A stretch of 61,418 nucleotides of DNA, taken from positions 1 to 61,418 of the forward strand of contig JAALKR010000010.1 of assembly GCA_011087955.1 (NCBI GenBank). The letters are read 5' to 3'. This document shows positions 1 through 61,418 of this stretch, one piece after another (position 1 is the stretch's first letter; each line of letters opens with the position of its first letter). The DNA comes from Oligoflexia bacterium. GTDB lineage: Bacteria > Bdellovibrionota > UBA1018 > CAIPTA01 > JAALKR01. Under the pieces are notes generated by a model that searched no databases, had not been told where the DNA came from, and saw nothing but the letters and a program-made list of their open reading frames with translations. Both the position numbers and the translations under genes were made by a program.

Positions 1-2
1 CA

Positions 3-203
3 GACCCCAAAGAGCCGCCACTTCCGGCTTCGAGAACAGATCAACCCTCCCATCCAGAAGACGAAGAAGACCCAGAGCTTCGGCGTGTTCGTGAGAGTTG
101 CGAAGCGCAAGGGCTAATACCCACAGAAAAACACGGGCAGCCTTGGATTGGAGAAGTGCCGGGGTGGATGCGTCAGTTGATTCAGGGTGATCGGTCATCG
201 TAA
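3..203 (+). CDS. 3' end of a CDS truncated by the window edge (Pro/acidic-rich tail, unknown product)
   Basis: Open frame from 3 to TAA at 201-203 (DPKEPPLPASR...QGDRSS*); visibly GC-richer than the flanking DNA. Confidence 0.45.
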   Translation, partial: DPKEPPLPASRTDQPSHPEDEEDPELRRVRESCEAQGLIPTEKHGQPWIGEVPGWMRQLIQGDRSS

Positions 204-281
204 CCTCCGGCTGGTGAGGGGCGGGCCATTTAGCCGAGCCGGGGTCAGACCGTCAAGTTAAGTATGTAATCCCCCATTTTT

Positions 282-297
282 TGGCACTTTAATTGCT
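282..297 (+). promoter_or_regulatory. sigma54 (RpoN) -24/-12 promoter
   Basis: TGGCAC-TTTAA-TTGCT is an exact match to TGGCAC-N5-TTGCW, 35 nt upstream of ATG 333, with an AAGGAG RBS between. Confidence 0.8.
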
Positions 298-332
298 CCT
301 CTGCAAAATTATTTTTTGCAAAGGAGCAACTT

Positions 333-3248
333 ATGGAAAATCTATTCAGGAAAGTCAAACTTAGCCTACCGCTACTGCTACTAATCACAGGCTTAAGCGC
401 CTGCAACAAAGAGAGCGACAGCAGCGCAGCCTCTCAATCAACAATGGCAATGGAGGAGGGAACAGCAACAAATCTCTCTAAATCTCCCTCGATTTCTGGG
501 ACGTTACCCCAGACTTCAAGCGGTTCAGAATTTAAACCAGAAGTTTTTCGACTCAACTCCAATTGGGGACGACGAGGCAGGCAGTTACTGCGACAGCTTT
601 ATGGACTAGAGTTTGACCATAGCTTTAGGTCAACAAATACGTACTTCGTTCTACCTTGTTTCTTAATGGCTACCGAGATGTCTAAGATTCAGAAAGATTT
701 ACTTGTATCGATCGAACAATGTTTCGCTGCCATGACCGAAGTCAAAATTCTCGCGCACTCAGTTCTTATGCGATATCAAGATAGCAATTCTGGAGACCGA
801 CTGCGCAACGAAATTAGTGATGAGAAACTCATCATACGAATCAACGCTACCTCAGCTCTAATAGAGGCAACCAAGCATAGTAGCTCTAGAGAAATCGCAA
901 ATATACTTACCAATTCCGCTAATATAATCAATCTCGCTATGACTGAAGAAGCAAGTCTGGAAACAGTCTATTTTGGAATCCAAGAGCTCATTCTTCAATT
1001 ACAGGAAAAGCGCAGAAAAATAGGGGAAGCAATATTTGATCGATTTTATAGCGCTGATCCTGACCTGCAAAAGGCATTTCGCCAACAGACAATAAAGGGA
1101 CTGCTCTTTCTTGGAAAGAAGCGCTCTCAATTAAGCGAAGGTATCCCTCTTCCAAGTAATGAGTATTCAACGTTCCAAACGTTAGCCGACCTTTCCAGAC
1201 ATCAATTAATTGAACTAGAAAAGATCAGAGTTAATATATTGAGCCAAGATGCATCAGATAAGGCACTGCAAAGTCTTTTAATTCGTATGCCAGTCCAATC
1301 GGCTCAGATCGAGGCATCCATTATTGATACTAATCATAGACTCGAAATCTCTTCTGAAAGAATTCAGCGCACGCTTCAGAAACAGTCTCTCAACAAAGTC
1401 CATCGTTGGTTTGTTCGCCATGAGTCTGACTTTGAAGTCGGCCTTGCAGCTGTCATTTCACTGCTGGAAGCTCGAGAGCCACAAAAAGCAGAGCGCTTAC
1501 GAAAAATTGCTGGAACAGGGATAAAGCTCCACAATACGTTAATAGACATTGTTCGAAATGTAGGGAACTTACCATCCCTTCTTGCGATCACTATTCATTC
1601 CGCAGCAGATTTATTTGGTATAAAAAGCTCCACTGAACTAGAACGCTCATTGATCCTACAGCAGCTGGATATTGTTCATAGCAATCTGAGCAAAATCCAC
1701 ACAGAAATGTATGAGCGTCTTGGTCGCTTAGACTTTAGTTTGGCGCAAGCACTAAAGGGATTAGAAAAAATTCAAAAGATGCAAGTTCAAGAGTTTTCTG
1801 AAATCAAATCTCAATTATATGCATTACGTGAACAGCTTGCTAAACACGATAAAAGAATTCCAGGCACTGTGCGCCATATTCTAGAATCGGACTACTCACA
1901 GACGGAACGAGCGTGCCTTGGACCTAATAGCGCTCTTTTTGCTAGCGCTTCCAAAGTTTCTTCAGTTGAAGTTACAGCAGCAGATTCCTCTCCAGCTTCT
2001 TGCTTGGCTAATTTCGTTTCTCGTTCAAAGCAGAGGCTAGCAATAAGTGAAAATGATATTCCTAAAAGCTCATGGGATTCTTTACCAATTTTTCAATGCA
2101 AATACCTTGGCGTCTGTGATGGTGTATTGAATCCTAAAAATTGGTATTTAGGCGCTAATGCTTATTTGGACTATATATCAAAAGCTGGTTTAGTGAGTCG
2201 TCGCCAAGTAAATACTCTTCAAGAGTTAATAAATACGGGCGAAGAAATAATTCGAAACTGGCAATCGATGGGCTCCTTGGAGGCTCGTAAACAGGTTATC
2301 TTATTTTGGCAGAATCAAGCTCAGGAACTCCAAGAGTCGATTAGAGAAGGGATTCGAAACTATGAACTAGCCAATTTCCTTGGGATCAAAATGAATAAAT
2401 TAGCGATTGGGGTTTATGAAAACCATGACCCAAAGAACACTCCACTTGAAGTTGGCTATAAGCTAAAGCGAATGTCGATGCCGGATTTCATAGAAAGCCA
2501 TGTCGACTTCGGTAGGGGCTATACAGACTATAGGGAAGAATCGTATAAAATTCGCAATATAGGGACAATTGCATTGAGGTCTGGAACTAAAGCTTTTTGG
2601 GTTGAGGGTGATGGTTCTAAGACATTTCTAGGCTACTATAAAACATACAGTTATGCCGCTCGAAAGAGGTTCAATTTTGAATTCTGTGGTGATAGCAGAC
2701 GACGCCCCCGAAGATATCCGAAAAATAGAATTGACTGCAAAATTGCAGTTGTCGATCATACAATTGAACGCTTCATACGTATCATACGTAAAGAGAGAAA
2801 GAATTTCCAACCAGAGCCTACGCATATTCCAGCTCTACACAATGAAATTACTAAGAAACTGAGAGAACAATATGCTCCGGTGATCGCTGAATGGAAGAAG
2901 CATCAAACTGAAGCACTAAAAGAAGAAAAGACTCAAACGCTCTTGCATAACTGGGTACAGACGAGCAATCAGCTAAAGCAATATCGGAGATTTTTCTTTG
3001 AAGCAGCTTTGCAAGCTGAATCTATGCCTGATATCAGTAAAAGCAGTTTTGAACCGCTATGGGCGGAAGCAAGCTCAGTTAAGGATTACTTTGGGCTTGT
3101 CGACCACTTTATCGACAGCGACGTAGATTATCCGGCGCTGCAAATGTTCGAAGAGGAGTTGACGATGGCAAATTCTCTTGATCTCTCGAAAGCTCAGCTA
3201 CTTTTAGAAAAATTGCGTTGGGTATACGCCGAGGCAAATGCTCAATAG
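333..3248 (+). CDS. Large orphan lipoprotein, predominantly helical/coiled-coil
   Basis: 971-aa ORF with RBS; basic N-terminus, hydrophobic stretch and lipobox LSAC, followed by a Ser-rich linker; no recognisable family motif. Confidence 0.75.
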   Translation: MENLFRKVKLSLPLLLLITGLSACNKESDSSAASQSTMAMEEGTATNLSKSPSISGTLPQTSSGSEFKPEVFRLNSNWGRRGRQLLRQLYGLEFDHSFRSTNTYFVLPCFLMATEMSKIQKDLLVSIEQCFAAMTEVKILAHSVLMRYQDSNSGDRLRNEISDEKLIIRINATSALIEATKHSSSREIANILTNSANIINLAMTEEASLETVYFGIQELILQLQEKRRKIGEAIFDRFYSADPDLQKAFRQQTIKGLLFLGKKRSQLSEGIPLPSNEYSTFQTLADLSRHQLIELEKIRVNILSQDASDKALQSLLIRMPVQSAQIEASIIDTNHRLEISSERIQRTLQKQSLNKVHRWFVRHESDFEVGLAAVISLLEAREPQKAERLRKIAGTGIKLHNTLIDIVRNVGNLPSLLAITIHSAADLFGIKSSTELERSLILQQLDIVHSNLSKIHTEMYERLGRLDFSLAQALKGLEKIQKMQVQEFSEIKSQLYALREQLAKHDKRIPGTVRHILESDYSQTERACLGPNSALFASASKVSSVEVTAADSSPASCLANFVSRSKQRLAISENDIPKSSWDSLPIFQCKYLGVCDGVLNPKNWYLGANAYLDYISKAGLVSRRQVNTLQELINTGEEIIRNWQSMGSLEARKQVILFWQNQAQELQESIREGIRNYELANFLGIKMNKLAIGVYENHDPKNTPLEVGYKLKRMSMPDFIESHVDFGRGYTDYREESYKIRNIGTIALRSGTKAFWVEGDGSKTFLGYYKTYSYAARKRFNFEFCGDSRRRPRRYPKNRIDCKIAVVDHTIERFIRIIRKERKNFQPEPTHIPALHNEITKKLREQYAPVIAEWKKHQTEALKEEKTQTLLHNWVQTSNQLKQYRRFFFEAALQAESMPDISKSSFEPLWAEASSVKDYFGLVDHFIDSDVDYPALQMFEEELTMANSLDLSKAQLLLEKLRWVYAEANAQ

Positions 3249-3280
3249 GCAACATTCAATAACCAATATGCTGACCCATT

Positions 3281-3318
3281 AAGAGAAAAGTTTATGGACA
3301 GACTCTTCTCTTTCTTTG
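3281..3318. terminator. Putative bidirectional terminator hairpin between convergent genes
   Basis: AAGAGAAAAGTTT-ATGGAC-AGACTCTTCTCTT imperfect inverted repeat followed by a T-rich run. Confidence 0.5.
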
Positions 3319-3329
3319 CTCATCGATCT

Positions 3330-3851
3330 TTATTCACTGACCGGTAACCCATGAATTATCATATCGATTGTTCCGTCAATGGTCTGTATTTTTTCTCGTA
3401 ATAGTGAATAGTATACACTAATTGTCGAACCACCCTTTGGCAGAAACTCCTGCTGCAGCCCCTGGAATTTAAAGCGAACCGCCTCTTTTGCTTTTTCTGG
3501 CTGAACTTCTAAGGCAATTTTTACTTTCTGCCGCTCTTTCAAAAGGTTAGTAATGTGAATATCGATTTGCCCTTGGCCGTCAAAAGCCACACGATGAGCC
3601 ATAGCACTTGGGGCAATATCCATCTTTATTCTTGGGTCTACTTTAACGAGATACTGCACTAAAATTTCTCGCTCCACCGACTGACTCAAGCCCATTCCAG
3701 GCTCTTTATGCTTTGCCCTTCCAATAAAATAAATAACCACAACTAGGACCAAAAATACGGCCACTACACTGATAGCGGTTAAGGCCGTATTCTTATCTGT
3801 GCCTTTTGGGATGTCTTTATTGTCTTTTTTGTTGTATTGATTTTCACTCAC
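3330..3851 (-). CDS. Single-TM protein resembling Cox11/CtaG but lacking cysteines
   Basis: One TM helix followed by a beta-rich domain echoing Cox11 segments (ILVQYLVKVDP, EVQPEKA, QEFLPKGGSTISVYY); last gene of the cox operon. Confidence 0.55.
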   Translation of the reverse strand: MSENQYNKKDNKDIPKGTDKNTALTAISVVAVFLVLVVVIYFIGRAKHKEPGMGLSQSVEREILVQYLVKVDPRIKMDIAPSAMAHRVAFDGQGQIDIHITNLLKERQKVKIALEVQPEKAKEAVRFKFQGLQQEFLPKGGSTISVYYSLLREKIQTIDGTIDMIIHGLPVSE

Positions 3852-3878
3852 GGAGTAGGGGTCCCCCAGTTGCCAAAT

Positions 3879-4781
3879 TTAGCTTTGCACGAAGAGGTGC
3901 GAAAAGAGCACGGAGTCCATCAACAGGAACATAAATAGCGCGGTAATATAAATCAGCGATACCCAGAACAAATGCTTACAGTAGAGATGCTCTTTACGGA
4001 TAACCATTTCGATCGTCTTACCGAGGTATACTAGATCTGCAACCAAGGTCGTCGCTAAGAAAAAGGCTGAAGTTTCGCCCAGAAAATATGGCAGAGTCGA
4101 CACTGGGACTAACAACACTGTGTAGAGGAGGATGGAAATACGGGTATAGGCTTCCCCTTTTTTTACAGGAAGCATTGGAATGCCTGCTTTCGCATAGTCC
4201 TCTTTTAAAGTAATTGCGAGTGCCCAGAAGTGTGGGCAAGACCAAACCATAATAATAGCAAACAAAGACCACGCTAAAGGAGAAATAGTGCCTGTAGTAG
4301 CGGCCGAGGCCATAAGTGGTGCGGTCGCTCCCGCAATTCCGCCCCAAAATGTATTATGATGAGTCGTACGTTTCAGCCATTTTGTGTAGATTAAGGTATA
4401 GAAAAAAATCGTGAATAGACTCAAACCAGCGGCTAATAGATTCGCATGCAAAAGCATCATCATCACTGCGAGCACGCCAGAGGCTCCACCGACCCATAAC
4501 GCGACTTCAGGCTTAACTTTGCCCAGTGGAATAACACGCTTCAAGCGCGTTCGATCCATGATAGAATCAATATCTTGGTCAATAAACATATTAAAGGCAT
4601 TTGCAGAAGCTGCAGTCAAAGCCATTGCTGCTGAAACAATGAACCAAACCAAAGTGGTCGGCGCAGAGTACCCTTCCGCTACAAGCGTAATCAAACCAGT
4701 CACAGTGAACAGCACAACGATTCGCGGCTTCGTTAGGTTAAGGTAGTTTTTTACTGTCTGGCCGAAACTCAACATATGCAC
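3879..4781 (-). CDS. ctaB: Heme O synthase (protoheme IX farnesyltransferase)
   Basis: LTKPRI, NMFIDQDIDSIMDRTRLKR, LKRTT, W..PHFWALA, DYAKAGIPMLP motifs. Confidence 0.97.
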   Translation of the reverse strand: MHMLSFGQTVKNYLNLTKPRIVVLFTVTGLITLVAEGYSAPTTLVWFIVSAAMALTAASANAFNMFIDQDIDSIMDRTRLKRVIPLGKVKPEVALWVGGASGVLAVMMMLLHANLLAAGLSLFTIFFYTLIYTKWLKRTTHHNTFWGGIAGATAPLMASAATTGTISPLAWSLFAIIMVWSCPHFWALAITLKEDYAKAGIPMLPVKKGEAYTRISILLYTVLLVPVSTLPYFLGETSAFFLATTLVADLVYLGKTIEMVIRKEHLYCKHLFWVSLIYITALFMFLLMDSVLFSHLFVQS

Positions 4782-5697
4782 ATATCACTAACGATATTAA
4801 CGTCAATCCCACTCCTAAGTGCGTCACACTCAGTGGCGGCGGTATCCTCATGGATGTGAGCGTTCCTCCGAGCAGGATCATACCAACCCCAAGTAACCAT
4901 TGAATAACCAACAATACCCCGATAAAGCAAGGGAATCTTGACCAGTATACTGGAAAGCTTTGCCCGCCCTTTGTCGAAGGTTTCGATGGAAGAACATCTT
5001 TCCAACGAAACATGAAAAAAAGCAATGCCAGTGTGGCAACGATGGCTCCTAGACGATGAATAAACTGAATTCCTACACGACCGTCGAAGCCTGGAAACCA
5101 GAGGCTATTACAAGTTGGAAAATCAGGGCAGGCCAGCCCGGCGTAATTCGCACTCACGCTTCCACCCAACATTATCTGCACAAACAAGACAACAATCGCA
5201 AGCCAGGTGACCCGTAAAAACCCTTTGGAAGCTTGTATCCTAGAACCGACACGATTACCAGACTCAAGATGATAAGCATGACGTGTTGCAATTAAGAGCA
5301 AGGCGAAAATTATGACAGCTGTTCCCAAGTGCATCGCGACGATTTCTGCTTTTAACAGCTCTGTTACCGTCAACCTACCGAGGTTAATCTGCACACCAAG
5401 CAATAAAAATGCAGCTGTAATCCAAGGAGCTAAGGGCTTGCGAAACGCTTTCTTTGTCCAAGACCATACAAGAGCTATTACTAAAATGAGCCCAACAACT
5501 GAGGCAGCCAGGCGATGGAAGTACTCGAGCATAATTCGATACTCCATTGGAGGAATCCATTGGCCGTGGCAAAAGGGCCAATCGGGACAAGACAGTCCCG
5601 CCGATTCAGTACGAACCCACGACCCGAGCAGGATCGTAAAGAAAGTAAATACGATTAACGACGTCATCAGGCGTGGCATAGATCGAGGCGCCCCCAA
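4738..5697 (-). CDS. ctaA: Heme A synthase (Cys-containing type)
   Basis: GLSCPDWPFCHG, EYFHR, GLACPDFPTC, QFIHR motifs. Confidence 0.95.
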   Translation of the reverse strand: MGAPRSMPRLMTSLIVFTFFTILLGSWVRTESAGLSCPDWPFCHGQWIPPMEYRIMLEYFHRLAASVVGLILVIALVWSWTKKAFRKPLAPWITAAFLLLGVQINLGRLTVTELLKAEIVAMHLGTAVIIFALLLIATRHAYHLESGNRVGSRIQASKGFLRVTWLAIVVLFVQIMLGGSVSANYAGLACPDFPTCNSLWFPGFDGRVGIQFIHRLGAIVATLALLFFMFRWKDVLPSKPSTKGGQSFPVYWSRFPCFIGVLLVIQWLLGVGMILLGGTLTSMRIPPPLSVTHLGVGLTLISLVICAYVEFRPDSKKLP

Positions 5698-5733
5698 AAA
5701 AAATTAATAGATCGATAAATGTGGTTTATTCGC

Positions 5734-6558
5734 TTATTTTTTTTTCTCTTTCAGCATTTGGTCGATGGCAAGATCGATTGGAATTCCCTTGGATTGAGAG
5801 CTTGCTCCTCCCTCCTCACCGATGCTATCCTTATCCTTAAGAATGCTTGCGTATTGAGCATCAACTTTTCCATTGCCCTGTGGATCTGGAATTATTGTTC
5901 GAATGAAGTGGGTCAATGCTAAACGATCTTTTGGCGAAAGCATTGCTTGGTAACCGGCCATGCCTGTTCCTTTAATCCCACTCGTTAGCGTTACATAGAT
6001 CGACTGAACGGAAGTACCGTTTGTCCACGCGGAAGAGTTGTCTTCAAAGTTTCTAGGCTTTGGGTTGAGCGCTCCACCAGCGATGCCGTCGCCCTTCCCT
6101 GCATTACCATGACAAGTGGCGCAGCCGCCTGCTCCGAGATAAAGCTCTTTACCTTTAGCCACGAGATCTGGAGAGGGGCGTTCCCACTCTTTAATTTCGG
6201 CCATAGAAGCTGCTGCTGCCGCAGACTTAACCTCTGCATATTTTGTGCCTGACTCCCATTCTTCTCGGTAGCCTAGGTCTGCGCCAACAAAGAAAAAGAA
6301 GACCGCTAAGAAAGCAATTGTTGCGACCATCGTGCCTCGGTTAAGCGCTGAGTCCCAACGCAGGCCCATAAAGAAAAATAGAACCAAGCTAGCTTTTGCT
6401 GAAGCAATTGCCATTGCTACTGCAAGGTTAGCTGCCATCGACCCAAAATTGAAGTAGGAGACCCCGACCGTTATAGCCGTCAATACAAGCAATCCACCTA
6501 GGGTGAAATAGTAATAGCTTAGTGGAACTATATGATGGTTATCGTGTTTATCTGACAT
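5734..6558 (-). CDS. Cytochrome c oxidase subunit IV (caa3-type) fused to a class I cytochrome c
   Basis: N-terminal three TMs with AIASAKASLVLFFFMGLRWD; C-terminal CATCH, LNPKPRNF and GMAGY (Met ligand). Confidence 0.9.
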   Translation of the reverse strand: MSDKHDNHHIVPLSYYYFTLGGLLVLTAITVGVSYFNFGSMAANLAVAMAIASAKASLVLFFFMGLRWDSALNRGTMVATIAFLAVFFFFVGADLGYREEWESGTKYAEVKSAAAAASMAEIKEWERPSPDLVAKGKELYLGAGGCATCHGNAGKGDGIAGGALNPKPRNFEDNSSAWTNGTSVQSIYVTLTSGIKGTGMAGYQAMLSPKDRLALTHFIRTIIPDPQGNGKVDAQYASILKDKDSIGEEGGASSQSKGIPIDLAIDQMLKEKKK

Positions 6559-6585
6559 CGTTTGCTCCTACTTTCTACAGGCTTT

Positions 6586-7245
6586 CTACACGACTAAATA
6601 AAAAATTGGGAAAAGGAAGATCCAAATTAAATCTACCAAGTGCCAATAAAGTCCAACGAACTCAACTGCGCCGAATCGCTCGGCTGTCGTCTTACCAATT
6701 TTGATTCTGTACATAATCCACAGCAGACAAACCATTCCACCCACTACGTGAATTCCGTGCAACCCAGTCATCATAAAATATAGTGAGAAGAAGAGAGACT
6801 GTGGGTTCTCCGGAGTGCTCGGGTTTGCGGCAAATGAATATAAAGCGCCAGGAAGCAATCCCTCATGAATTTTGTGGCTGTATTCAAAATATTTCACCAC
6901 CATGAACGCGCCAGCCAAGAGGAATGTCAAAAAGAGGTTGAGCATCGCCTTGCCCATCTGGTTTCGCATCGTATAGGCAACACCAAGAACCATCGTCAGA
7001 GAAGAAATCAATAGAAAGACGGTGTTCAATGCACCAAGGTTTTTATCTAAGTGGTGGTGGGCCTCGCGAAATGTCTCCGGATACAGATAGTTATACATTG
7101 CAAATGCAACGAACAGACCGCCAAAGAGCATAAGCTCCTGCACCAAGAACAGCCACATACCGAATTTACAAGAGTCGAATTCATGCTCTTTCGATTTGAA
7201 CCACTGCGGGAACCCATATTTCTTAATATCCGCCTCTACGTCCAT
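6586..7245 (-). CDS. coxC: Cytochrome c oxidase subunit III
   Basis: GMWLFLVQELMLFGGLF, MTGLHGIHV, GLYWHLVDLIWIFLFP. Confidence 0.96.
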   Translation of the reverse strand: MDVEADIKKYGFPQWFKSKEHEFDSCKFGMWLFLVQELMLFGGLFVAFAMYNYLYPETFREAHHHLDKNLGALNTVFLLISSLTMVLGVAYTMRNQMGKAMLNLFLTFLLAGAFMVVKYFEYSHKIHEGLLPGALYSFAANPSTPENPQSLFFSLYFMMTGLHGIHVVGGMVCLLWIMYRIKIGKTTAERFGAVEFVGLYWHLVDLIWIFLFPIFYLVV

Positions 7246-7247
7246 TA

Positions 7248-8855
7248 TTAAGACCTCCCATATTCATATGGCCCGGCGTTTACAATTGGATCTTGAACGA
7301 AATTGTGTGTGATTGGGGGAGAGGCCGTATCTGTCCACTCCAATGTTTTCGAGCCCCAAGGATTGGCTGGAGCTTTTGCACCCTTCAGGGCTGAAATAAT
7401 CAAATTAGAGAAAGAGATAAATACACCTACTGCGATTAGCCATGCCCCAATTGTCGAAATTTGGTTTAGGTCTTGGAATTCTGGAATGTAGGAGAAATAG
7501 CGTCGAGGCATTCCGTTTGCGCCCAAAACGAACTGGGTGAAAAATGTTACATTAAAACCAATGAAGAAGAACCAGAAAGATAATTGCCCTAACAGTTCAT
7601 TGTACATACGTCCCGTATATTTCGGGAACCAATGGTAGACGCCAGCAAATAGTGCCGTTGCCGTTCCACCAACCATCACATAATGAAAGTGGGCTACTAC
7701 GAAGTAAGTATCGTGAAAGTGTTTGTCTGAAGAGATTGAGCCAAGAAATAGCCCGGTTAAGCCGCCAATGGCGAAGGTTAATAGGAAGCCAAGTGTGTAG
7801 AGCATGCCCGTTGTAAAGACGATAGATCCCTTATATAGCGTTGCTGTCCAGTTAACGATCTTAATCGCTGTTGGAATTGCTGTGAACATTGTCATTGCAG
7901 AGAACAAGGCGTTCGCCCACCATGATTCGCCAGAGGTGAACATGTGGTGTCCCCATACGAAGAAAGAAACGAGCGCTAACCCTATTGAAGAATAAGCAAT
8001 GGCATTGTAGCCAAAAATCGTTTTGCGCGCATAAGTTGTGATTGTCTCGGAGATGATTCCAAATGCTGGAAGAATCATAATATACACCGCTGGGTGTGAG
8101 TAGAACCAGAAGAAGTGCTGGAATAGAACAGGATCACCACCTAATGCTGGGTCGAAGAAGCCAATTCCAAGCGTGCGTTCCATTACAAGAAGAGCAAGTG
8201 TGATTCCCAACACAGGTGTGGCCACTACTTGCAGGAGGCTTGTTGAGTAGATCGCCCAAACGAATAGCGGCATTCGCATCCAGGTCATCCCCGGTGCCCG
8301 AAGCTGATGTACCGTCACCATAAAATTTAGTCCGGTAAAGATTGAGGCAAATCCCATAATGAATACGCCAGAGACCATGGCGATCACGGAAGTGCTGGTT
8401 TGAGCAGAATAGGGAGTATAAAAAGTCCAACCAGTGTCAATACCTCCACTAAGGACGCCATAAAGGTTGATCAACATTCCAATAACCAACAGGTAGTAAG
8501 AGAACAAGTTTAGCTTCGGGAAGGCAACATCTTTTGCTCCAATCATCAGTGGTAAACAGAAGTTCCCCAGGGCACCAGGAATTGCTGGAATAATAAACCA
8601 GAAAACCATAATCGCACCATGGAGCGTGAAAATTTGGTTATACGTATTGGCGTCAAAGAAATCCTTCATGGGCGTCCAAAGCTCTGTTCGAATCAACAAA
8701 GCAAATACACCACCAATTACAAAAGACATCAGTGTGGTGACAAGATAAAGCATGCCAATTCGCTTATGATCGTAAGTAACGATCCAGCCCATCAGGCGCT
8801 CAAAAAAGCTCTTACCTTTATATTCTTCTAAATAATTTACTTCATGCGCGCTCAT
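7248..8855 (-). CDS. coxA: Cytochrome c oxidase subunit I, A2-type
   Basis: DHKRIG, TLHG, GWTFY, FWFYSHPAVY (YS motif of the A2 family), WGHH, HDTYFVVAHFHY. Confidence 0.98.
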   Translation of the reverse strand: MSAHEVNYLEEYKGKSFFERLMGWIVTYDHKRIGMLYLVTTLMSFVIGGVFALLIRTELWTPMKDFFDANTYNQIFTLHGAIMVFWFIIPAIPGALGNFCLPLMIGAKDVAFPKLNLFSYYLLVIGMLINLYGVLSGGIDTGWTFYTPYSAQTSTSVIAMVSGVFIMGFASIFTGLNFMVTVHQLRAPGMTWMRMPLFVWAIYSTSLLQVVATPVLGITLALLVMERTLGIGFFDPALGGDPVLFQHFFWFYSHPAVYIMILPAFGIISETITTYARKTIFGYNAIAYSSIGLALVSFFVWGHHMFTSGESWWANALFSAMTMFTAIPTAIKIVNWTATLYKGSIVFTTGMLYTLGFLLTFAIGGLTGLFLGSISSDKHFHDTYFVVAHFHYVMVGGTATALFAGVYHWFPKYTGRMYNELLGQLSFWFFFIGFNVTFFTQFVLGANGMPRRYFSYIPEFQDLNQISTIGAWLIAVGVFISFSNLIISALKGAKAPANPWGSKTLEWTDTASPPITHNFVQDPIVNAGPYEYGRS

Positions 8856-8866
8856 TATTGCTCTCC

Positions 8867-9922
8867 CTACTTAAGCGTCTTCACATAGGCGATTAGATGA
8901 CGAATTTCATCATCCGAAAGTTGGCCTTTAAATGTGGGCATCGCTGGTGGATAACCCTTAGTGATGCGTTTCATTGGTTCAAATAATGATTCACGGAAAT
9001 AGTTCTCATCGACTTTAACTTTAGACCCGTCCTGAGTCTCTTCCATAGAACCCCATAGCCCCTTGAATGTGGGGCCGACTAAGCGCGATCCGTCGATAGA
9101 GTGGCAAGTGCTACAAGTTTTAGAGATAAAGAGTGCTTTCCCCTTCTCTGCCATGGGAATCATAGATGTCCCGCCGCTAGTGTTGTTGCTATTTGGTGGG
9201 TCAATCGCCCCTCTCGACGTATTATTACCGCCGCGGGTATCACTGCTGTTAGCCGCAATATTGGCACCAGCTTTCTTCACATAGTCTGGAATTTTCATTA
9301 AGCCATTTTTCCAATTTTGGAAATTTTCTTTACTAAGGACAATTACTTCGCCCATCATTCCGGAATGGTCCGTACCACAGTATTCTGCACAGAATAGGTT
9401 ATAAGTGCCCACTTTATTGGGAGTGAATCGAAGTGTAGTAAAGATCCCTGGCACCACGTCTTGCTTCGTACGGAAGGCAGGAATGAAGAATGAGTGCAAT
9501 ACGTCCTCTGATTTCATTACTAACTTAATCGGAATGTCGATCGGCAATACAAGTTGATTGGCAAGGCTAGCACCATGCTGGTACTGCATAGTCCAAGACC
9601 ATTGGCGACCAATCACGTTTACTTCATATTCGTCCATCTTCGGAGCAATTTGATAGCGGTAATCAATCAGGCCCCAAACAAAAATTACAGCCGAGATTAC
9701 AGCAATGATAAAGATGGAGCCCCACTCAATCCAATGGTTCCCATCAATGTAAGGGACTTCATCATTTTCCGTTCGTCGACGGTACTTAATTGTAAAGTAC
9801 AAGCCAAAAGCTGTGGTTACAGCGAATAAAATTATGGATGTAACGGTGAGAAAATTAAATAACGTGTCGAAGTTTTGAGCAGTGTCCGAAGCAATCGGTG
9901 CCACAAATCCTGCAAGCAACAT
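8867..9922 (-). CDS. coxB: Cytochrome c oxidase subunit II with C-terminal cytochrome c (caa3)
   Basis: DVLHSF, CuA motif CAEYCGTDHSGM, C-terminal CSTCH and MP. Confidence 0.97.
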   Translation of the reverse strand: MLLAGFVAPIASDTAQNFDTLFNFLTVTSIILFAVTTAFGLYFTIKYRRRTENDEVPYIDGNHWIEWGSIFIIAVISAVIFVWGLIDYRYQIAPKMDEYEVNVIGRQWSWTMQYQHGASLANQLVLPIDIPIKLVMKSEDVLHSFFIPAFRTKQDVVPGIFTTLRFTPNKVGTYNLFCAEYCGTDHSGMMGEVIVLSKENFQNWKNGLMKIPDYVKKAGANIAANSSDTRGGNNTSRGAIDPPNSNNTSGGTSMIPMAEKGKALFISKTCSTCHSIDGSRLVGPTFKGLWGSMEETQDGSKVKVDENYFRESLFEPMKRITKGYPPAMPTFKGQLSDDEIRHLIAYVKTLK

Positions 9923-9940
9923 AAGCCCTCTAGTCCTTTC

Positions 9941-10816
9941 TTACGCCCGATCGCTCTTTCGACTACGTACGAACAGGGATGCATAGGCCAATAGGATTAT
10001 TAGCACGGTAAGACCTCCGCCAGCTTTCATCACGCGGGTCGCTAATAAAGCATATTTATTGGCTTTCGGGTCGTAACTATAGCAAAACAATAGAAATTTT
10101 TCAGCAAGGTTTCCGATTTTTCCTTCGCTAGCCTCGAGTAATGCGAGCTTTAAATCACGCGCTTTATAATTGATCCCGAAGAGGACTCGAGAGAGTTTTC
10201 CTTGCGGCGAAAGAATAAAAATTCCAGCCGCATGCGCAAATTCGTTTGTCTTCTCATTCCACCTATAGCCAAAGCCTATTTCATTGGCAGTCTTACGAGA
10301 GTTTTCCTCTTTGCCAGTCAAGAAAGCCCAATCCTGCGGATAGCTCAAAGCTTTCTGACCATTCCAGGCGCTCATTACAGCGTCCTTTTTGCGTTGAGCG
10401 GCCCCCCAAGACTCTTTTGCATCAAAACTAATGGTTACCACTCGGTATTGACGGCCAATTTCCCAGTCTAAATTTTCAAATGCTTCACGAGCCGCATCGA
10501 CCATCACTCCACAAAGCATCGGGCAACCGTAGTAGGCCATAATGAGGACTACCGGCTTTTGGCCATCAAAGTATTTACGGAGTGTGACATCCTCACCATT
10601 TTCATCCACGAATTGCGTGTCTAAGGAAATGGAGGTACTTAAGTTCGGGTTGATGCCGATACCTTCCAAATCTTTTGGTAGAGATTTGTCTTCACGCCTC
10701 TTTGCTGAGTCTGGAACGTATTCTTGCGCTTGCGAAATATTATTCGCAGGCGTAAAGCTAACGAACAACAAAAGGTAAATAGCCCCAAAGGCGGTACGCG
10801 AGCATCGGGTAAACAT
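9941..10816 (-). CDS. SCO family copper chaperone
   Basis: CPMLC (CxxxC), WAFLTG, FAH; signal peptide and C-terminal TM, as in ACIII-linked SCO genes. Confidence 0.93.
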   Translation of the reverse strand: MFTRCSRTAFGAIYLLLFVSFTPANNISQAQEYVPDSAKRREDKSLPKDLEGIGINPNLSTSISLDTQFVDENGEDVTLRKYFDGQKPVVLIMAYYGCPMLCGVMVDAAREAFENLDWEIGRQYRVVTISFDAKESWGAAQRKKDAVMSAWNGQKALSYPQDWAFLTGKEENSRKTANEIGFGYRWNEKTNEFAHAAGIFILSPQGKLSRVLFGINYKARDLKLALLEASEGKIGNLAEKFLLFCYSYDPKANKYALLATRVMKAGGGLTVLIILLAYASLFVRSRKSDRA

Positions 10817-10854
10817 AGGGTAGATTTAGCAGCATCCTTACGGAAGAGCAATCC

Positions 10855-11622
10855 ATGCAGATAAATATTACAGATTCAACACTAGAGCTGGAGCAAAATG
10901 GCGAGAATATCGCTGTCGATTGGGCGAATATTCGCTCTATCTCTTATCCACTCTTTGGCTCCTACCCTGTGGTTCGAACTCAATCGCAAGGGAAGCTCAT
11001 CTTGCGAGGCACTGAGCAAGAACTTGGTCAGGTTATCCCAGAAATTTTTGCAGCTTGGATGAAGCAGAATCCGCATTTGGCGAAAAAAATGGCTTTTGAC
11101 TATGCCGAGCCTCCAAAACAAGGAGCCTGGCTGCTGATTTGTCTGGCCACGTTATTTTGCTTCGTCTTAAGTGGGATGCTTTGGGTAGAAACTGCAACTC
11201 AGTATTCCTGTACAAGAGCATTGAAGGCGGCGCCGATTTTCGATCAGAACCCTGAGATCATAAAACTAAAGAAGAAACAGCGCGGGAATTTTCAGGTCAC
11301 ACTACGGTTTACTGCGGAGAATGGACAGGTTCTCGAAGGTAAACGTTTGACGCTCGAAACCTACAAAATGGGGAATGACCCATCCAAATTTTCTGTAGTT
11401 TACGGGAAAGGTAAGCCATATTGTTGGGTATTGAGTGAGAATCCGGACGAGATAGACATTAACTGGGCACGCCGGCGCTATCTAACGGCCTTCGATTTTT
11501 TCGTCGGACTTTGTTTCTTCATTACGGGGGTGGTCGCTCTGTATGCAGGTGTACGACGTCTCCGGGAAAAGCGACCTGGAAGAGAAGATATCATTTCCAG
11601 CATGGATGTAAATTTGAGCTAG
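10855..11622 (+). CDS. Hypothetical membrane protein (two TMs flanking a soluble domain)
   Basis: 255-aa ORF filling the gap between actF and SCO on the opposite strand. Confidence 0.75.
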   Translation: MQINITDSTLELEQNGENIAVDWANIRSISYPLFGSYPVVRTQSQGKLILRGTEQELGQVIPEIFAAWMKQNPHLAKKMAFDYAEPPKQGAWLLICLATLFCFVLSGMLWVETATQYSCTRALKAAPIFDQNPEIIKLKKKQRGNFQVTLRFTAENGQVLEGKRLTLETYKMGNDPSKFSVVYGKGKPYCWVLSENPDEIDINWARRRYLTAFDFFVGLCFFITGVVALYAGVRRLREKRPGREDIISSMDVNLS

Positions 11623-11642
11623 AGGCTAACGACGGTGACTGG

Positions 11643-12845
11643 CTACGCATACTCCACATGATGCTTTTTTGACTCATGGAGGTAAGGATCCATCAACGGA
11701 GTCATCGGATTCTTCGCCCAAAATTTACGGACGATTAGGATAAAAAATCCAAGAAAACCGAGAAAGAAGCCAACATCCTGCCAGCCGAGAATAAAGCCTT
11801 TAGCGGAATAAGATGGCATAATCATCCAGTTTAGGTCAATCCACTGAGAGAAAACGATCAATGTGCCAACGGCAGCACAGTACGGAAGATTCCTCTTCGC
11901 TGCTCGAGGTAAAAGCATTAAGAACGGCATAACAAACTTAGAGAAAATCAGCACTATACCAACGATAGGCCAAGTGCCGACCTCGCGATTTACGTAGTAA
12001 AAATTTTCTTCCGGAAGGTTGGCATACCAAATCAGTAAGTACTGTGAAACACCAATATAGGCATAGAACACGGTGAAACCGAACATATACTTGCCTAAAT
12101 CATGAATATGGTCAGTACGAACATATTCCATATAGCCGCTACGCTTCAGCAAGTAGATAGAAATTAGTATTACAGCGATTGTTGTCTGGATAAAACCAGC
12201 AAACATATACACACCAAAAATTGTAGAGAACCACTTCGGCTCTAAAGACTTAATCACATCTACAGCAAAAATCGTAAATAATGGCGCGAATAATACAAGG
12301 AAACCCGCAGCCAGCGGTTTTTGTTTATGGCGTAGCTCAATGTCTCCTTCACTGTCTTGGCGAAGTGAGTTACTCAATACCTTAGAAGAAAAATAAAGGA
12401 CGACAGCAAAAAAGATAACCATCCGAGCAATGAAGAAACCCGTCGAGAAATAGCCAACTTTGTGATGAAGAAAATGACCTGAATGCATTAAGTCATGGTC
12501 CATCCACGGATAGATATGAGATAAACCAAACAGCAAGAACAAAGTGGTGATGGCGCCCATTTTCAAATAGTCCGCCATTGCTTCCGGAACCCGGCGAATT
12601 AAAACGAACCAGCCAGATCCAGCTAAGTAATGGAAGCAAAGGAAAAGCATTGCTCCAAAACCAAGGCCGAGGAACATAACATTATGGAGTAAATAGGCTC
12701 TCCAAGTGCGTTCCGCATCGGTGAACATTCCAATGCCAAATGTCAGAATGCCTAGTGCAATTAATGCAAATACGACTTGATTCGTAAAGCCGCTGGTTTG
12801 CAATTTTTCGTCAAATTTACCGACGGATATCGCTTCTGCATCCAT
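11643..12845 (-). CDS. actF: Alternative complex III subunit ActF
   Basis: Multi-TM; RRVPEA, SLEPKWFSTIFG, HDLGKYMF, QYLLIWYANLPEE. Confidence 0.93.
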   Translation of the reverse strand: MDAEAISVGKFDEKLQTSGFTNQVVFALIALGILTFGIGMFTDAERTWRAYLLHNVMFLGLGFGAMLFLCFHYLAGSGWFVLIRRVPEAMADYLKMGAITTLFLLFGLSHIYPWMDHDLMHSGHFLHHKVGYFSTGFFIARMVIFFAVVLYFSSKVLSNSLRQDSEGDIELRHKQKPLAAGFLVLFAPLFTIFAVDVIKSLEPKWFSTIFGVYMFAGFIQTTIAVILISIYLLKRSGYMEYVRTDHIHDLGKYMFGFTVFYAYIGVSQYLLIWYANLPEENFYYVNREVGTWPIVGIVLIFSKFVMPFLMLLPRAAKRNLPYCAAVGTLIVFSQWIDLNWMIMPSYSAKGFILGWQDVGFFLGFLGFFILIVRKFWAKNPMTPLMDPYLHESKKHHVEYA

Positions 12846-12846
12846 A

Positions 12847-13440
12847 CTAGTTAACCTTTCGCTGTTCTAGTAAGTCCAAGTCTGATTGTTTTGGATTCTC
12901 TGCCCGTTGCAATACGCGCAAAAACTGAATGATAGCCCAACGATCTTCGCGTGTAACTTGCGAAGCATAAGCCGGCATCACGCCTTGGCCCTTAGTTATC
13001 ACGTGGTAAAGGTGGCCATCGACAAATCCTCTAGCTTGGTCCGATACTAAGGATTTCGGAATCGGATACGGTGGAACCACCGGGCCATCGCCAATTCCAC
13101 GTTCACCGTGGCAAGCATAGCAATAAATATTATAAACATCTCGTCCACGATGGATAACCTCGCGCGAGAACGGAAGTGGGTTCTTTAGTTTGAGACCGGC
13201 TTCTTCTGCTGACTTCATGGTGTAGGGAAAAAAGCCTCGTGGAATGGTTCCTTTCGGTGGCATAAGTACCGACGCACCGGCGGTGCCGTCTTCGTAACCA
13301 CGCTGTGGCTTCATAACTGGAGTTGTATGCATGTGTGGCATATATTGCAGAACAGTTCTTTCTGTCTTGCCGCCACAAGCTGTAAAAACCAAAAGCAACG
13401 TTGGAACTAGAGTAATAACTAGAATAATATTTTTCAGCAT
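12847..13440 (-). CDS. actE: Alternative complex III monoheme lipoprotein ActE
   Basis: Lipobox FTAC, YMPHM, PPKGTIPRG, CYACHG, MPAY, DRWAI. Confidence 0.93.
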   Translation of the reverse strand: MLKNIILVITLVPTLLLVFTACGGKTERTVLQYMPHMHTTPVMKPQRGYEDGTAGASVLMPPKGTIPRGFFPYTMKSAEEAGLKLKNPLPFSREVIHRGRDVYNIYCYACHGERGIGDGPVVPPYPIPKSLVSDQARGFVDGHLYHVITKGQGVMPAYASQVTREDRWAIIQFLRVLQRAENPKQSDLDLLEQRKVN

Positions 13441-13442
13441 TA

Positions 13443-13967
13443 TTATAACTCCTCCGTCACCAGAGAGACCTGCTCAGCGCCAAGTCCGTTTAAGAATGAA
13501 TGCACTGAATTTTCCGATCCGTTCGCCGTTGAAAACGGAACATAAAGTGCAAATCGGTCATCCGTTAGCCGCGGGTTAATCGGCTTCTTGAAATTCGGCA
13601 TTCCCATCAAATAGAAAGTGAAAGCTACTGTACCGAGAGCACCTAAAAGAACCGTCAGTTCGAAGATGATTGGAATGAAGGCTGGATAAGAGATAAATGG
13701 CTTGCCACCAACATTGATGGGCCAATTAGTTGCCGAAGTCCAAATCTGTAAGGCGTGAGCTAGAGAAAAACCTCCCAAACCGCAGACGAAAGTTGCCCAA
13801 GGAACGACCGAAAATTTAATGCTCAAAGCATCGTTCATTCCATGGACCGGAAACGGGGTGTATGTCTCTACACCCATCAAGCCTCTTTCCTTCGTCTTAT
13901 AGGCAGCCTCTAGGATAGCCTTGGGCGAATCAAAATACGCTACTACACCATGCGCTCCGTCATTCAT
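13443..13967 (-). CDS. actD: Alternative complex III subunit ActD (DUF3341-type)
   Basis: [28 protein letters not shown]. Confidence 0.93.
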
Positions 13968-15340
13968 TGATGCGCCCCCGTTTTCATTACACTCGTTTTC
14001 ATTACGTTCTTAACTTCTGAAATTGCTACGATTGGAAGTAGGCGACAGAAGAGTAGGAACAGGGTGAAGAAGAGACCAAAGCTACCTAGCGTAATCGCCC
14101 AGTCCGCCCAAGTCGGCGTATAGTACGCCCAAGAAGCGGGAAGGAAATCACGATGGAGTGAAGTCACGACAATCACAAACCGCTCAAACCACATGCCGAT
14201 ATTCACAAAAACCGATACGATGAACATCAGTGCAATATTCCTTCTGTACTTACGAATCCAGAAGACCTGTGGAATCACTGAGTTACAAATAATCATCGTC
14301 CAGTAGGACCAAGCGTATGGTCCAAAGGCGCGGTTAATGAAAGCATATTGCTCAAATGGGTTGCCAGAATACCAAGCGATGAAAAATTCAGTTGCATAGG
14401 CCAACCCTACGAGCATACCTGTACACATAATGATCTTACACATAGCTTCCATATGATTGACTGTAATGTAGTCCTTCATATTGAAGACCTCGCGCGAGAT
14501 CACCATCAGAGTTACCACCATTGCAAATCCAGAGAAGATCGCACCAATAACGAAGTACGGTGGGAAAATTGTTGTGTGCCAACCAGGAATTAATGAGACT
14601 GCGAAATCGAAAGATACGATTGTGTGCACAGAAAGCACGAGTGGTGCAGAAAGACCGGCCAAAATACCATAAGCCTTCTCATAGTCATTCCAGTGCCGCG
14701 CAGCCCCACGCCAGCCCATAGCCATTAATCCGTAGATTCGCTTACGAAGTGGGTTAATGGCTCGGTCTCGAACGGTAGCCAAATCCGGAATCAAACCAAG
14801 GTACCAGAAAACTGCCGAAACAGTGAAGTAAGTGGACACTGCGAATACGTCCCAAAGGAGTGGCGAGCGGAAGTTCACCCAAAGTGGCCCCATATTATTC
14901 GGGTACGGCAGCAGCCAGTAAACGGCCAACCAGGGCCTACCAGTGTGAATAATCGGAAAGACCAATGCACAAATTACCGCGAAGATGGTCATTGCTTCCG
15001 CGGCCCGGTTAATACCAGTCCGCCAATCTTGTCGGAACAGGTAAAGAACAGCGGAAATCAACGTTCCCGCGTGGCCGATACCGATCCAAAATACGAAGTT
15101 AATAATTGCCAGACCCCAACCGTTCGGGTTCTGCAGTCCCCAGATCCCTATACCTTCCCAAAAAAGGTAGCCGATGACAGCAAAGCCGAATGACATACAG
15201 GTCACGGCAATCGTGAAACAGAGTAACCACTTCTGTGTTGGAAAGGATTCCAAAGGCCGGCAAATATCATTAGAAATGTCGGCGTAGGATTTCCTGCCCG
15301 TAACTAGATCTTCTCTTTCTAATTGTACCACTTCACTCAT
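13964..15340 (-). CDS. actC: Alternative complex III quinol-oxidising subunit ActC (NrfD family)
   Basis: [54 protein letters not shown]. Confidence 0.97.
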
Positions 15341-15376
15341 ATATCAATCCTTATTAGTGACGGCCGCTCCCTATTG

Positions 15377-18300
15377 TTAGTGATGGCTGCTATCGCCATG
15401 CTCTTCGCTAGGTGTACGATTCCAAATCTTAGTTAAGTAGGACACTGAAGGCTTAATACCTAGTTCCTCGAGGACCACAAAGCTTCTTGGGTTCTTACCT
15501 TGTTGGGCAACCATGCTCGAACCATTGTTCATGTCACCGAACATAATGGCATCTGTCGGACAAGCAGCCTGACAAGCCGTTTGTAGGTCATTGTCACCAA
15601 TGCGACGGCCTTCACGCTTACCGATGTTTTTGGCATACTCGATTCGTTGCGTACAGAAAGAACACTTTTCCATTACACCACGAGAGCGGATCGTAACTTC
15701 TGGGTTCTTCGATAACGGAATCGGATATTCCATTTTTCCGTTCATCGGTTGATTGTATTCATAGAAATTAAAGCGCCGAACTTTATAAGGACAGTTGTTT
15801 GCACAATATCGAGTTCCCACGCATCGGTTATAAACCATTTGGTTGAGGCCTTCGTCATTGTGAACCGTCGCCAATACCGGGCAGACTGTTTCACATGGAG
15901 CATCTTCACAATGCTGACAAACCATTGGGTGGTTTATTACTTCAGGGTTCTCGGCATCCCCTCTGTAATAGCGATCAATTCGAATCCAGTGCATCTCCCG
16001 ACCACGAACCACTTCGTCTCGGCCAACAACGGGGATATTATTTTCCACATTACAAGCCATCACACAGGACGTGCAGCCCGTACACTTATTGAGATCAATT
16101 ACCATGCCCCAGCGGTAGCCCTTATACTCGTGGCCATTCCAAAGATTCGTGATTTCTTTCAAATGGTGAACAATGCCGGATTCCGGTGCGTTCAAATATT
16201 CTTCATAGGAAGTTTCAAAAGAAACGTCTCGGCCCTCGGTTGCATGGTGCTCTTGCGTATTTGCTAAAGCTCGACTTTTCCCAACAACAGGAGTGATCTT
16301 TACGCCAGAGGCTACGTGAGTGACAATTCGATCAATCGTATTCAAAAACGATTGGGCACTTCCACCGATTTCATCCGTAATGCGTCCACCGACTCGGCCG
16401 TACCCCATGTTTGTTACGATAATGTCTGAACGAAGTCCTGGCTGTACATACACTGGAAGCTCAATGGCAGCATTAGAGTTTTTAAGGTTAACGAAGTCAC
16501 CATCCTTAACGTTCAATGCTTCCGCGGTCTTTGGAGATAGGGAAACTGTATTTTCCCAAGTCATCTTTGTAACCGGATCTGGAATTTCCTGTAAGTGTGC
16601 GTTGTTCGATTGAGTGCCGTCGCGCAAGGCAATACTTGGCTTAACTAGCAATGTATACGTTCCCTCAGCACGATACGGCCGTAGGGAGCCTGCGGTCGAA
16701 ACGGCTCGCTTTAGCGCCCCGCTGGAAAAGTTGCGAGCCTTGATCAGACCTGAATTCCGGTCCTTATTCTGATTCTTCGCACCATCGAAAAATCCCTCAT
16801 GCAGCCCCTTCACCCAAAAATCCTCGAAATCTCCAGGTGCGGAGGCTTCGTCCTTCACTCGTCGCCAAGTGTTTCGAACCATTTCGTAAGAATTTTCTTC
16901 TGGTGGAGAATTTCCAGCTATTCCAGTCCAAACAATCAATGAATCAAGGAAGGAACGTGTATTCCAAACTGGAGAAATTGTCGGTTGAACAATCGCATAA
17001 AGATAATTCGAAGGGTTTACATCACCCCAAGATTCAAGGGCGTGACTTTCCGCCGCTACATACTGGGCCTTGCGCGCTGTTTTGTTGAAATAGGTACCAA
17101 CAAATACAAGGTTCTTGACTTTGCGGAGTGCTTCTTCAAAACCTAAAGAGCTTGGTAGGTCATAGAGGGGATCCACTCCATGAACCACTAGGGTATCGAT
17201 TGACCCAGCGTTCATCGCCGTAACTAGTCTTTCCACTTGCTCGACAGAACCTTGGTACAGGTTGGAAGTCATCTCTTTGCCGTCAATTACTGTGCCCTCA
17301 TTACCGAGCGCGGAGTTAACAAAATTAACTACGTTTTGGACCGCAACAGCATATTCAGTCTTTGCGCCGACACCACCGGCCATGAGGAGGCTTTGGCCAG
17401 GATTGCGAACAAGCTGTTGGGCAGCTTCCTTGATTAAGTCTTCTTCCACTTCAGAACGCTTTGCAACGTTTGCTATAGAGAACGATTCACCTAAGCCGTC
17501 AATATTACGATCAATGAGACGGGAGACTTCTTTCGCAATCGCAAGAGCAAGGTGTAGGTGATCTTCCGGATGGATGCTCACGCGCTTGTCCGCATTCATT
17601 CCTGTCAATGTCATTGCGGATTCAAACATGAAGAGCTTTGAGTAACCATCGCCGTCCAATGAACGAGTGCTGATGAACTGCCGTGAGAACTCTTCTGGCG
17701 TAATCATTGTATCGAGGAAATCCGCATCGATTGAAATAATTACTTTCGCGCGGTCAAAGCGATAGCGAGGCAATACAGCCCGTCCGTAGGACTCTTGCTG
17801 ACCACGATGCATATGTTCCATTCCGAGTGGATCAAATTGATAGTGGCTAGCGCGGAAACGCTCCATCACCCGCTTGATACTTGGGCTATGGGTAGTTCGT
17901 GTCAAGAACGCAATCTCCTGACCCTCATCGAGGGCACCCTTGATTTCACGATCAAAAATTTCCCAAGGCACATTTTCACCCTTAAATTTCGGCATACGCA
18001 AACGGTCTGGATCATATAAATCCAAAATAGTTGCTTGTCCTGTTAGGCCAATACCTTTCCCACCCTCTGGAAATTCCGGGTTGCCATCTACTTTAATCGG
18101 ACGGCCTTCACGTGTAGTAACGATTAAACCCTGACCTGTAATTGGGTCGGCAGAGGAATAATAATTCGGAACACCTGGAGTGATTTCTTCCGGCTTATTC
18201 ACGTAAGGAACAATTTTTTGCACCGGTCGGCGAGTACAGCCAGCCAATGATCCCAGAACTGTGGTTGCCCCCATCAGTTTTAAGAAATTTCGACGGTTCA

Positions 18301-18439
18301 CACCGAGCTCGTCTGCCATCTTTTCTGGTAGCTCAAGAAATTCACCTTTTGTATGAGCATTGGACAAAGCCGGGGTTTTATACTCGTTCAGGCTCAACCA
18401 ATATTTTTTTGGCGCCGTATTTTGTTTTTGCTCTTGCAT
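15377..18439 (-). CDS. actB: Alternative complex III subunit ActB (Mo-oxidoreductase-like domain + Fe-S domain)
   Basis: Tat signal RRNFLK, EGRPIKVDGNP, CTGCTSCVMAC, CQHCEDAPCETVCP, CVGTRYCANNCPY, KCSFC. Confidence 0.97.
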   Translation of the reverse strand: MQEQKQNTAPKKYWLSLNEYKTPALSNAHTKGEFLELPEKMADELGVNRRNFLKLMGATTVLGSLAGCTRRPVQKIVPYVNKPEEITPGVPNYYSSADPITGQGLIVTTREGRPIKVDGNPEFPEGGKGIGLTGQATILDLYDPDRLRMPKFKGENVPWEIFDREIKGALDEGQEIAFLTRTTHSPSIKRVMERFRASHYQFDPLGMEHMHRGQQESYGRAVLPRYRFDRAKVIISIDADFLDTMITPEEFSRQFISTRSLDGDGYSKLFMFESAMTLTGMNADKRVSIHPEDHLHLALAIAKEVSRLIDRNIDGLGESFSIANVAKRSEVEEDLIKEAAQQLVRNPGQSLLMAGGVGAKTEYAVAVQNVVNFVNSALGNEGTVIDGKEMTSNLYQGSVEQVERLVTAMNAGSIDTLVVHGVDPLYDLPSSLGFEEALRKVKNLVFVGTYFNKTARKAQYVAAESHALESWGDVNPSNYLYAIVQPTISPVWNTRSFLDSLIVWTGIAGNSPPEENSYEMVRNTWRRVKDEASAPGDFEDFWVKGLHEGFFDGAKNQNKDRNSGLIKARNFSSGALKRAVSTAGSLRPYRAEGTYTLLVKPSIALRDGTQSNNAHLQEIPDPVTKMTWENTVSLSPKTAEALNVKDGDFVNLKNSNAAIELPVYVQPGLRSDIIVTNMGYGRVGGRITDEIGGSAQSFLNTIDRIVTHVASGVKITPVVGKSRALANTQEHHATEGRDVSFETSYEEYLNAPESGIVHHLKEITNLWNGHEYKGYRWGMVIDLNKCTGCTSCVMACNVENNIPVVGRDEVVRGREMHWIRIDRYYRGDAENPEVINHPMVCQHCEDAPCETVCPVLATVHNDEGLNQMVYNRCVGTRYCANNCPYKVRRFNFYEYNQPMNGKMEYPIPLSKNPEVTIRSRGVMEKCSFCTQRIEYAKNIGKREGRRIGDNDLQTACQAACPTDAIMFGDMNNGSSMVAQQGKNPRSFVVLEELGIKPSVSYLTKIWNRTPSEEHGDSSHH

Positions 18440-18452
18440 AAAGCCTTAACTC

Positions 18453-19013
18453 CTAACGGTGACAGGTCGAACACTCGATTGGTGCTGGTGGTTTTTGTTC
18501 ACGGTGACAATTCACACACCAGCCCATGGAAAGTGTGTTGGCTTGATATACTTTTTCCATCTCTTGGACATTGCCGTGGCATTTCGCACAGGAAACCCCG
18601 CGTGCGACGTGTCGCTCGTGGTTAAAGTAAACAAAGTCCGGAAGAACATATACGTTCACCCACTGAATTGGCTCCCCTTTGTTATAGGCATCCGTCAATT
18701 TTTTGATATGTGGTGAATCCTTCTTCACGTGTTGGTGACAGTTCATACACACATTCAAACTTGGAACGTTTGAGTGGGCAGAGCGACCAACAGATGTATG
18801 ACAGTACTTACAATCGATCTTTCGTTCACCAGCATGCAATTTGTGACTGAAGGGAATTGGCTGAGATGGAGCATATCCAACGCCGCGTCCTGGGTAGAGG
18901 TAGACTACAAAAGCAGCTACCGTCAGAACGCTCGCAAGAACCATTACTACGATAAACTTACGGTCAACCTTATGTCCTTTATCTTCCACGCTTACAATGA
19001 CCCACTTCACCAA
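18453..19013 (-). CDS. actA: Alternative complex III pentaheme cytochrome ActA
   Basis: QPIPFSHKLH and five CxxCH motifs (CKYCH, CMNCH, CAKCH, CVNCH, CSTCH); exact start uncertain. Confidence 0.95.
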   Translation of the reverse strand: MVKWVIVSVEDKGHKVDRKFIVVMVLASVLTVAAFVVYLYPGRGVGYAPSQPIPFSHKLHAGERKIDCKYCHTSVGRSAHSNVPSLNVCMNCHQHVKKDSPHIKKLTDAYNKGEPIQWVNVYVLPDFVYFNHERHVARGVSCAKCHGNVQEMEKVYQANTLSMGWCVNCHREQKPPAPIECSTCHR

Positions 19014-19337
19014 TTACCGACGCTGTCGCCAGTCGCCGCATTCTGTTATTTTGCTTTGCCCTTTTCTTAAACAAAATCCAACCTATACGCCATAGTTTTT
19101 TTGATATATGTAAGGATAATGATAATTCCGGGCACAATTCTTCGAAAAAATACGGCAGTAGGTCCTGTTACGCCGTCACTTCAGCCGATTAGCACAGAGC
19201 AAATGAATGGTGCGAAGCAGAAAAAGAACTCTCAATCGATAAATCGGCGAGAATATTTTCGACAAATTTTGCCGCGTTTAGGAAACCGCTTCACCAAGGG
19301 GATACGCGAAATTAATTCTGCGGAGCGCGACATTATG

Positions 19338-21137
19338 TCAACGTATTAGAGCCGATCTAACTTTAAAAGCAGCTAGCGCAACAAAAACGCATTGCAGGAC
19401 GGAATAAACAAAAACCTCTGTGTTTCCACCACTAGAGAAACCATAGCTATGTAAACCGGCACCAAGGATAAAATTCACTCCGTACCAAGCCATCAAAACC
19501 AAAAGAAAGGCAATTATACAGGAAGCGAGAAACCCAAAATCTTTTACCATTCCTCTATACCGAGCATGAATTATCGCTATGTAACCAAGAAACGCAATTA
19601 ATGCCCAAGTTTCCTTTGGATCCCAGCCCCAAAATCTTCCCCAAGAATAGTCGGCCCAAATACCACCGAGAATCGTTCCAGTGCCTAGCAGAACGACACC
19701 GATTTGAACCGATCGATACGCATATTGTGCCATTGGTTTAAGTGGAAATAACTTTGAAGTTCTTCCAAGAAAAACTAGTGGAGCGATTGCTAAATTTCCA
19801 AGCATTAACGACAAAGCAAATGCCGCATAACTAAGCGTGATTGTCAAAACATGAATCAATAACCAAAAATTTGAACGAAGAACCGGCTCTAGTGGATGAA
19901 TGGAGTTATCAAGAACGGCGGAGCTTAGATCAGAAATCATGAGGCAAAGGATTGCAAAAATTAAGGAACAAATTGATACGACACGCCTTTTATTTAGTAA
20001 TTCGATAATAAACCCGAAAAACATAGAGCCGAAAGCTACCCAAATTACAGATTCATACATGTTGGTTACCGGTGGTCTCTCTGCAATCATACAACGGAGA
20101 TAGTAGCCGTAGATTTGTAGGCCAAAGCTGATAAGGAAAAGTCCTAAGCCCAAGAAGTAGGTCGTTGAATTTGGTAGCCCTTCTTTCATAGAAGCTACTG
20201 TCGAGCTGTCACGGACTAAGGAAGCCGACAGTAGAATCAGTGATAGTAGTGCTACCACCCAGGCCCATCGGAATGGTCTAGCCTCATTGTAGTGTACTTC
20301 TCGGGCCATTACCGTTGTGGAAGGATACACTTCCGTATTAACCAATGAGGCCATTTGCATAAATTCAGATACTTTTTCTTTTGTACGTAGCTGCTGCTCG
20401 GGGTCTGTGTTTTGAAAGGCCGCTGCAATCAACCAAAAACGAAGTTTTTGTTCTTCTGAAGTCTGATCTAGCCCCACCCACTTATCCGAGTCAGCTCCGG
20501 ACTCTGGGGGAACTAGGGCTAGTATTTTACCAGATACAAGAAATGAAAATACAGAGACTTGATTCCGGATTTGGGAAACCGCTTGATAGTAGGGATCGAG
20601 TTTTTCATTCCCCGCTTCCTTGTTTTGCAGCTCTTGAGTTAGCGGCAGGATCTTCTGATTCAAGCGCAGCTCTTTTAATGAAAAATACTTACGATCAAGC
20701 TCCAACCCCAGGTCTTTTTTTAGCGGTGTATAGCGGACGGGTACTATAGGATGACTTTCCCAAAATTTCGGATGAAATAGCATGGAGAAGAAGATTTCTA
20801 CCGGGTGACGACCTTTCACCTTTTCCTTGCCATGAAGTAAATGAATTATTTCTCTGGCTAGCGTGTCGACAGGCTTTATTCGTCCACCCGACTGCACCGG
20901 CAAGACTGCTATGCCCGCAACCGCCACTTTTTCTCTCGCCGGACGTTCTAGTGGGTTTTTAATCGGCTCACCAGTGCCCATTTTCCCAGGTGCAATTTCC
21001 GATTGCTTCATTTGATCGGCAAAAGTAGTTGCTGAAAAAATTGTAAAGATCGAAACCAAGATCCATATCCATTGAATTCGAAACAAATTACAGTACGAGC
21101 TCATGCGGTCACCTCCGTCGGCCTTTTCTGAAGCCAT
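19338..21137 (-). CDS. ccsA: Cytochrome c biogenesis system II CcsA-type protein with periplasmic extension
   Basis: GRIKP, PVTNMYES, PVLRSNFWLLIHV, WADYSWGRFWGWDPKETW, GLHSYG; true start may be slightly downstream. Confidence 0.95.
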   Translation of the reverse strand: MASEKADGGDRMSSYCNLFRIQWIWILVSIFTIFSATTFADQMKQSEIAPGKMGTGEPIKNPLERPAREKVAVAGIAVLPVQSGGRIKPVDTLAREIIHLLHGKEKVKGRHPVEIFFSMLFHPKFWESHPIVPVRYTPLKKDLGLELDRKYFSLKELRLNQKILPLTQELQNKEAGNEKLDPYYQAVSQIRNQVSVFSFLVSGKILALVPPESGADSDKWVGLDQTSEEQKLRFWLIAAAFQNTDPEQQLRTKEKVSEFMQMASLVNTEVYPSTTVMAREVHYNEARPFRWAWVVALLSLILLSASLVRDSSTVASMKEGLPNSTTYFLGLGLFLISFGLQIYGYYLRCMIAERPPVTNMYESVIWVAFGSMFFGFIIELLNKRRVVSICSLIFAILCLMISDLSSAVLDNSIHPLEPVLRSNFWLLIHVLTITLSYAAFALSLMLGNLAIAPLVFLGRTSKLFPLKPMAQYAYRSVQIGVVLLGTGTILGGIWADYSWGRFWGWDPKETWALIAFLGYIAIIHARYRGMVKDFGFLASCIIAFLLVLMAWYGVNFILGAGLHSYGFSSGGNTEVFVYSVLQCVFVALAAFKVRSALIR

Positions 21138-22603
21138 TTACTTTTTCCGCTATATATTGGCCGAAAATAAAACATTAAAATAATTCCTAGGGTTAGCATC
21201 AAGCAGCCTAGATACTTCGTCCATCTCCCCGGATCACGGTTGACAGACAATACCGAAATCACCGGGTTACCGTTCTGGTCCATCGAGTAAGAAGATTGAT
21301 AGAAGGTGAAGTTTTTATGATGGAGTGGCTCATTCATTTTAATCAAGATTTGCTCAGCTGTATTGTCGACAGAGACCCTACTTTCGTAAGACTTGGGCCT
21401 TGTGCTACCTTCATAAAAGCTTATGTCGAAGCGACGCAAGCGGATGGGAAATCCCAGGGGAACCTGCTTCTTTGTGTATTGAACATAGAACAAATACTGG
21501 TCCCATAATATTTGTGCGGCAGCGCCCATTTCCAGCCAACGTGTCTCACTATTCAAACGAATTTCAATCGCCTCTACTGCACCCTTTGCCCCCTTTGGTG
21601 CTTTTGTATAACGGGTAGATGGAATCGCGGAGGCGTGGAACTCTTCCAAAAGAAACTCAAAATCCATCCAACCGAGGAGCATTCGATTCTCGGGCTTGGC
21701 TTCGCCTATCTTTTGGATTTTTATGGACTTTCGTGGCACTTGTGCCAGATGTGGTCGCAGTTTACCTTTAGAGTTCTTTTCCAAATAGATAAACAGAGTG
21801 CGTTTATCTCGACCTTCTGTCATCTGCGGGAGATCCTGATAGAATTCAATTCGAGCTGGACCTAAGTCAACTTGTGAGCCTTGCACCCCATTTAGGAATA
21901 GCCACTGGTCGATGTTGGCCCGGGAACCCATTAAGCGAAAATAAATTGCCGGCACACCTAAATTAGAACCTTTTGGTGGCTGTCGCACCCCAACATGCCG
22001 GTGAGCATACGGCCACCAGTCTAGCACCTCTAGTTTAGTTCTTCTATTGGCGTCGTTCCCATCATAGTCTTGTAAGTCAATGTTCCATTCTTCGGGGCCA
22101 GTAAAGCCAGAAACTGGGTTGTAATCGAGCCGTTTACTTAGGAGTCGCTGGTATTCCTTGCCTGGAACTGCCTGCCAGACATGGAGGTAATCCTCCTCAA
22201 GCTGAACTACTTGTTGAGTTTCGTCGACGCCCATGGAAATGTTGCCGTCTACTCCCCAAAGGGCCGTCATTAGTGAGCCAATTAAAAGGATGATTAAACC
22301 AAGGTGAGTGACCAAGAATCCGATATGGTAGCGCTTCCACGGCAAGCGACTAAGGGCTGCAAAAAGCAAGTTCAACATAAAGAGCACCAGGATACTAGTG
22401 AACCAAAACCCTCGATAGACGATGGAAAAGGCTACTTCCCGGTCATATTTGGCCTCATAGATAGTGCCCACGGCAGAAAAAACCGCGATGGCCAAAATGA
22501 CAAAAACAGCTAATTCAATGGATGCAAGAAAGTTGAAAGTCTTATGGAATGCCCAACTTAGGCCTCTGTTGGCTAGTTGTTTCGTCGGCTTAGCTTTGGT
22601 CAC
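21101..22603 (-). CDS. resB: Cytochrome c biogenesis ResB/CcsB-type protein
   Basis: N-terminal TMs with GT..E, GFLVTHLGLIILLIG, PKSYES, MNEPL, FYQSSY, DPG. Confidence 0.92.
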   Translation of the reverse strand: MTKAKPTKQLANRGLSWAFHKTFNFLASIELAVFVILAIAVFSAVGTIYEAKYDREVAFSIVYRGFWFTSILVLFMLNLLFAALSRLPWKRYHIGFLVTHLGLIILLIGSLMTALWGVDGNISMGVDETQQVVQLEEDYLHVWQAVPGKEYQRLLSKRLDYNPVSGFTGPEEWNIDLQDYDGNDANRRTKLEVLDWWPYAHRHVGVRQPPKGSNLGVPAIYFRLMGSRANIDQWLFLNGVQGSQVDLGPARIEFYQDLPQMTEGRDKRTLFIYLEKNSKGKLRPHLAQVPRKSIKIQKIGEAKPENRMLLGWMDFEFLLEEFHASAIPSTRYTKAPKGAKGAVEAIEIRLNSETRWLEMGAAAQILWDQYLFYVQYTKKQVPLGFPIRLRRFDISFYEGSTRPKSYESRVSVDNTAEQILIKMNEPLHHKNFTFYQSSYSMDQNGNPVISVLSVNRDPGRWTKYLGCLMLTLGIILMFYFRPIYSGKSKWLQKRPTEVTA

Positions 22604-22630
22604 CGAAATTTCCTCAGTGAGATAATTGAT

Positions 22631-22945
22631 TTATTTAGTTTTTTTAGCTGCCGGAGGAGAGTCTACTACTTCAGTCTGTACAGCAGACTTAGAGTCATCA
22701 AAAATTGATTTGTCCGAATCCGTTGAATTCATACGTGTGATCGTGATTGACGTGATAACGAAAAGCACGCCTAGAATGGCGGTTACTTTTGTGAAGAAAT
22801 TGCCGCCGCCGGAAGCGCCAAACAGGGACTGTGAAGTGCCGCCACCCATTACGAGTCCGCCACCTTTGCCAGGCTGTACCAAGACCACGACGGTAAGAAA
22901 GACCGCAATAACGCAGTGTACAACATTTAAGAAAGTGATGCTCAT
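22631..22945 (-). CDS. secG: Preprotein translocase subunit SecG
   Basis: VLVQPGKGGGL...GG..SQSLFG..G..NFFTKVT; downstream of tpiA. Confidence 0.96.
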   Translation of the reverse strand: MSITFLNVVHCVIAVFLTVVVLVQPGKGGGLVMGGGTSQSLFGASGGGNFFTKVTAILGVLFVITSITITRMNSTDSDKSIFDDSKSAVQTEVVDSPPAAKKTK

Positions 22946-22975
22946 TCTAAATCTCCACTCTACAGTGTCAGGAAC

Positions 22976-23779
22976 CTAACATTCTTTTGCTTCGGCAGCA
23001 ATCCGGAAGAAAGAACTCGCCTCTAAGCTCGCACCACCCACTAAGACACCGTCTATGTCGGGCTGTTCTAGCAATTCCTTACTATTACTAGACTTTACAC
23101 TACCACCGTAGAGAATACGCATTTTGTTTGAGGCGGAATCACCCCAGGCCTTGCGGAAGAAATCCCTAAGGTGCTGCTGAACGTCTTGAGCCTCCTCCGA
23201 AGTTGCCGTCTTTCCTGTGCCAATCGCCCAGACCGGTTCATAGGCTAGAACGAACCCTTCGGGCATCACTGAGGAAATTGCCGTGAAGGCCGCGCATTGG
23301 GCGTCCATGATCTCGAATATTTTCCCAGACTCGCGCTCTTCTAAGCTTTCCCCCACGCAAAGAATAGCCCGCATGCCATTCTCATGAGCAGCCAGTGCTC
23401 GGTTGGCCGCAGATTCGTTGGATTCCGCGAAATATTGCCGGCGCTCAGAATGGCCTGCCAGAACATAACGACAACCAAGCTCACGAACGAGACTAGGAGC
23501 TAATTCACCAGTAAAGGCTCCATTAGACTCCCAATGCATGTTTTGCACACCCCAAGAAAAAGCGGTGATTCCAAGCATATCGCAGCGCTTTTCCCCTTCC
23601 ACACGCCAAAACTCCCGCACAGAGGAAAGAGTCGCAGATTGCGGAAATACGACATACTCAGCGTCAAAGTCGGCCGAATCCCGATCTTCAAATTTCGACC
23701 AGAAGTCACGGAGAAACTCTTCCGTCTCGTTGACTCCTTTGTTCATTTTCCAATTTCCGGCGTAGAGTTTCTTTCTCAC
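22976..23779 (-). CDS. tpiA: Triosephosphate isomerase
   Basis: GNWKMN, GHSERR, AYEPVWAIGTG, LYGGSV, LVGGASL. Confidence 0.98.
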   Translation of the reverse strand: MRKKLYAGNWKMNKGVNETEEFLRDFWSKFEDRDSADFDAEYVVFPQSATLSSVREFWRVEGEKRCDMLGITAFSWGVQNMHWESNGAFTGELAPSLVRELGCRYVLAGHSERRQYFAESNESAANRALAAHENGMRAILCVGESLEERESGKIFEIMDAQCAAFTAISSVMPEGFVLAYEPVWAIGTGKTATSEEAQDVQQHLRDFFRKAWGDSASNKMRILYGGSVKSSNSKELLEQPDIDGVLVGGASLEASSFFRIAAEAKEC

Positions 23780-24987
23780 TTCAACTTTCCTGCTTTCTTC
23801 CTATTGAGAATACTGATCCCCGGTAGTCCATGGCCTTCCAAGTATTTGAGACTGGCCCCGCCTCCAGTGCTCAACAAGTCATAATCTTCTGGCCTACCTA
23901 GGGCTTTAATGGCTGAGATTGTATCTCCACCGCCGGCTACCTTGAGTGCTTCCAGCCCACCGATTGCGTCAGCAATGGCTTGCGTGCCTACGGCGTACTT
24001 GTCACTCTCGAATAGACCCATTGGTCCGTTCCAGAAAAGAGTTTTGGTACCAGCAAGAGCTTGTGTAAATTTCTCGATTGACTTTGGGCCAATATCCAGA
24101 GCTGCCGCATCCTTTGGGATATTGATTTGTGTAATTGTCTCTGGATTTTCGAAATGTGGATCTTTCTCCGGGTAAACAACCACATGATCAACAGGGAGGT
24201 GAATCTCCACAGCTAATTGCTCCGACAAAGAAAGAATTTCTTTCGCTGCAGCCATACCCTCATTCTCGCATTTCGACTGACCAATCTCGTGCCCCTTTGC
24301 TGCCAAAAACGCATAGGACATAGCGCCACCGATGATCAAGCGATCCACATGGCGCATGAGATTTTCAATGGCCTTAAGCTTATCCGTTACCTTCGCACCG
24401 CCAGCAACTAAAACAAAAGGATACTCAGGCTTAATTAAGAGGCGGTCCAAGAATTGAAGCTCCTTTTGGACCAAGTACCCAGCCCCTGCCTGAGGAATAT
24501 GCATAGGAACACCGTAGACGCTAGCGTGCTTTCGATGAGCGGTTCCGAATGCATCGTTGATATAGACATCCGCTAGTCGAGCTAGGTCGTGGACAAACTC
24601 CTCATCATTGGTTTCCTCGCCTGGATGAAACCGTAAATTCTCTAATAGAATAATTTCTTTTCCGAGGCCGTGGCGGGCTAATTGATGAACCCCATCGTCA
24701 TAATACTTATCCGTCAAAATAACCTCTTCATCTAAGGCTTCTGCTAAATAACGTCCAACCGGTTCCAATGAAAATTGTGGGTCCACTTTTCCGCCTGGGC
24801 GTCCTAAATGCGACGATATGATGAGGCGTGCACCTTTTTCGACACAGAATTTGATCGTTGGTAGAGCTTCGTCAATCCGAGTTGTGTCCCGAATGTCACC
24901 AGTTACTTTGTTCATCGGAACGTTGAGATCAAGTCGTAGGAAAATCGCTTTACCCTCTATGTCGAAATCATCGATATAGTGGATCAA
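23776..24987 (-). CDS. pgk: Phosphoglycerate kinase
   Basis: RLDLNVP, SHLGRP, LENLRF, NDAFGTAHR, WNGPMG, STGGGASL. Confidence 0.98.
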   Translation of the reverse strand: MIHYIDDFDIEGKAIFLRLDLNVPMNKVTGDIRDTTRIDEALPTIKFCVEKGARLIISSHLGRPGGKVDPQFSLEPVGRYLAEALDEEVILTDKYYDDGVHQLARHGLGKEIILLENLRFHPGEETNDEEFVHDLARLADVYINDAFGTAHRKHASVYGVPMHIPQAGAGYLVQKELQFLDRLLIKPEYPFVLVAGGAKVTDKLKAIENLMRHVDRLIIGGAMSYAFLAAKGHEIGQSKCENEGMAAAKEILSLSEQLAVEIHLPVDHVVVYPEKDPHFENPETITQINIPKDAAALDIGPKSIEKFTQALAGTKTLFWNGPMGLFESDKYAVGTQAIADAIGGLEALKVAGGGDTISAIKALGRPEDYDLLSTGGGASLKYLEGHGLPGISILNRKKAGKLK

Positions 24988-25991
24988 AGTTTTGCTCCAA
25001 GCATTTTAGCTAGGTCGAGCAAACGCATAGAATAACCACTTTCGTTGTCGTACCAGGTTAATACTTTGACCATAGTACTGTCGATAACTTGCGTGCTCAT
25101 GGCATCGAAAGCAGAAGAGTGCGTATCCCCGTTATAGTCGCCGCTTACCAGCGGAAGATCACTATAATGCAGAATTCCTTTAAGCTCTCCATTAGCTGCG
25201 CGCTTCATGGCCGCATTTACAGAGTCAGTGCTCACTGCTTTTTTCAATTCAACCGTCAAATCCACAACAGAAACGTTCGGAGTCGGAACACGCATTGCAA
25301 ACCCATCCAGTTTGCCCTTTAAGTGAGGCATCACCAAGCCGATTGCCTTGGCCGCACCTGTTGAAGTAGGAATCATATTTACAGCTGCTGCTCGGGCACG
25401 TCGTAGATCCTTGTGGGGTAAATCCAAAATTCGTTGGTCATTCGTGTAAGAATGGATCGTAGTCATCAGGCCGCGCTGGATTCCGCCGAAAACCTCATCG
25501 AGAACTTTAGCTACTGGCGCTAATGCGTTCGTTGTACAGGAGGCGTTAGACACCACATCATGTTTTCCAGTGTCATAGGAGTCTTGGTTGATTCCCATAC
25601 AAACCGTGAGGTCCGCATCCTTAGAGGGGGCTGAAATTAGAACTTTCTTAGCCCCGCCGGCTAAATGCAATGCTGCTTTTTCTCTCGCAGTGAAAACACC
25701 GGTACACTCTAGGACAATGTCTACATCGATTTGTTTCCAGGGCAAATTTGCCGGGTCCCGCTCACTCAGCATTTGAATCCGCTTCCCGTCTACCAACATT
25801 ACGGATCCATCTACAGTCACGTCCTGAGGCAGGTTGCCGTGAACCGAGTCATATTTGAACAGGTGAGCCGCAGTGTGTACATCGCCTAAATCATTGATGG
25901 CTACGATTTCGAGATCTGATTCCTCCAGCGCGAGGCGAGCTACTTTCCGACCAATTCGTCCAAATCCGTTGATACCAATTTTTAATGCCAT
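24984..25991 (-). CDS. gap: Glyceraldehyde-3-phosphate dehydrogenase type I
   Basis: INGFGRIGR, SNASCTTN, RVPTPNVS, WYDNE. Confidence 0.99.
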   Translation of the reverse strand: MALKIGINGFGRIGRKVARLALEESDLEIVAINDLGDVHTAAHLFKYDSVHGNLPQDVTVDGSVMLVDGKRIQMLSERDPANLPWKQIDVDIVLECTGVFTAREKAALHLAGGAKKVLISAPSKDADLTVCMGINQDSYDTGKHDVVSNASCTTNALAPVAKVLDEVFGGIQRGLMTTIHSYTNDQRILDLPHKDLRRARAAAVNMIPTSTGAAKAIGLVMPHLKGKLDGFAMRVPTPNVSVVDLTVELKKAVSTDSVNAAMKRAANGELKGILHYSDLPLVSGDYNGDTHSSAFDAMSTQVIDSTMVKVLTWYDNESGYSMRLLDLAKMLGAKL

Positions 25992-26004
25992 GATTCTCCT
26001 CTGC

Positions 26005-26040
26005 AGCTGATTAAGCTCTATTAGCTGATTAAGCTCTATT
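26005..26040. repeat. Perfect 18-bp tandem duplication
   Basis: AGCTGATTAAGCTCTATT x2, followed by three TTGTCTA motifs to ~26071, in the gap/yhaM divergent intergenic region. Confidence 0.9.
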
Positions 26041-26107
26041 TGTCTATTTGTCTACTTGGCCCACTTGTCTACTTCTCCTTGAGACATATTTACGATATGA
26101 GTAGCAG

Positions 26108-27112
26108 ATGCAATATTCACAGCTTGTCGCAGAATTAGAGCCTCGGAAAGATATCGAGAGCGCCTTCCTCGTAAAGTACTTGGGACTACAGTTTGACAAA
26201 AAAGGTAAACCCTATCTTAACATTATGTTGATGGACCGAAGTGGTGAAGTAGAAGGCCGCGTTTGGAATGATGCAATAGGCGTTTTTGAGTCCGTGCAGG
26301 CGAAAGATATTGTGCGTGTGGCTGGAAAAGTGAACCTATATCAAGGCAAAAAGCAATTGGTGCTTGAAGTTGTGGAGAAGACTCCAGACGGCATGTATCC
26401 CGTGGATCGCTTTCTCCCTCATACTCCCTACGACGTCGAAAAAATGTACGGTGAGCTGCTGGCCATGGTGGAAGCCATGGAAGGAGAGTTTGAGCGGAGG
26501 CTGGGCCTTGCGGTCTTACAAGACCCTAAAATTGCTGAAGACGTTAAACAAGCGCCAGCGGCGAAGTCTATACATCATGCTTATATCGGTGGATTGCTTG
26601 AGCACGTATTGAGCATTTGTCGAATATTGCACTTTCTTGGTGACCACTACCGAGCCTATTATGGTCCGGCACTGAATAAAGATCTTTTGATCCTCGGTGG
26701 TATTTTCCATGATATTGGCAAAGTGGAAGAGCTTTCCTGGGGGCGCGGAACGGAGTATAGCGATTCCGGTCGCTTTGTTGGGCACCTAGTACAAGGTTGT
26801 GAGCTGATAGATCGGCACATTCAAAAAATTGAAGGTTTTCCGGAGGACCTTCGTTTGCAAGTGAAGCATCAGATTCTGGCCCATCACGGAAAACTTGAAT
26901 TTGGTTCACCCAAGTTACCGTCCACGATAGAAGCCTTGATCGTGCATTATATCGATGACCTGGATTCCAAGGTAAATTCCATCTTCGGTATCATAGCTAA
27001 GGACGCGAACCCAGGCCGTTGGACCTCATATAGTAAGCATTACGATCGCTTGTTCTATAAGCCCGATCCATTGCCGAAGGCGCAAGGGGTGAGCCCTGGA
27101 TTGTCGGACTAG
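26108..27112 (+). CDS. yhaM: 3'-5' exoribonuclease YhaM/Cbf family (OB-fold + HD domain)
   Basis: N-terminal OB fold; PAAKSIHHAYIGGLLEH, HDIGK, GHL, HHG.LEFGSPKLP, DDLDSK. Confidence 0.92.
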   Translation: MQYSQLVAELEPRKDIESAFLVKYLGLQFDKKGKPYLNIMLMDRSGEVEGRVWNDAIGVFESVQAKDIVRVAGKVNLYQGKKQLVLEVVEKTPDGMYPVDRFLPHTPYDVEKMYGELLAMVEAMEGEFERRLGLAVLQDPKIAEDVKQAPAAKSIHHAYIGGLLEHVLSICRILHFLGDHYRAYYGPALNKDLLILGGIFHDIGKVEELSWGRGTEYSDSGRFVGHLVQGCELIDRHIQKIEGFPEDLRLQVKHQILAHHGKLEFGSPKLPSTIEALIVHYIDDLDSKVNSIFGIIAKDANPGRWTSYSKHYDRLFYKPDPLPKAQGVSPGLSD

Positions 27113-27234
27113 AAGGCAAGCAGGTATCATCGAAAAACTGCTCCACTTCAGCAGTAGCCACAATGTATTATTAATGTTTGCCAAGCTCGTTGTTACGCTA
27201 GAGGACAGTAGGGGTGCTTGGTCACGTCTCTATG

Positions 27235-27777
27235 TCAGTGTTCGCCTTCGCGCAATATCCGGTCTGCCGCTGTTTCCAACGTGTGGTTGTCCTTATTTAC
27301 TAGGACATAGATTTTTTTCTTTTCCCAATCTACGGCTTCCCAGACGTCTCCTAGCTCATCGACTGCATCATGGACAGCCTCAATTCCATTCTGGCCTGAT
27401 TCGTCGAAGCATTGGTGGTACCAGGAGGCCACTAAGTCTACGATGAATTGAAGATTTTCCGTGAGTAGCTGAGGCTTTTCCGTAATGTTTGGGAGGGAGG
27501 GTAAGTCCATGGAAGCATAAAAGCTTGCAGCTCGTAGGACCCCTGCTTTCATAAGCGTCACACAAAGTAAAACTTCGTCAGGGTAGAATGCGCCATGAAC
27601 AGAAAATGAGGCTTCTCCTCGTTGTTTTTCAAACTGCGTATTAAATAGGCTTGTAACATCTTTGATAAAATCAGCTGGCAGTTTATTGGCCGGCTGAGAT
27701 TGAGGTTTCCTGGGCTCCATCACCATTCTTGCGGAGAACTGATCCTTCGTTATTTTATTCGTTGTTGTCTTATTCAT
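27235..27777 (-). CDS. Hypothetical protein
   Basis: 180-aa ORF; a downstream start near MEPRK is possible. Confidence 0.7.
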   Translation of the reverse strand: MNKTTTNKITKDQFSARMVMEPRKPQSQPANKLPADFIKDVTSLFNTQFEKQRGEASFSVHGAFYPDEVLLCVTLMKAGVLRAASFYASMDLPSLPNITEKPQLLTENLQFIVDLVASWYHQCFDESGQNGIEAVHDAVDELGDVWEAVDWEKKKIYVLVNKDNHTLETAADRILREGEH

Positions 27778-27810
27778 TATTGCAGAAACTACGTCATATC
27801 CCGAACGTCG

Positions 27811-29352
27811 TCAATTTTCAGATTGATCTTTCATATCCATTCCGACAAAATCTTGACGAAAAAAGCTGGCTTCCAAAATATCCTGCTCTAGAATTTTGGT
27901 TCTCTGCTCCAGATCTGCAATGGTGCGTGCGACACGGGCTAAACCAATAGTTGCTCTTGCGGACAAGGTTCTTGAATCTACCAGGCGATTTAAAAGCTTT
28001 CTTGTGCCACTGTTCCAATCAAATGTATGGTTAAATACATTTTCTCCTAACCATGCGTTTGGTTTGCCCTGTCTAGACAGCATAGCTTTCCGTGCAAGCT
28101 CTACCTTTTTTCTAATCTCACAAAATTTTTGTGGGGAGGAATCCGCTTTATTTAGAATCGCTTTTATTTCCGGAATTAATTCTACCTGTAAATCAATACG
28201 ATCTCGTAATGCTTGAGATAGTCGTTTCTGATAGCGCTGAATCTCTCCATGGCTTGACTTGGGTTGTAATTTTGGATGCCCCAACAATCCACAGGGACTT
28301 AGATTGGTCGCAGCGATTAGCTGAAACCCTGCGGGTACTATTGCTTTGGCTGTTCCACGGGCTAAGACTATATCGCGGCTCTCCAAAGGCAATCTGAGCT
28401 GCTCCAGCAAGGCCTTTGGAAACTCCAGCAACTCATCCAAAAATAAAATTCCCTGATGAGCCAAACTACACTCTCCTAGGCTTAACTGCACGCCTCCGCC
28501 AAGCAGTGCCATCTGTGTTACTGTGAAATGAGGTGAACGAAAGGGTCTGGAGTTCGGGCTTTTTGCTCCAACGACACTGTGGATAGCAAGAATTTGTTCC
28601 CACTCTTGGTCCGTAGGTAACGGTAAGAGCTCTTGAATGGCTTCTGCAAAGGAAGTTTTACCTGCACCGCGTGGCCCAGCCATTAAGAGATGGTGCGCCC
28701 CTGCGGCAGCAATGGTAGCTGCGCGCTTGGCTGTTTCCTGTCCGTGAAGCGCCAAAAACTTAACACCTTCAGGTTGAGTGGGTTGAAAATTACGTAAGCT
28801 TGGCATTAGCGGAGGCTCCCCACACTCCTCACCGGATAAATAAGACACCAATTGTGGCAACTTGCTAAAGCCACCACCATCCATATTCTTTTTCCAACGA
28901 AAATAAATTTCCGGAGACATCGCAACAAAGTCGAATTTTTCTATTCTTAGGAAGGCCGCAACGGCCTGTTGGCTTTGAATCGAATGAATCGCGCCATTTA
29001 ACCCTAACACTCCGATGAAACACCCAAGTTCTATCCTTTTTGCCAAAATTTTTCCCATTGAAGCTAAAATTGCGACCGCAACAGGCAGGTCAAGGCATTC
29101 GGGCTCCACCAGTTGTGCTTCGAATCGAATGGAAACTGTAATTTTTTTATCTGGAAGAGCAAAACCACTTGCGGATAATGCATTTAAGATGCGCTCACGC
29201 ATTGCAATCGCATGGTTTGTCGGAATTCCAATAATAGTTAACTGCGGAAGCGCCAAGATGGCCTGACATTCAATTTCAACTCGTGATCCATACAAACCAA
29301 AAGGCTGAAATCCGAAGGTTTGAACATAATTTTTTGCATTTGTTTGTGACAT
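27811..29352 (-). CDS. comM: YifB/ComM family Mg-chelatase-like AAA+ ATPase (divergent)
   Basis: GPRGAGKT, RPFRSPH, LAHQGILFLDELLEF, DRID, ARTIADL; start placed at MSQTNA (29352). Confidence 0.88.
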   Translation of the reverse strand: MSQTNAKNYVQTFGFQPFGLYGSRVEIECQAILALPQLTIIGIPTNHAIAMRERILNALSASGFALPDKKITVSIRFEAQLVEPECLDLPVAVAILASMGKILAKRIELGCFIGVLGLNGAIHSIQSQQAVAAFLRIEKFDFVAMSPEIYFRWKKNMDGGGFSKLPQLVSYLSGEECGEPPLMPSLRNFQPTQPEGVKFLALHGQETAKRAATIAAAGAHHLLMAGPRGAGKTSFAEAIQELLPLPTDQEWEQILAIHSVVGAKSPNSRPFRSPHFTVTQMALLGGGVQLSLGECSLAHQGILFLDELLEFPKALLEQLRLPLESRDIVLARGTAKAIVPAGFQLIAATNLSPCGLLGHPKLQPKSSHGEIQRYQKRLSQALRDRIDLQVELIPEIKAILNKADSSPQKFCEIRKKVELARKAMLSRQGKPNAWLGENVFNHTFDWNSGTRKLLNRLVDSRTLSARATIGLARVARTIADLEQRTKILEQDILEASFFRQDFVGMDMKDQSEN

Positions 29353-29629
29353 GCAAAGAAAAATGCAGAGATTATTCCATTCGAGTGGATACTTGTTTGT
29401 AAAATCGCGCCATTTTTTTTTGTTTAGGTTCGAAACATGGACAGACGGTTTCAAATCAGAACGTTAAAAAATATTATGCAATAAAAAACACCATTTTTTA
29501 TTTGCAGACCGAAGTACTTTGCTTATACTTAAATTTATAAACACATTGGTAATTTGATTCGGTTTTTGTGAGTGTGGGTTTGTGGAGTGAATTTTTAGAA
29601 CGAATTGAATTAACATGAGGAGATATACA

Positions 29630-29863
29630 ATGGCTGCAAAAAGAAAAAAAGCTGCTAAGAAGACAGCAAAGACGACAAAGCGTAAGGCAACTCGTAAGAA
29701 GGCTGCTAAAAAGACAGCAAAGACGACAAAGCGTAAGACGACTCGTAAGAAGGCTGCTAAAAAGACAGCAAAGACGACAAAGCGTAAGACGACTCGTAAG
29801 AAGGTTGCTAAAAAGACAGCAAAGAAGAAAACTACTCGTAAGAGAAGAGCCAAGAAAGCATAA
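29630..29863 (+). CDS. Histone H1-like Lys/Ala/Thr-rich basic DNA-binding protein
   Basis: AGGAGA RBS then ATG 29630; 77 aa composed almost entirely of K/A/T/R repeats; terminator immediately downstream. Confidence 0.88.
   Translation: MAAKRKKAAKKTAKTTKRKATRKKAAKKTAKTTKRKTTRKKAAKKTAKTTKRKTTRKKVAKKTAKKKTTRKRRAKKA
29645..29839 (+). repeat. 51-bp coding tandem repeat (~3.8 units)
   Basis: Unit encodes KKAAKKTAKTTKRKTTR. Confidence 0.92.
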
Positions 29864-29879
29864 GTTTCTTGGCCTTTTT
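29849..29879 (+). terminator. Rho-independent terminator overlapping the stop codon
   Basis: GCCAAGAAA-GCATAAG-TTTCTTGGC then CTTTTT. Confidence 0.8.
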
Positions 29880-29934
29880 CTTTCTGTTTTCTTAAAAAGT
29901 CCTAAATTCGCCGCCAGTACCAATTCCAATAGCT

Positions 29935-30444
29935 CTAGCGCGGGGATTTAGGGCTTTTGTTATTTTTGAGTGGTTTCACGCAGGGTTCTGGGAGTGGTTC
30001 TTTACGACAGGCCCAGTTTCGCATTGCTCTCCATTCTTTAAGGCTTGCAATATCTGCGCAGCCAATTTTTGTATTCTTATCTCTATGGCATTGGGAAAAA
30101 TACCTCAGCGCCTGTTTTTTCGAACCGACTAAGCGCTCTAATGTGACCAGAGCAAATAACGCGCGATACCAAGATTTAGCTGCTTTGGCTTTCGCAGGAA
30201 TTGGTTTTCGAATAGCAGCTGTCAACATTCGCTTAGTCCGTATATAGTTATTCGCATTCAGAGCAGAGCTCAGCTGGTCTCTTTTAGTAGCTGCTGTAGC
30301 TGGAGCTACAGTTTTATTTGTATGGGCTAGGGCTAGGGGGCTTGTGAGACTCAAGGGCAAGGGCAAGGGCAAGGGCAAGGGCAATAGAATTAGAACCAGA
30401 ATGGTTGTCTGTTTTAACCACTCCATCTGCTTTAGTCGCTCCAC
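29935..30444 (-). CDS. Hypothetical secreted basic protein
   Basis: Signal-peptide-like N-terminus with an LPLPLP run, ALA cleavage site, four Cys in the C-terminal half. Confidence 0.65.
   Translation of the reverse strand: MERLKQMEWLKQTTILVLILLPLPLPLPLPLSLTSPLALAHTNKTVAPATAATKRDQLSSALNANNYIRTKRMLTAAIRKPIPAKAKAAKSWYRALFALVTLERLVGSKKQALRYFSQCHRDKNTKIGCADIASLKEWRAMRNWACRKEPLPEPCVKPLKNNKSPKSPR
30352..30384. repeat. (CAAGGG)5 hexanucleotide microsatellite
   Basis: Five perfect copies plus a partial copy, encoding the LP repeats. Confidence 0.9.
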
Positions 30445-30460
30445 CTGTAACTACTAAGCT

Positions 30461-31426
30461 CTAAAACCCTGGAACGTGGAATAGCAAGTGCCGGTTGCTT
30501 CCGCGTTGGCTTCGCTTGGTTTGTTCGGCTAGGTCGTTTAGCCCCAGACCAGAAAGGATGCTGCTGCCCAGAGCGCGGCCAAACGGCTCGACTGCATCAA
30601 AAATAGATTTACGCTTCTTACGTGGATACACAAGCTCCACTTCATCCTCTTCATCAATCTTTGCTAGCGCTTTTATTTCTTTTACAGCAACAGAAAGTCC
30701 GCCTAGACGATCTGCGAGTTTATGTTTCAGTGCTTGTTCGCCAGTGTAAATTTGACCAGTCGCCAATTGTTTTGCACGCTCTAGGCCCAGCTTTCGCCCT
30801 TTTGCCACCGCACGAACAAACTGCATATGTACTCCATCAATCATTTCCTGCAAGAGGGCCTGTTCCTCCGGGTTCATCCCGCGGAAGTCGGACCCCACAT
30901 CCTTAAATTTTCCACTCTTGATGTTATAAGGCTTCACTTTTGCCCAATTATAGAGATTAGAAAGATCTGCAAATTGCATGATGACACCAATGGAGCCAGT
31001 GAGTGTGCCAGGGTTGGCGACTAAGCGGTCAGCGGCTACAGCCATATAATAGCCGCCGGAGGCTGCAACAGTCGCAAGGCTCGCCACTATGGGCTTCTTC
31101 TCTTTGTATTCGAGGATTAAGTCATGCATCTCTTGGCTGGGTGCTACGGCACCACCGGGAGAGTTAATTCGAACGATAATTCCCTCAATTCGCGTATCTT
31201 CGATAAATTTTTTCATCTGTTTACGGAATTTTTTTGAATTTTCTTCCAGAATCACGCCCGCCACTGGTACGACGCCGATGCGTCTACCCTTATGGAGCGA
31301 AGCCAATGGAGATCCGCCGTCTTTTACAATTGTCTGCAACACAATAAAAACGAACATCATGAAGATGATGAAGAAAAAACCAGAGATACCTAGAATGACT
31401 AAAAGTGGATTTCTTTTTATATTCAT
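30461..31426 (-). CDS. sppA: Signal peptide peptidase SppA (S49)
   Basis: INSPGG, AASGGYY, TGSIGV, KSGKFKD. Confidence 0.96.
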   Translation of the reverse strand: MNIKRNPLLVILGISGFFFIIFMMFVFIVLQTIVKDGGSPLASLHKGRRIGVVPVAGVILEENSKKFRKQMKKFIEDTRIEGIIVRINSPGGAVAPSQEMHDLILEYKEKKPIVASLATVAASGGYYMAVAADRLVANPGTLTGSIGVIMQFADLSNLYNWAKVKPYNIKSGKFKDVGSDFRGMNPEEQALLQEMIDGVHMQFVRAVAKGRKLGLERAKQLATGQIYTGEQALKHKLADRLGGLSVAVKEIKALAKIDEEDEVELVYPRKKRKSIFDAVEPFGRALGSSILSGLGLNDLAEQTKRSQRGSNRHLLFHVPGF

Positions 31427-31692
31427 GGGGTTGAGTTGCCTCTTTATCCTTTTCTATCTTTGTATGTGAAACCCACAGTCCATTAGAATACAAATATATG
31501 TGTCATTTCAAGCACTTAGTTTTATGCGGCGCAATGTTAGTAAAGGCTAGGAGCGCGACGAATTATTTATAATTATAAATAGTGTTAATAACTTCATAGG
31601 TAACTTAGTGAATAGAGGGCTGGGGTGGAAAAAATAACCGCGTAAAGTTATAATATACTAGGATGGAATTCAGTGGAAGGTCTTTATAGTTA

Positions 31693-31719
31693 TAAAGGTT
31701 TTGGAAAGAATTCCGACGA
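31693..31719 (+). promoter_or_regulatory. sigma28 (FliA)-like promoter upstream of flp
   Basis: TAAA-N15-TCCGACGA. Confidence 0.6.
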
Positions 31720-31756
31720 GTAAACAGATGACTAGATCGGGGCCTGGGGACAGGAA

Positions 31757-31945
31757 ATGAAACCGCAACTGCATAATAGCCTCAAAAATTTTATACGAGA
31801 AGAGTCTGGACAGACTACGACGGAGTACATCCTCATTCTCGCTGTTGTCGTGACGATGATCATGCAGTTTAAAGCCAAGTTCAAAAAGATCCTCGAAGGT
31901 CTACTTGGTAAAGTCGACGAACAAACCGATGACATCTTTGAATAG
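31757..31945 (+). CDS. flp: Flp/Fap major pilin
   Basis: 62 aa; EESG|QTTTEYILILAVVV (G|XXXXEY prepilin motif). Confidence 0.93.
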   Translation: MKPQLHNSLKNFIREESGQTTTEYILILAVVVTMIMQFKAKFKKILEGLLGKVDEQTDDIFE

Positions 31946-32029
31946 AGCCCACGTAGGCGCTATCTGCTCTGGTAGTCACGGCGCTTTGCGTCTATAATAT
32001 AGCTACAGTACACAAACTTTTTTACCCTT

Positions 32030-32329
32030 ATGGAAGAGGCGATGCTTGAGGAAGGTACACGAAAACCAGTAGCAAAAATTTGTCCAAAGCGAAGGCGTAA
32101 ACAGTCTGGACAAGCAATGATCGAGTACATACTAATCTTTGTCGTTAGCCTTGTATTTGCGCGCTATGTATTCTTTCATGAAGAATTTGGCATCAATGCC
32201 ATGTTAGATCGCATGATGATGCGTGTGGGGACCAATCTAGAGCAAAATTTAAAAACAGGAACGGCTCCAGGAGGAGTTGGCAAAGGTTCTTTAGCACCGT
32301 TTGCGGGAACGAATACTTGGAACAACTAA
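32030..32329 (+). CDS. Flp/TadE-like minor pilin
   Basis: SG|QAMIEYILIF. Confidence 0.85.
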   Translation: MEEAMLEEGTRKPVAKICPKRRRKQSGQAMIEYILIFVVSLVFARYVFFHEEFGINAMLDRMMMRVGTNLEQNLKTGTAPGGVGKGSLAPFAGTNTWNN

Positions 32330-32859
32330 AGGCCATAGCTATAGCTGTCGCAATCTTTGGAGGCGTCTATGATCTCTTCACGCAGCGTATTCCCAATTGG
32401 TGGACTTTTCCTGCTATGGGAGTTGGTTTGATTGCTAGCGCTTGGATGGGCTTTAGCGAAGGCAATGTCTTAGTTGCACTCGGGCTATCCACCCTGGGAA
32501 TTATCGTCGGATTTGTGCTCTACTTCCCCATGTATGCGCTGGGGATCATGGGCGCAGGGGATGTTAAGTTGCTGATGGCTATCGGCTCCTTTGGTGGACC
32601 TAAATTTGCCTTTTATGTCGCCCTATTCTCGATTATTGTTGGCGGAATCTATGCACTGATTGACGTAATTATGGTCGGACGATTTGTTCCTTTCATGAGA
32701 GAGTTATTTCGTTGGTTGCGTCCAGTCTTTTTCCGAGGCTATTTACGGGAAAATCCAGATATCGATAAAACGCGAAAATTTTCCTTTGGAGCATCCGTTG
32801 CTATCGCGACTGGGATTGTTATTTGGCTAGAGCATTCAGGAGGGTTGCAATGGCTTTGA
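32317..32859 (+). CDS. cpaA: Prepilin peptidase CpaA/TadV (A24)
   Basis: YDLFTQRIPN, MGAGDVKL. Confidence 0.93.
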   Translation: MEQLKAIAIAVAIFGGVYDLFTQRIPNWWTFPAMGVGLIASAWMGFSEGNVLVALGLSTLGIIVGFVLYFPMYALGIMGAGDVKLLMAIGSFGGPKFAFYVALFSIIVGGIYALIDVIMVGRFVPFMRELFRWLRPVFFRGYLRENPDIDKTRKFSFGASVAIATGIVIWLEHSGGLQWL

Positions 32860-33197
32860 TGAGATCTATGGTGATTCGAAATCGTCGACGTGAAGTTCAA
32901 TGTGGGACTCAACGCAGAGGAAGGTTGAGCTCGGAGTCTGGCCAGTCTATGGTCGAGTATATTCTGATGACCGGTGTGATCATTTTGATCGTGCTAGCGG
33001 TGTTCACATTGATGGAGAATACACAATATATCTACAAAAATCTCACGTCGCCGTTAGTGGCATTCCTCAAGTACAATTATAAATACGGTGATCAGAATGC
33101 ACTGGGTTGGGATGAAACGGGCGGCCCACGACGACATATTCAAATTTCACGACCAGCGGCAGGGGAAACCTTTCGTATCTTTATTCCACAGAATTAG
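32850..33197 (+). CDS. TadE-like pseudopilin
   Basis: SG|QSMVEYILM; start uncertain (ATGs at 32850, 32859, 32868). Confidence 0.83.
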   Translation: MALMRSMVIRNRRREVQCGTQRRGRLSSESGQSMVEYILMTGVIILIVLAVFTLMENTQYIYKNLTSPLVAFLKYNYKYGDQNALGWDETGGPRRHIQISRPAAGETFRIFIPQN

Positions 33198-33232
33198 GTT
33201 GGGCAAACGACCGATGTGCAGCGAGCAAAAAA

Positions 33233-33910
33233 ATGACTAACGCGAGACAGACAAAAACTAGAAGGAAGTTTCTGGAGGAATCTGGACAGACCTTCATGGA
33301 GTTCCTAATTGTTGTGATGGTGATTATTGCTCTGATTTTCGCATTTATTCAGATTTGCTGGGCAATGGCTTGGGGCCACTATATTCATTACTCGACTTAT
33401 ATGGCTGCGCGGGCTTACCTTTCTGGCCAACAGAATCAAGGCCAACAGATCGAGGCCGCTTCAAGCGTCCTAAGATCGATGGTGAAGCGTCCTGGTACTG
33501 ACGAGGATCTCCTGGGTAATATAGCGCCGTCTAGAGTCGGAGACGCGCGAGACATCCCTGGAGATGAGCCTGTGGCGGGCAGCTTTATCGGCACACACCC
33601 CGTAGCGGAGGGTTTTGGTCTAGACCAACGATTTTTCTCTTGGGCTGAAGGAGTTCAGTATAATTTTAAATTCAAGCTATTTATTCTTCCTCTAGCCTGG
33701 TGGTTGAAGCGGGACGAGGGGAAGATAATTGAGATTGGCCCTCAAGGCAGTAGTCAGAGTGTAGTCTGGACTGGCTTTATCGACTTAGCTTCTGATGCCT
33801 TCCTTGGTCGGGATAGTACGAACGAAGAATGCCGCACTTTTTTGTTGAGACTTTCTGGCCTAAACCCCAGGAGCGATCGCACCGATTACATATATGATAA
33901 CGGGTGTTAG
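33233..33910 (+). CDS. TadE-like pseudopilin
   Basis: SG|QTFMEFLIV, YMAAR, C-terminal DNGC. Confidence 0.87.
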   Translation: MTNARQTKTRRKFLEESGQTFMEFLIVVMVIIALIFAFIQICWAMAWGHYIHYSTYMAARAYLSGQQNQGQQIEAASSVLRSMVKRPGTDEDLLGNIAPSRVGDARDIPGDEPVAGSFIGTHPVAEGFGLDQRFFSWAEGVQYNFKFKLFILPLAWWLKRDEGKIIEIGPQGSSQSVVWTGFIDLASDAFLGRDSTNEECRTFLLRLSGLNPRSDRTDYIYDNGC

Positions 33911-33932
33911 ATGCGAGGATAACAGGTGCTAG

Positions 33933-34424
33933 ATGCATATATTTCGTAAACGAATAAAATTTATAAAGAATGAGCGAGGGCAAGCTCTCCTGGAGTTTAT
34001 TTTAATGCTGCCCATGGTTTTAGCCTTCTTCTGGTACACGCTGAAGATTAATGTGGCAATCAATAAATCGATCGTTGCGCAAAAGCACCTGCGTTCGCAG
34101 CTTTTTATGAAATTACTCAATCATCGAGATTATCCGGTTATCGATGAGTACCAACGGAACCCCTCGGACCGTTCCGCCTATTTTATGGGTGTTTCCAACG
34201 AAATTACGACGACAATAGGGTCATTTTCTCCTGCACCGACCGTTCAGTTGGGTATCGGAACGAGGCCAAAAACATTTCCAGGATCACGTGATGAGCCCGG
34301 TGAAGCCGAAGCTGGTTGGCTTCGCCAGAATGTACGTATTCGCAGTGCCTACGGTATTTGCACTTCGCGCAAGCCATTTGCCGATAACACATTGGGCTCC
34401 TTCTGTGGGGAGGTTAATCCATGA
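33933..34424 (+). CDS. TadE-like pseudopilin
   Basis: RG|QALLEFILMLP. Confidence 0.87.
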   Translation: MHIFRKRIKFIKNERGQALLEFILMLPMVLAFFWYTLKINVAINKSIVAQKHLRSQLFMKLLNHRDYPVIDEYQRNPSDRSAYFMGVSNEITTTIGSFSPAPTVQLGIGTRPKTFPGSRDEPGEAEAGWLRQNVRIRSAYGICTSRKPFADNTLGSFCGEVNP

Positions 34425-35311
34425 ATAATCGCGCGTTTACAATGTCATTTATTTTAGCAGCCTTCGCTGTCATGATGGTGCACTCCTATGTGGAGTCCAA
34501 TCTGGAGCGACAAAAGGAAAAATTTGGGCAGATGGTTACTGTCGTCGTTGCTAAAGAAAATATTAAAGAGCTAGAGACACTTGACCAAATTAATCTTCAC
34601 ATCATTGAGATGCCGAAAAAATTTGTGCAACCAGGTGCGGGCAGGAAATTAAAAGATTTCGAAGGTGGTCTTGCAATTGCGCCCATTCAAAAAGGTGAAC
34701 AAATAACTAGAACAAAAGTGACAGTGATTGGCTCGCGAACAGGATTATCACGACAAGTGACTGTTGGTCGTCGAGCGATAACGGTTCGGGTTGATGATGT
34801 GAAAGGTGTGAATCGACTGATTAAGCCTGGCGATCGAGTCGATGTAATTTCCATTATTGACTTAGGTAAAGGTGATCCATTTTTGGTTGAAGCAAAAACA
34901 GTGTTGCAAGATGTATTGGTTTTATCGACGGGTAAATTAATTACAAATACAGTGCCTGGAATTCTAGAAGCGGATCCGTATCGGAGAGGAAAACGGGCTA
35001 AGAAGGTTTCCAATTTGACGGAATATACAAGTTATAACTCCGTGACTCTCGAAGTAGACCCGATCGAAATGCAGCAATTGTTTTTGATTGAGCAACGTCT
35101 TGGTGGTGTGTATCTTGCGCTACGAAATAACGACGATAACGCGAAAGAGAATCTGGATACAGCCACAGTTCGTGAAATCCTCGGAAAGAATTCAAAGTTA
35201 GCGCGCGGCTCAGCCCGTGGCCAACAGGACGCTGCTCGAAAGCGCGCTTTAGCGAGCCCTGGTGGAGCTCGTGGTAGAGGCTTCCAGCCAACGAATCCGC
35301 GTACTCGTTAA
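34421..35311 (+). CDS. cpaB: Flp pilus assembly protein CpaB/RcpC (SAF domain)
   Basis: VVVAKENI, GRRAITV, LIKPGDRVDVI, TVLQDVLVL, VTLEV, LALRN. Confidence 0.93.
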   Translation: MNNRAFTMSFILAAFAVMMVHSYVESNLERQKEKFGQMVTVVVAKENIKELETLDQINLHIIEMPKKFVQPGAGRKLKDFEGGLAIAPIQKGEQITRTKVTVIGSRTGLSRQVTVGRRAITVRVDDVKGVNRLIKPGDRVDVISIIDLGKGDPFLVEAKTVLQDVLVLSTGKLITNTVPGILEADPYRRGKRAKKVSNLTEYTSYNSVTLEVDPIEMQQLFLIEQRLGGVYLALRNNDDNAKENLDTATVREILGKNSKLARGSARGQQDAARKRALASPGGARGRGFQPTNPRTR

Positions 35312-35411
35312 TATTTGTACCTGTTGCCGTGAAAAGGCTCACGTAGCGATGAGAAAACTAACAGCGCAAGTGGTCGAAATCACCAAAAAAATCAAAAGAG
35401 CTTAGCCGTTT

Positions 35412-37001
35412 TTGATAACGTTATATATGGGGTATTTCTCGCAAAGCCGCAATATTCAAAGCTGCACTATTTGGATCACGTTCGTGGCAGTCTTTGCCGC
35501 GTTCTTCTATGGCATGCTTGCTTCGGCACAAATTGCTCCGAAGGAAGATGATAACGACGAGGTGCGAGAAATTTCCGTTGGCTCTTTAGACACGATCGAA
35601 TTTGACTTTCAGCCGAGTAAAGTCGACCCAGTCAAAAAGGGAATTTTGCGCATTGAACGAATTGCCACGGAACTTGCAGTGCAAATCATTCCGGTTAAGA
35701 AGGGTGTGACGGACGTTGTAATCTACGACTTGCAAGGTAAGGTTCGCCGTAAGGTTAAGTATATTGTCACGGCTACGGATTTATCGCTCCAAGTTACACA
35801 AATGCGTCGCTTGCTCGATACTGTTGAAGGACTAACGATTGCTTCCGTAGGCGACAAGATTGTAATTGATGGTGAACTTGTCGTTCCCAAAGATCTTGAT
35901 CGAGTCCTACGTGTAGTAGAAGCTTTCGGTGGCTGTAAAGGGAATAATATTTGTCTCGTGCAACTTTCTAAAGTTTCCCAAAGGGCGATCGGAAAAAGAA
36001 TCCAAGACGAAATTAATCGGCAGCCTGGTTCGGTGAACGTAACGGTGCGTGTGGCAAACGATACTTTCTTTCTGGAAGGAGTGGTGGACTCAGAAGCTGA
36101 TAAAACTAGAGCCGAAGACATCGCAAAGACGTACGTGCCGGAAGTATTGGTTTCTCAATCTGTAGCTCAAGGCGTTCTGAAAGAAATCAAGAAGCAAGCG
36201 ATTCGCAATTTGATCGATGTAAATGAAACACCTCCACCGCCTCCACCGAAGACCGTTCGAGTAACCTTCCATTTTGTGGAGATCGCCAAGGAATATTTCA
36301 ACATCGCCTTCCTGAAGTGGGCACCTACGATTAGTGAGGATGCGGGTTTTAGGTTTGGTGTGACGAACACAGGCCAAGGAGGCGCTAATTCCGACGGATC
36401 CCTAGTTGCAACTATTTCAAGTTTAATTCCACGTTTACAAAAAGGCACGAATGGTGGCTATGCACGAGTGCTCTTTTCAGCTGTAGGGATTGGCCTAGAT
36501 AAGGAGCAGATTTCCATTAGTCGGCAGGATCAAGTTCCGTTTATTGCCCAAGTTGTAAATGGAGTTCCAGTTACTCAGAGCCAGCCAGTTGGTATTTCCC
36601 TAGCCGTTAAGCCTGAAATCCAAGATAACGACATAGTTTTCTTGCGCGATGTGGAGTTTAATTTTTCTGCAATTTCTGGCGCCGGTGCCGGTTCCCAGCC
36701 GGCGGTTCGTAATACGGCGATTAAGAACCAAGTCTCAGTGCGCTCCGGTGATTCCGCAGTATTAGGTGGTCTTATTTCCAATAATATGGCGCTTGATGTG
36801 GATAAGGATCCAGAGCAAGCAGGTGAAGGTGCTGGCAGTGCGATCTTTACTCTTCTACGGTCAAAAGCGTTCCGCCGGAATAAATCACAGTTTGTTGTTT
36901 TCATCACTCCGCAGATTATTTCTGATGCTTCGAAAGGCACGGAAGATATTAAGAAGAAAATTATCGGAAATAAGAAACGTAAACGGAGAATATATCGCTA
37001 G
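35412..37001 (+). CDS. cpaC: Tad secretin CpaC/RcpA with BON-like domain
   Basis: Position between cpaB and cpaF; N-terminal pilus-formation domain, BON-like FFLEGVVDS, secretin tail SAVLGGL...LLRSKAF...FVVFITP; start uncertain. Confidence 0.88.
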   Translation: MITLYMGYFSQSRNIQSCTIWITFVAVFAAFFYGMLASAQIAPKEDDNDEVREISVGSLDTIEFDFQPSKVDPVKKGILRIERIATELAVQIIPVKKGVTDVVIYDLQGKVRRKVKYIVTATDLSLQVTQMRRLLDTVEGLTIASVGDKIVIDGELVVPKDLDRVLRVVEAFGGCKGNNICLVQLSKVSQRAIGKRIQDEINRQPGSVNVTVRVANDTFFLEGVVDSEADKTRAEDIAKTYVPEVLVSQSVAQGVLKEIKKQAIRNLIDVNETPPPPPPKTVRVTFHFVEIAKEYFNIAFLKWAPTISEDAGFRFGVTNTGQGGANSDGSLVATISSLIPRLQKGTNGGYARVLFSAVGIGLDKEQISISRQDQVPFIAQVVNGVPVTQSQPVGISLAVKPEIQDNDIVFLRDVEFNFSAISGAGAGSQPAVRNTAIKNQVSVRSGDSAVLGGLISNNMALDVDKDPEQAGEGAGSAIFTLLRSKAFRRNKSQFVVFITPQIISDASKGTEDIKKKIIGNKKRKRRIYR

Positions 37002-37021
37002 GAAGCGTAGAAGGAGCTAGG

Positions 37022-39319
37022 ATGGCTGGACATATTATCGCAATAGTAGGTGGAAAGGGCGGCGTTGGAAAATCCGTTTTTTCTGCTAACCTTGCGCTTG
37101 CCTTTCTTAAAGAATTTGGCATGCGTTCCCTTCTGATTGACCAAGACATGTCCGCTTGCGGTGACCAGAATCTTATCTTTGGTATTAAGCAGGGAAGATT
37201 GTTAGTTGATGCTGTAAACCACGTAGGCCACTACGACACAAATGCAATGCAGAAGCTCGTTACTCAGCACGCAAACGGCTTGCATGTGATCTCTGCTCCG
37301 AAAACCTCTAGTGAGGCCTCTAAAATTTCTCCGGACGCCTTGGGAAAGTTCTATAAAGGTGTACGCAATCTCTATCCGATTGTTGTTGTAGATTGTGGTT
37401 CGCGCTTAGACACCTGTACTATAAAGGCAATGGAATTTGCCACGAGTATCTTTGTTGTGACTATTCCAGATATTCTCGTTATGCACCAGACGATGCGTAT
37501 GGTTCAAGATATTAACGAGAATATGTTCCCAAAAGAGATTATTCAAGTGGTGGTGAATCGTTTTTCTGGCAATGCAGCTGTAAATTCATCGACGATTCAA
37601 AGAAATTTAGGGTGCCCAATTTTGGGAGTAATCCCGGATGACCCGCAGGCAAATAATACGGCTCTTTCTCAAGGTAACCCAGTGTTAGTTTCTGTGCCGA
37701 ATGCTTCTTCGACTAGAGGTTATCACGAGTTGGTACGGAAAATTCAGCAGCAGAATCTATTGACAAAGTTAGCTCAGGTGAAAAAGCCAAGGAGGCTTGG
37801 AAAGAAAGCAGCCACTGAAGTTAATGCGGCAATTGCAGAAAAAAGTGTGCCTACAGAAAAATCTAGTCTCCGTGGAGGCTCTACCGATGTGATTGATACA
37901 CGCTCCGCCTTAAAACTTCGTGTACACAAAGAACTCGTTGAACGGGTTGACTTTAAGAAAGAAGGTTCTTCAGAGGCAGAAAAGGCTCGACTACGTGAGA
38001 AATGCAAATCAACCGTTGTTGACGTTTTAAATGGGGAAGATATCTCAGTCGTTGCTAAAGGTAGGGAAGAAATGCAGCGCTTGGTGAAGGAAATTCTTGA
38101 CGAGGCATTGGGGCTTGGTGCGCTCGAAGACCTACTTGCGGACAGAGCAGTGAACGAGATCATGGTGATTGCGCGAGATCGAATTTATTGTGAACGAGCT
38201 GGTAAAAATTTTCTCTCCAAAACCACCTTTTCATCTGATCAACAGCTGATGAACGTGATTGAGCGGATTGTGATGCCTTTAGGTCGAAGAATCGATGAGA
38301 AGTCTCCTCATGTGGATGCTCGTCTTCCCGATGGCTCTCGAGTGCATGCCATCATTCCTCCACTTGCGATCAAGGGGCCGACGCTTACCATTCGGAAATT
38401 TCCATCGGAACGCTTGACGTGGAAGCATTTAGTGGGGTTTGGGTCAATGACCACAGAGATTGCAGATTTTTTGCGAGTCTGTGTAGAGGCGCGACTCAAT
38501 ATTATCGTAGCCGGGGGTACTGGTTCTGGTAAGACAACCTTGTTGAACGTTTTATCTAACTTTATTCCGACAGGCGAACGGATTATCACCGTAGAGGATG
38601 CGGCAGAGCTGGATTTGGGACAGGATCACGTGGTCCGCCTTGAAACTCGTCCAGCCAATATTGAAGGCGAAGGAGAAGTTTCGATTCGTGAGTTAGTGAA
38701 GCAAACATTGCGAATGAAACCGGATCGAGTGATCGTAGGTGAGTGTCGTGCCGGTGAAGCGCTCGATATGTTACAGGCGATGAACACTGGTCACGATGGT
38801 TCCCTAACAACAGTCCATGCCAATACTCCGAGAGATACGATTGCCCGACTAGAAACTCTTGTAATGATGGCAGGGATGGGGTTGCCAGTTAAGGCAATTC
38901 GGGAGCAAATTTCTGGCGCAGTAAACTTGATTGTACAGCAGTCGCGACTTTCCGATGGTTCCCGTAAAATCACTCATATTACCGAAGTTGTTGGGATGCA
39001 GGGAGAGACAGTAGCTTTGCAGGATGTATTTATTCATGAGCAATCCGGATTAGATAAGCGGCGAAAGATTATTGGTAAGTTCGTACCTACTGGCTTTATT
39101 CCAAAATTTGTGGAGCAAATGGAAGCCAAAGGCTTGAAAATTCCACGTTCATTATTTTCTAATACTCCAGAGCAGAACAAGGAGGGGAAACCAAAACCAG
39201 GTGCTAAGCCAGTCGTCAAATCGGATGCAAGACGAGGAATTAAGCCAGGTGCTAAGCCCGACTCCAAGCCTCGTGCCGCTGGTAGCGGTACACCACCAGC
39301 GAAAGCAGGAGGCATGTAG
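37022..39319 (+). CDS. tadA: CpaE/TadZ (MinD-like)-CpaF/TadA ATPase fusion
   Basis: N-terminal GGKGGVGKS deviant Walker A; C-terminal GGTGSGKTT, VEDAAEL, RMKPDRVIVGECR, MNTGHDGS. Confidence 0.95.
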   Translation: MAGHIIAIVGGKGGVGKSVFSANLALAFLKEFGMRSLLIDQDMSACGDQNLIFGIKQGRLLVDAVNHVGHYDTNAMQKLVTQHANGLHVISAPKTSSEASKISPDALGKFYKGVRNLYPIVVVDCGSRLDTCTIKAMEFATSIFVVTIPDILVMHQTMRMVQDINENMFPKEIIQVVVNRFSGNAAVNSSTIQRNLGCPILGVIPDDPQANNTALSQGNPVLVSVPNASSTRGYHELVRKIQQQNLLTKLAQVKKPRRLGKKAATEVNAAIAEKSVPTEKSSLRGGSTDVIDTRSALKLRVHKELVERVDFKKEGSSEAEKARLREKCKSTVVDVLNGEDISVVAKGREEMQRLVKEILDEALGLGALEDLLADRAVNEIMVIARDRIYCERAGKNFLSKTTFSSDQQLMNVIERIVMPLGRRIDEKSPHVDARLPDGSRVHAIIPPLAIKGPTLTIRKFPSERLTWKHLVGFGSMTTEIADFLRVCVEARLNIIVAGGTGSGKTTLLNVLSNFIPTGERIITVEDAAELDLGQDHVVRLETRPANIEGEGEVSIRELVKQTLRMKPDRVIVGECRAGEALDMLQAMNTGHDGSLTTVHANTPRDTIARLETLVMMAGMGLPVKAIREQISGAVNLIVQQSRLSDGSRKITHITEVVGMQGETVALQDVFIHEQSGLDKRRKIIGKFVPTGFIPKFVEQMEAKGLKIPRSLFSNTPEQNKEGKPKPGAKPVVKSDARRGIKPGAKPDSKPRAAGSGTPPAKAGGM

Positions 39320-39322
39320 GTT

Positions 39323-40201
39323 ATGTTAAGCGATTTAATGGAGCCGATAACACTAGCTATAATCGTCGGGATTATTGTTTTTGTAGTTTCTTATATGCAC
39401 GCTCGTCGTTTTCTAGATTGGCTACGCTGGAAATCGATTGGCGCAAGAGATGACATTGTAGAGACATTGGAAAAAATGTTTATCGAGATCTCTCCCAATA
39501 AAGTTCTTCTCTATATGACTCTCTCAGCGATTGTTCCAGGCATTTTAGTGTTCTTACTAATTTTGCCACAATTCATTCCAGCACTTTGCTTTGGATTGGT
39601 GATTGCTATCTTTGGCTGGCATATTCCAAAGATAGTTGTCCGGAGAATGTTTGCGCAGCGAATGAATAGATTCAATCTACAAATGATTGATGGCTTGAGC
39701 TTGATGGCCAACGGTATGAAGTCCGGCCTATCCATTATTCAGGCTATGGGTCTTGTAAAGGAGGAGATGCCAGACCCATTGTCGAAAGAGTTTGATTATG
39801 TTTTACAACAGAACCGTCTTGGGGTGAGCGTGGAAGAGGCTTTCCAAAATCTTGCTAAGCGCATTCCTTCCGAAGATGTAAATATGTTTGTCACCTCTAT
39901 CATCATCCTCAAAGAAACAGGTGGAAATCTGGCCGAGACATTCGAGACAATTGTGCACGTTATTCGAGAGCGTTTAAAGGTGCAGCAGAAGATTGCTGCC
40001 ATGGTTGCCCAAGGTGTCGCTCAGGGGGTGATTGTATTCTGTATGCCTTTTGGCTTAGGTTTGATGTTCTACCTAAGTGACCCCAAGTTTATTGAGCCTC
40101 TTTTTTCGACTCCCCTGGGATGGCTGATATCAGCCGGTATTCTCACACTCCAATTTGTAGGCGGATTTGTGATTCTAAAAATTGTACAAATTAAAGTGTA
40201 G
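39323..40201 (+). CDS. tadB: Tad inner-membrane platform protein TadB (T2SSF family)
   Basis: MANGMKSGLS, PLSKEF, ETGGNLAE, IRER. Confidence 0.93.
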   Translation: MLSDLMEPITLAIIVGIIVFVVSYMHARRFLDWLRWKSIGARDDIVETLEKMFIEISPNKVLLYMTLSAIVPGILVFLLILPQFIPALCFGLVIAIFGWHIPKIVVRRMFAQRMNRFNLQMIDGLSLMANGMKSGLSIIQAMGLVKEEMPDPLSKEFDYVLQQNRLGVSVEEAFQNLAKRIPSEDVNMFVTSIIILKETGGNLAETFETIVHVIRERLKVQQKIAAMVAQGVAQGVIVFCMPFGLGLMFYLSDPKFIEPLFSTPLGWLISAGILTLQFVGGFVILKIVQIKV

Positions 40202-40237
40202 AAGTGGTAGGAGCGCAGGGATTTTTTTGCTTATCAT

Positions 40238-40264
40238 TAAGCACCCTATTTGGGATGCCGAAAA
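40238..40264 (+). promoter_or_regulatory. sigma28 (FliA)-like promoter upstream of the YD-repeat gene
   Basis: TAAG-N15-GCCGAAAA. Confidence 0.7.
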
Positions 40265-40282
40265 GCATATGTGAGGTTAGAA

Positions 40283-42091
40283 ATGACTGCTAATCGAGGA
40301 ATGAGCACCAATCAAAGACCAAGATTCATTGGAACACTAATTTTTGGAATAGCTCTGACGACCTTTCTGGTAGCGAATCTGGCGGACGCCCTAGTTGCAA
40401 TCACCAACGGAAATTATTTTACTGGCTTCGTAGATTTGAATCACCCGAATGCAGGACCGGGGTTTCAGTTAAAGCTAGAGCGTACTTATAACAGCCGCTC
40501 TCAATATAACGGCATTTTTGGATACGGTTGGGGTACTGAGTTTGAATCGTTTTTGGTGCCGGCTGCAGATGGTTCGGTGGTCATTCAGGAGTCTGGTGGC
40601 GGTGAGAAGACTCGTTTTACCCCTAAGGGTTTTTCAAATGGGGATATGAACAAGTTTATTACCGAGCTCATCAAAGCTAAGCAGAAAAAACAAGGTGGAG
40701 GATTCAATGCGCAAGCCTATACGGCTAAGTTGAAAAAGGACGCAGATTTCCGTGATGAGGAAGGTAGAACACTTGGCGTTATGCCAATGGTAAAAACTGG
40801 GACGAAGCTGTACTCCACTCAGCGTGGGGATAAGCAGGTAGTAACTGTGATCAAAGGTGGGTTTGTACGTGAATTTGGCACGGGCAAAATGGTTTATTTC
40901 ACGAAAAGAGCAAGCGTAAGAGATTTCGGTGTGGAAGTGTCTCGGCAGCGTGTGGTGAAGGGTGTATACAAGATCACTCGATTTGTGGACAAAGTACAAG
41001 GAGTCGACCTTAGTTTCAAATATGATGAAACAGGGAAGCTTGTGGCGATTACGGACGGAGGTAAGCAGACTTTGCGTTTTGTAACAAATACAGATGGCAA
41101 GGTCAAACAGGCTACGGATCACTTAGGCCGTGCTTCTACGTATAAGTATTGCCGTTCAAGGCGCTATAATAGTGCGCAAAAGTGCTCTGCTGGGGATTTG
41201 GTCTATTCTAAAGACGGTGCGGGTAATGAATTTATCTATGAGTATGACAATATTCATAACTTAACAAAAATCAAGTACTCAGATGGCTCTTTTGAGGAAA
41301 TCTCTTATTATCCAGCTAGCCCTCCAGGTGAGGGTGGTGCCAAAGAAGTGAAGCTTCGTCGTGGCGTGAAGATGAAGTACACCTATTGGTCAGATCCAAA
41401 AGATAAGCGTATGCATTTCAAAACAACGGTGGAGACGACCTATCGAAGTGGCCGGAAAACTATCGCTTCCTACGAATATTGGCGAAAGCGTCGCTCCGAT
41501 GGCACAGTCTATAAGCAAAAAATGGCGACCAATATTAATGGCGATAAAACAGTTACGACCTACAATGAATGCTGTGGGCAACCACTAGAAATCAAACGCT
41601 CCAGTGGTACGACTACTTTTGCGTACTACGATGATACTGGGTTGCCAAAATTAAAGAATTCGCCAACGGAAAAAGTAGGTTGGAAATACTCGAAACAGTT
41701 TCATGGTAAGGTTACTCAAGTGGCAGTGTTAGATAAGACTAAGGGTCAAAAGAAGGCACTGATTACAAAGTATCAATACAATGCAAAAGGCAATTTAGTG
41801 AGAGCCAAGACTTCTGACGGTAGAGGCGTTGGATTGCTTTATGATAGTAAAAACCGAATTAAGGCAATGATCGATCAAGAAAAGCGCAAAATCACCTTTA
41901 CATATAACAGCCTTTCGAAACCAGTAAAAATCACGCAGCAAGGAGTTGGAGGCATCACAGTAGAGTACGATGGCAAGGGTAGTATCAAAGAAGTAAACTC
42001 AAAAGGTGGACGTCAAATCGCTCTCAGCGTGACAGCAGCCTTTCAGAACCTCTTAGAGATTATCAAGCCTGCTGGAGTTCAGCCGTTATAA
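40283..42091 (+). CDS. Secreted YD/RHS-repeat protein (DUF6531-like N-terminus), Bd0109-like
   Basis: GAGG RBS, signal peptide, LERTYNSR...GIFGYGW, repeated YD/YN units; no RHS core motif. Confidence 0.88.
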   Translation: MTANRGMSTNQRPRFIGTLIFGIALTTFLVANLADALVAITNGNYFTGFVDLNHPNAGPGFQLKLERTYNSRSQYNGIFGYGWGTEFESFLVPAADGSVVIQESGGGEKTRFTPKGFSNGDMNKFITELIKAKQKKQGGGFNAQAYTAKLKKDADFRDEEGRTLGVMPMVKTGTKLYSTQRGDKQVVTVIKGGFVREFGTGKMVYFTKRASVRDFGVEVSRQRVVKGVYKITRFVDKVQGVDLSFKYDETGKLVAITDGGKQTLRFVTNTDGKVKQATDHLGRASTYKYCRSRRYNSAQKCSAGDLVYSKDGAGNEFIYEYDNIHNLTKIKYSDGSFEEISYYPASPPGEGGAKEVKLRRGVKMKYTYWSDPKDKRMHFKTTVETTYRSGRKTIASYEYWRKRRSDGTVYKQKMATNINGDKTVTTYNECCGQPLEIKRSSGTTTFAYYDDTGLPKLKNSPTEKVGWKYSKQFHGKVTQVAVLDKTKGQKKALITKYQYNAKGNLVRAKTSDGRGVGLLYDSKNRIKAMIDQEKRKITFTYNSLSKPVKITQQGVGGITVEYDGKGSIKEVNSKGGRQIALSVTAAFQNLLEIIKPAGVQPL

Positions 42092-42226
42092 GGGAAATGA
42101 GCGTTATAAGGAAAATATCCTGCTAAATGCACTTTTTAGCTGTACAAGAATTAGGCAGATACACCTAAACTTGTCAGTTCGATTTTTAAATTTCCGTCTA
42201 AGTTGTTGGTTCTATTAGTGTGTGAG

Positions 42227-42242
42227 TGGCATATGCTTTGCA
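42227..42242 (+). promoter_or_regulatory. sigma54 -24/-12 promoter
   Basis: TGGCAT-ATGCT-TTGCA, 32 nt upstream of ATG 42275. Confidence 0.75.
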
Positions 42243-42274
42243 GTATGAAGAGCAATAGAACTAGGAGAAAAGAT

Positions 42275-42523
42275 ATGCGTATTATTAAGATCGTGGCTTT
42301 ATTGATTTTTTTATCAGCAGTTCCTGCATTGGCAGTTGACAGTAGTGGACTAGGGCCTAAGGAAGACTTTGAAGCGTCTTGGGAAACTTGTTGCAATGCT
42401 GAAGTTGCTGCGAGTTCGGCTCAATGTAATTTTTGGGCAGACTCCAAAGCTGCAGAGCTTTTAGGAACACGCGCCCCTACAGAAGACGAGCGCGAGAAAG
42501 TATTGAACACTCGAGGCGAGTAA
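42275..42523 (+). CDS. Small secreted protein (82 aa, three Cys)
   Basis: AGGAGA RBS, Sec signal MRIIKIVALLIFLSAVPALA, own promoter and terminator. Confidence 0.8.
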   Translation: MRIIKIVALLIFLSAVPALAVDSSGLGPKEDFEASWETCCNAEVAASSAQCNFWADSKAAELLGTRAPTEDEREKVLNTRGE

Positions 42524-42574
42524 TTGCCTAATATTGCCGACTAAGTTTTAAACTAAATCCTAGTTCATGAGAAT

Positions 42575-42605
42575 AGGGAAGCCGACTATTACGGCTTCCC
42601 TTTTT
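42575..42605 (+). terminator. Rho-independent terminator
   Basis: AGGGAAGCCG-ACTATTA-CGGCTTCCCT followed by TTTT. Confidence 0.88.
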
Positions 42606-42787
42606 GCATATATGAGCTGCCTTTATTGAGATGGGATGAGATGAGAGTGCTTATAGTAGGCGCACGAGTGAACTATTGGACGGGACACTGTTGCTTCTTT
42701 GAGGAACTGTCTCTCTCTTAAGTCGCTGTTTAAAAAATAGTCAGTTGGGGTAGGGGGGGAAGTTTAACGTACACCGGAATTTTTATT

Positions 42788-42800
42788 TAAATCATTGATT
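42788..42800 (-). promoter_or_regulatory. IHF-binding consensus site
   Basis: Minus strand AATCAA-TGAT-TTA matches WATCAA-N4-TTR, 40 nt upstream of a sigma54 -24 box. Confidence 0.55.
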
Positions 42801-42840
42801 TCATAGGGCTATCTAAGGTTGCTCCCAAAAGGAAACACCT

Positions 42841-42856
42841 TGGCAAGATAGTTGCA
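42841..42856 (+). promoter_or_regulatory. sigma54 -24/-12 promoter
   Basis: TGGCAA-GATAG-TTGCA. Confidence 0.7.
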
Positions 42857-42946
42857 ACATAAGGGTAGTGAGCGATCAGTGCCTTGAAAAAGGTACTACA
42901 CGAGAGTGAGTTGTCACAGTTATTGTAGTTGAGAGAGGTAGTAGCG

Positions 42947-43219
42947 ATGAAGCGGTTGTTGTTAATAGTGCTAGCAGTAATGTCGTTGCAGTCGGAGATC
43001 GTGTTGGCCAAGGGTAAGTTACCCCTTGACCAAGCTATGATTGAAGAGGCACAACTGGCGGTTGGCATAGGTCAAAAGCGATTACTGTCAGAGTATACTG
43101 GCAAGAGCTTAGGGCCGAACAAGCGTACGGATGTTAAGTGTATTGATGAGGTTGCAAGCGCTCTAGGCGTTCGTAAGGCTGATATACATAGCGACATTAC
43201 GACTAAAGATGGGATTTAA
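42947..43219 (+). CDS. Small secreted protein (90 aa)
   Basis: GAGAGG RBS, signal peptide MKRLLLIVLAVMSLQSEIVLA. Confidence 0.75.
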   Translation: MKRLLLIVLAVMSLQSEIVLAKGKLPLDQAMIEEAQLAVGIGQKRLLSEYTGKSLGPNKRTDVKCIDEVASALGVRKADIHSDITTKDGI

Positions 43220-43497
43220 TTCTGTTCTTTCGGGGCTTTCGAAGGAGCAGGATTAATCCACATCGCCAATTTTCTGCGAGCCGTATTGAAAGCTTCTGGG
43301 ATTTTATGCCGTAGTTTGTCCGTTTGAGATTCAAACGTATTTTTCAATTGTTGTACAATGGCGCCCGTCCCTGTGCGCTCCACCACATGTTCCATATGAC
43401 CCTGTAGAGACTTACCCTCAAATCGCCAAGGACTCATTACTAGTGTTGCAGCGAAAATCATACCCAAAAAAAATAACATCCTAGCCAGTCTCAACAT
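43216..43497 (-). CDS. Small hypothetical membrane-anchored protein
   Basis: 93 aa with an N-terminal hydrophobic helix; overlaps the end of the upstream receiver gene. Confidence 0.65.
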   Translation of the reverse strand: MLRLARMLFFLGMIFAATLVMSPWRFEGKSLQGHMEHVVERTGTGAIVQQLKNTFESQTDKLRHKIPEAFNTARRKLAMWINPAPSKAPKEQN

Positions 43498-43861
43498 TGA
43501 ATTCCTCCAGGTATTTCTCCACTGTAAAATAAAACTCTGCGTCTGAAAATGGTGCAGTCAAAAGGTCACGGGCTCCAGATCGAATCACCTGCTCGCGAAT
43601 TACGTTTGTCGTGATATCAGTAAAAAGCACCACCTTGCGCTTGCTATCTACCGTCACTATACGCTTACAAGTCTCATAACCCGGTTCATCCATCAATTGG
43701 AGATCGATGATGGTGAGGTGAGGATCAAAGTACGTCAAATTTGGTAGAATTTTTTCACCTTCATGCATGACTTGATACTCAATGTTCATGTCGAGTAAAA
43801 GGTTGCAGAGTCGCTTTTCATAGTGTTTGCGCTTTGTAATGATAAGAGCCTTAAAGAGCAT
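43481..43861 (-). CDS. Stand-alone atypical receiver-domain protein
   Basis: IIDLQLMDEPGYETCKRI, VVLFT, GARDLLTAPF receiver pattern. Confidence 0.8.
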   Translation of the reverse strand: MLFKALIITKRKHYEKRLCNLLLDMNIEYQVMHEGEKILPNLTYFDPHLTIIDLQLMDEPGYETCKRIVTVDSKRKVVLFTDITTNVIREQVIRSGARDLLTAPFSDAEFYFTVEKYLEEFNVETG

Positions 43862-43921
43862 AATTTGAGTTTAAACTGATCTACGGTCGAATGCTAGTTG
43901 TACACGGTTACGTATTTTTCT

Positions 43922-45193
43922 TCAGTTAGCTAGTTTTGAAATAACAACGGTTTGAATTGCACGATCAGATGATTTAAATACCTTAAATTTTAAATTGCCA
44001 AAGAAAAGCTCGTCTCCGGTACTCGGAATTCGGTTAAATTGCTGGAGGAGGAACCCGGAAAGCGTCTCGTAATCGCCTTTTGGCAGGTTTGCCCCGAGTC
44101 TTTCGTTAAGGTCATCAATCTCAATGGTTACATTCACCAAATGGGCATTCTCAGAAATTCGGTGGAAGAGAAAAGTATTTTCATCAAATTCGTCGGAGAG
44201 ATTTCCTACCACTTCCTCGAGCACGTCTTCTTTCGTAATAACGCCAACTGCACCGCCATATTCATCAACGACTATGAGCATGACTGACTCTTTAGCGTTC
44301 ATCTCTGAGATTAAGGCTTCAAGTTGTTGGTGTTCCGATGCGTAAACTGCTTCGCGCATATGGTTCTCTACTGTATCTTCCAAGTTGTCTGCCGCGAAGA
44401 GGTCCATAAAATGCAAAATACCTACAATGTTATCGACTCGTTCGTCATAAACCGGAATGCGAGAGTGACGGAGAGTCTCAAACATTTCAATTGCATCTTT
44501 GAGTGCTGCATTGACCTCAATCGCATCCACATTCACCAGTGGCACCATAGCTTTACGAACTGACTGAGAATAAAACTCTAAAATATTGCGAATCATGCGT
44601 TTTTGCGTAAAGCGAATTTCTGAGCCAGAGTCTTTATCCCCAAGGAGTGAGAAGAGTTGGTCTCGAGCTAAACGGCGAGCTGTGATTGTATCTGGCGCCC
44701 CCATACCAGCCAACCGGGAGACTTGTGCGGTATAAAAGGAAAGAATTTTTACGATCGGTGAAAAGAGACCGCTAATCAGAATTAGAGAATAGGCACAAGT
44801 CACAGACCAACGAACAGAAGCCGAACGGGCTACCACCTTTGGGATGGAATCACAAAGGAGGAGGATTGTTGGAGTCAATACGGCAACCACTCGCCAGTCG
44901 CCCTCGTTACCTAAATACAGCATGGCATAAATAGTAGTTAGAGTAGTGGTGATGGCGATCGATAAATTCGTACCGAATTGTGTAATAGTCAATAGGTTCT
45001 CGATGGAATCGAGCAAAATCAGGGCAAAAGAAGCCCCGGAGCTTCCCTCTCTACGGAGGCGCTTTAGTTGGTGGCGGTCTGCAGAGATGAGTGCGATTTC
45101 CGTGCCTGTAAAGAAGGCGGCCGAAACCATGCCAAGAGCTGCAAAGACTAGCAGGATAGCTGGGGAGGAGAAAAGTTCAATGAACCCACTCAT
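43922..45193 (-). CDS. CNNM/HlyC-CorC family protein (DUF21 + CBS + CorC)
   Basis: SAAFFTGTEIAL, HSRIPVY, VVDEYGG, EDVLEEVVG, YETLSGF. Confidence 0.93.
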   Translation of the reverse strand: MSGFIELFSSPAILLVFAALGMVSAAFFTGTEIALISADRHQLKRLRREGSSGASFALILLDSIENLLTITQFGTNLSIAITTTLTTIYAMLYLGNEGDWRVVAVLTPTILLLCDSIPKVVARSASVRWSVTCAYSLILISGLFSPIVKILSFYTAQVSRLAGMGAPDTITARRLARDQLFSLLGDKDSGSEIRFTQKRMIRNILEFYSQSVRKAMVPLVNVDAIEVNAALKDAIEMFETLRHSRIPVYDERVDNIVGILHFMDLFAADNLEDTVENHMREAVYASEHQQLEALISEMNAKESVMLIVVDEYGGAVGVITKEDVLEEVVGNLSDEFDENTFLFHRISENAHLVNVTIEIDDLNERLGANLPKGDYETLSGFLLQQFNRIPSTGDELFFGNLKFKVFKSSDRAIQTVVISKLAN

Positions 45194-46191
45194 ACGGAGT
45201 CACTTTCCTCAGCAGTTTCTGCTAACTCACCAAAGATTTGTTCAAGGATCGTGCTCATGGTTACAACTCCCTCGACTGTCTTTTCATCTTTGGAGAGGAA
45301 GGCAATATGAATTCGCAATTGGCGCAGTCGCTTAAAGAGGTTTTCCACCGGCATCGATGGGTCAACAAAGACCGGATCCCTCATCAAATGAGAAACGGCT
45401 ATTTCCTCTTCATCCCGATGGGCATAGGTCAACAGATCCTTAGTGTAAAGAACGCCCACAACTTCATTGGGAAAATCACCAATGACTGGAATTCGGCGAT
45501 AGCCATGCCCCAAAATTTTGGGGATCAGATCATGAATAAAATCTTCTTTATGGATTGTAAAATACTCTTTTACCGGGACTGCAATTTCACTTGCGTGGTC
45601 ATCGTCCAACTCGAATACATTCTCAATCAGCTCTTGTTCAGACTCTCCAATCGCACCCTTAGACTTAGAATCTTCCACAACGTTCAGAAAGTCATCTTCC
45701 GAAATTTCACTCATTTCACTATGTTTGACGCCAAGGAGCTTCGATAATGAGTTCACCACAAGCTCAATGAAAATTCGTAGTGGTGCCGAAATCCAGTAGA
45801 GTAACCAAACGAGTGGAGCCAAAAAACGCGAGGCACGTATATTCGCTTTTGCCGCAAAAATTCGCGGAGTTATTTCAGCAATAATAATTAGAGGTAGAGC
45901 CGTACATAGATTGATAATCGTGATAGTTAACCAAGAGTCAAAGTGTTTGTTATAGTAGGTGGCTAAAACATTAGAGAGGAAAACGTTTGCGCACTCATTT
46001 CCGATCATTAAGGTAGCTACTAATGAGGTCGGGCGCTCTAGTAGGTGAGAGATCCACTTATATTGACGTGGAAACTTGTCCGCAATCTCTTTAAGCTGAA
46101 CTTTACTCAGCGAAAAGAAGGCCGTCTCCGAAGACGAAAATATGCCCCAGCTTAGTAGTAGCAATGCGACTGGTAGGTAGGGAAAGTCCAT
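45190..46191 (-). CDS. CNNM/DUF21 + CBS protein (no CorC domain)
   Basis: FSSSETAFFSL, IGNECAN, EITP, YRRIPV, ILEQIFGE. Confidence 0.9.
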   Translation of the reverse strand: MDFPYLPVALLLLSWGIFSSSETAFFSLSKVQLKEIADKFPRQYKWISHLLERPTSLVATLMIGNECANVFLSNVLATYYNKHFDSWLTITIINLCTALPLIIIAEITPRIFAAKANIRASRFLAPLVWLLYWISAPLRIFIELVVNSLSKLLGVKHSEMSEISEDDFLNVVEDSKSKGAIGESEQELIENVFELDDDHASEIAVPVKEYFTIHKEDFIHDLIPKILGHGYRRIPVIGDFPNEVVGVLYTKDLLTYAHRDEEEIAVSHLMRDPVFVDPSMPVENLFKRLRQLRIHIAFLSKDEKTVEGVVTMSTILEQIFGELAETAEESDSV

Positions 46192-46205
46192 TACCGGGCT
46201 CTCTT

Positions 46206-46268
46206 GCTCTTTATGAGAGGCATACTCCTCTTACGGAAGAGCACATTCCTCTTATGAAAAGGCACAAG
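46206..46268. repeat. Degenerate 21-bp tandem repeat x3
   Basis: GCTCTTTATGAGAGGCATACT / CCTCTTACGGAAGAGCACATT / CCTCTTATGAAAAGGCACAAG. Confidence 0.6.
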
Positions 46269-46305
46269 AACCCTACTAGGGTAAGTTTCTAAAGAGTCTG
46301 GTTCT

Positions 46306-48759
46306 TCAAGCTGCGTGTCCAGCTGCTGTTCTCTTGCCATTGTTGCGTGACCGTTTCTTTAACGCCCTATTTTTAGCCGTTCCACTTGGCTTTGTCGACG
46401 CAATTTTTAACGGTTTAGCGAGTGCATATTGGAAGCCATCATCGATGTGCTTTACGGGTAAGAAGGTTAGTTTCTCCTTGTACTCCTCATCTAATTCTTC
46501 TAGGTCTTTCATATTCTTTTCCGGAATGATGATCTTTGAAATTCCCACACGCATCGCAGCAAGTACTTTCTCCTTCAGTCCACCGATTGGAAGTACTCGA
46601 CCAGTTAAGGAGATTTCTCCAGTCATCGCGATATCCTTACGGACAGGAATTCCCGAAATAGAGGAGATGATTGCACAAGCCATCGCCACACCGGCAGAGG
46701 GGCCATCCTTCGGAATAGCGCCAGCCGGAATATGGATATGGAATTCATATTCAGTAAAAATTTTGTAGTCGAAACCGAAGCGTTCCGCGTTGGAGCGTAA
46801 GAAGCCAAGTGCTGCGTGTGCTGACTCTTTCATCACTTCGCCCATTTGACCAGTTAGAGTTATAGTGCCTTTACCCTTACTCATACAAGTTTCGATATGA
46901 AGAATTTCACCACCACCCTGCGTCCAAGCTAAGCCAGTAGACACCCCTATTGAATCTTCAGCTTGTGCATCTTCACGATCATAGATCGCCGGCCCAAGCA
47001 TCTTTGAGACTTCAGTCGGTGTAACCTCGGTGACATTATCGTCACCCTCTGCAACTTTACGAGCTACTTTTCGACATGCGCTTGCAATGGTACGTTCCAG
47101 GTTACGAAGACCAGCTTCACGTGTATAGTGTTGGATTAGATATGTCAGCCCATCATCTTTGAACTGAATATTTTTGTTCGTAACCCCATTTTCTTTCATT
47201 TGCTTAGGAATGAGGTATTGTTTTGAAATTTTCTCTTTTTCTTCCTCCGTATATCCAGACAGCTGGATAATTTCCATACGATCGTGTAAAGCCGGTGGGA
47301 TCGTATCCATTACATTTGCGGTCGCAAGAAACACAATATTCGAGAGATCAAAAGGCATATTGAGGTAATGGTCGCGGAAAGTATTGTTTTGCTCTGGATC
47401 TAACACTTCAAGTAGTGCTGATGATGGATCGCCTCGGAAATCGGAGCCGAGTTTATCGATTTCATCTAGCATAAAGATAGGATTATTAGCTTTGGCATGT
47501 TTCAATCCTTGGATAATCTTTCCTGGCATCGCACCGACATAAGTTCTACGGTGACCGCGAATTTCAGCCTCGTCTTTTACGCCACCTAGAGAGATGCGCT
47601 GGAACTTTCGGCCAAGAGCACGAGCAATCGAGCGACCAAGGCTTGTTTTTCCCACACCAGGGGGCCCAACGAAGCAAAGAATTGGCCCCTTCATCTCTTT
47701 ATTCAGTTTGCGAACAGCAAGATATTCCAGGCAGCGCTCTTTTACTTTCTTCAGGTCGAAATGGTCTTCGTCTAAAACTTCCTTGGCATGCTTTAGGTCT
47801 AAATTGTCTGTAGTATTCTTGCTCCATGGTAAATCAATCAGCCATTCTATATAGGTGCGCATAATGGAGGCTTCCGAAGAGTCCGGATGCATGCGCTCTA
47901 ATCGATGTAATTGTTTCAACGACTCTTGTTCACATTCTTCAGACATTTTAGCTTCGAGAAGCTTCTGGCGCATTTCAACAAATTCTTCTGCTTTAGATTC
48001 ACCATCACCAAGCTCTGATTTGATTGCACGAATTTGTTCACGTAGGAAATATTCCTTTTGTGACTTGTTCATTTCGTCCTTAGCTTGAGAGCGAATCTTG
48101 GCTTGCATCGCCAAAACTTCAAGTTCACGAACTAAGATTTCATTTACTAGACGAATGCGATCTAAGGCGTTTGTTTTTTCCAGTAATCCCTGAGCCTCTT
48201 CCATCTTTAGGCCAAGGTTGGAGGCTACAAGATCTGCTAGTCGGCCAGGTTCGGTGATATCATCCAATACCATTAGGATATCTGGAGAGAGTACTCGTCC
48301 TAAAGAAATAACTTTTTCCAGATTTTCATGAACATTGCGCATAAGCGCTTCAGCTTCTACGCGTTCTTCCATAGAGATTTCTGCTTCGTCAATTTTATCG
48401 ATATTTACTTGAAAGAACGGATCAGTTTGGTTGTAGTCCTTAATTTTAGCTTTTGTTAAACCTTGTGCAAGAATTTTGATGCGGCCATCAGGTAGTTTGC
48501 GCATTCGCATGATCATTGCGACAGTACCCATCTTGTAGATGCCGTCTGGAGCTGGAAATTCGTCTCGAGTGTCCTTTTGAGAAACTAAAAAAATTAGTCG
48601 GTCTTTAGAGGCGAGTGATTCTTCAACTGCCTTGATAGAGCCTTCTCTCCCTACAAAGAGAGGGAGAATCATAAACGGAAAAACCACTATGTCTCGCACT
48701 GGTAGCATTGGTAAGTTTTCGGCGACCTCTATCTGCTCGCCTTCATAATTCGTCAGCAT
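46306..48759 (-). CDS. lon: ATP-dependent protease Lon
   Basis: GPPGVGKTS, GHRRTYVGA, LDEIDK, PKDGPSAG, IGGLKEK. Confidence 0.99.
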   Translation of the reverse strand: MLTNYEGEQIEVAENLPMLPVRDIVVFPFMILPLFVGREGSIKAVEESLASKDRLIFLVSQKDTRDEFPAPDGIYKMGTVAMIMRMRKLPDGRIKILAQGLTKAKIKDYNQTDPFFQVNIDKIDEAEISMEERVEAEALMRNVHENLEKVISLGRVLSPDILMVLDDITEPGRLADLVASNLGLKMEEAQGLLEKTNALDRIRLVNEILVRELEVLAMQAKIRSQAKDEMNKSQKEYFLREQIRAIKSELGDGESKAEEFVEMRQKLLEAKMSEECEQESLKQLHRLERMHPDSSEASIMRTYIEWLIDLPWSKNTTDNLDLKHAKEVLDEDHFDLKKVKERCLEYLAVRKLNKEMKGPILCFVGPPGVGKTSLGRSIARALGRKFQRISLGGVKDEAEIRGHRRTYVGAMPGKIIQGLKHAKANNPIFMLDEIDKLGSDFRGDPSSALLEVLDPEQNNTFRDHYLNMPFDLSNIVFLATANVMDTIPPALHDRMEIIQLSGYTEEEKEKISKQYLIPKQMKENGVTNKNIQFKDDGLTYLIQHYTREAGLRNLERTIASACRKVARKVAEGDDNVTEVTPTEVSKMLGPAIYDREDAQAEDSIGVSTGLAWTQGGGEILHIETCMSKGKGTITLTGQMGEVMKESAHAALGFLRSNAERFGFDYKIFTEYEFHIHIPAGAIPKDGPSAGVAMACAIISSISGIPVRKDIAMTGEISLTGRVLPIGGLKEKVLAAMRVGISKIIIPEKNMKDLEELDEEYKEKLTFLPVKHIDDGFQYALAKPLKIASTKPSGTAKNRALKKRSRNNGKRTAAGHAA

Positions 48760-48785
48760 CCAAATACCCTCTCATGTCACGAAAC

Positions 48786-48812
48786 TGTTCGGAAAGGGTC
48801 CGTGGAAGCTTA
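48786..48812 (-). promoter_or_regulatory. sigma28-like promoter upstream of lon
   Basis: Minus strand TAAG-N15-TCCGAACA, 26 nt before the ATG. Confidence 0.55.
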
Positions 48813-48863
48813 ATGAGAAAAATTTAGCGTGTGTTAAAAAACTCTTTTAGAATCAGGGTTTTG

Positions 48864-49841
48864 CTAGGCAGTTCCTGACTGGTTTGTTTTTTCGATAAAA
48901 AAATTTTCAAATTTAATCTGTTCAATATTTATCTGGTAGAGGCGAATTTTTTCAATCAGGGTAACCTTTGAAATTTGTATGGCGCGCGCCGTTTGGTTAA
49001 TTTTGCCATTGAAGCGCTTCAACATTGCCATAAGATAGGCTTTTTCAAACTGTGCTTTAGCGTCCTGAAATAGCAGTGGAAATTCAGAGATTTGATTTCT
49101 GCTACGGTGTAAGACGTCACCACTATATGCAGGAAGGTTTTCTACTTCGATCGTTTGACTCTCACAAAGGGTCACGGCAAATTCTAAACAGTTTTTGAGC
49201 TCCCGTAGATTCCCCGGCCACGTATGCTCCATTAATTTTCGCCGAGCTTGATCACTTAAAATATATTGCTGGCTATTTAATTTTCCGTGTTGCTTGAGAA
49301 AAAAGTCTATCCAATATTTCAGGCGTACGAAGTCATTTGCAATATCCGGGAGCGTGGTAGAAAAAATTTGAATTCGGAAGTAGAGGTCCTCGCGGAACTC
49401 ACCTTTGAGGACCATGTCTTTCAGATTTCGATTGGTGGCTGCGATAATTCGTACATCTAAATCAATCACACGATTGCTGCCAACGGGAGTCATTGTTTTG
49501 CTGTAGAGAATATCTAATAATTTTGTCTGCATTGGTAAACTTAGTTCACCAATCTCATCTAGAAAAATGGTGCCGCCTTGGGCCATTTCAAACTTACCAA
49601 TACGTTTTTGATGGGCACTGGAAAAGGCTCCTTTTTCATGACCGAATAACTCGCTCTCGAAGAGGTTTTCATTGAGCGTGCCTAGGTTGACGCTAATAAA
49701 TGGCTTTTGCTTTCTTTGGCTGGCTTCATGAATCTTTCGAGCCAAATGAGTTTTACCTGTTCCAGTGGACCCTAGAATTAAAATAGTCCCTGTACCTGGC
49801 GCGACTTTTCGAAGTAATAATTCCTTGTTTAGTTCCTGCAT
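48864..49841 (-). CDS. sigma54-dependent activator (AAA+ + HTH) lacking an N-terminal regulatory domain
   Basis: GSTGTGKT, ESELFGHEKGAFSSA, FLDEIGEL, AATNRNL, FREDLYFR, WPGNLREL, C-terminal Fis-type HTH. Confidence 0.92.
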   Translation of the reverse strand: MQELNKELLLRKVAPGTGTILILGSTGTGKTHLARKIHEASQRKQKPFISVNLGTLNENLFESELFGHEKGAFSSAHQKRIGKFEMAQGGTIFLDEIGELSLPMQTKLLDILYSKTMTPVGSNRVIDLDVRIIAATNRNLKDMVLKGEFREDLYFRIQIFSTTLPDIANDFVRLKYWIDFFLKQHGKLNSQQYILSDQARRKLMEHTWPGNLRELKNCLEFAVTLCESQTIEVENLPAYSGDVLHRSRNQISEFPLLFQDAKAQFEKAYLMAMLKRFNGKINQTARAIQISKVTLIEKIRLYQINIEQIKFENFFIEKTNQSGTA

Positions 49842-49884
49842 AATATCCTCCCCCTATACGATCCAGTATATAGCAATATTTTAA

Positions 49885-49901
49885 TGTGCTTATAAAGCAC
49901 A
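49885..49901. promoter_or_regulatory. Perfect 7-3-7 palindrome, candidate operator
   Basis: TGTGCTT-ATA-AAGCACA upstream of the activator gene. Confidence 0.5.
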
Positions 49902-49965
49902 AAAAACATTGATTTTTGTATTAAAAACCATACAAGATTTAATCTCCTGCAAATTTCCATGATTA

Positions 49966-50976
49966 TTAGTCATACAGTTTTTTGATCTGCATTTGCAACC
50001 AAGGAGCAAGATCTTCCCTGGAATCAGCAATTGTCACTCCGGCCATTTCGGTCAATCCGATTGCCGTAAGGGCAGTACGAGGATTTAGATCTGCTCCTTG
50101 TATATAAATCCATGTACGTTTTGAGTTTTGTGCACCAGTCTTTATAAAATGCTGAAAAAATATATCAATACGGGGAGGTAACGGCATTGCCACTACACCG
50201 AAATCAATTGCTAGAATAGAGTGTTTCATTTGCTCAGCGGAGCGAATAATGTCTTCTAAGCTGGCAATTATGTCTACCTCACAATAACGGCTTTCAATCT
50301 TGCCTTTGACCATTTTTGCGAAGTTACTACTGGGACTATATAATGCTACATGCTCTGGAATTAGATCAACATAGGTTATGCGTTGGCCGACGACATTCTC
50401 AAAAATTGGCTGTGGAATCAGTATTGTAAGCTTTTCTTTTGTATATGGCTCTAGTGTCAAAGTAGATAGCCACACAATATATTCTTTCTTTGAGATGAAG
50501 AACTCTTCAGAAATTTTATCATCAGGAAATAAATTTTTTTCGAAGTTCATGACCAGATGGAGGTTAGTGCTGGATAGATGGCGAATAGAACGATCGAGTG
50601 CGCCAGTGAATTGATTGCTAATCTCATCGAACGCATCTGCAGTAATATTTAGAAACTCTTGGGATTCAATTTTCGATTTAATTACTGATTCAGACTGTTG
50701 CCGAAGATAACTACCAAGAACAATTGCTGAATTAAATTCAAAAAACATATAGATTTTATCATTGGGCTTGTTCTCAATGTCAATATTGACGATAACGGAC
50801 TTTTTTTTATAAACCCTTAAGTAAGTGGCGATGGGCATTGAGAAGGCTTCAAATGGCGCCAATTTTATGGAATTTCCCATCAATATAAGCTGCAGGATGT
50901 TCTCTAGCTCAGTAGCTAACCTTTGCGAAAGCTCTTGGTTTTGTTTCGTAGGAGTTATTCGAATCGGTGGGAGCAT
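49966..50976 (-). CDS. CheC/CheX-like phosphatase-fold protein with a degenerate C-terminal receiver-like domain
   Basis: DAFDEISNQFTG (D-x3-E-x2-N) motif; translationally coupled to cheY. Confidence 0.65.
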   Translation of the reverse strand: MLPPIRITPTKQNQELSQRLATELENILQLILMGNSIKLAPFEAFSMPIATYLRVYKKKSVIVNIDIENKPNDKIYMFFEFNSAIVLGSYLRQQSESVIKSKIESQEFLNITADAFDEISNQFTGALDRSIRHLSSTNLHLVMNFEKNLFPDDKISEEFFISKKEYIVWLSTLTLEPYTKEKLTILIPQPIFENVVGQRITYVDLIPEHVALYSPSSNFAKMVKGKIESRYCEVDIIASLEDIIRSAEQMKHSILAIDFGVVAMPLPPRIDIFFQHFIKTGAQNSKRTWIYIQGADLNPRTALTAIGLTEMAGVTIADSREDLAPWLQMQIKKLYD

Positions 50977-51341
50977 TACTTACCAAAAAACTGATTTAAA
51001 ACATCTTTTAGTTGCTTTGCAGAGAATGGCTTAGTGAGAACTTTATGTGCTCCGGCGTCAATCATTTTTTGCTGCATCTTAGGGGAGCTTTCCGTCGTAA
51101 TCATAACGACAGGAAGGCTTTTAAACTTTTCTCTAATCACCTTTACTAACTCAATGCCATCAATCTCAGGCATGTTTACGTCCGATAGAACTAAATCAAT
51201 GTCTCCTTTGGCTATTGCTGCCAAGGCCTCTTTGGCGCTAGCAGCCTCTACCAGGTCAAGTTTCGTGTACCCAGCCTGTCGTAACAATTTGGCCATCATC
51301 ATGCGCATGGTTTCCGAGTCGTCTACTACAATGATTTTCAT
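50976..51341 (-). CDS. cheY: CheY-like response regulator
   Basis: VVDDS, SDVNMP, MITTE, TKPF. Confidence 0.92.
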   Translation of the reverse strand: MKIIVVDDSETMRMMMAKLLRQAGYTKLDLVEAASAKEALAAIAKGDIDLVLSDVNMPEIDGIELVKVIREKFKSLPVVMITTESSPKMQQKMIDAGAHKVLTKPFSAKQLKDVLNQFFGK

Positions 51342-51386
51342 ACTTCCACCGAAAATTAAATTACATTGCCTTTACATATTCTACAA

Positions 51387-51414
51387 TAAACTTTTACGCT
51401 CCTCTATCCGATAG
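51387..51414 (+). promoter_or_regulatory. sigma28-like promoter upstream of the MCP gene
   Basis: TAAA-N16-TCCGATAG. Confidence 0.55.
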
Positions 51415-51431
51415 ATTAGACAGAGCATATT

Positions 51432-53279
51432 ATGTGGACCAAGTTTCTTAAGGACAGCTATGGAGTCTATTTCTGGGAACGTATCGGATTCCGGATAGCG
51501 ATTGGGTTTTTAGTACCTATAGGCTTTAATGTGTACACCTTAATATCCGTTGCCGGGTTTTCTGGCCTGCATACTGGAATCTTTTCTGAGTCCATGGAGA
51601 AGAAAGAATGGGTTACTCAAAAGTGGACAAACGTCCATGCCCACGAACTAGAATATCATGTGAAGATCTTCGAATCGAAATACGAAGTGGCGCGTTATTT
51701 AGGCTCGGATAACGATGCTTCTGTACGCCACAAGGCAATGCGCTTATTGAAAGAGGTCGAGCAAGGTATTCGTAACGCTCAAGCACTCTCGGGAGATAGT
51801 CAAAGACCAGAGTCAATGAAAATTTATATGGCGATTTTTACGCAAATTGAAGATTATAGCGGATATTTGTATCAGCTTGGGGAGCGTAGAAAGAGCGACA
51901 AAAAGATTTCACGAAAAGAGCGAGAAAGTATTCGTCGTAGAATGCTTCTCCTAAGTGATGGGCTAGAACAGGCGGTTCAACGGCTTACAGTACGATTTGA
52001 AGCGCTTGAGCTTCAGGATCAGGACAGTATCAAAGCTAGCTTCTCTCAGATATTAAATGGCTTGCAGCTAATGCTTCTCGTTACAATTTTTCTAGGATTA
52101 ACAGCAGTTCTCCTTGTTACGTGGAATGTTACAAGGCCAATGAAGCTTGTGGTTGATCATTTCCGCGATATTGTTACGGGTGAGGGAGGTCTTACAAAAC
52201 GAGTATCGGTCCGTGCAGTCGGCGAAATGGCGGAAATTTCTCGCTCAATGAACGATTTCCTGGATAAAACTTATGCAATTGTTTCGACCATTCGTGATGC
52301 TTCACAAATTATTGCTAGCAGTGTTAGTGAAGTAAAAGAGAATACAGACTCCACAGCTCTTTCTGCAATAGAGATCAATCGCAATATGATGACACAGTCG
52401 ATGAATCTTGAGGATTGCTCGGTGTCAGTCTCTCGGATTGATGAACTATTGCATTCCTCAGATGAGAGTTCGCGTCAAGCCGCATCTTTGTCTAGATTGG
52501 CAATGGAGCGTGCTTTGAGGGGAGGCGGCTCCGTTCAAGAAACCGTTCAAGCGATGGGAAAAATTGAGGAGTCTGCTACTAAGGTTGACGTTCTTGTGTC
52601 GACGATTAATGGACTTGCGACACAAACAAACTTGCTTGCGATTAATGCGGCTATTGAGGCTTCGAAGGCGGGTGAGCATGGCAAGGGCTTTGCAGTTGTT
52701 GCGGAAGAGGTTAGAAAGCTAGCAGCACGGACTGGAAAACTAACTGGTGAAGTAAATGACTTAATTTCAGAAACTAGCGAGCGAGTAAAAGTCGGATCAG
52801 AGTTAGCTCGAGGCGCGGGCGTGGCTCTGGATGGTGTCATAAAGGATGTTGAAGCGGTGGCTTCCTTAATTCAGCGAATTGCTAATGCCTCTACGAAGCA
52901 GGCAGAATCTTCATCCAGATTTTTAGATGCGATTCAGAAAATAAACTCTGCAGTTCGGGATAATTTAGGTTCTATGCAGTTCGTGACCCGAGGTGCGGAA
53001 GTTGTCGATCAAGAAATTCAGAATCTTGAAGGAATGGTTAGCCGGCTAAACAATTTAGTAAATCAATTTCACCTACAGGACTACAGCTATGCCGAATATG
53101 GTAAAGATAGTAAGCCAGGATTGGCTCGCATCCCTGTAACAGAACCCGATAGCATGTTTATCGATGAAGCTAATGGCAGCAACGACGGCGATGATAACTT
53201 CTTTTCTGTAGAAGAACTCAAAGCACAGAAAAATTCAGTCGACTCAGATGAATTCGATGGAAAAGGAAATGCTGCATGA
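51432..53279 (+). CDS. Methyl-accepting chemotaxis protein
   Basis: Two TMs, HAMP domain, QTNLLAINAAIEASKAGEHGKGFAVVAEEVRKLA. Confidence 0.96.
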   Translation: MWTKFLKDSYGVYFWERIGFRIAIGFLVPIGFNVYTLISVAGFSGLHTGIFSESMEKKEWVTQKWTNVHAHELEYHVKIFESKYEVARYLGSDNDASVRHKAMRLLKEVEQGIRNAQALSGDSQRPESMKIYMAIFTQIEDYSGYLYQLGERRKSDKKISRKERESIRRRMLLLSDGLEQAVQRLTVRFEALELQDQDSIKASFSQILNGLQLMLLVTIFLGLTAVLLVTWNVTRPMKLVVDHFRDIVTGEGGLTKRVSVRAVGEMAEISRSMNDFLDKTYAIVSTIRDASQIIASSVSEVKENTDSTALSAIEINRNMMTQSMNLEDCSVSVSRIDELLHSSDESSRQAASLSRLAMERALRGGGSVQETVQAMGKIEESATKVDVLVSTINGLATQTNLLAINAAIEASKAGEHGKGFAVVAEEVRKLAARTGKLTGEVNDLISETSERVKVGSELARGAGVALDGVIKDVEAVASLIQRIANASTKQAESSSRFLDAIQKINSAVRDNLGSMQFVTRGAEVVDQEIQNLEGMVSRLNNLVNQFHLQDYSYAEYGKDSKPGLARIPVTEPDSMFIDEANGSNDGDDNFFSVEELKAQKNSVDSDEFDGKGNAA

Positions 53280-53764
53280 GGATCTACCGTCGAGAGCTAT
53301 TTATTTTTGATATAGGAGGTGTACCGCTGGCGTTGCGAATGGAAGACGTTGAGTATATTTTGCCAGCTAGTGAAATTACATCAGTTCCAAAGACTGCTCA
53401 ATTTGTTCTAGGATTGGCTGCTGTTCGCGGAAAAATTATGAGTGTGATCGATGGAGGACTACGTTTGAGGATTCAGCGTCAAGGTACAAGCTATTTTGTG
53501 GTTTGCCATGTTCGAGGTAATACGACGGCTGTACTAATCAACCGGCCCCTTGAAGCAAAGAATCTTTCGGTAAAAAAAATAGAGTCAAGTGATGTAGAGC
53601 GCATTCTTGCTCGACATAAGCTAAATCCGAAAATGTTTTCTGCTGCTTGGGAAATACTTAAAAAAAAGGACAGCCACTGGAGTGAGACTGGGCGAAAATT
53701 TCTGGAAATCAATACGGATCAGTTTGTAAGCGATCAAATGGCATCGAAGATCATAGTTGGTTAG
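53276..53764 (+). CDS. cheW: CheW coupling protein
   Basis: ITSVPKTAQFVLGLAAVRGKIMSVID. Confidence 0.88.
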   Translation: MRIYRRELFIFDIGGVPLALRMEDVEYILPASEITSVPKTAQFVLGLAAVRGKIMSVIDGGLRLRIQRQGTSYFVVCHVRGNTTAVLINRPLEAKNLSVKKIESSDVERILARHKLNPKMFSAAWEILKKKDSHWSETGRKFLEINTDQFVSDQMASKIIVG

Positions 53765-53772
53765 GATGAACA

Positions 53773-55419
53773 ATGACTATTGTTGATCCAATAATTTTTA
53801 ATGCCTTTCTAAACGAATCCAAAGAGGCAGTAGAGTCCTTGGAAGCAGATTTAGTTAAACTTGAAAGCGATTTAGAAAATAAAAATTTGATTAACTCTGT
53901 CTTTCGTAGCCTTCATACAATTAAAGGAAACGCTAGCTTTTTAGATTTGGACAATATTACAACCGTTGCTCATGAAGCCGAGACTCTATTGGATGAGGTG
54001 CGCTCAGGAAAACGGAAGATAAATCAAACGAGCATTGATTTAGTTTATTCAGTAGTTGATGTACTTCAGGAAATGCTTGAAGATCCAGAGATGGCGCAAG
54101 CAATTAAATCTGTCAATGTGCTTAAGGTTGAAGAGTCTAAGATTGAGCACATAGTTTCATTAGTACATGAGTTAGAATTACTGCGTTACTCGATGGAGAA
54201 ATTGCCAGCGCAGTTAGAAGGTGAAAGAGGAGATATAAGCGAAGGGCTTTTTAATCTAGAGCTTGCTACGTCGAAAGCTTCTAGGATTACAAGTGAACTA
54301 GGAGCAATCGTCTTTGGCGCACGTCTAGTTCCTGTGAATAACGTCTTTCGCCGCTTTCCAAGAATTGTGCGAGAATTAGCCAAGAAGCTGGACAAAAAAA
54401 TTGAATTAAAAGTGTTGAATGGATCTGCAAAACTCGATAAGTCGATTGTGGAGGCCATTGCTGATCCGATGACTCATTTGATTCGAAACGCTGTAGACCA
54501 TGGCGTGGAATCCCCAGAAAATCGCCAGGCTAAGGGCAAGAAGCAACAAGGCACTATTACACTCAATTCATTTGTAGATGGAAACCTAGTAGTTATTGAA
54601 ATCAAGGACGATGGTAAAGGAATGGATCCGGATCTAATTTTATATCAGGCTGCAGAGAAGGGGATTATTTTTCGAGGCAAAGAGAATACAATGTCAGATA
54701 GCGAGAAATTAGGTCTTATTTTCGCTCCTGGGTTTTCAACAGCAGAACAGGTCACAGATATTTCAGGCCGTGGCGTCGGAATGGATGTAGTAAAATCAAA
54801 TATCAATAAATTAAAGGGCATGGTGCAGATTGAATCAACACTTGGCATTGGCACGACAATTCAATTGCGTTTCCCTTTTTCAGTGGTTGTAGCCAGCTGT
54901 TTATATGTTTATATCGATGAAGTGTGCTATGCGATTCCGTTGTCTCAGATGGAAGAATCGATTCATATCGCTAAGGGGGAACTGTTCACCCAATCGCCAC
55001 AGCGATTGAAGTCAGGTGAGGAGGCAATGGCTGTTTACTCGTTACAAGAACTATTGACTGGAAAATTTCAAATCAAGCAAGGGATTAAGGAACTACCAGC
55101 AGTAAGAGTACGTCGAAAAGATGGTAGGTTGATTGCTCTAATTGTTGATGAGTTCTCAATTATGGAAGAAGCAGTCATTCATTCCGTGGATTCCTATATT
55201 TCTTCCATTCCAGGTATTCAAGGTGGAGTAATTCGAAGAGACGGCTTGGTCTCTATCGCACTATCAATAGATTCTCTATTGGAAACAACATTCAAGAAAA
55301 TTCCGTTGGCCTATGCTGTAAATAAAGAGCGAAAGCACCCCGAAATTACGGACCTGCAAAAACTTATTGAAGATGCAAGAGAGATCACTGATGGAGTTTT
55401 AGATTTTAAACTTTCTTAA
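53773..55419 (+). CDS. cheA: Compact CheA histidine kinase (no P2 domain)
   Basis: FRSLHTIKG, HLIRNAVDHGVE, DDGKG, FAPGFSTA, SGRGVGMDVV, C-terminal CheW-like domain. Confidence 0.95.
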   Translation: MTIVDPIIFNAFLNESKEAVESLEADLVKLESDLENKNLINSVFRSLHTIKGNASFLDLDNITTVAHEAETLLDEVRSGKRKINQTSIDLVYSVVDVLQEMLEDPEMAQAIKSVNVLKVEESKIEHIVSLVHELELLRYSMEKLPAQLEGERGDISEGLFNLELATSKASRITSELGAIVFGARLVPVNNVFRRFPRIVRELAKKLDKKIELKVLNGSAKLDKSIVEAIADPMTHLIRNAVDHGVESPENRQAKGKKQQGTITLNSFVDGNLVVIEIKDDGKGMDPDLILYQAAEKGIIFRGKENTMSDSEKLGLIFAPGFSTAEQVTDISGRGVGMDVVKSNINKLKGMVQIESTLGIGTTIQLRFPFSVVVASCLYVYIDEVCYAIPLSQMEESIHIAKGELFTQSPQRLKSGEEAMAVYSLQELLTGKFQIKQGIKELPAVRVRRKDGRLIALIVDEFSIMEEAVIHSVDSYISSIPGIQGGVIRRDGLVSIALSIDSLLETTFKKIPLAYAVNKERKHPEITDLQKLIEDAREITDGVLDFKLS

Positions 55420-55666
55420 CTATGTGAGAACTGCTTTCGTTTCTGTGGCTGTCGATAGTTCTCTTCCTAACTCTCGAATTATATCTGCCGCGGCCGAAAC
55501 CGGCGATTGTTTGCCAATGAGACTCATTCGGCAATTCATTAGTCAATTGGTCTGGTCCCAAATCCGTCCATTGCAAGTGGGGAAAAAATTGGTTGTTGGG
55601 CACTAACCGAACCAGTTTGATTCTTATATTCCAGAGATGCCTCGGGGGCTTTAACAAAGCACTCAC
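55406..55666 (-). CDS. Possible small hypothetical protein (86 aa)
   Basis: GTG start overlapping the TGA of the upstream reductase (GTGA); fills the intergenic gap. Confidence 0.4.
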   Translation of the reverse strand: MSALLKPPRHLWNIRIKLVRLVPNNQFFPHLQWTDLGPDQLTNELPNESHWQTIAGFGRGRYNSRVRKRTIDSHRNESSSHIVKKV

Positions 55667-56706
55667 GATTTTGCCATGACGCTTGTGGAGTGACCTGGAA
55701 AAGCTTTTGCTTTTGGGTCGATAAAACACTTCGCATAGTTTGATGCAATAGCTGCTTCCCCTACACCGGTGGCGATGAGTTTGAGTTTTGCTTCGTGGTG
55801 ACAAACATCTCCCGCAGCGAAGACGCCGGGAAGGTTTGTCTCCATTTTTTCGTTTACCACAATAGAGTTCTTCTTCATCTCAATACCGGCGTCTTTGACA
55901 AAATCTAACTTGGCGACATAGCCGAGACAAATAATAACTTCGTCAACGTCTAAATCCTTGAATGTCTTTTCGATATTGTGTTCAAGTTTGCAGCGCAGTC
56001 GTTTCTTGCCGTCCTCGTTGTATTCTTCAATGGAGCGTAGCTCGTGGTTCTTTAAAATATTCGCGCCAGTGGCCGCAATCATATCTACAGTTGCTTCATG
56101 AGCGGTAAATCTAGACCCACGGTGAATCTGTGTTGTCGACCTCGCCAAGGAGTTACCGCCCTCCCCCTTCTCGGCCATTGCTAAAGTCCAATCGGCTGCC
56201 GAGTCGCCGCCACCAATTACCAAAACATCTTTTCTACGATAAAAATCTAGAGGTTTTAAAATGTAATGCACGTTTTGTCCAATTCGCTCATCCAGTCCAT
56301 CGATCTCTAGTTTTCGTGGACGAAAAGCACCCATACCCAGCGCAAGCATGACTGTTTTTGTTCGAATAGGCTCAGAGTCTTCGGTGGCTAGCTCCCAATA
56401 TTCCAAATTTTCTTGATTTGGAACTGCTTTCATCGATGTTACTCTCGTATTTAGCGTTATCTCCGCTTCGGCCGACTTGGCTTGTTCGAGTAGATCGTCG
56501 GCCAACTTCTTTGCTCGAACGACCGGGAATCCAGGCATATCGTAAATATTTTTTTCTGGATATAGGGCATTTAATTGACCGCCAACCTGCGGCAGAGAGT
56601 CGATCAAGTTAATGGACATTTTTCGCATTCCAGCATAGAAAACGCCAAAGAGTCCAACTGGACCCGCACCAATAACTGTAATATCGTAAGGCTTCTTTTC
56701 GGACAT
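55663..56706 (-). CDS. Ferredoxin--NADP+ reductase, TrxB/YumC type
   Basis: GAGPVG, GGQL.ALYPEKNIYD, GGGDSAADW (no CxxC), AAGD, LKLIATG. Confidence 0.92.
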   Translation of the reverse strand: MSEKKPYDITVIGAGPVGLFGVFYAGMRKMSINLIDSLPQVGGQLNALYPEKNIYDMPGFPVVRAKKLADDLLEQAKSAEAEITLNTRVTSMKAVPNQENLEYWELATEDSEPIRTKTVMLALGMGAFRPRKLEIDGLDERIGQNVHYILKPLDFYRRKDVLVIGGGDSAADWTLAMAEKGEGGNSLARSTTQIHRGSRFTAHEATVDMIAATGANILKNHELRSIEEYNEDGKKRLRCKLEHNIEKTFKDLDVDEVIICLGYVAKLDFVKDAGIEMKKNSIVVNEKMETNLPGVFAAGDVCHHEAKLKLIATGVGEAAIASNYAKCFIDPKAKAFPGHSTSVMAKS

Positions 56707-56725
56707 AAATCCTTTATTTTATATC

Positions 56726-57364
56726 ATGGAGACTCAAGGATTGAAAGGTTGGTTCATTAGTCTAGAAGGGGGCGAAGGCACCGGAAAGTCGACACAGATT
56801 GCAGTGTTGGCCGAGGCGTTATCCGCCCAGGGGCTATCCGTTGTGGTCACTCGTGAACCAGGTGGTTCACCGAAGGCAGACCTAATTCGAAGCTTAATCT
56901 TGGACGACCGCATGGTTGGTTTAAATTCAATGGCTGAGCTCATGTTGTACGAAGCTAGTCGCGCGCAACATATTGCTGAGACAATTCGTCCCGCCTTAGA
57001 ATCAGGAAAGATTGTGCTTTGTGATCGTTTTGCTGATTCCTCGATTGTTTATCAGGGAGGGGCCAGAGGTTTGGGCCTCAAATTAGTCGATGAGGCGAAC
57101 CGAATTGCGACCCAAGGTTTGGAACCGGACTTAACTTTATTTTTTGATTTAGATCCGCTCGTTGGTCTGGAGCGAATCGGTTCCCGAGGCGTTATTGATC
57201 ACATGGAGCGGGAGCGCTTAGAGTTTCATACCATGGTATACGAAGGATATAAGCGTTTAGCTCAAGAGAACCTAGTGCGTATAAAATCTATAGACGCCAG
57301 TAAAACTCGAGAAGAGATCTCAGAAGATATTCTCAAGATTGTTTTAAAGAAAATTAAGGATTGA
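56726..57364 (+). CDS. tmk: Thymidylate kinase
   Basis: EGGEGTGKST, TREPGG, CDRFADSSIVYQG. Confidence 0.97.
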   Translation: METQGLKGWFISLEGGEGTGKSTQIAVLAEALSAQGLSVVVTREPGGSPKADLIRSLILDDRMVGLNSMAELMLYEASRAQHIAETIRPALESGKIVLCDRFADSSIVYQGGARGLGLKLVDEANRIATQGLEPDLTLFFDLDPLVGLERIGSRGVIDHMERERLEFHTMVYEGYKRLAQENLVRIKSIDASKTREEISEDILKIVLKKIKD

Positions 57365-57373
57365 GAATTTAGG

Positions 57374-58396
57374 ATGCAAAGGCGAGAAGAGTTAGTTAAA
57401 CGATTGCTTGCTTCTGAGTGTTCTGGAAGAGGCCATCACGCCTATCTATTGTCGGGACCTGCGGGGGCTGGCCTGCAATCCGTTATAGAACAACTATCGG
57501 CATATTGGATGGCAGGTACCGATGCAAGCTTTCAATTAACGCGGTCAAAGATTCAACAGCGTATTCACCCCGATTTCATTTGGATTCAGCCGGAAGGGCG
57601 CACATTAAAAGTGGACGAGATTCGAGGTTTGCCAAGGCAATTAAGCTATGCTCCTTTGGAGGCTAAAAAGCGCGTTATCGTGCTTTCCGATGCGGAGAAA
57701 ATGTCCGTGTCTGCGGCGAATGCATTGCTGAAGTCTTTGGAAGAGCCACCGGATTCGGCTCGTTTTGTGTTGCTTGTGGAAGATGTCAATCGTGTACTAG
57801 AGACGATTCGATCTCGTTGCCAGTTGGTACGAGTACCGGCAATGCTTCGGGAAGATATTGCTAAGGAGCTTAGAAATCAATTTCCCTCCTTTGAAGAACA
57901 TCAGGTTCTGGAGGCTGCAGCATTGGCTAGCGGCTCTCAGTCGAGGGCCGAGGCTTATCTGGAGAGCGATGAAGATCAAAAGCTTGTCCATCGTTCGTTA
58001 ACGGCCCTGTTAAAGTCTTGGCAAAATCCATACATGGTACCGTCATCGGTTTTTCCATTTTTGGAAGCCACTAAGCGCTTTGACCAAGCCAGCCTTATTT
58101 TACAAGCCTGGACTGGACAGTTATCGGATTTAATGCGCATTCGTGAATCAAAGCGATTAGGGTTACAATATGAAGATAATGAACTCGTCTTTGCTCGCCA
58201 TCGAAATGTGGTCGAAGGAATTGTCGAATCGGAAGGTGTGGGTTCGCCACGATTGCAGGTGATTCTCGATCGCTCCGAGCAGATCGCAACGGCGTTGCGA
58301 GCTTTAGATGGGAATGCTAATGTGCGTTTGTTGTTGACTACCTTATTTATAGAATTGCAAGCTAGACATGTACGAGAAGGATCGATTCAGCTTTAG
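57374..58396 (+). CDS. holB: DNA polymerase III delta' subunit
   Basis: HAYLLSGP, HPDF, AANALLKSLEEPP, TIRSRC; follows tmk. Confidence 0.92.
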   Translation: MQRREELVKRLLASECSGRGHHAYLLSGPAGAGLQSVIEQLSAYWMAGTDASFQLTRSKIQQRIHPDFIWIQPEGRTLKVDEIRGLPRQLSYAPLEAKKRVIVLSDAEKMSVSAANALLKSLEEPPDSARFVLLVEDVNRVLETIRSRCQLVRVPAMLREDIAKELRNQFPSFEEHQVLEAAALASGSQSRAEAYLESDEDQKLVHRSLTALLKSWQNPYMVPSSVFPFLEATKRFDQASLILQAWTGQLSDLMRIRESKRLGLQYEDNELVFARHRNVVEGIVESEGVGSPRLQVILDRSEQIATALRALDGNANVRLLLTTLFIELQARHVREGSIQL

Positions 58397-60089
58397 CCGC
58401 GATCGAAATATTTTTTCCCTCGAACAAGAAGAATTCGATCTGATTGTTATTGGCGGTGGGATTACGGGCGTAGGTATTGCTAGGGACGCAGCGCTAAGGG
58501 GGTTGCGCTGTGCTATAGTGGAAGCAAGGGACTGGGGTGGTGGCACGTCCTCACGTTCTTCTAAATTACTTCATGGTGGCATTCGCTATCTCGAACAGTT
58601 GCACTTTGGACTGGTTGTAGGAGCTTCTCGTGAATGCCGTCTTCATTCCAAATATTTAAGCCCGCATTTAGCCTATTCTACCCCATTTGTAGTTCCGGCC
58701 TATAGTTTTTCATCTCATTCCTTGCCAGCAATTTGGGCGGGTGTTGGCCTCTATAATGCACTTTCATTGTTTCGCAATCAGGGAACAGAGTATTACGGAA
58801 AAGAATCCTTAATAAAAGCTATTCCTAATCTTTTGAAAGATGGGCTCAAGGGTGGAGCTCAATACCATGATGTGGTCATGGATGATGCTCGGCTGGTATT
58901 AGAAAATATTCGTTCGGCGGTATCGGTTGGCGCAGTTGCTGCAAACTACATGACTGTTCGTGGTTTTGAGAAAGACGCAAACGGCAAGATTACGGGCGTA
59001 TGGGTTAGAGATGTGTCTCCATTAGCAGAACAATTAGCAGACAAGAACATGGGAAGCGGTGCAGATCTGTTGGTGCGCGCTAAAGCTGTAGTGAATGCTA
59101 CAGGGCCATGGAGTGATTATATTCGTCGCTTGGATAATCCAAAGGTAGAAAAGATCTTACGGCCAACGAAAGGCGTGCACCTTGTCCTGCCAAAGGAGGC
59201 ACTGGGCACGGATAAAGGATTTGTTCTCACCGCAAAACAAGACAATCGTGTGTTCTTTACGATTCCCTGGTTTGATCGTGTTTTAATCGGTACGACAGAT
59301 ACGGATTACAATCCAAATTCTGATGGGGATTTGCACGGTCTGCGAGTGAACGGGGACGAAGTGGACTATCTTTTGGAAGGCGTGAAACGGGCCTTTCCAA
59401 ATTCCAATATTGGTGACCAAGACATTCATTCCACTTTCGCCGGGGTTCGGCCTTTGGTTTGTGAAGGCAAGAGTAAATTAGCTTCCGCAGTTTCTCGTGA
59501 GCATAGAATTCTTTTTGAAGATACCGGTCTTTTCACAATCGCGGGTGGAAAATATACGACGTATCGCTCGATGGCCGAAGAAATGGTCGATGCGGTTGTG
59601 GATTATTTAGGTAAGCATTACGCCAAGGACTTTCGGGACCGAAACATACAGCGCTGTCAATCGGACCTAGTGCCATTAGTCCCGAGTAGTCCGGAAGATA
59701 ACGGCCGCTATGCAGTGGGTGTTTTGGAGGAATATGGTGCTCTTCTTGGTGAATCGACGGTAGCACATTTGCAAACTCGCTATGGTGCTCGTTGGCGGGA
59801 AGTGGCTCGCATTGGAGTGTCACAACGGGAACTAGCGGAGAGAATTATTCCGTCAGAGTCCGATATCTTGGCGGAAGCTGCTTATGTACGAAAGCAGGAG
59901 ATGGTGATCGCCGCGGAAGATTTCTTCCGGAGGCGTACGATGTTGGCTTTAAAGGCGCCGTTGACAAAGCATCTGGATCGGATTGAAGTGGTCAATCGAA
60001 TATTATTTGGTCGTGATCAAGGTATCAAGCCTGCGGAAGAAGACGTTCTGAGCTGGCAATCGCTAGATTTTAGGAATCGACGAGGCTAG
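58368..60089 (+). CDS. glpD: FAD-dependent glycerol-3-phosphate dehydrogenase
   Basis: GGGITG, GTSSRSSKLLHGGIRYL, DDARL, NATGPW, GTTD, GVRPL, GGKYTTYR. Confidence 0.96.
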   Translation: MYEKDRFSFSRDRNIFSLEQEEFDLIVIGGGITGVGIARDAALRGLRCAIVEARDWGGGTSSRSSKLLHGGIRYLEQLHFGLVVGASRECRLHSKYLSPHLAYSTPFVVPAYSFSSHSLPAIWAGVGLYNALSLFRNQGTEYYGKESLIKAIPNLLKDGLKGGAQYHDVVMDDARLVLENIRSAVSVGAVAANYMTVRGFEKDANGKITGVWVRDVSPLAEQLADKNMGSGADLLVRAKAVVNATGPWSDYIRRLDNPKVEKILRPTKGVHLVLPKEALGTDKGFVLTAKQDNRVFFTIPWFDRVLIGTTDTDYNPNSDGDLHGLRVNGDEVDYLLEGVKRAFPNSNIGDQDIHSTFAGVRPLVCEGKSKLASAVSREHRILFEDTGLFTIAGGKYTTYRSMAEEMVDAVVDYLGKHYAKDFRDRNIQRCQSDLVPLVPSSPEDNGRYAVGVLEEYGALLGESTVAHLQTRYGARWREVARIGVSQRELAERIIPSESDILAEAAYVRKQEMVIAAEDFFRRRTMLALKAPLTKHLDRIEVVNRILFGRDQGIKPAEEDVLSWQSLDFRNRRG

Positions 60090-60135
60090 GGCCAGTTGAC
60101 GGGTTTGGTATTACCCAGCGTCAAGTTAATTTTTA

Positions 60136-60144
60136 TGGTATACT
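60136..60144 (+). promoter_or_regulatory. Extended -10 promoter element for ssrA
   Basis: TGGTATACT (TGn-TATACT) ~46 nt upstream of the mature tmRNA 5' end. Confidence 0.5.
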
Positions 60145-60190
60145 GATCTTTACGGCAGCAAGGTTTTTGCAATTCGATTTTTGAAAATTT

Positions 60191-60545
60191 GGGGACGTAC
60201 TGGTTTCGACGGTTAACTTGACGCCTGGACGTGCGAGTCGAGGTGCACCAGGCCTCGTAAAAAAGGTGCAATCTATACTTGGCGAACACCAAGCATTAGC
60301 TGCTTAACATAGTTTAAGCAGCCGATTACCGCGGGGGCTTCCCATGTCGTTTCGGATAATCGTCGTTAATATGGGATAGGATTAAATTGTTAGTTTACCA
60401 ATTTAGTCCGAAATTTTAGTAAACTGCGGTCCTGGAAATTCTGTTTGTGGAAGTTCCGAGGCTAAGCTTAAAACACAAACTACACTCGTAGATCGCTAGT
60501 GCTGACGTTATTCGGACGCGGGTTCGATTCCCGCCGTCTCCACCA
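60191..60545 (+). ncRNA. ssrA: tmRNA
   Basis: 5' GGGGACG...GGTTTCGAC; 3' T-arm GGTTCGATTCC and CGTCTCC-ACCA; acceptor stem with G3-U; tag ORF 60281-60307 encodes GEHQALAA*. Confidence 0.97.
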
Positions 60546-60806
60546 ATTTTTGTCAACAGTGATTTTAGGTTCTTCTCACTTCATGGTGGGTCAGAACATA
60601 AAATATTTTAAGTACAGGCATAGTGGTTTCTCCTAGGTTGTTTTTGTTTCATGACTGAATTCTACCTAAGATGATTCGACTATGCTTTTTTTACGCCTCG
60701 CCTCCCACCCTTAACCGTGAAGAGCCGTTTTTTCTTACTCAAAACACACAAAATTTTAAATCCTCTTAAAAAAATCCAAAAGGTAATCAAAGCTGGGCTT
60801 ATTACG

Positions 60807-61409
60807 ATGAATAAATTTGTAACAATTTTTTTTATCCACGCCGTACTTTGTTTAAGCACTAACTGTTTAAGCCAAGCAAAAACTTCAAATGAGAGCCTCT
60901 CTCCAGAGTTTACCGGGCAAAAATATTTTGAATCAAGTGGGCTCTACTACTTCAACAATCGCTACTACGATCCTGCACTCGGAAGGTTTCTCACTCCTGA
61001 TCCTCTACAACAATACGCTTCACCCTACAGTTATGCAGATGGAGATCCGCTTGGCAGAGTTGATCCCTCGGGGCTTATCTTTGAGAGACTTGCAGAACTC
61101 GCTAGCTCTGCCTTTAGAGCTTTGACGTCTTGTTGTCGAGGGGGAGTCACTGAAGAGCTAGGAGAATCTCTCGAACTAAGAAGCATTCGATCTCACAACG
61201 ATACGAGCGCAGCCGCCCAAGGTGCCGTTGGAGGACGAATCAGTGTTAGTCCAGAAACTATCCAAGATATCTCACGAGCTATCTCCGAGAGTTCTTCCCT
61301 CTACTCAATTCCAATTGGTGTCGAGGAAGAAAGTATACAAGCAGCTTTTGACCTCTACTATAGTGGAATTCCCCAAAAAATGTGGAGAGTTTTTATCGAG
61401 CGACATTAA
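60807..61409 (+). CDS. Signal peptide + RHS-associated core + variable C-terminal domain
   Basis: MNKFVTIFF...LSQA signal; FTGQ...SGLYYFNNRYYDPALGRFLTPDP...PYSYADGDPLGRVDPSG; an upstream GTG at 60717 is also in frame. Confidence 0.88.
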   Translation: MNKFVTIFFIHAVLCLSTNCLSQAKTSNESLSPEFTGQKYFESSGLYYFNNRYYDPALGRFLTPDPLQQYASPYSYADGDPLGRVDPSGLIFERLAELASSAFRALTSCCRGGVTEELGESLELRSIRSHNDTSAAAQGAVGGRISVSPETIQDISRAISESSSLYSIPIGVEEESIQAAFDLYYSGIPQKMWRVFIERH

Positions 61410-61418
61410 TTGATTTTT

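Follow-up and report, generated by a model that had tools for sequence, protein, structure and literature searches.

The region between positions 31693 and 43219 of the window (the whole stretch of DNA analysed, 61,418 nucleotides) is probably the orthologue of bd0102-bd0119 of Bdellovibrio bacteriovorus: a Kil-like Tad (type IVb/c) pilus operon, followed by a Bd0109-family YD protein and small secreted proteins. This Tad-YD-small-protein system is already known and is phylum-wide, and the locus described here is the copy of an uncultured relative. It is mainly useful as a comparison point for the Bdellovibrio "hit" switch, which is still unexplained.

The pilus genes and their promoter

All the Tad genes are on the plus strand, as assessed from the ORF list and from Pfam and NCBIfam searches. 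Flp and four further prepilin-like genes, with an A24 prepilin peptidase gene embedded among them, are followed by CpaB, a secretin, a TadZ-TadA fusion and one TadB-like gene, and then by a 602-aa YD/RHS protein and two small signal-peptide proteins. The genes named in the original prediction from flp to the small proteins, including the embedded peptidase, are thus present where it had placed them.

31626-31654 (+): sigma-70-like -35/-10 pair, TGGAAA-17-TATAAT (10 of 12 matches)
31693-31719 (+): sigma-28 (FliA)-like promoter motif, TAAAG-N15-CCGA, 64 nt upstream of flp
31757-31945 (+): flp, Flp major pilin, 62 aa (PF16982, E 3.1e-10; G-QTTT-EY motif)
32030-32329 (+): Flp-type prepilin-like protein, 99 aa (G-QAMI-EY motif)
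32317-32859 (+): CpaA/TadV prepilin peptidase, 180 aa, among the pilin genes (PF01478, E 3.4e-18)
32823-33197 (+): prepilin-like protein, at most 124 aa, true start uncertain (G-QSMV-EY motif)
33233-33910 (+): TadE-like minor pilin, 225 aa (PF07811 TadE at 21.1 bits, just below the cut-off of 22.9; G-QTFM-EF motif)
33933-34424 (+): TadE-like minor pilin, 163 aa (G-QALL-EF motif)
34421-35311 (+): CpaB/RcpC (PF16976, E 3.2e-22; TIGR03177, 149.5 bits, cut-off 71)
35412-37001 (+): CpaC/RcpA secretin with BON domain (PF00263, E 9.4e-15; PF04972)
37022-39319 (+): fused TadZ-like (MinD/ParA) and TadA/CpaF ATPase, 765 aa (PF01656, PF00437)
39323-40201 (+): single TadB-like platform protein, 292 aa (T2SSF PF00482, E 3.3e-21)
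40250-42091 (+): Bd0109-family YD/RHS half-shell protein with signal peptide (PF05593 and PF20148); the database start at 40283 gives 602 aa
42275-42523 (+): small secreted acidic protein, 82 aa, mature form about 62 aa with 3 Cys (Shine-Dalgarno site, signal peptide)
42575-42601 (+): intrinsic terminator-like hairpin at the putative operon end (10-bp stem, 7 G-C pairs, T-run)
42947-43219 (+): second small secreted protein, 90 aa, 1 Cys, paralogue-like (signal peptide, LGPNK...C motif)

In all five prepilins the G-xxxx-E[YF] motif is preceded by S/R-G-Q; the Pfam search assigned the 99-aa protein to no family. The 765-aa protein is a TadZ-TadA fusion, with PF01656 on residues 6-214, the T2SSE domain PF00437 on residues 364-640 (E 1.7e-61) and a TIGR03819 score of 313.9 bits. 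Against an HD100-like Bdellovibrio locus (L085), identity is 40% for Flp (to flp1), 22% and 21% for the 225- and 163-aa minor pilins (to ORFs of 213 and 168 aa), 35% for CpaB (Bd0113 position), 31% for the secretin (Bd0112 position), 48% over 701 aa for TadZ-TadA (to a 739-aa ORF at the Bd0111 position) and 47% for the TadB-like protein (Bd0110 position).

The gene order flp ... tadB, YD on one strand recurs in dozens of Bdellovibrionota loci. Among 80 loci, many of them broken by contig ends, matches were found for tadB in 69, tadZA in 65 (full length), cpaC in 60, cpaB in 53 and flp in 40, for cpaA at the equivalent position in 35, and for the 163-aa, 99-aa (equivalent position) and 32823-33197 prepilins in 46, 33 and 30, respectively. 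Of 401 genomes sampled across the phylum, 381 were matched by a Bd0109-family profile, most of them with a single copy. The synteny looked for across Bdellovibrionota therefore exists, and the architecture is the standard one for most of the phylum, not the uncharacterised "divergent" version that had been proposed; small secreted neighbours of Bd0109 homologues had also been described already (PMC4267844, PMC10469934).

Position 31693, where the region of interest begins, is the start of the TAAAG of the sigma-28-like motif. In 15 of 41 loci, this one included, such a motif is found in the 150 nt before flp, as opposed to 35 of 3200 control windows, and it also precedes flp1 in the HD100-like locus. 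FliA is encoded in the genome (G000), and FliA dependence of flp1 promoters has been published (PMC5430801). With 15 of 41 loci, the motif is not universal. Near relatives carry TTGACA-17-TAAACT about 100 nt upstream of flp. A generic sigma-70 scan returned 11 sites against 19.9 +/- 4.9 in shuffled sequences, and was thus not enriched, so that the earlier claim of readable promoters now stands on the conserved sigma-28-like motif and not on the scan. We propose that co-transcription of 12 genes, from flp to the gene for the 82-aa protein, would start from a sigma-28-type promoter, perhaps with a sigma-70-type one as well, and would end at the hairpin (-21.5 kcal/mol with its flanks). The in-locus A24 peptidase would cut the five prepilins, Flp and four minor ones, at G/xxxxE[YF], and the fused TadZ-TadA ATPase, the one TadB-like platform protein, CpaB and the secretin would assemble them.

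The YD protein and its small secreted neighbours

The YD protein is orthologous to Bd0109, as had been predicted. The two were reciprocal single matches (E 5e-74 and 7e-74), the Bd0109 sequence coming from a genome (G255) picked out by its exact match to the published bd0108 primer, and they align end to end with 31% identity over 580 aa and an identical signal-peptide cleavage context. In L085, a 550-aa YD ORF adjoins an ORF of 101 aa that has the published ASA-DE cleavage site. Moreover, M902_1312, a published Bd0109 orthologue (PMC5430801, supplement), is match P0108, with 37% identity and 94% coverage. In the tree, the YD protein of the locus falls with members of its order in a 99* clade, and f21 makes up a clade of its own. 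Unlike Bd0109, the protein has a vicinal CC and a C-x10-C pair.

The structure model of the YD protein (pLDDT 84.9) matched Rhs cores, with a VIA Z of 26.1 to 8qjb_A (rmsd 8.7 over 407 residues) and a Z of 25.6 to Tse5, 8cp6_B (rmsd 2.9 over 317 residues). Residues 37-466 align to Tse5 residues 48-419, about the first half of the Rhs shell. A DPxG[LW] autoprotease motif was looked for in the protein and is absent, and, according to both Pfam and the model, the C-terminus is a single helix right behind the repeats, with no extra domain. Presumably, the protein is exported by its Sec signal and forms about the N-terminal half of an Rhs shell devoid of protease or toxin.

That small secreted genes should be positionally conserved behind the YD gene was borne out. 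A signal-peptide ORF of 58-134 aa starting at most 450 nt from the YD stop is found on the plus strand in 60 of 72 loci, this one included, and on the minus strand in 7 of 72; the signal peptides were assigned by an in-house hydrophobicity rule, not by a trained predictor, and among the 60 the one in L023 seems to be spurious. Of these 60 ORFs, 28 have the motif [VTLI]G[QPEKRMH]x1-11C, compared with 29 of 605 control ORFs, and the LGPNK...C motif of the 90-aa protein is common to the small proteins of relatives. In 35 of the 60 loci another small ORF of this kind is found within 900 nt, and 31 of these 35 second ORFs encode exactly one Cys. For the Bdellovibrio family, the first small secreted ORF is present in 26 of 30 loci and the second in 17. 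The small proteins are therefore positional counterparts of Bd0108. No homology to Bd0108 was detected by hhalign (probability 0.04%) or tblastn, hhalign likewise detected no relation to the second small protein found in the Bdellovibrio family (probability 0.25%), and with 3 or 1 Cys they do not have the CxxC of Bd0108. Any functional equivalence would thus be one of position and composition. The mature 82-aa protein has a pI of 4.4.

Complex prediction suggests, weakly, that the 82-aa protein contacts the YD protein. The ipSAE was 0.49 (runs of 0.47, 0.49 and 0.51; best control 0.00), with a partner pLDDT of at least 33, indicating a poorly folded partner, and a contact agreement of at least 26%; it passes a mark reached by 116 of 157 solved complexes and 2 of 215 mismatches, in a range (0.60 or below) in which only 18 of the 157 solved complexes, plus both passing mismatches, reached it. 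Such binding has been demonstrated experimentally only for Bd0108 and Bd0109 (PMC3818213, PMC4267844). The two small, disordered, Cys-bearing proteins would most likely bind the YD protein in the periplasm and modulate pilus activity.

Would the 82-aa protein then act like Bd0108, so that its loss leads to prey-independent growth, in a true "hit"-type life-cycle switch? The orthology of the YD protein, the conserved position of its small partner, the weak predicted contact and the published Bd0108-Bd0109 biology (PMC3818213) all point that way, yet we consider it unlikely. The small proteins show neither homology to Bd0108, nor a CxxC, nor a match to its conserved N-terminal region; Bd0108 itself is reported to be missing from many Pseudobdellovibrionaceae, epibiotic predators included (PMC11870529), and not to be conserved in Bdellovibrio sp. 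SKB1291214 (PMC5941755), and other genes also yield host-independent variants (PMC11323537). Since the organism is uncultured, its predatory lifestyle is moreover an assumption, and any role of the locus in predation or growth switching is putative.

A functional tie to the YD protein may be lacking altogether, the small ORFs being fast-evolving lineage-specific secreted proteins, or in part non-genes, between convergent units. Three of them gave 1, 0 and 0 tblastn matches among the 80 loci, with no sequence conservation beyond the order; a word-seeded protein database search with the 82-aa protein returned only itself; the 90-aa gene, located past the terminator, requires a promoter of its own; and the complex prediction is weak. 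The strand-specific position, the common N-terminal motif with its near-constant single Cys, and the Shine-Dalgarno site and signal peptides make this quite unlikely, however, as does the same arrangement in the Bdellovibrio family, for which experiments have established binding (PMC4267844). To read the YD protein as a polymorphic Rhs toxin, with immunity proteins encoded by the genes directly behind it, is highly implausible. Its RHS repeats and DUF6531, and T6SS Rhs effectors as best structural matches, would fit a toxin, but the autoprotease motif and a domain beyond the terminal helix are missing, only about the first half of the shell is covered, and the protein occurs in single copy and can be aligned over its whole length throughout the phylum, unlike toxins with variable tips. 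Export signals on the downstream proteins would also be unusual for immunity to a toxin acting in the cytoplasm.

Comparison with known systems and the flanking genes

The HD100 layout described in the original prediction is found in L085 and in the literature (PMC3818213, PMC5430801). From Flp to the YD protein and the two small secreted proteins, order and strand are the same as here, with a fused TadZ-TadA ATPase, a single TadB-like gene and, beyond the operon, a convergent receiver and a small hydrophobic protein. In contrast, no prepilin peptidase match was found in the HD100-like 19-kb locus, Bdellovibrio has one full and one trimmed Flp-type gene (PMC5430801) as opposed to three here, the first small protein has 101 aa with a CxxC rather than 82 aa with 3 Cys, and the flanking genes differ. 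The bd0109-0119 genes of Bdellovibrio have been described as a Kil-like set confined to predatory lineages (PMC8460266, PMC12075869); in PMC12075869, neither the term RHS nor, outside the reference list, Bd0109 was found.

Halobacteriovorax/Bacteriovorax loci (BMS_0182 with BMS_0183/4; M902_1312; L025 and L026) share the architecture, with two small signal-peptide genes behind the YD gene, which were noted as unrelated to Bd0108 (PMC4267844), and three TAD-associated flp genes (PMC5430801). Their YD protein is 37-38% identical to the one described here. L025 and L026 gave no tblastn match to cpaA, which is present in our locus, and about 5 kb of other genes separates their small genes from Lon.

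With canonical Tad/Cpa pili (Aggregatibacter tad, Caulobacter cpa) the locus shares the Flp G/xxxxEY motif, the A24 peptidase, RcpC/CpaB, the secretin, a TadA-type ATPase and a T2SSF platform. It differs in the fusion of TadZ to TadA, in the appended YD and small secreted proteins, and in having one platform gene instead of TadB plus TadC. The absence of tadC stated in the original prediction holds for the locus; the genome has one more single-domain T2SSF gene, on contig C34. In a second cluster of the genome, an ATPase and FHA proteins accompany a single-domain T2SSF protein; by description, this cluster recalls the two-cluster layout of the Myxococcus xanthus Kil system, a Tad-like contact-killing apparatus. 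With Rhs/YD shells (T6SS Rhs effectors, Tc BC, teneurins) the YD protein shares the YD-repeat beta spiral; it is about half as long as a full shell and has no aspartyl-protease motif, toxin tip, or PAAR or VgrG context.

Two genes converge on the operon:

43216-43497 (-): small protein with hydrophobic N-terminus, 93 aa (ORF), downstream of the receiver gene
43481-43861 (-): stand-alone, degenerate receiver-domain protein, 126 aa (PF00072, E 3.4e-10)

In the HD100-like locus the equivalent is a receiver with an overlapping 86-aa protein, to which the 93-aa protein showed no BLASTP similarity. The receiver does not have the acidic pair and conserved Lys, key residues of the phospho-acceptor pocket, and is 22% identical (E 2e-4) to the one at the same place in L085. 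Of the genes downstream of the operon, the receiver was found again in 16 loci, the two CNNM genes in 24 and 22, and Lon in 30.

Gene content of the locus and orthology with the Bdellovibrio TAD/hit system

The window corresponds to contig C8 in an assembly of 45 contigs and 1.82 Mb (completeness 88.3%, contamination 0.86%). Six DNA runs, from two studies with the label sponge metagenome, contain its DNA, and no RNA run is listed as containing it. ORF calling, together with Pfam and NCBIfam searches, revealed a compact row of plus-strand genes at 31.7-43.2 kb with intergenic gaps of -37 to +100 nt. The gene content, as originally read from the DNA, was correct.

Features of the locus, with tblastn matches among 80 related loci and tblastn identity to L085, the HD100-like TAD/hit locus of the sampled genome G255
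+ strand; Flp, 62 aa, PF16982; matched in 40/80 loci; 40% identity
+ strand; Flp-type prepilin-like protein, 99 aa; 33/80
+ strand; A24 prepilin peptidase (cpaA), PF01478, between the genes for the 99-aa and 124-aa prepilin-like proteins; 35/80
+ strand; Flp-type prepilin-like protein, 124 aa; 30/80
+ strand; two TadE-like proteins, 225 aa and 163 aa; 44/80 and 46/80; 21-22%
+ strand; CpaB, TIGR03177, 149.5 bits; 53/80; 35%
+ strand; secretin with a BON domain; 60/80; 31%
37022-39319, + strand; TadZ-like (MinD/ParA-type) domain joined to a TadA/CpaF ATPase, 765 aa; 65/80; 48% over 701 aa
+ strand; T2SSF platform protein (TadB), single gene in the locus; 69/80; 47%
40250-42091, + strand; YD/RHS protein with DUF6531 (Pfam), 602 aa from 40283; 80/80; 31% over 580 aa, E 1.5e-79
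42275-42523, + strand; 82-aa protein gene with a Shine-Dalgarno site and a signal peptide
42575-42601, + strand; G+C-rich hairpin of 10 bp with a T-run, -21.5 kcal/mol including flanks
42947-43219, + strand; 90-aa protein gene with a signal peptide, 423 nt after the 82-aa gene

A Flp prepilin with the G/xxxxEY site and a dedicated A24 peptidase, both hallmarks of canonical Tad/Flp systems, are present, and S/R-G-Q-xxx-E-[YF] was found in all five pilin-like proteins of the window. The layout, however, differs from the canonical one, in which TadZ is separate and both TadB and TadC occur: here the TadZ-like domain is fused to TadA and the locus has one T2SSF gene. The long TadZ-TadA form was matched among the related loci (65/80) and in a 739-aa ORF at the place of Bd0111 (L085 6257-8476, - strand). 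The terms TadZ and CpaE are absent from the main text of PMC8460266.

That tadC is missing proved true of the locus; elsewhere in the genome, however, another single-domain T2SSF gene lies on contig C34. This gene (308 aa) belongs to a cluster (L116, G000:C34:11000-26000, minus strand 3107-11617) that also encodes a DUF192 protein, three FHA-domain proteins, a PP2C-like protein, a cupredoxin-like protein and a 377-aa T2SSE ATPase. The cluster might supply the 'missing' TadC, or might be a second cluster of the type of Kil, the Tad-like contact-killing apparatus of Myxococcus xanthus. The presumed orthology of the window's own locus to Kil (KilA-KilT components and Tip minor-pilin complexes) derives from the assignment of the Bdellovibrio locus to Kil in the available portions of PMC8460266 and PMC12075869.

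The HD100-like locus was located by searching a published bd0108 RT-PCR primer (supplement of PMC5430801) in 401 sampled genomes of the phylum. The primer matched exactly in one genome (G255), and with one mismatch in three more of the same genus. The published Bd0110F primer had no match in the 116 genomes of the order of G001, the Bdellovibrio locus being located later at the phylum level. In L085, the primer site lies in a 101-aa ORF with a signal peptide ending ASA-DE, the end given for Bd0108 in the accessible part of PMC3818213. Beside this ORF come a 550-aa YD protein, a 291-aa T2SSF protein, the 739-aa ATPase, a secretin, CpaB, two TadE-like proteins and small Flp-type ORFs.

The window is collinear with L085 for Flp, the TadE-like minor pilins, CpaB, the secretin, the Bd0111-type ATPase and the Bd0110-type platform gene (21-48% identity per gene), and its Bd0109-orthologous YD gene directly follows the platform gene. 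Since the ATPase alignment spans 701 aa, Bd0111 is also a TadZ-TadA fusion. Searches with the YD protein gave single reciprocal matches: it hit only the Bd0109 place in G255, and Bd0109 hit only the YD gene in the window's genome. By BLASTP the two proteins share 31% identity over 580/613 residues, from the signal-peptide cleavage context through the C-terminal helix. A published table (supplement of PMC5430801) lists M902_1312 and BMS_0182 as Bd0109 orthologues, and M902_1312 is itself a match of the window's YD protein (P0108; 37% identity, 94% coverage). A quick maximum-likelihood analysis of 95 YD proteins placed the 30 Bdellovibrio-family copies in one clade (support 100) and the window, together with L063 and L002-L009, in another of 10 rows (99). 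The reciprocal matches, the alignment and the tree placement bear out the predicted orthology to Bd0109.

We conclude that the locus is a real, well-formed orthologue of the known Bdellovibrio TAD/hit system. The function first proposed for it, that of a life-cycle switch, remains putative. The HD100 locus has no peptidase, whereas the window has an A24 peptidase within the locus; with this gene and three Flp-type genes, it is closer to the Bacteriovorax/Halobacteriovorax type of Tad locus, as described in the available text of PMC5430801, than to HD100. By its Tad proteins the nearest relative is L063 (10001-11632, G004:C3; 53-69% identity), the YD gene of which is much more diverged (37% identity), with an end branch of 1.84 and a profile match that is split in two.

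Distribution across the phylum and the small secreted proteins

Related loci were collected by a pattern scan with one genome per species, giving 109 relatives and 80 loci that were kept. The genome collection holds one other sampled genome in the window's family and eight more in its order; Bdellovibrio-type genomes are related to the window at the level of the same phylum only. With the window's proteins as queries, tblastn recovered the same gene order and strand wherever a contig reaches. Among the flanking genes, lon was matched in 30/80 loci, the two CNNM genes in 24/80 and 22/80, the receiver gene in 16/80 and the three genes upstream of the locus in none (0/80). A YD-family profile (E <= 1e-20) found members in 381/401 sampled genomes of the phylum and in 324 of the 336 of high quality, mostly as one copy per genome; family f23 is an outlier, with 4/14 genomes. 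As far as gene order and profile matches go, these comparisons show that the window's architecture is standard for the phylum, and that the Tad operon is accompanied almost universally by a Bd0109-type YD protein in single copy. On four contigs labelled Bacteroidales or Bacteroidetes (L059, L060, L062 and L065), a YD-family gene (30-33% identity) was found with no tad genes; three of these copies form a clade beside those of Halobacteriovorax/Bacteriovorax (100). The occurrence of YD genes on such contigs suggests gene transfer or mis-binning.

Sequence searches with the small proteins returned little. Three small ORFs of the window had 1, 0 and 0 tblastn matches in the 80 loci. The 82-aa protein recovered only itself, among 2 candidates, from a protein collection, in a search that requires shared 5-residue words and may miss distant relatives; the best ESM Atlas score, 0.81, gave no lead. 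Small ORFs were also counted by position. The count covered the 72 loci, the window among them, in which the sequence continues for 600 nt or more beyond the YD gene. An ORF was accepted if it was on the plus strand, encoded 58-134 aa with a signal-peptide-like start (as called by a home-made hydrophobicity heuristic) and lay no more than 450 nt from the YD stop codon. Such an ORF was found in 60/72 loci, against 7/72 when the same rule was applied to the minus strand, in agreement with the positional conservation that had been predicted. One of the 60 calls, in L023, looks spurious, and the 12 loci with no such ORF include the four Bacteroidota-labelled contigs lacking tad genes.

The mature small proteins are rich in A, S, G, K, E, D, T and P. 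Those encoded by the first ORF have one cysteine in 47/60 loci, three in 9/60 and five in 2/60; a second such ORF lies within 900 nt in 35/60 loci, with one cysteine in 31 of the 35. Within the window's order, both copies carry (E/D)-V-G-(P)-x-K right after the predicted cleavage site and a cysteine 8-15 residues on, and the window's two proteins share the same LGP(K/N)K...C core after short insertions. A relaxed form of the motif occurs in 28/60 first small ORFs as against 29/605 other ORFs of those regions.

The Bdellovibrio family was represented by 30 loci, about one per genus. There, a first small secreted ORF (26/30 loci) encodes 85-133 aa, mostly with two cysteines as CxxC or similar, and is the Bd0108 family; a second (17/30) encodes exactly one cysteine. 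This second protein (L085 2984-3184, - strand; L086-L115) has the conserved pattern C-x-[KH]-R-x-x-G-x-G-x-F-A-x-T-N-P, and is encoded after Bd0108; in the literature consulted it figures only as the hypothetical gene BD_RS00505 (PMC5941755). When the mature small proteins of the window's order were compared by hhalign with both Bdellovibrio-family sets, they scored as unrelated (probabilities of 0.25% and 0.04%). The defining Bd0108 feature, a secreted protein of about 100 aa with a CxxC motif and a conserved N-terminal region, was not found in the window by sequence comparison (no tblastn match, hhalign 0.04%, no CxxC). Since the order is conserved and homology is undetectable, the small genes correspond to Bd0108 and its neighbour in position and composition but are not detectable homologues. 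Similarly, BMS_0182 has two small signal-peptide neighbours without homology to Bd0108 (accessible text of PMC4267844), and Bdellovibrionales bins have arrays of two or three secreted genes of 57-133 aa beside Bd0109/Bd0103 homologues (accessible text of PMC10469934).

These counts show that one or two very small, secreted, disordered, cysteine-bearing proteins nearly always come after the YD protein, and that the CxxC protein Bd0108 is only the Bdellovibrio-family form of its small partner. They place the hit locus, in which mutations give prey-independent growth and through which pili are coupled to the growth switch of Bdellovibrio, inside a general module of a YD protein and small proteins. 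For this window the gain is incremental, in that a published pattern is extended to an uncultured lineage. What is new is limited to the extension of a partly published phylum-wide pattern and to an observation on cysteines.

The YD protein and its possible partnership with the small proteins

An AlphaFold model of the YD protein (19-row alignment; mean pLDDT 84.9, pTM 0.75) comprises a signal/anchor helix, a beta-rich DUF6531 part, three helices (119-164), about 30 YD-repeat strands and one C-terminal helix (577-597). It matches Rhs cores, teneurins and the BC shells of Tc toxins (Foldseek E down to 1e-24) and spans about half of the solved shells. Model residues 36-578 align with residues 360-835 of 8qjb_A (VIA Z 26.1), and residues 48-419 of Tse5 align with an rmsd of 2.9 over 317 residues (VIA Z 25.6). 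Such a fold could suggest an Rhs toxin, with the small genes providing immunity. Rhs polymorphic toxins, however, carry a C-terminal DPxGL-type autoprotease motif and a variable toxin domain, whereas the YD protein has neither: no DPxG[LW] motif was found, its Pfam domains are only RHS_repeat and DUF6531, and its RHS_core score is 28.4 bits against a cut-off of 2000. With no such motif and no domain past the repeats, we rejected the toxin/immunity reading.

A partnership of the YD and small proteins has a precedent in Bd0109 and Bd0108, the binding of which is experimental according to the available portions of PMC3818213 and PMC4267844. Residues 35-602 of the YD protein and the mature 82-aa protein, both with alignments, were submitted to complex prediction together with three controls. 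The ipSAE was 0.49 (runs of 0.47, 0.49 and 0.51), against 0.00 for the best control, with a partner pLDDT of at least 33 and a contact agreement of at least 26%. The prediction, which had been put forward as a check on the locus, thus passed the mark reached by 116/157 solved complexes and 2/215 mismatches; only 18/157 solved complexes, and both passing mismatches, lie at or below 0.60. The model weakly supports a contact; the value alone is no evidence of binding. Because the prior from HD100 is favourable, the odds of binding are raised a little.

The cysteines vary along with the family. Outside the Bdellovibrio family, the vicinal Cys-Cys pair of the YD protein (Cys430/431 in the window's copy) is invariant (alignment A1) and provides the sole cysteines in 38/68 full-length copies, and the cysteine count of both small secreted proteins is odd, usually one. 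The pair coincides with an odd number in the first small protein in 51 loci and with an even number in 1, and is missing with an odd number in 2. In the Bdellovibrio family the pair is absent from 30/30 loci, and 25/26 first small proteins have an even number, mostly as CxxC. This contrast amounts essentially to a single phylogenetic event, and the pair was part of one of the two patterns with which the loci were collected. As a sequence pattern, this distribution fits intermolecular disulfides between the partners. We consider it unlikely, if conceivable, that outside the Bdellovibrio family such disulfides would tether the small proteins to the YD half-shell or to each other, making a redox-linked partner system and a redox-sensitive switch of the predatory Tad pilus, of which the CxxC of Bd0108 would be a derived, self-contained version.

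Candidate promoter elements and flanking genes

A sigma-28-like motif, T[AT]AA-N15-17-CCGA, starts at 31693, 64 nt upstream of flp. Such a motif occurs within 150 nt upstream of flp in 15/41 loci (the window included), as against 35/3200 random windows, and is also found upstream of flp1 in L085. FliA is encoded in the window's genome (273 bits; cut-off 189.6), and FliA dependence of the flp1 promoter in a heterologous system is reported in the accessible text of PMC5430801. Near relatives have in common, about 100 nt upstream of flp, the element TTGACA-17-TAAACT; its weaker counterpart in the window is TGGAAA-17-TATAAT at 31626-31654. Generic scans of the window were not above shuffles for sigma-70 promoters (11 vs 19.9) or terminators (10 vs 11.5).

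Two overlapping genes, one for a degenerate receiver and one for a 93-aa protein that is hydrophobic at its N-terminus, lie convergent to the small genes and are followed by two CNNM genes and lon. The stand-alone receiver (43481-43861, - strand) has K-R-K at the usual site of the acidic pair and Ala for the conserved Lys (T-A-P-F); these residues mark it as a probable pseudo-receiver. D-D and K-P-F are both retained by the receiver that occupies the equivalent position in the HD100-like locus. BLASTP gave no alignment of the 93-aa minus-strand protein with the 86-aa protein that L085 has in its place. The two adjacent CNNM/CBS transporter-like genes and lon (43922-48759, - strand) are syntenic in 22-30/80 related loci and had no match in the 19 kb of L085. 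In an Rfam search of the whole window, the only hit was a tmRNA gene at 60191-60545 (+ strand; RF00023, 186.6 bits); the 423 nt separating the two small genes contain no known RNA family.

Follow-up and report, generated by a model that had tools for sequence, protein, structure and literature searches.

How the hit locus sets the Bdellovibrio-like lifestyle has been a question since the 1990s; the published players are Bd0108 and Bd0109, together with a small RNA that is still unexplained. The window studied here is a stretch of 61,418 nucleotides (the whole of the DNA that was analysed, contig JAALKR010000010.1), in which a Tad pilus cluster ends in a gene for a YD/RHS-repeat protein and is followed, on the same strand, by two small genes. 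What these small genes encode, what might switch them on and whether they work with the pilus genes beside them are considered below. The source organism is uncultured, sponge-associated and of predatory type, and is known solely from metagenome DNA.

The pilus side of the locus is made up of the following genes.

37022–39319, plus strand: Tad operon gene for a CpaE/TadZ-like ParA domain fused to a CpaF/TadA secretion ATPase, 765 aa (Pfam T2SSE 1.7e-61, CbiA/ParA 7e-18)
39323–40201, plus strand: TadB/C-type platform protein (Pfam T2SSF 3.3e-21)
40250–42091, plus strand: YD/RHS-repeat protein with DUF6531, orthologue of Bd0109 (Pfam RHS_repeat 5.9e-16, DUF6531 1.5e-10)

Genes for a prepilin peptidase, TadE, RcpC and a secretin lie 5′ of the CpaF/TadA fusion gene, and the YD gene, with the TadB/C and CpaF genes immediately 5′ of it, is the last of the cluster. 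Its true start is probably the ATG at 40284. The identity of its product as the Bd0109 orthologue is evidenced by an end-to-end alignment with the protein encoded beside 'hit' in genome G369 (31% identity, E 2e-85, 580 aa). Next to Tad genes, the YD gene is also conserved as a single copy in all 31 genomes searched (G000 counted in).

The stretch 3′ of the YD gene holds two separate units, each with its own promoter elements.

42140–42177, no strand: putative enhancer (UAS) of promoter 1, CTGTACAAGAATTAGGCAG and a second, degenerate copy, 87 nt 5′ of the -24 box
42227–42242, plus strand: predicted sigma-54 promoter 1, TGGCATATGCTTTGCA, an exact TGGCA-N6-TTGCA box with the -24 GG at 42228–29, the -12 GC at 42240–41 and an expected start at about 42253
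42275–42523, plus strand: ORF1, 82 aa, ATG at 42275, predicted signal peptide and mature part of about 62 aa with three Cys (CC-x10-C-x2-WA)
42575–42601, plus strand: intrinsic terminator of ORF1, a stem of 10 bp, seven of them G-C, plus a T run
42726–42744, no strand: putative enhancer (UAS) of promoter 2, CTGTTTAAAAAATAGTCAG, 115 nt 5′ of the -24 box
42788–42800, minus strand: IHF consensus AATCAATGATTTA, at a distance of 53 nt from the -24 box of promoter 2
42841–42856, plus strand: predicted sigma-54 promoter 2, TGGCAAGATAGTTGCA, an exact TGGCA-N6-TTGCA box with an expected start at about 42867
42947–43219, plus strand: ORF2, 90 aa, ATG at 42947, predicted signal peptide and mature part of about 69 aa with one Cys

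In both promoters the GG and GC are ten bases apart within TGGCAC-N5-TTGCW, and all nine core bases and the W are matched. The pattern TGGCA-N6-TTGCW occurs four times in the window, where 0.39 occurrences were expected, and a count of four was reached in none of 100 shuffles. Genome-wide there are 19 matches to the box, 12 of them outside every ORF of at least 100 aa, and the box at 42227 falls inside an ORF only by way of ORF1's own TTG-extended frame. Neither intergenic stretch yielded a sigma-70-like site, and the genome encodes rpoN (PF04552, 2.2e-63) together with 10 strong enhancer-binding-protein genes (PF00158, E 3e-36 or better). The original prediction of two separate sigma-54 cassettes for small, Cys-containing, putatively exported proteins beside the YD gene is supported by these exact boxes and by the ribosome binding sites and signal-like starts of both ORFs, and is made much stronger by the conservation of the cores in relatives; the strong terminator after the first gene and the IHF consensus before the second are likewise where it had placed them.

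The same prediction gave the YD gene a sigma-28-like promoter, so that the YD shell and its putative ligands would be switched by different sigma factors. The element concerned is the sole match in the window.

40238–40264, plus strand: weak sigma-28-like motif, TAAG-N15-GCCGAAAA, imperfect in both parts (3/4 and 7/8)

The motif is present before the YD gene in none of the seven nearest relatives, and the FliA control described in the available text of PMC5430801 applies to the flp1 promoter, with which the TAD operon begins. The sigma-28 half of the two-factor proposal is weak, the motif being a single imperfect match that is not conserved.

The arrangement of the small genes recurs among relatives. 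Within 69 kb lying 3′ of the YD gene in 49 Bdellovibrionota loci, which are kin and whose counts are not independent events, there are 42 perfect TGGCA-N6-TTGC cores on the strand of the gene and none on the other, with at least one core in 28 of the 49 loci. The control sequence, 210 kb of YD gene and upstream DNA, holds a single core, and shuffles averaged 0.18, with at most 2. The first perfect core follows the YD stop at +112 to +133 in all eight nearest relatives, and a second is found in all seven of those with enough sequence, the version in G001 being TGGCAAGATACTTGCA. An ORF with a signal-peptide-like start less than 250 nt past the YD stop is present in 42 of the 49 loci, as against 2 of 49 for the control stretch, and a Cys lies beyond the hydrophobic core in 68 of 70 ORFs of this kind. 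All 30 Bdellovibrionaceae loci have a small signal-peptide ORF directly 3′ of the YD gene on the same strand, and 22 of the 30 have a signal-peptide ORF behind a sigma-54-like box with the Cys aligned. The starts of ORF1 and ORF2 are at +183 and +855 after the YD stop, and ORF2 corresponds by position to the relatives' second small ORF.

The upstream TGT-N11-ACA palindromes, the IHF element and the ribosome binding site of the second gene also align among relatives, whereas the flanks do not. Two CTGT-N11-ACAG palindromes occupy the place matching the enhancer of promoter 1 in the nearest relatives, an aligned CTGTAAAAAAAATAGACAG-type site is carried at that of promoter 2, an aligned TAAGTTATTGATAT element stands at the IHF position in most of nine aligned sequences, and the ribosome binding block of the second gene is kept as G(A/T)GAGGTAGAnGATG. 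An IHF consensus was not found at promoter 1, and the genome has two HU/IHF-family genes. Among classical sigma-54 promoters with IHF are the NifA-dependent nifH promoters, with their TGT-N10-ACA sites. Promoters of this type share with the window the -24 GG/-12 GC core, a palindrome about 90–120 nt 5′ and, in the case of promoter 2, an IHF site in between, but the palindromes of the window are spaced by N11 and their targets would be tiny exported proteins and not metabolic operons.

One enhancer-binding protein encoded in the window is a candidate for the activator.

48864–49841, minus strand: 325-aa enhancer-binding protein with AAA+ and HTH domains and without an N-terminal sensor domain (Pfam Sigma54_activat 1.8e-61, HTH_8)

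Its gene shares an operon with a receiver gene (50976–51341), opposite an MCP-CheW-CheA set. Seven of 10 relatives from the order carry it on the YD contig, 6–12 kb past the YD gene; in the remaining three, the contig with the YD gene is no longer than 8 kb. The identification of this protein as the cognate activator stays a guess, because no such gene lies within 16 kb of the locus in G369.

Both small ORFs are coding by codon usage. The log-odds in frame is 0.215 for ORF1 and 0.215 for ORF2, compared with 0.199 ± 0.062 for chunks of real genes and -0.62 ± 0.24 for off-frame chunks, and the five other frames of each ORF range from -1.13 to 0.007. A ribosome binding site precedes each of them (AGGAG at 42263–42267, 7 nt before the ATG of ORF1; GAGG at 42935–42938, 8 nt before that of ORF2). 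Sec signals were called heuristically, by eye and with a crude script, on a basic n-region, a hydrophobic h-region and small residues at -3 and -1. Judged in this way, the N-termini are signal-peptide-like in both ORF1, MRIIKIVALLIFLSAVPALA/VD (MRIIK, then IVALLIFLSAVP, then ALA/V), and ORF2, MKRLLLIVLAVMSLQSEIVLA/KG (MKR, then LLLIVLAVMSL..VLA/K). The mature parts are predicted to be helical, with low confidence (pLDDT 65 and 60 respectively), and a complex prediction for the YD protein with mature ORF1 scored 0.00, which is no answer and no evidence either way.

The products had been described as unrelated to anything recognised, and a search for homologues had been proposed. Neither ORF was found in any of 60 relatives' genomes, and a word-indexed search of 5.77 billion proteins returned, for each, only its own query. 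An exhaustive phmmer search with the mature part of ORF1 did find two small homologues, P0018 (84 aa) and P0019 (83 aa), each known from a single contig (7986 and 818 nt respectively); the three proteins are similar in size, and CC, C and W are invariant among them. A further match, P0017, is 18-fold within a repeat protein of 2982 aa and was judged a low-complexity artefact. The profile of the three-member family recovered no additional member from the 5.77 billion proteins, and its only matches among 127 genomes of the class were two weak ones, both away from the YD locus; metagenome locus L122 was rejected as a GC-rich, out-of-frame chance match. The same profile ranked the relatives' first small ORFs 6, 7, 14 and 17 of about 18,000 (E 2.7 to 14), which is only a hint that these may be related to the ORF1 family. 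For ORF2 no homologue was found in the relatives' genomes, the word-indexed search or a protein atlas (top score 0.77, no lead). Searches in the other direction, with profiles of the eight nearest first ORFs and seven second ORFs, placed ORF2 at rank 115 (E 200) and ORF1 at rank 1104, among noise. Profiles from Bdellovibrionaceae (27 and 22 ORFs) did no better, that of the 27 ORFs at the Bd0108 position placing ORF1 at rank 550 (E 490) with ORF2 absent from the list. The description is not supported: no homology to Bd0108 was found, but by position and context both products have counterparts in the published hit locus. The promoter architecture is thus kept throughout the phylum, while the small proteins have diverged beyond recognition.

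In the HD100 hit locus, the Tad cluster of which is bd0109–bd0119, the small secreted protein Bd0108 is encoded directly after the YD protein Bd0109, as set out in the accessible parts of PMC3818213 and PMC4267844; the deletion primers given there have bd0108 starting about 15 nt past the bd0109 stop. The same parts report that the N-terminal part of Bd0108 binds Bd0109 (PMC4267844) and that piliation rises when bd0108 is over-expressed (PMC3818213). In both HD100 and the window the Tad genes lead to the gene for a secreted YD/RHS protein; next on its strand come the gene for a small, Cys-containing protein with a signal peptide and, past a terminator, another small unit. They differ in that bd0108 abuts bd0109 and is co-transcribed with it, whereas ORF1 is 183 nt away behind its own predicted sigma-54 promoter, and no sequence similarity was detected between Bd0108 and ORF1 or ORF2. 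ORF1 is the counterpart of Bd0108 by position alone, without sequence homology. In G369 the ORF after the YD gene encodes a 101-aa protein that is named 'hit' in databases. The two-gene layout of the window and its nearest relatives is also that of Bacteriovorax marinus SJ, where the neighbours of the Bd0109 homologue BMS_0182, the small proteins BMS_0183 and BMS_0184, have putative signal peptides and no Bd0108 homology according to the passages available from PMC4267844.

A second parallel concerns the small RNA of HD100, 261 nt long (96455–96716), which lies 3′ of bd0108 and is described in the available text of PMC3818213 as 'non-coding' and as up-regulated in bd0108 mutants. Its place matches that of ORF2, after the first small gene and a terminator and on the strand of the locus. 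The interval of this RNA, as read in G369, holds a 66-aa signal-peptide ORF after the terminator, with AAGGAG 7 nt before its ATG. A sigma-54-like box, TGGCACACGCGATGCA, lies 59 nt before this ORF, and database entries for the product say no more than hypothetical protein or lipoprotein. The HD100 RNA was published as non-coding, whereas the unit in the window and those in the 22 Bdellovibrionaceae loci read as a protein gene. A literature search found no report of sigma-54 control of these small genes, nor of a coding reading of the RNA.

These observations suggest that the window contains the local version of the Bdellovibrio hit locus, with two sigma-54-gated small exported proteins as periplasmic partners of the YD protein, a reading that is considered reasonably probable. 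The Tad (type IVb) pilus operon would end in a secreted YD/RHS protein, and two small, Sec-exported, Cys-containing and partly helical proteins would follow. Each small gene would be transcribed on its own by the sigma-54 form of RNA polymerase, with the TGT-N11-ACA-type palindrome before it serving an enhancer-binding protein and, at the second gene, an IHF site bending the DNA. As activator-gated sigma-54 units, the small genes would therefore be expected to stay silent until the activator ATPase is switched on, and would answer to an input other than that of the pilus operon, for which FliA dependence at the first promoter is published in Bdellovibrio. Once exported, the proteins would most likely be weak-binding periplasmic partners of the YD protein that tune the activity of the pilus and its outgoing signal, as published for Bd0108 with Bd0109, and in this way may modulate piliation, growth signalling or lifestyle. 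The idea of a periplasmic ligand for a YD shell that controls the pilus, put forward in the original prediction, is plausible by analogy, and is essentially the published Bd0108/Bd0109 model. The notion of an RHS/YD cocoon, a shell around cargo, has been applied to this pair as a hypothesis in the part of PMC4267844 available. As in Tc toxins and teneurins, the YD-repeat protein of the window would have a small partner, but one that is encoded by a separate gene beside the YD gene, is predicted to be exported and is not the C-terminal domain of the shell, and no toxin domain is involved.

Alternatively, the two small genes could be ordinary members of a wider sigma-54 regulon for the cell exterior, switched on by one activator along with several lipoproteins, and lie beside the Tad and YD genes without any joint work. 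A CTGT-N11-ACAG-type palindrome lies 57–139 nt 5′ of the sigma-54 cores at C12:37175, C21:9770, C6:37918, C27:81983, C44:63376 and C39:78252, so that at least six other cores in the genome share the palindrome type, several of them before genes for lipoprotein-like or secreted proteins, and the promoter-1 module is duplicated before an unrelated orphan gene for a lipoprotein-like product on contig C15. Because the palindrome type and the module also precede other exported-protein genes, the regulon of the activator appears to be wider than the pilus locus and its control not pilus-specific, which, along with the failure to find homology of ORF1 or ORF2 to Bd0108, fits independent membership. 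In 42 of 49 loci from one class and all 30 from another family, the small genes nevertheless stay directly behind the YD gene, in its orientation, while their sequences turn over, and such lasting adjacency usually reflects joint function; the first small protein of B. bacteriovorus, moreover, binds the YD protein according to the portion of PMC4267844 at hand. Membership in the wider regulon without joint work is thus rather unlikely, though it carries appreciable weight.

It is improbable that the sigma-54 transcripts are regulatory RNAs, with the reading frames incidental or forming half of a dual-function RNA. Such a role would suit the HD100 RNA at the place of ORF2 and its rise in bd0108 mutants, as given in the excerpted PMC3818213, but ORF1 and ORF2 each show the codon usage of a gene in a single frame and have ribosome binding sites and signal-peptide-like starts, ORF1 has homologues at the protein level, and the 66-aa ORF of the G369 RNA interval and the boxed signal-peptide ORFs with aligned Cys in Bdellovibrionaceae also speak for proteins. 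Rfam gave nothing above threshold on the window stretch. Small immunity genes typically come after RHS toxin genes, and in the position of ORF1 and ORF2 they would make the YD protein a polymorphic toxin; the available section 9 of PMC3818213 mentions this too. The YD protein, however, ends right after its repeats with a C-terminus that is kept among relatives (alignment A1), Pfam finds no toxin domain in it, and it is the conserved single-copy Tad neighbour of all 31 genomes, while immunity proteins are cytoplasmic and both ORFs have export signals. Immunity proteins are accordingly a very improbable reading of the pair.

If the preferred reading, of exported YD partners under sigma-54, is extended to hit loci across Bdellovibrionota, a sigma-54 activator would time two small periplasmic partners of the YD protein, and the HD100 small RNA would be the message for the second of them, a conserved secreted protein of 66 aa. 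This extension is more tentative, though a real possibility. If true, the long-sought switch between predatory and prey-independent growth would include a sigma-54-gated pair of secreted proteins, and not Bd0108 plus an RNA. To the published players the comparison begun from the window adds a conserved sigma-54/enhancer/IHF promoter design before the small, putatively secreted proteins, implying an activator and a signal, along with another conserved small protein predicted to be secreted and the proposal that the HD100 RNA is coding. The case also shows that small, putatively exported proteins can keep place, promoter and export signal while their sequences change beyond recognition, and such genes are missed by homology-based annotation.

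Beyond ORF2 lies a pair of genes convergent with the locus.

43216–43861, minus strand: 93-aa hydrophobic protein (43216–43497) and single-domain receiver (43481–43861; Pfam Response_reg 3.4e-10)

The downstream layout in G369 resembles this pair, but the receivers share only 22% identity (E 2e-4) and the 93-aa protein is without similarity to the small protein of G369, so that downstream synteny was set aside as a likeness in layout only. In four sponge-metagenome DNA runs, the assembled contigs of which give partial cover, ORF1 and ORF2 showed no change within the reading frames and no indels.

Two tandem sigma-54-controlled cassettes for small secreted proteins had been proposed in the intergenic stretch at 42092-43219, which lies between the stop of the 613-aa YD ORF and a convergent gene pair, and contains two small plus-strand ORFs. 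The sigma-54 boxes, ribosome-binding sites, putative Sec-type signals (judged by eye and with a crude script), strong terminator and perfect IHF consensus of that original prediction were all found:

42227, plus strand: sigma-54 core 1, exact match TGGCATATGCTTTGCA
42275-42523, plus strand: ORF1, 82 aa, with AGGAG 7 nt before the ATG
42575-42601: strong terminator 3' of ORF1
42788-42800, minus strand: IHF consensus AATCAATGATTTA, 53 nt from the second core
42841, plus strand: sigma-54 core 2, exact match TGGCAAGATAGTTGCA
42947-43219, plus strand: ORF2, 90 aa, with GAGG 8 nt before the ATG

Under a codon-usage model built from 812 long ORFs of this genome, both ORF1 and ORF2 score 0.215 log-odds per codon in frame, compared with 0.199 ± 0.062 for real-gene chunks and -0.62 ± 0.24 for off-frame chunks, and the other five frames of the two ORFs score from -1.13 to 0.007. 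Each N-terminus has one or two basic residues, an uncharged hydrophobic stretch and an A-x-A-like end, with predicted cleavage-type ends ALA/VD (ORF1) and VLA/KG (ORF2), leaving predicted mature parts of ~62 aa with three cysteines and ~69 aa with one. Both products are likely to be exported by Sec.

Upstream lies a Tad (type IVb pilus) operon with the gene order prepilin peptidase, TadE-like, RcpC/CpaB, secretin, CpaE-CpaF fusion and one TadB/C, followed by the YD protein with its RHS repeats and DUF6531, which is present in 31 of the 31 genomes searched, including that of the window. The fusion (37022-39319) joins a CpaE/TadZ-like ParA domain to a CpaF/TadA ATPase in one 765-aa protein; at the same place in the model-species genome (G369) is a 739-aa ORF in which a shared N-terminal P-loop motif was seen, the comparison covering this motif only. 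One T2SSF (TadB/C) gene follows the fusion gene, against the usual two. FliA is reported to drive the TAD operon at the flp1 promoter (PMC5430801, available text), and the sigma-28-like motif ahead of the YD gene, suggested as its promoter, is weak.

The layout of a YD protein with small secreted neighbours has already been published. According to the available text of the hit-locus work, the small protein Bd0108 is secreted, and its gene is transcribed together with that of the YD/RHS protein Bd0109 and with the Tad genes bd0110-0111; over-expressing Bd0108 increases piliation, the protein interacts with Bd0109, and deletion primers place the bd0108 ATG ~15 nt after the bd0109 stop (PMC3818213). 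Bd0108 is further described, in the text available, as intrinsically disordered with a CXXC motif, residues 24-66 contacting Bd0109; its enclosure by the RHS shell is a speculation of the authors, who also report that in B. marinus SJ two small signal-peptide proteins lacking Bd0108 homology are neighbours of the Bd0109 homologue (PMC4267844).

The YD-protein alignment was used to fetch 61 named Bdellovibrionota loci, all of them kin, of which 50 were analysed; the 11 left out are truncated at the YD match or within it. Of the 50, 49 extend at least 400 nt beyond the YD stop. In 42/49 loci the same strand carries a signal-peptide-like ORF of 50-130 aa whose start is no more than 250 nt past the YD stop, and a control stretch taken from the YD gene itself gives 2/49; the crude signal-peptide rule accepts some spurious frames. 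The first 1000 nt after the stop hold 70 such ORFs on the same strand versus 25 on the opposite one (real convergent genes among the latter), and a cysteine follows the hydrophobic core in 68 of 70 ORFs at the two conserved positions. In 69 kb downstream of the YD gene there are 42 perfect TGGCA-N6-TTGC cores, all of them on the gene's strand, with at least one in 28/49 loci; 210 kb of YD gene and upstream sequence contain one, and shuffles a mean of 0.18 (maximum 2).

The eight nearest relatives, with YD proteins ~52% identical, have exactly the layout of the window. Core 1 lies at +112 to +133 in 8/8, followed by an ORF of 63-71 aa, and core 2 at +614 to +841 in 7/7, followed by an ORF of 64-76 aa, the eighth locus extending only 661 nt downstream and so standing outside the latter count. 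In G001, the sole genome of the same family, the second small ORF is preceded by TGGCAAGATACTTGCA, one base off the window's box. Among more distant loci, 20 have the first small ORF directly against the YD stop with no core of its own, and in 23 a sigma-54 core stands ahead of a later small ORF.

When the upstream regions of the two small genes were aligned across the nearest relatives, promoter 1 showed two palindromes of the CTGTCTAAAGTTTAGACAG type (TGT-N11-ACA), represented in the window by CTGTACAAGAATTAGGCAG at 42140-42158 and a second, degenerate copy. Promoter 2 has three conserved parts: a CTGTAAAAAAAATAGACAG-like palindrome (in the window CTGTTTAAAAAATAGTCAG at 42726-42744, 115 nt from the core), a block TAAGTTATTGATAT that is the IHF consensus read on the opposite strand, and the ribosome-binding block G(A/T)GAGGTAGAnGATG. 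The flanks of these elements do not align among the relatives; that the elements persist in spacers which have otherwise diverged is the strongest evidence for both promoters being functional. The design is the classical arrangement of enhancer, IHF and sigma-54 sites, and it is highly likely, from the sequence, that an enhancer-binding protein switches on both small genes. What the analysis shows is a pair of separate sigma-54-type units directly after the Bd0109 orthologue of the Tad operon, both with conserved enhancer sites and the second also with IHF, that encode small proteins with predicted export signals. The -12 element in the nearest relatives reads TTGCT at promoter 1 and TTGCA at promoter 2.

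The pattern TGGCA-N6-TTGCW occurs four times in the window against 0.39 expected, a number reached in 0 of 100 shuffles, and neither intergenic stretch has a sigma-70-like site by a consensus scan. The genome encodes RpoN, ten strong enhancer-binding proteins and two HU/IHF-family proteins; bd0843 is listed as RpoN-like in the Bdellovibrio literature. Genome-wide, the strict sigma-54 pattern has 19 matches, 12 of them outside all ORFs of at least 100 aa, with several ahead of lipoprotein-like or secreted proteins and one ahead of flgB; the core at 42227 overlaps solely ORF1's own TTG-extended frame.

The corresponding region of G369 is arranged as follows:

97194-98846, minus strand: Bd0109-type ORF
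96873-97178: 'hit' protein, 101 aa, the next ORF after it (database name 'hit', CAE77782.1)
96483-96683 (3483-3683 of locus L087), minus strand: small ORF, 66 aa, with AAGGAG 7 nt before the ATG

After 'hit' come a terminator with a 12-bp stem and a sigma-54-like box TGGCACACGCGATGCA, which has 8/9 core bases with GG and GC in register. The 66-aa ORF is of signal-peptide type, starting MKKIVQATIAMSLIASVAMA with a cysteine soon after, and its product appears in databases just as 'hypothetical protein' or 'lipoprotein', under accessions that postdate the first HD100 annotation. It lies entirely within 96455-96716, reported between bd0103 and bd0108 as a 261-nt 'non-coding' RNA that is up in bd0108 mutants (PMC3818213, available text), and the published primer 103-108sRNAF matches G369 at 96555, inside this interval.

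Across Bdellovibrionaceae (30 loci in 30 genomes), a signal-peptide-like ORF starts at most 250 nt past the YD stop in 30/30 and abuts it in 28, by a script that takes spurious frames; by eye ~27/30 are Bd0108-like, of at least 80 aa. In 22/30 loci there is a second signal-peptide ORF, 56-117 aa long, 32-59 nt downstream of a TGGCAY-N..-GC(A/T) box; sigma-54-like boxes at that threshold number about 26 on the gene's strand versus 7 on the opposite one. A cysteine near the predicted cleavage site lines up across these second ORFs, many of which have a TNP motif in common. In the boxes, TGGCAY is invariant and the -12 is mostly T(C/A/G)GC(A/T). We conclude that the second unit is, by these predicted features, a protein gene here too, and that the published HD100 sRNA would coincide with the mRNA of the second small gene. 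The HD100 transcript may possibly have a dual role, as RNA as well as mRNA.

Neither ORF1 nor ORF2 was found in any of 60 relatives' genomes or had a homologue in a word-indexed search of 5.77 billion proteins. The homologue search that had been proposed succeeded for ORF1, exhaustive phmmer of its mature part against 1.84 billion representatives retrieving two proteins of the same plan, P0018 (84 aa, E 8.9e-5) and P0019 (83 aa, E 3.4e-4), with L26, G27, S35, E37, C39, C40, A49, C51, W54, A55, L63 and G64 invariant; it failed for ORF2, which has no detectable relative in the genomes and protein databases searched. A repeat-protein match in the same run was an artefact, and follow-up searches gave no further ORF1-family members. 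Profiles of the relatives' first and second small ORFs did not recognise ORF1 or ORF2, and the reverse search with an ORF1-family profile gave a hint only. The peptides had been called unrelated to anything recognised; by position, the layout is that of the hit locus. Since the homology searches and profiles found no link, ORF1 and ORF2 are matched to Bd0108 and the second ORF by position, strand, export signal, cysteine content and promoter, and not by demonstrable homology. Single-sequence models, low in confidence at pLDDT 65.2 (three helices) and 60.0 (two helices), are both helical and fit, without showing, the published partly helical, largely disordered Bd0108.

By analogy, the two products are somewhat more likely than otherwise to be functional counterparts of the hit-locus small proteins; more tentatively, they might bind the YD protein and thereby alter pilus activity or a derived signal. 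In the literature searched, where subscription journals are thinly covered, we found neither sigma-54, enhancer and IHF control of hit-locus small genes, nor its conservation across two classes, nor a coding reading of the HD100 sRNA, and the available parts of a 2024 mBio paper and a 2026 review leave these three points unmentioned.

The palindrome CTGT-N11-ACAG occurs 16 times in the genome, and its type recurs 57-139 nt upstream of at least six further sigma-54 cores: two perfect copies (contig positions C12:37076 and C21:9867) lie ~100-115 nt upstream of cores C12:37175 and C21:9770, and four copies are imperfect. The pattern hints at a single activator whose regulon would take in envelope or exported proteins beyond the two small genes. 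A diverged copy of window 42130-42302 at C15:98641-98799, minus strand (about 5640-5800 of locus L118), is a relocated promoter module holding the palindrome, a core TGGCACATGACTTGCC, the leader and a decayed ORF1 start, in which ATG has become ATA, the signal peptide is mostly deleted and a stop follows 'GSGLGPKDDIED'. It precedes an orphan lipoprotein-like ORF, apparently split over two frames, has deoC, deoB and deoA as neighbours, and is also found on separate contigs in three sponge-metagenome runs.

A candidate activator is encoded within the window:

48864-55419: minus-strand operon of a receiver (121 aa), a 336-aa protein and the 325-aa candidate activator, with a facing plus-strand MCP-CheW-CheA set
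48864-49841, minus strand: the 325-aa enhancer-binding protein, without a sensor domain

This arrangement resembles chemosensory control of a sigma-54 activator. The position of the 325-aa protein is kept in 7/10 relatives of the order and the protein is absent from the matching place in G369; as activator of both promoters it is a candidate only. Elsewhere in the window, a sigma-54 core TGGCACTTTAATTGCT at 282-297 lies 35 nt ahead of a 971-aa lipoprotein-like ORF (MENLF...LSAC), one of several exported-protein genes downstream of such cores in this genome, and an intragenic core lies at 52679, within the MCP gene.
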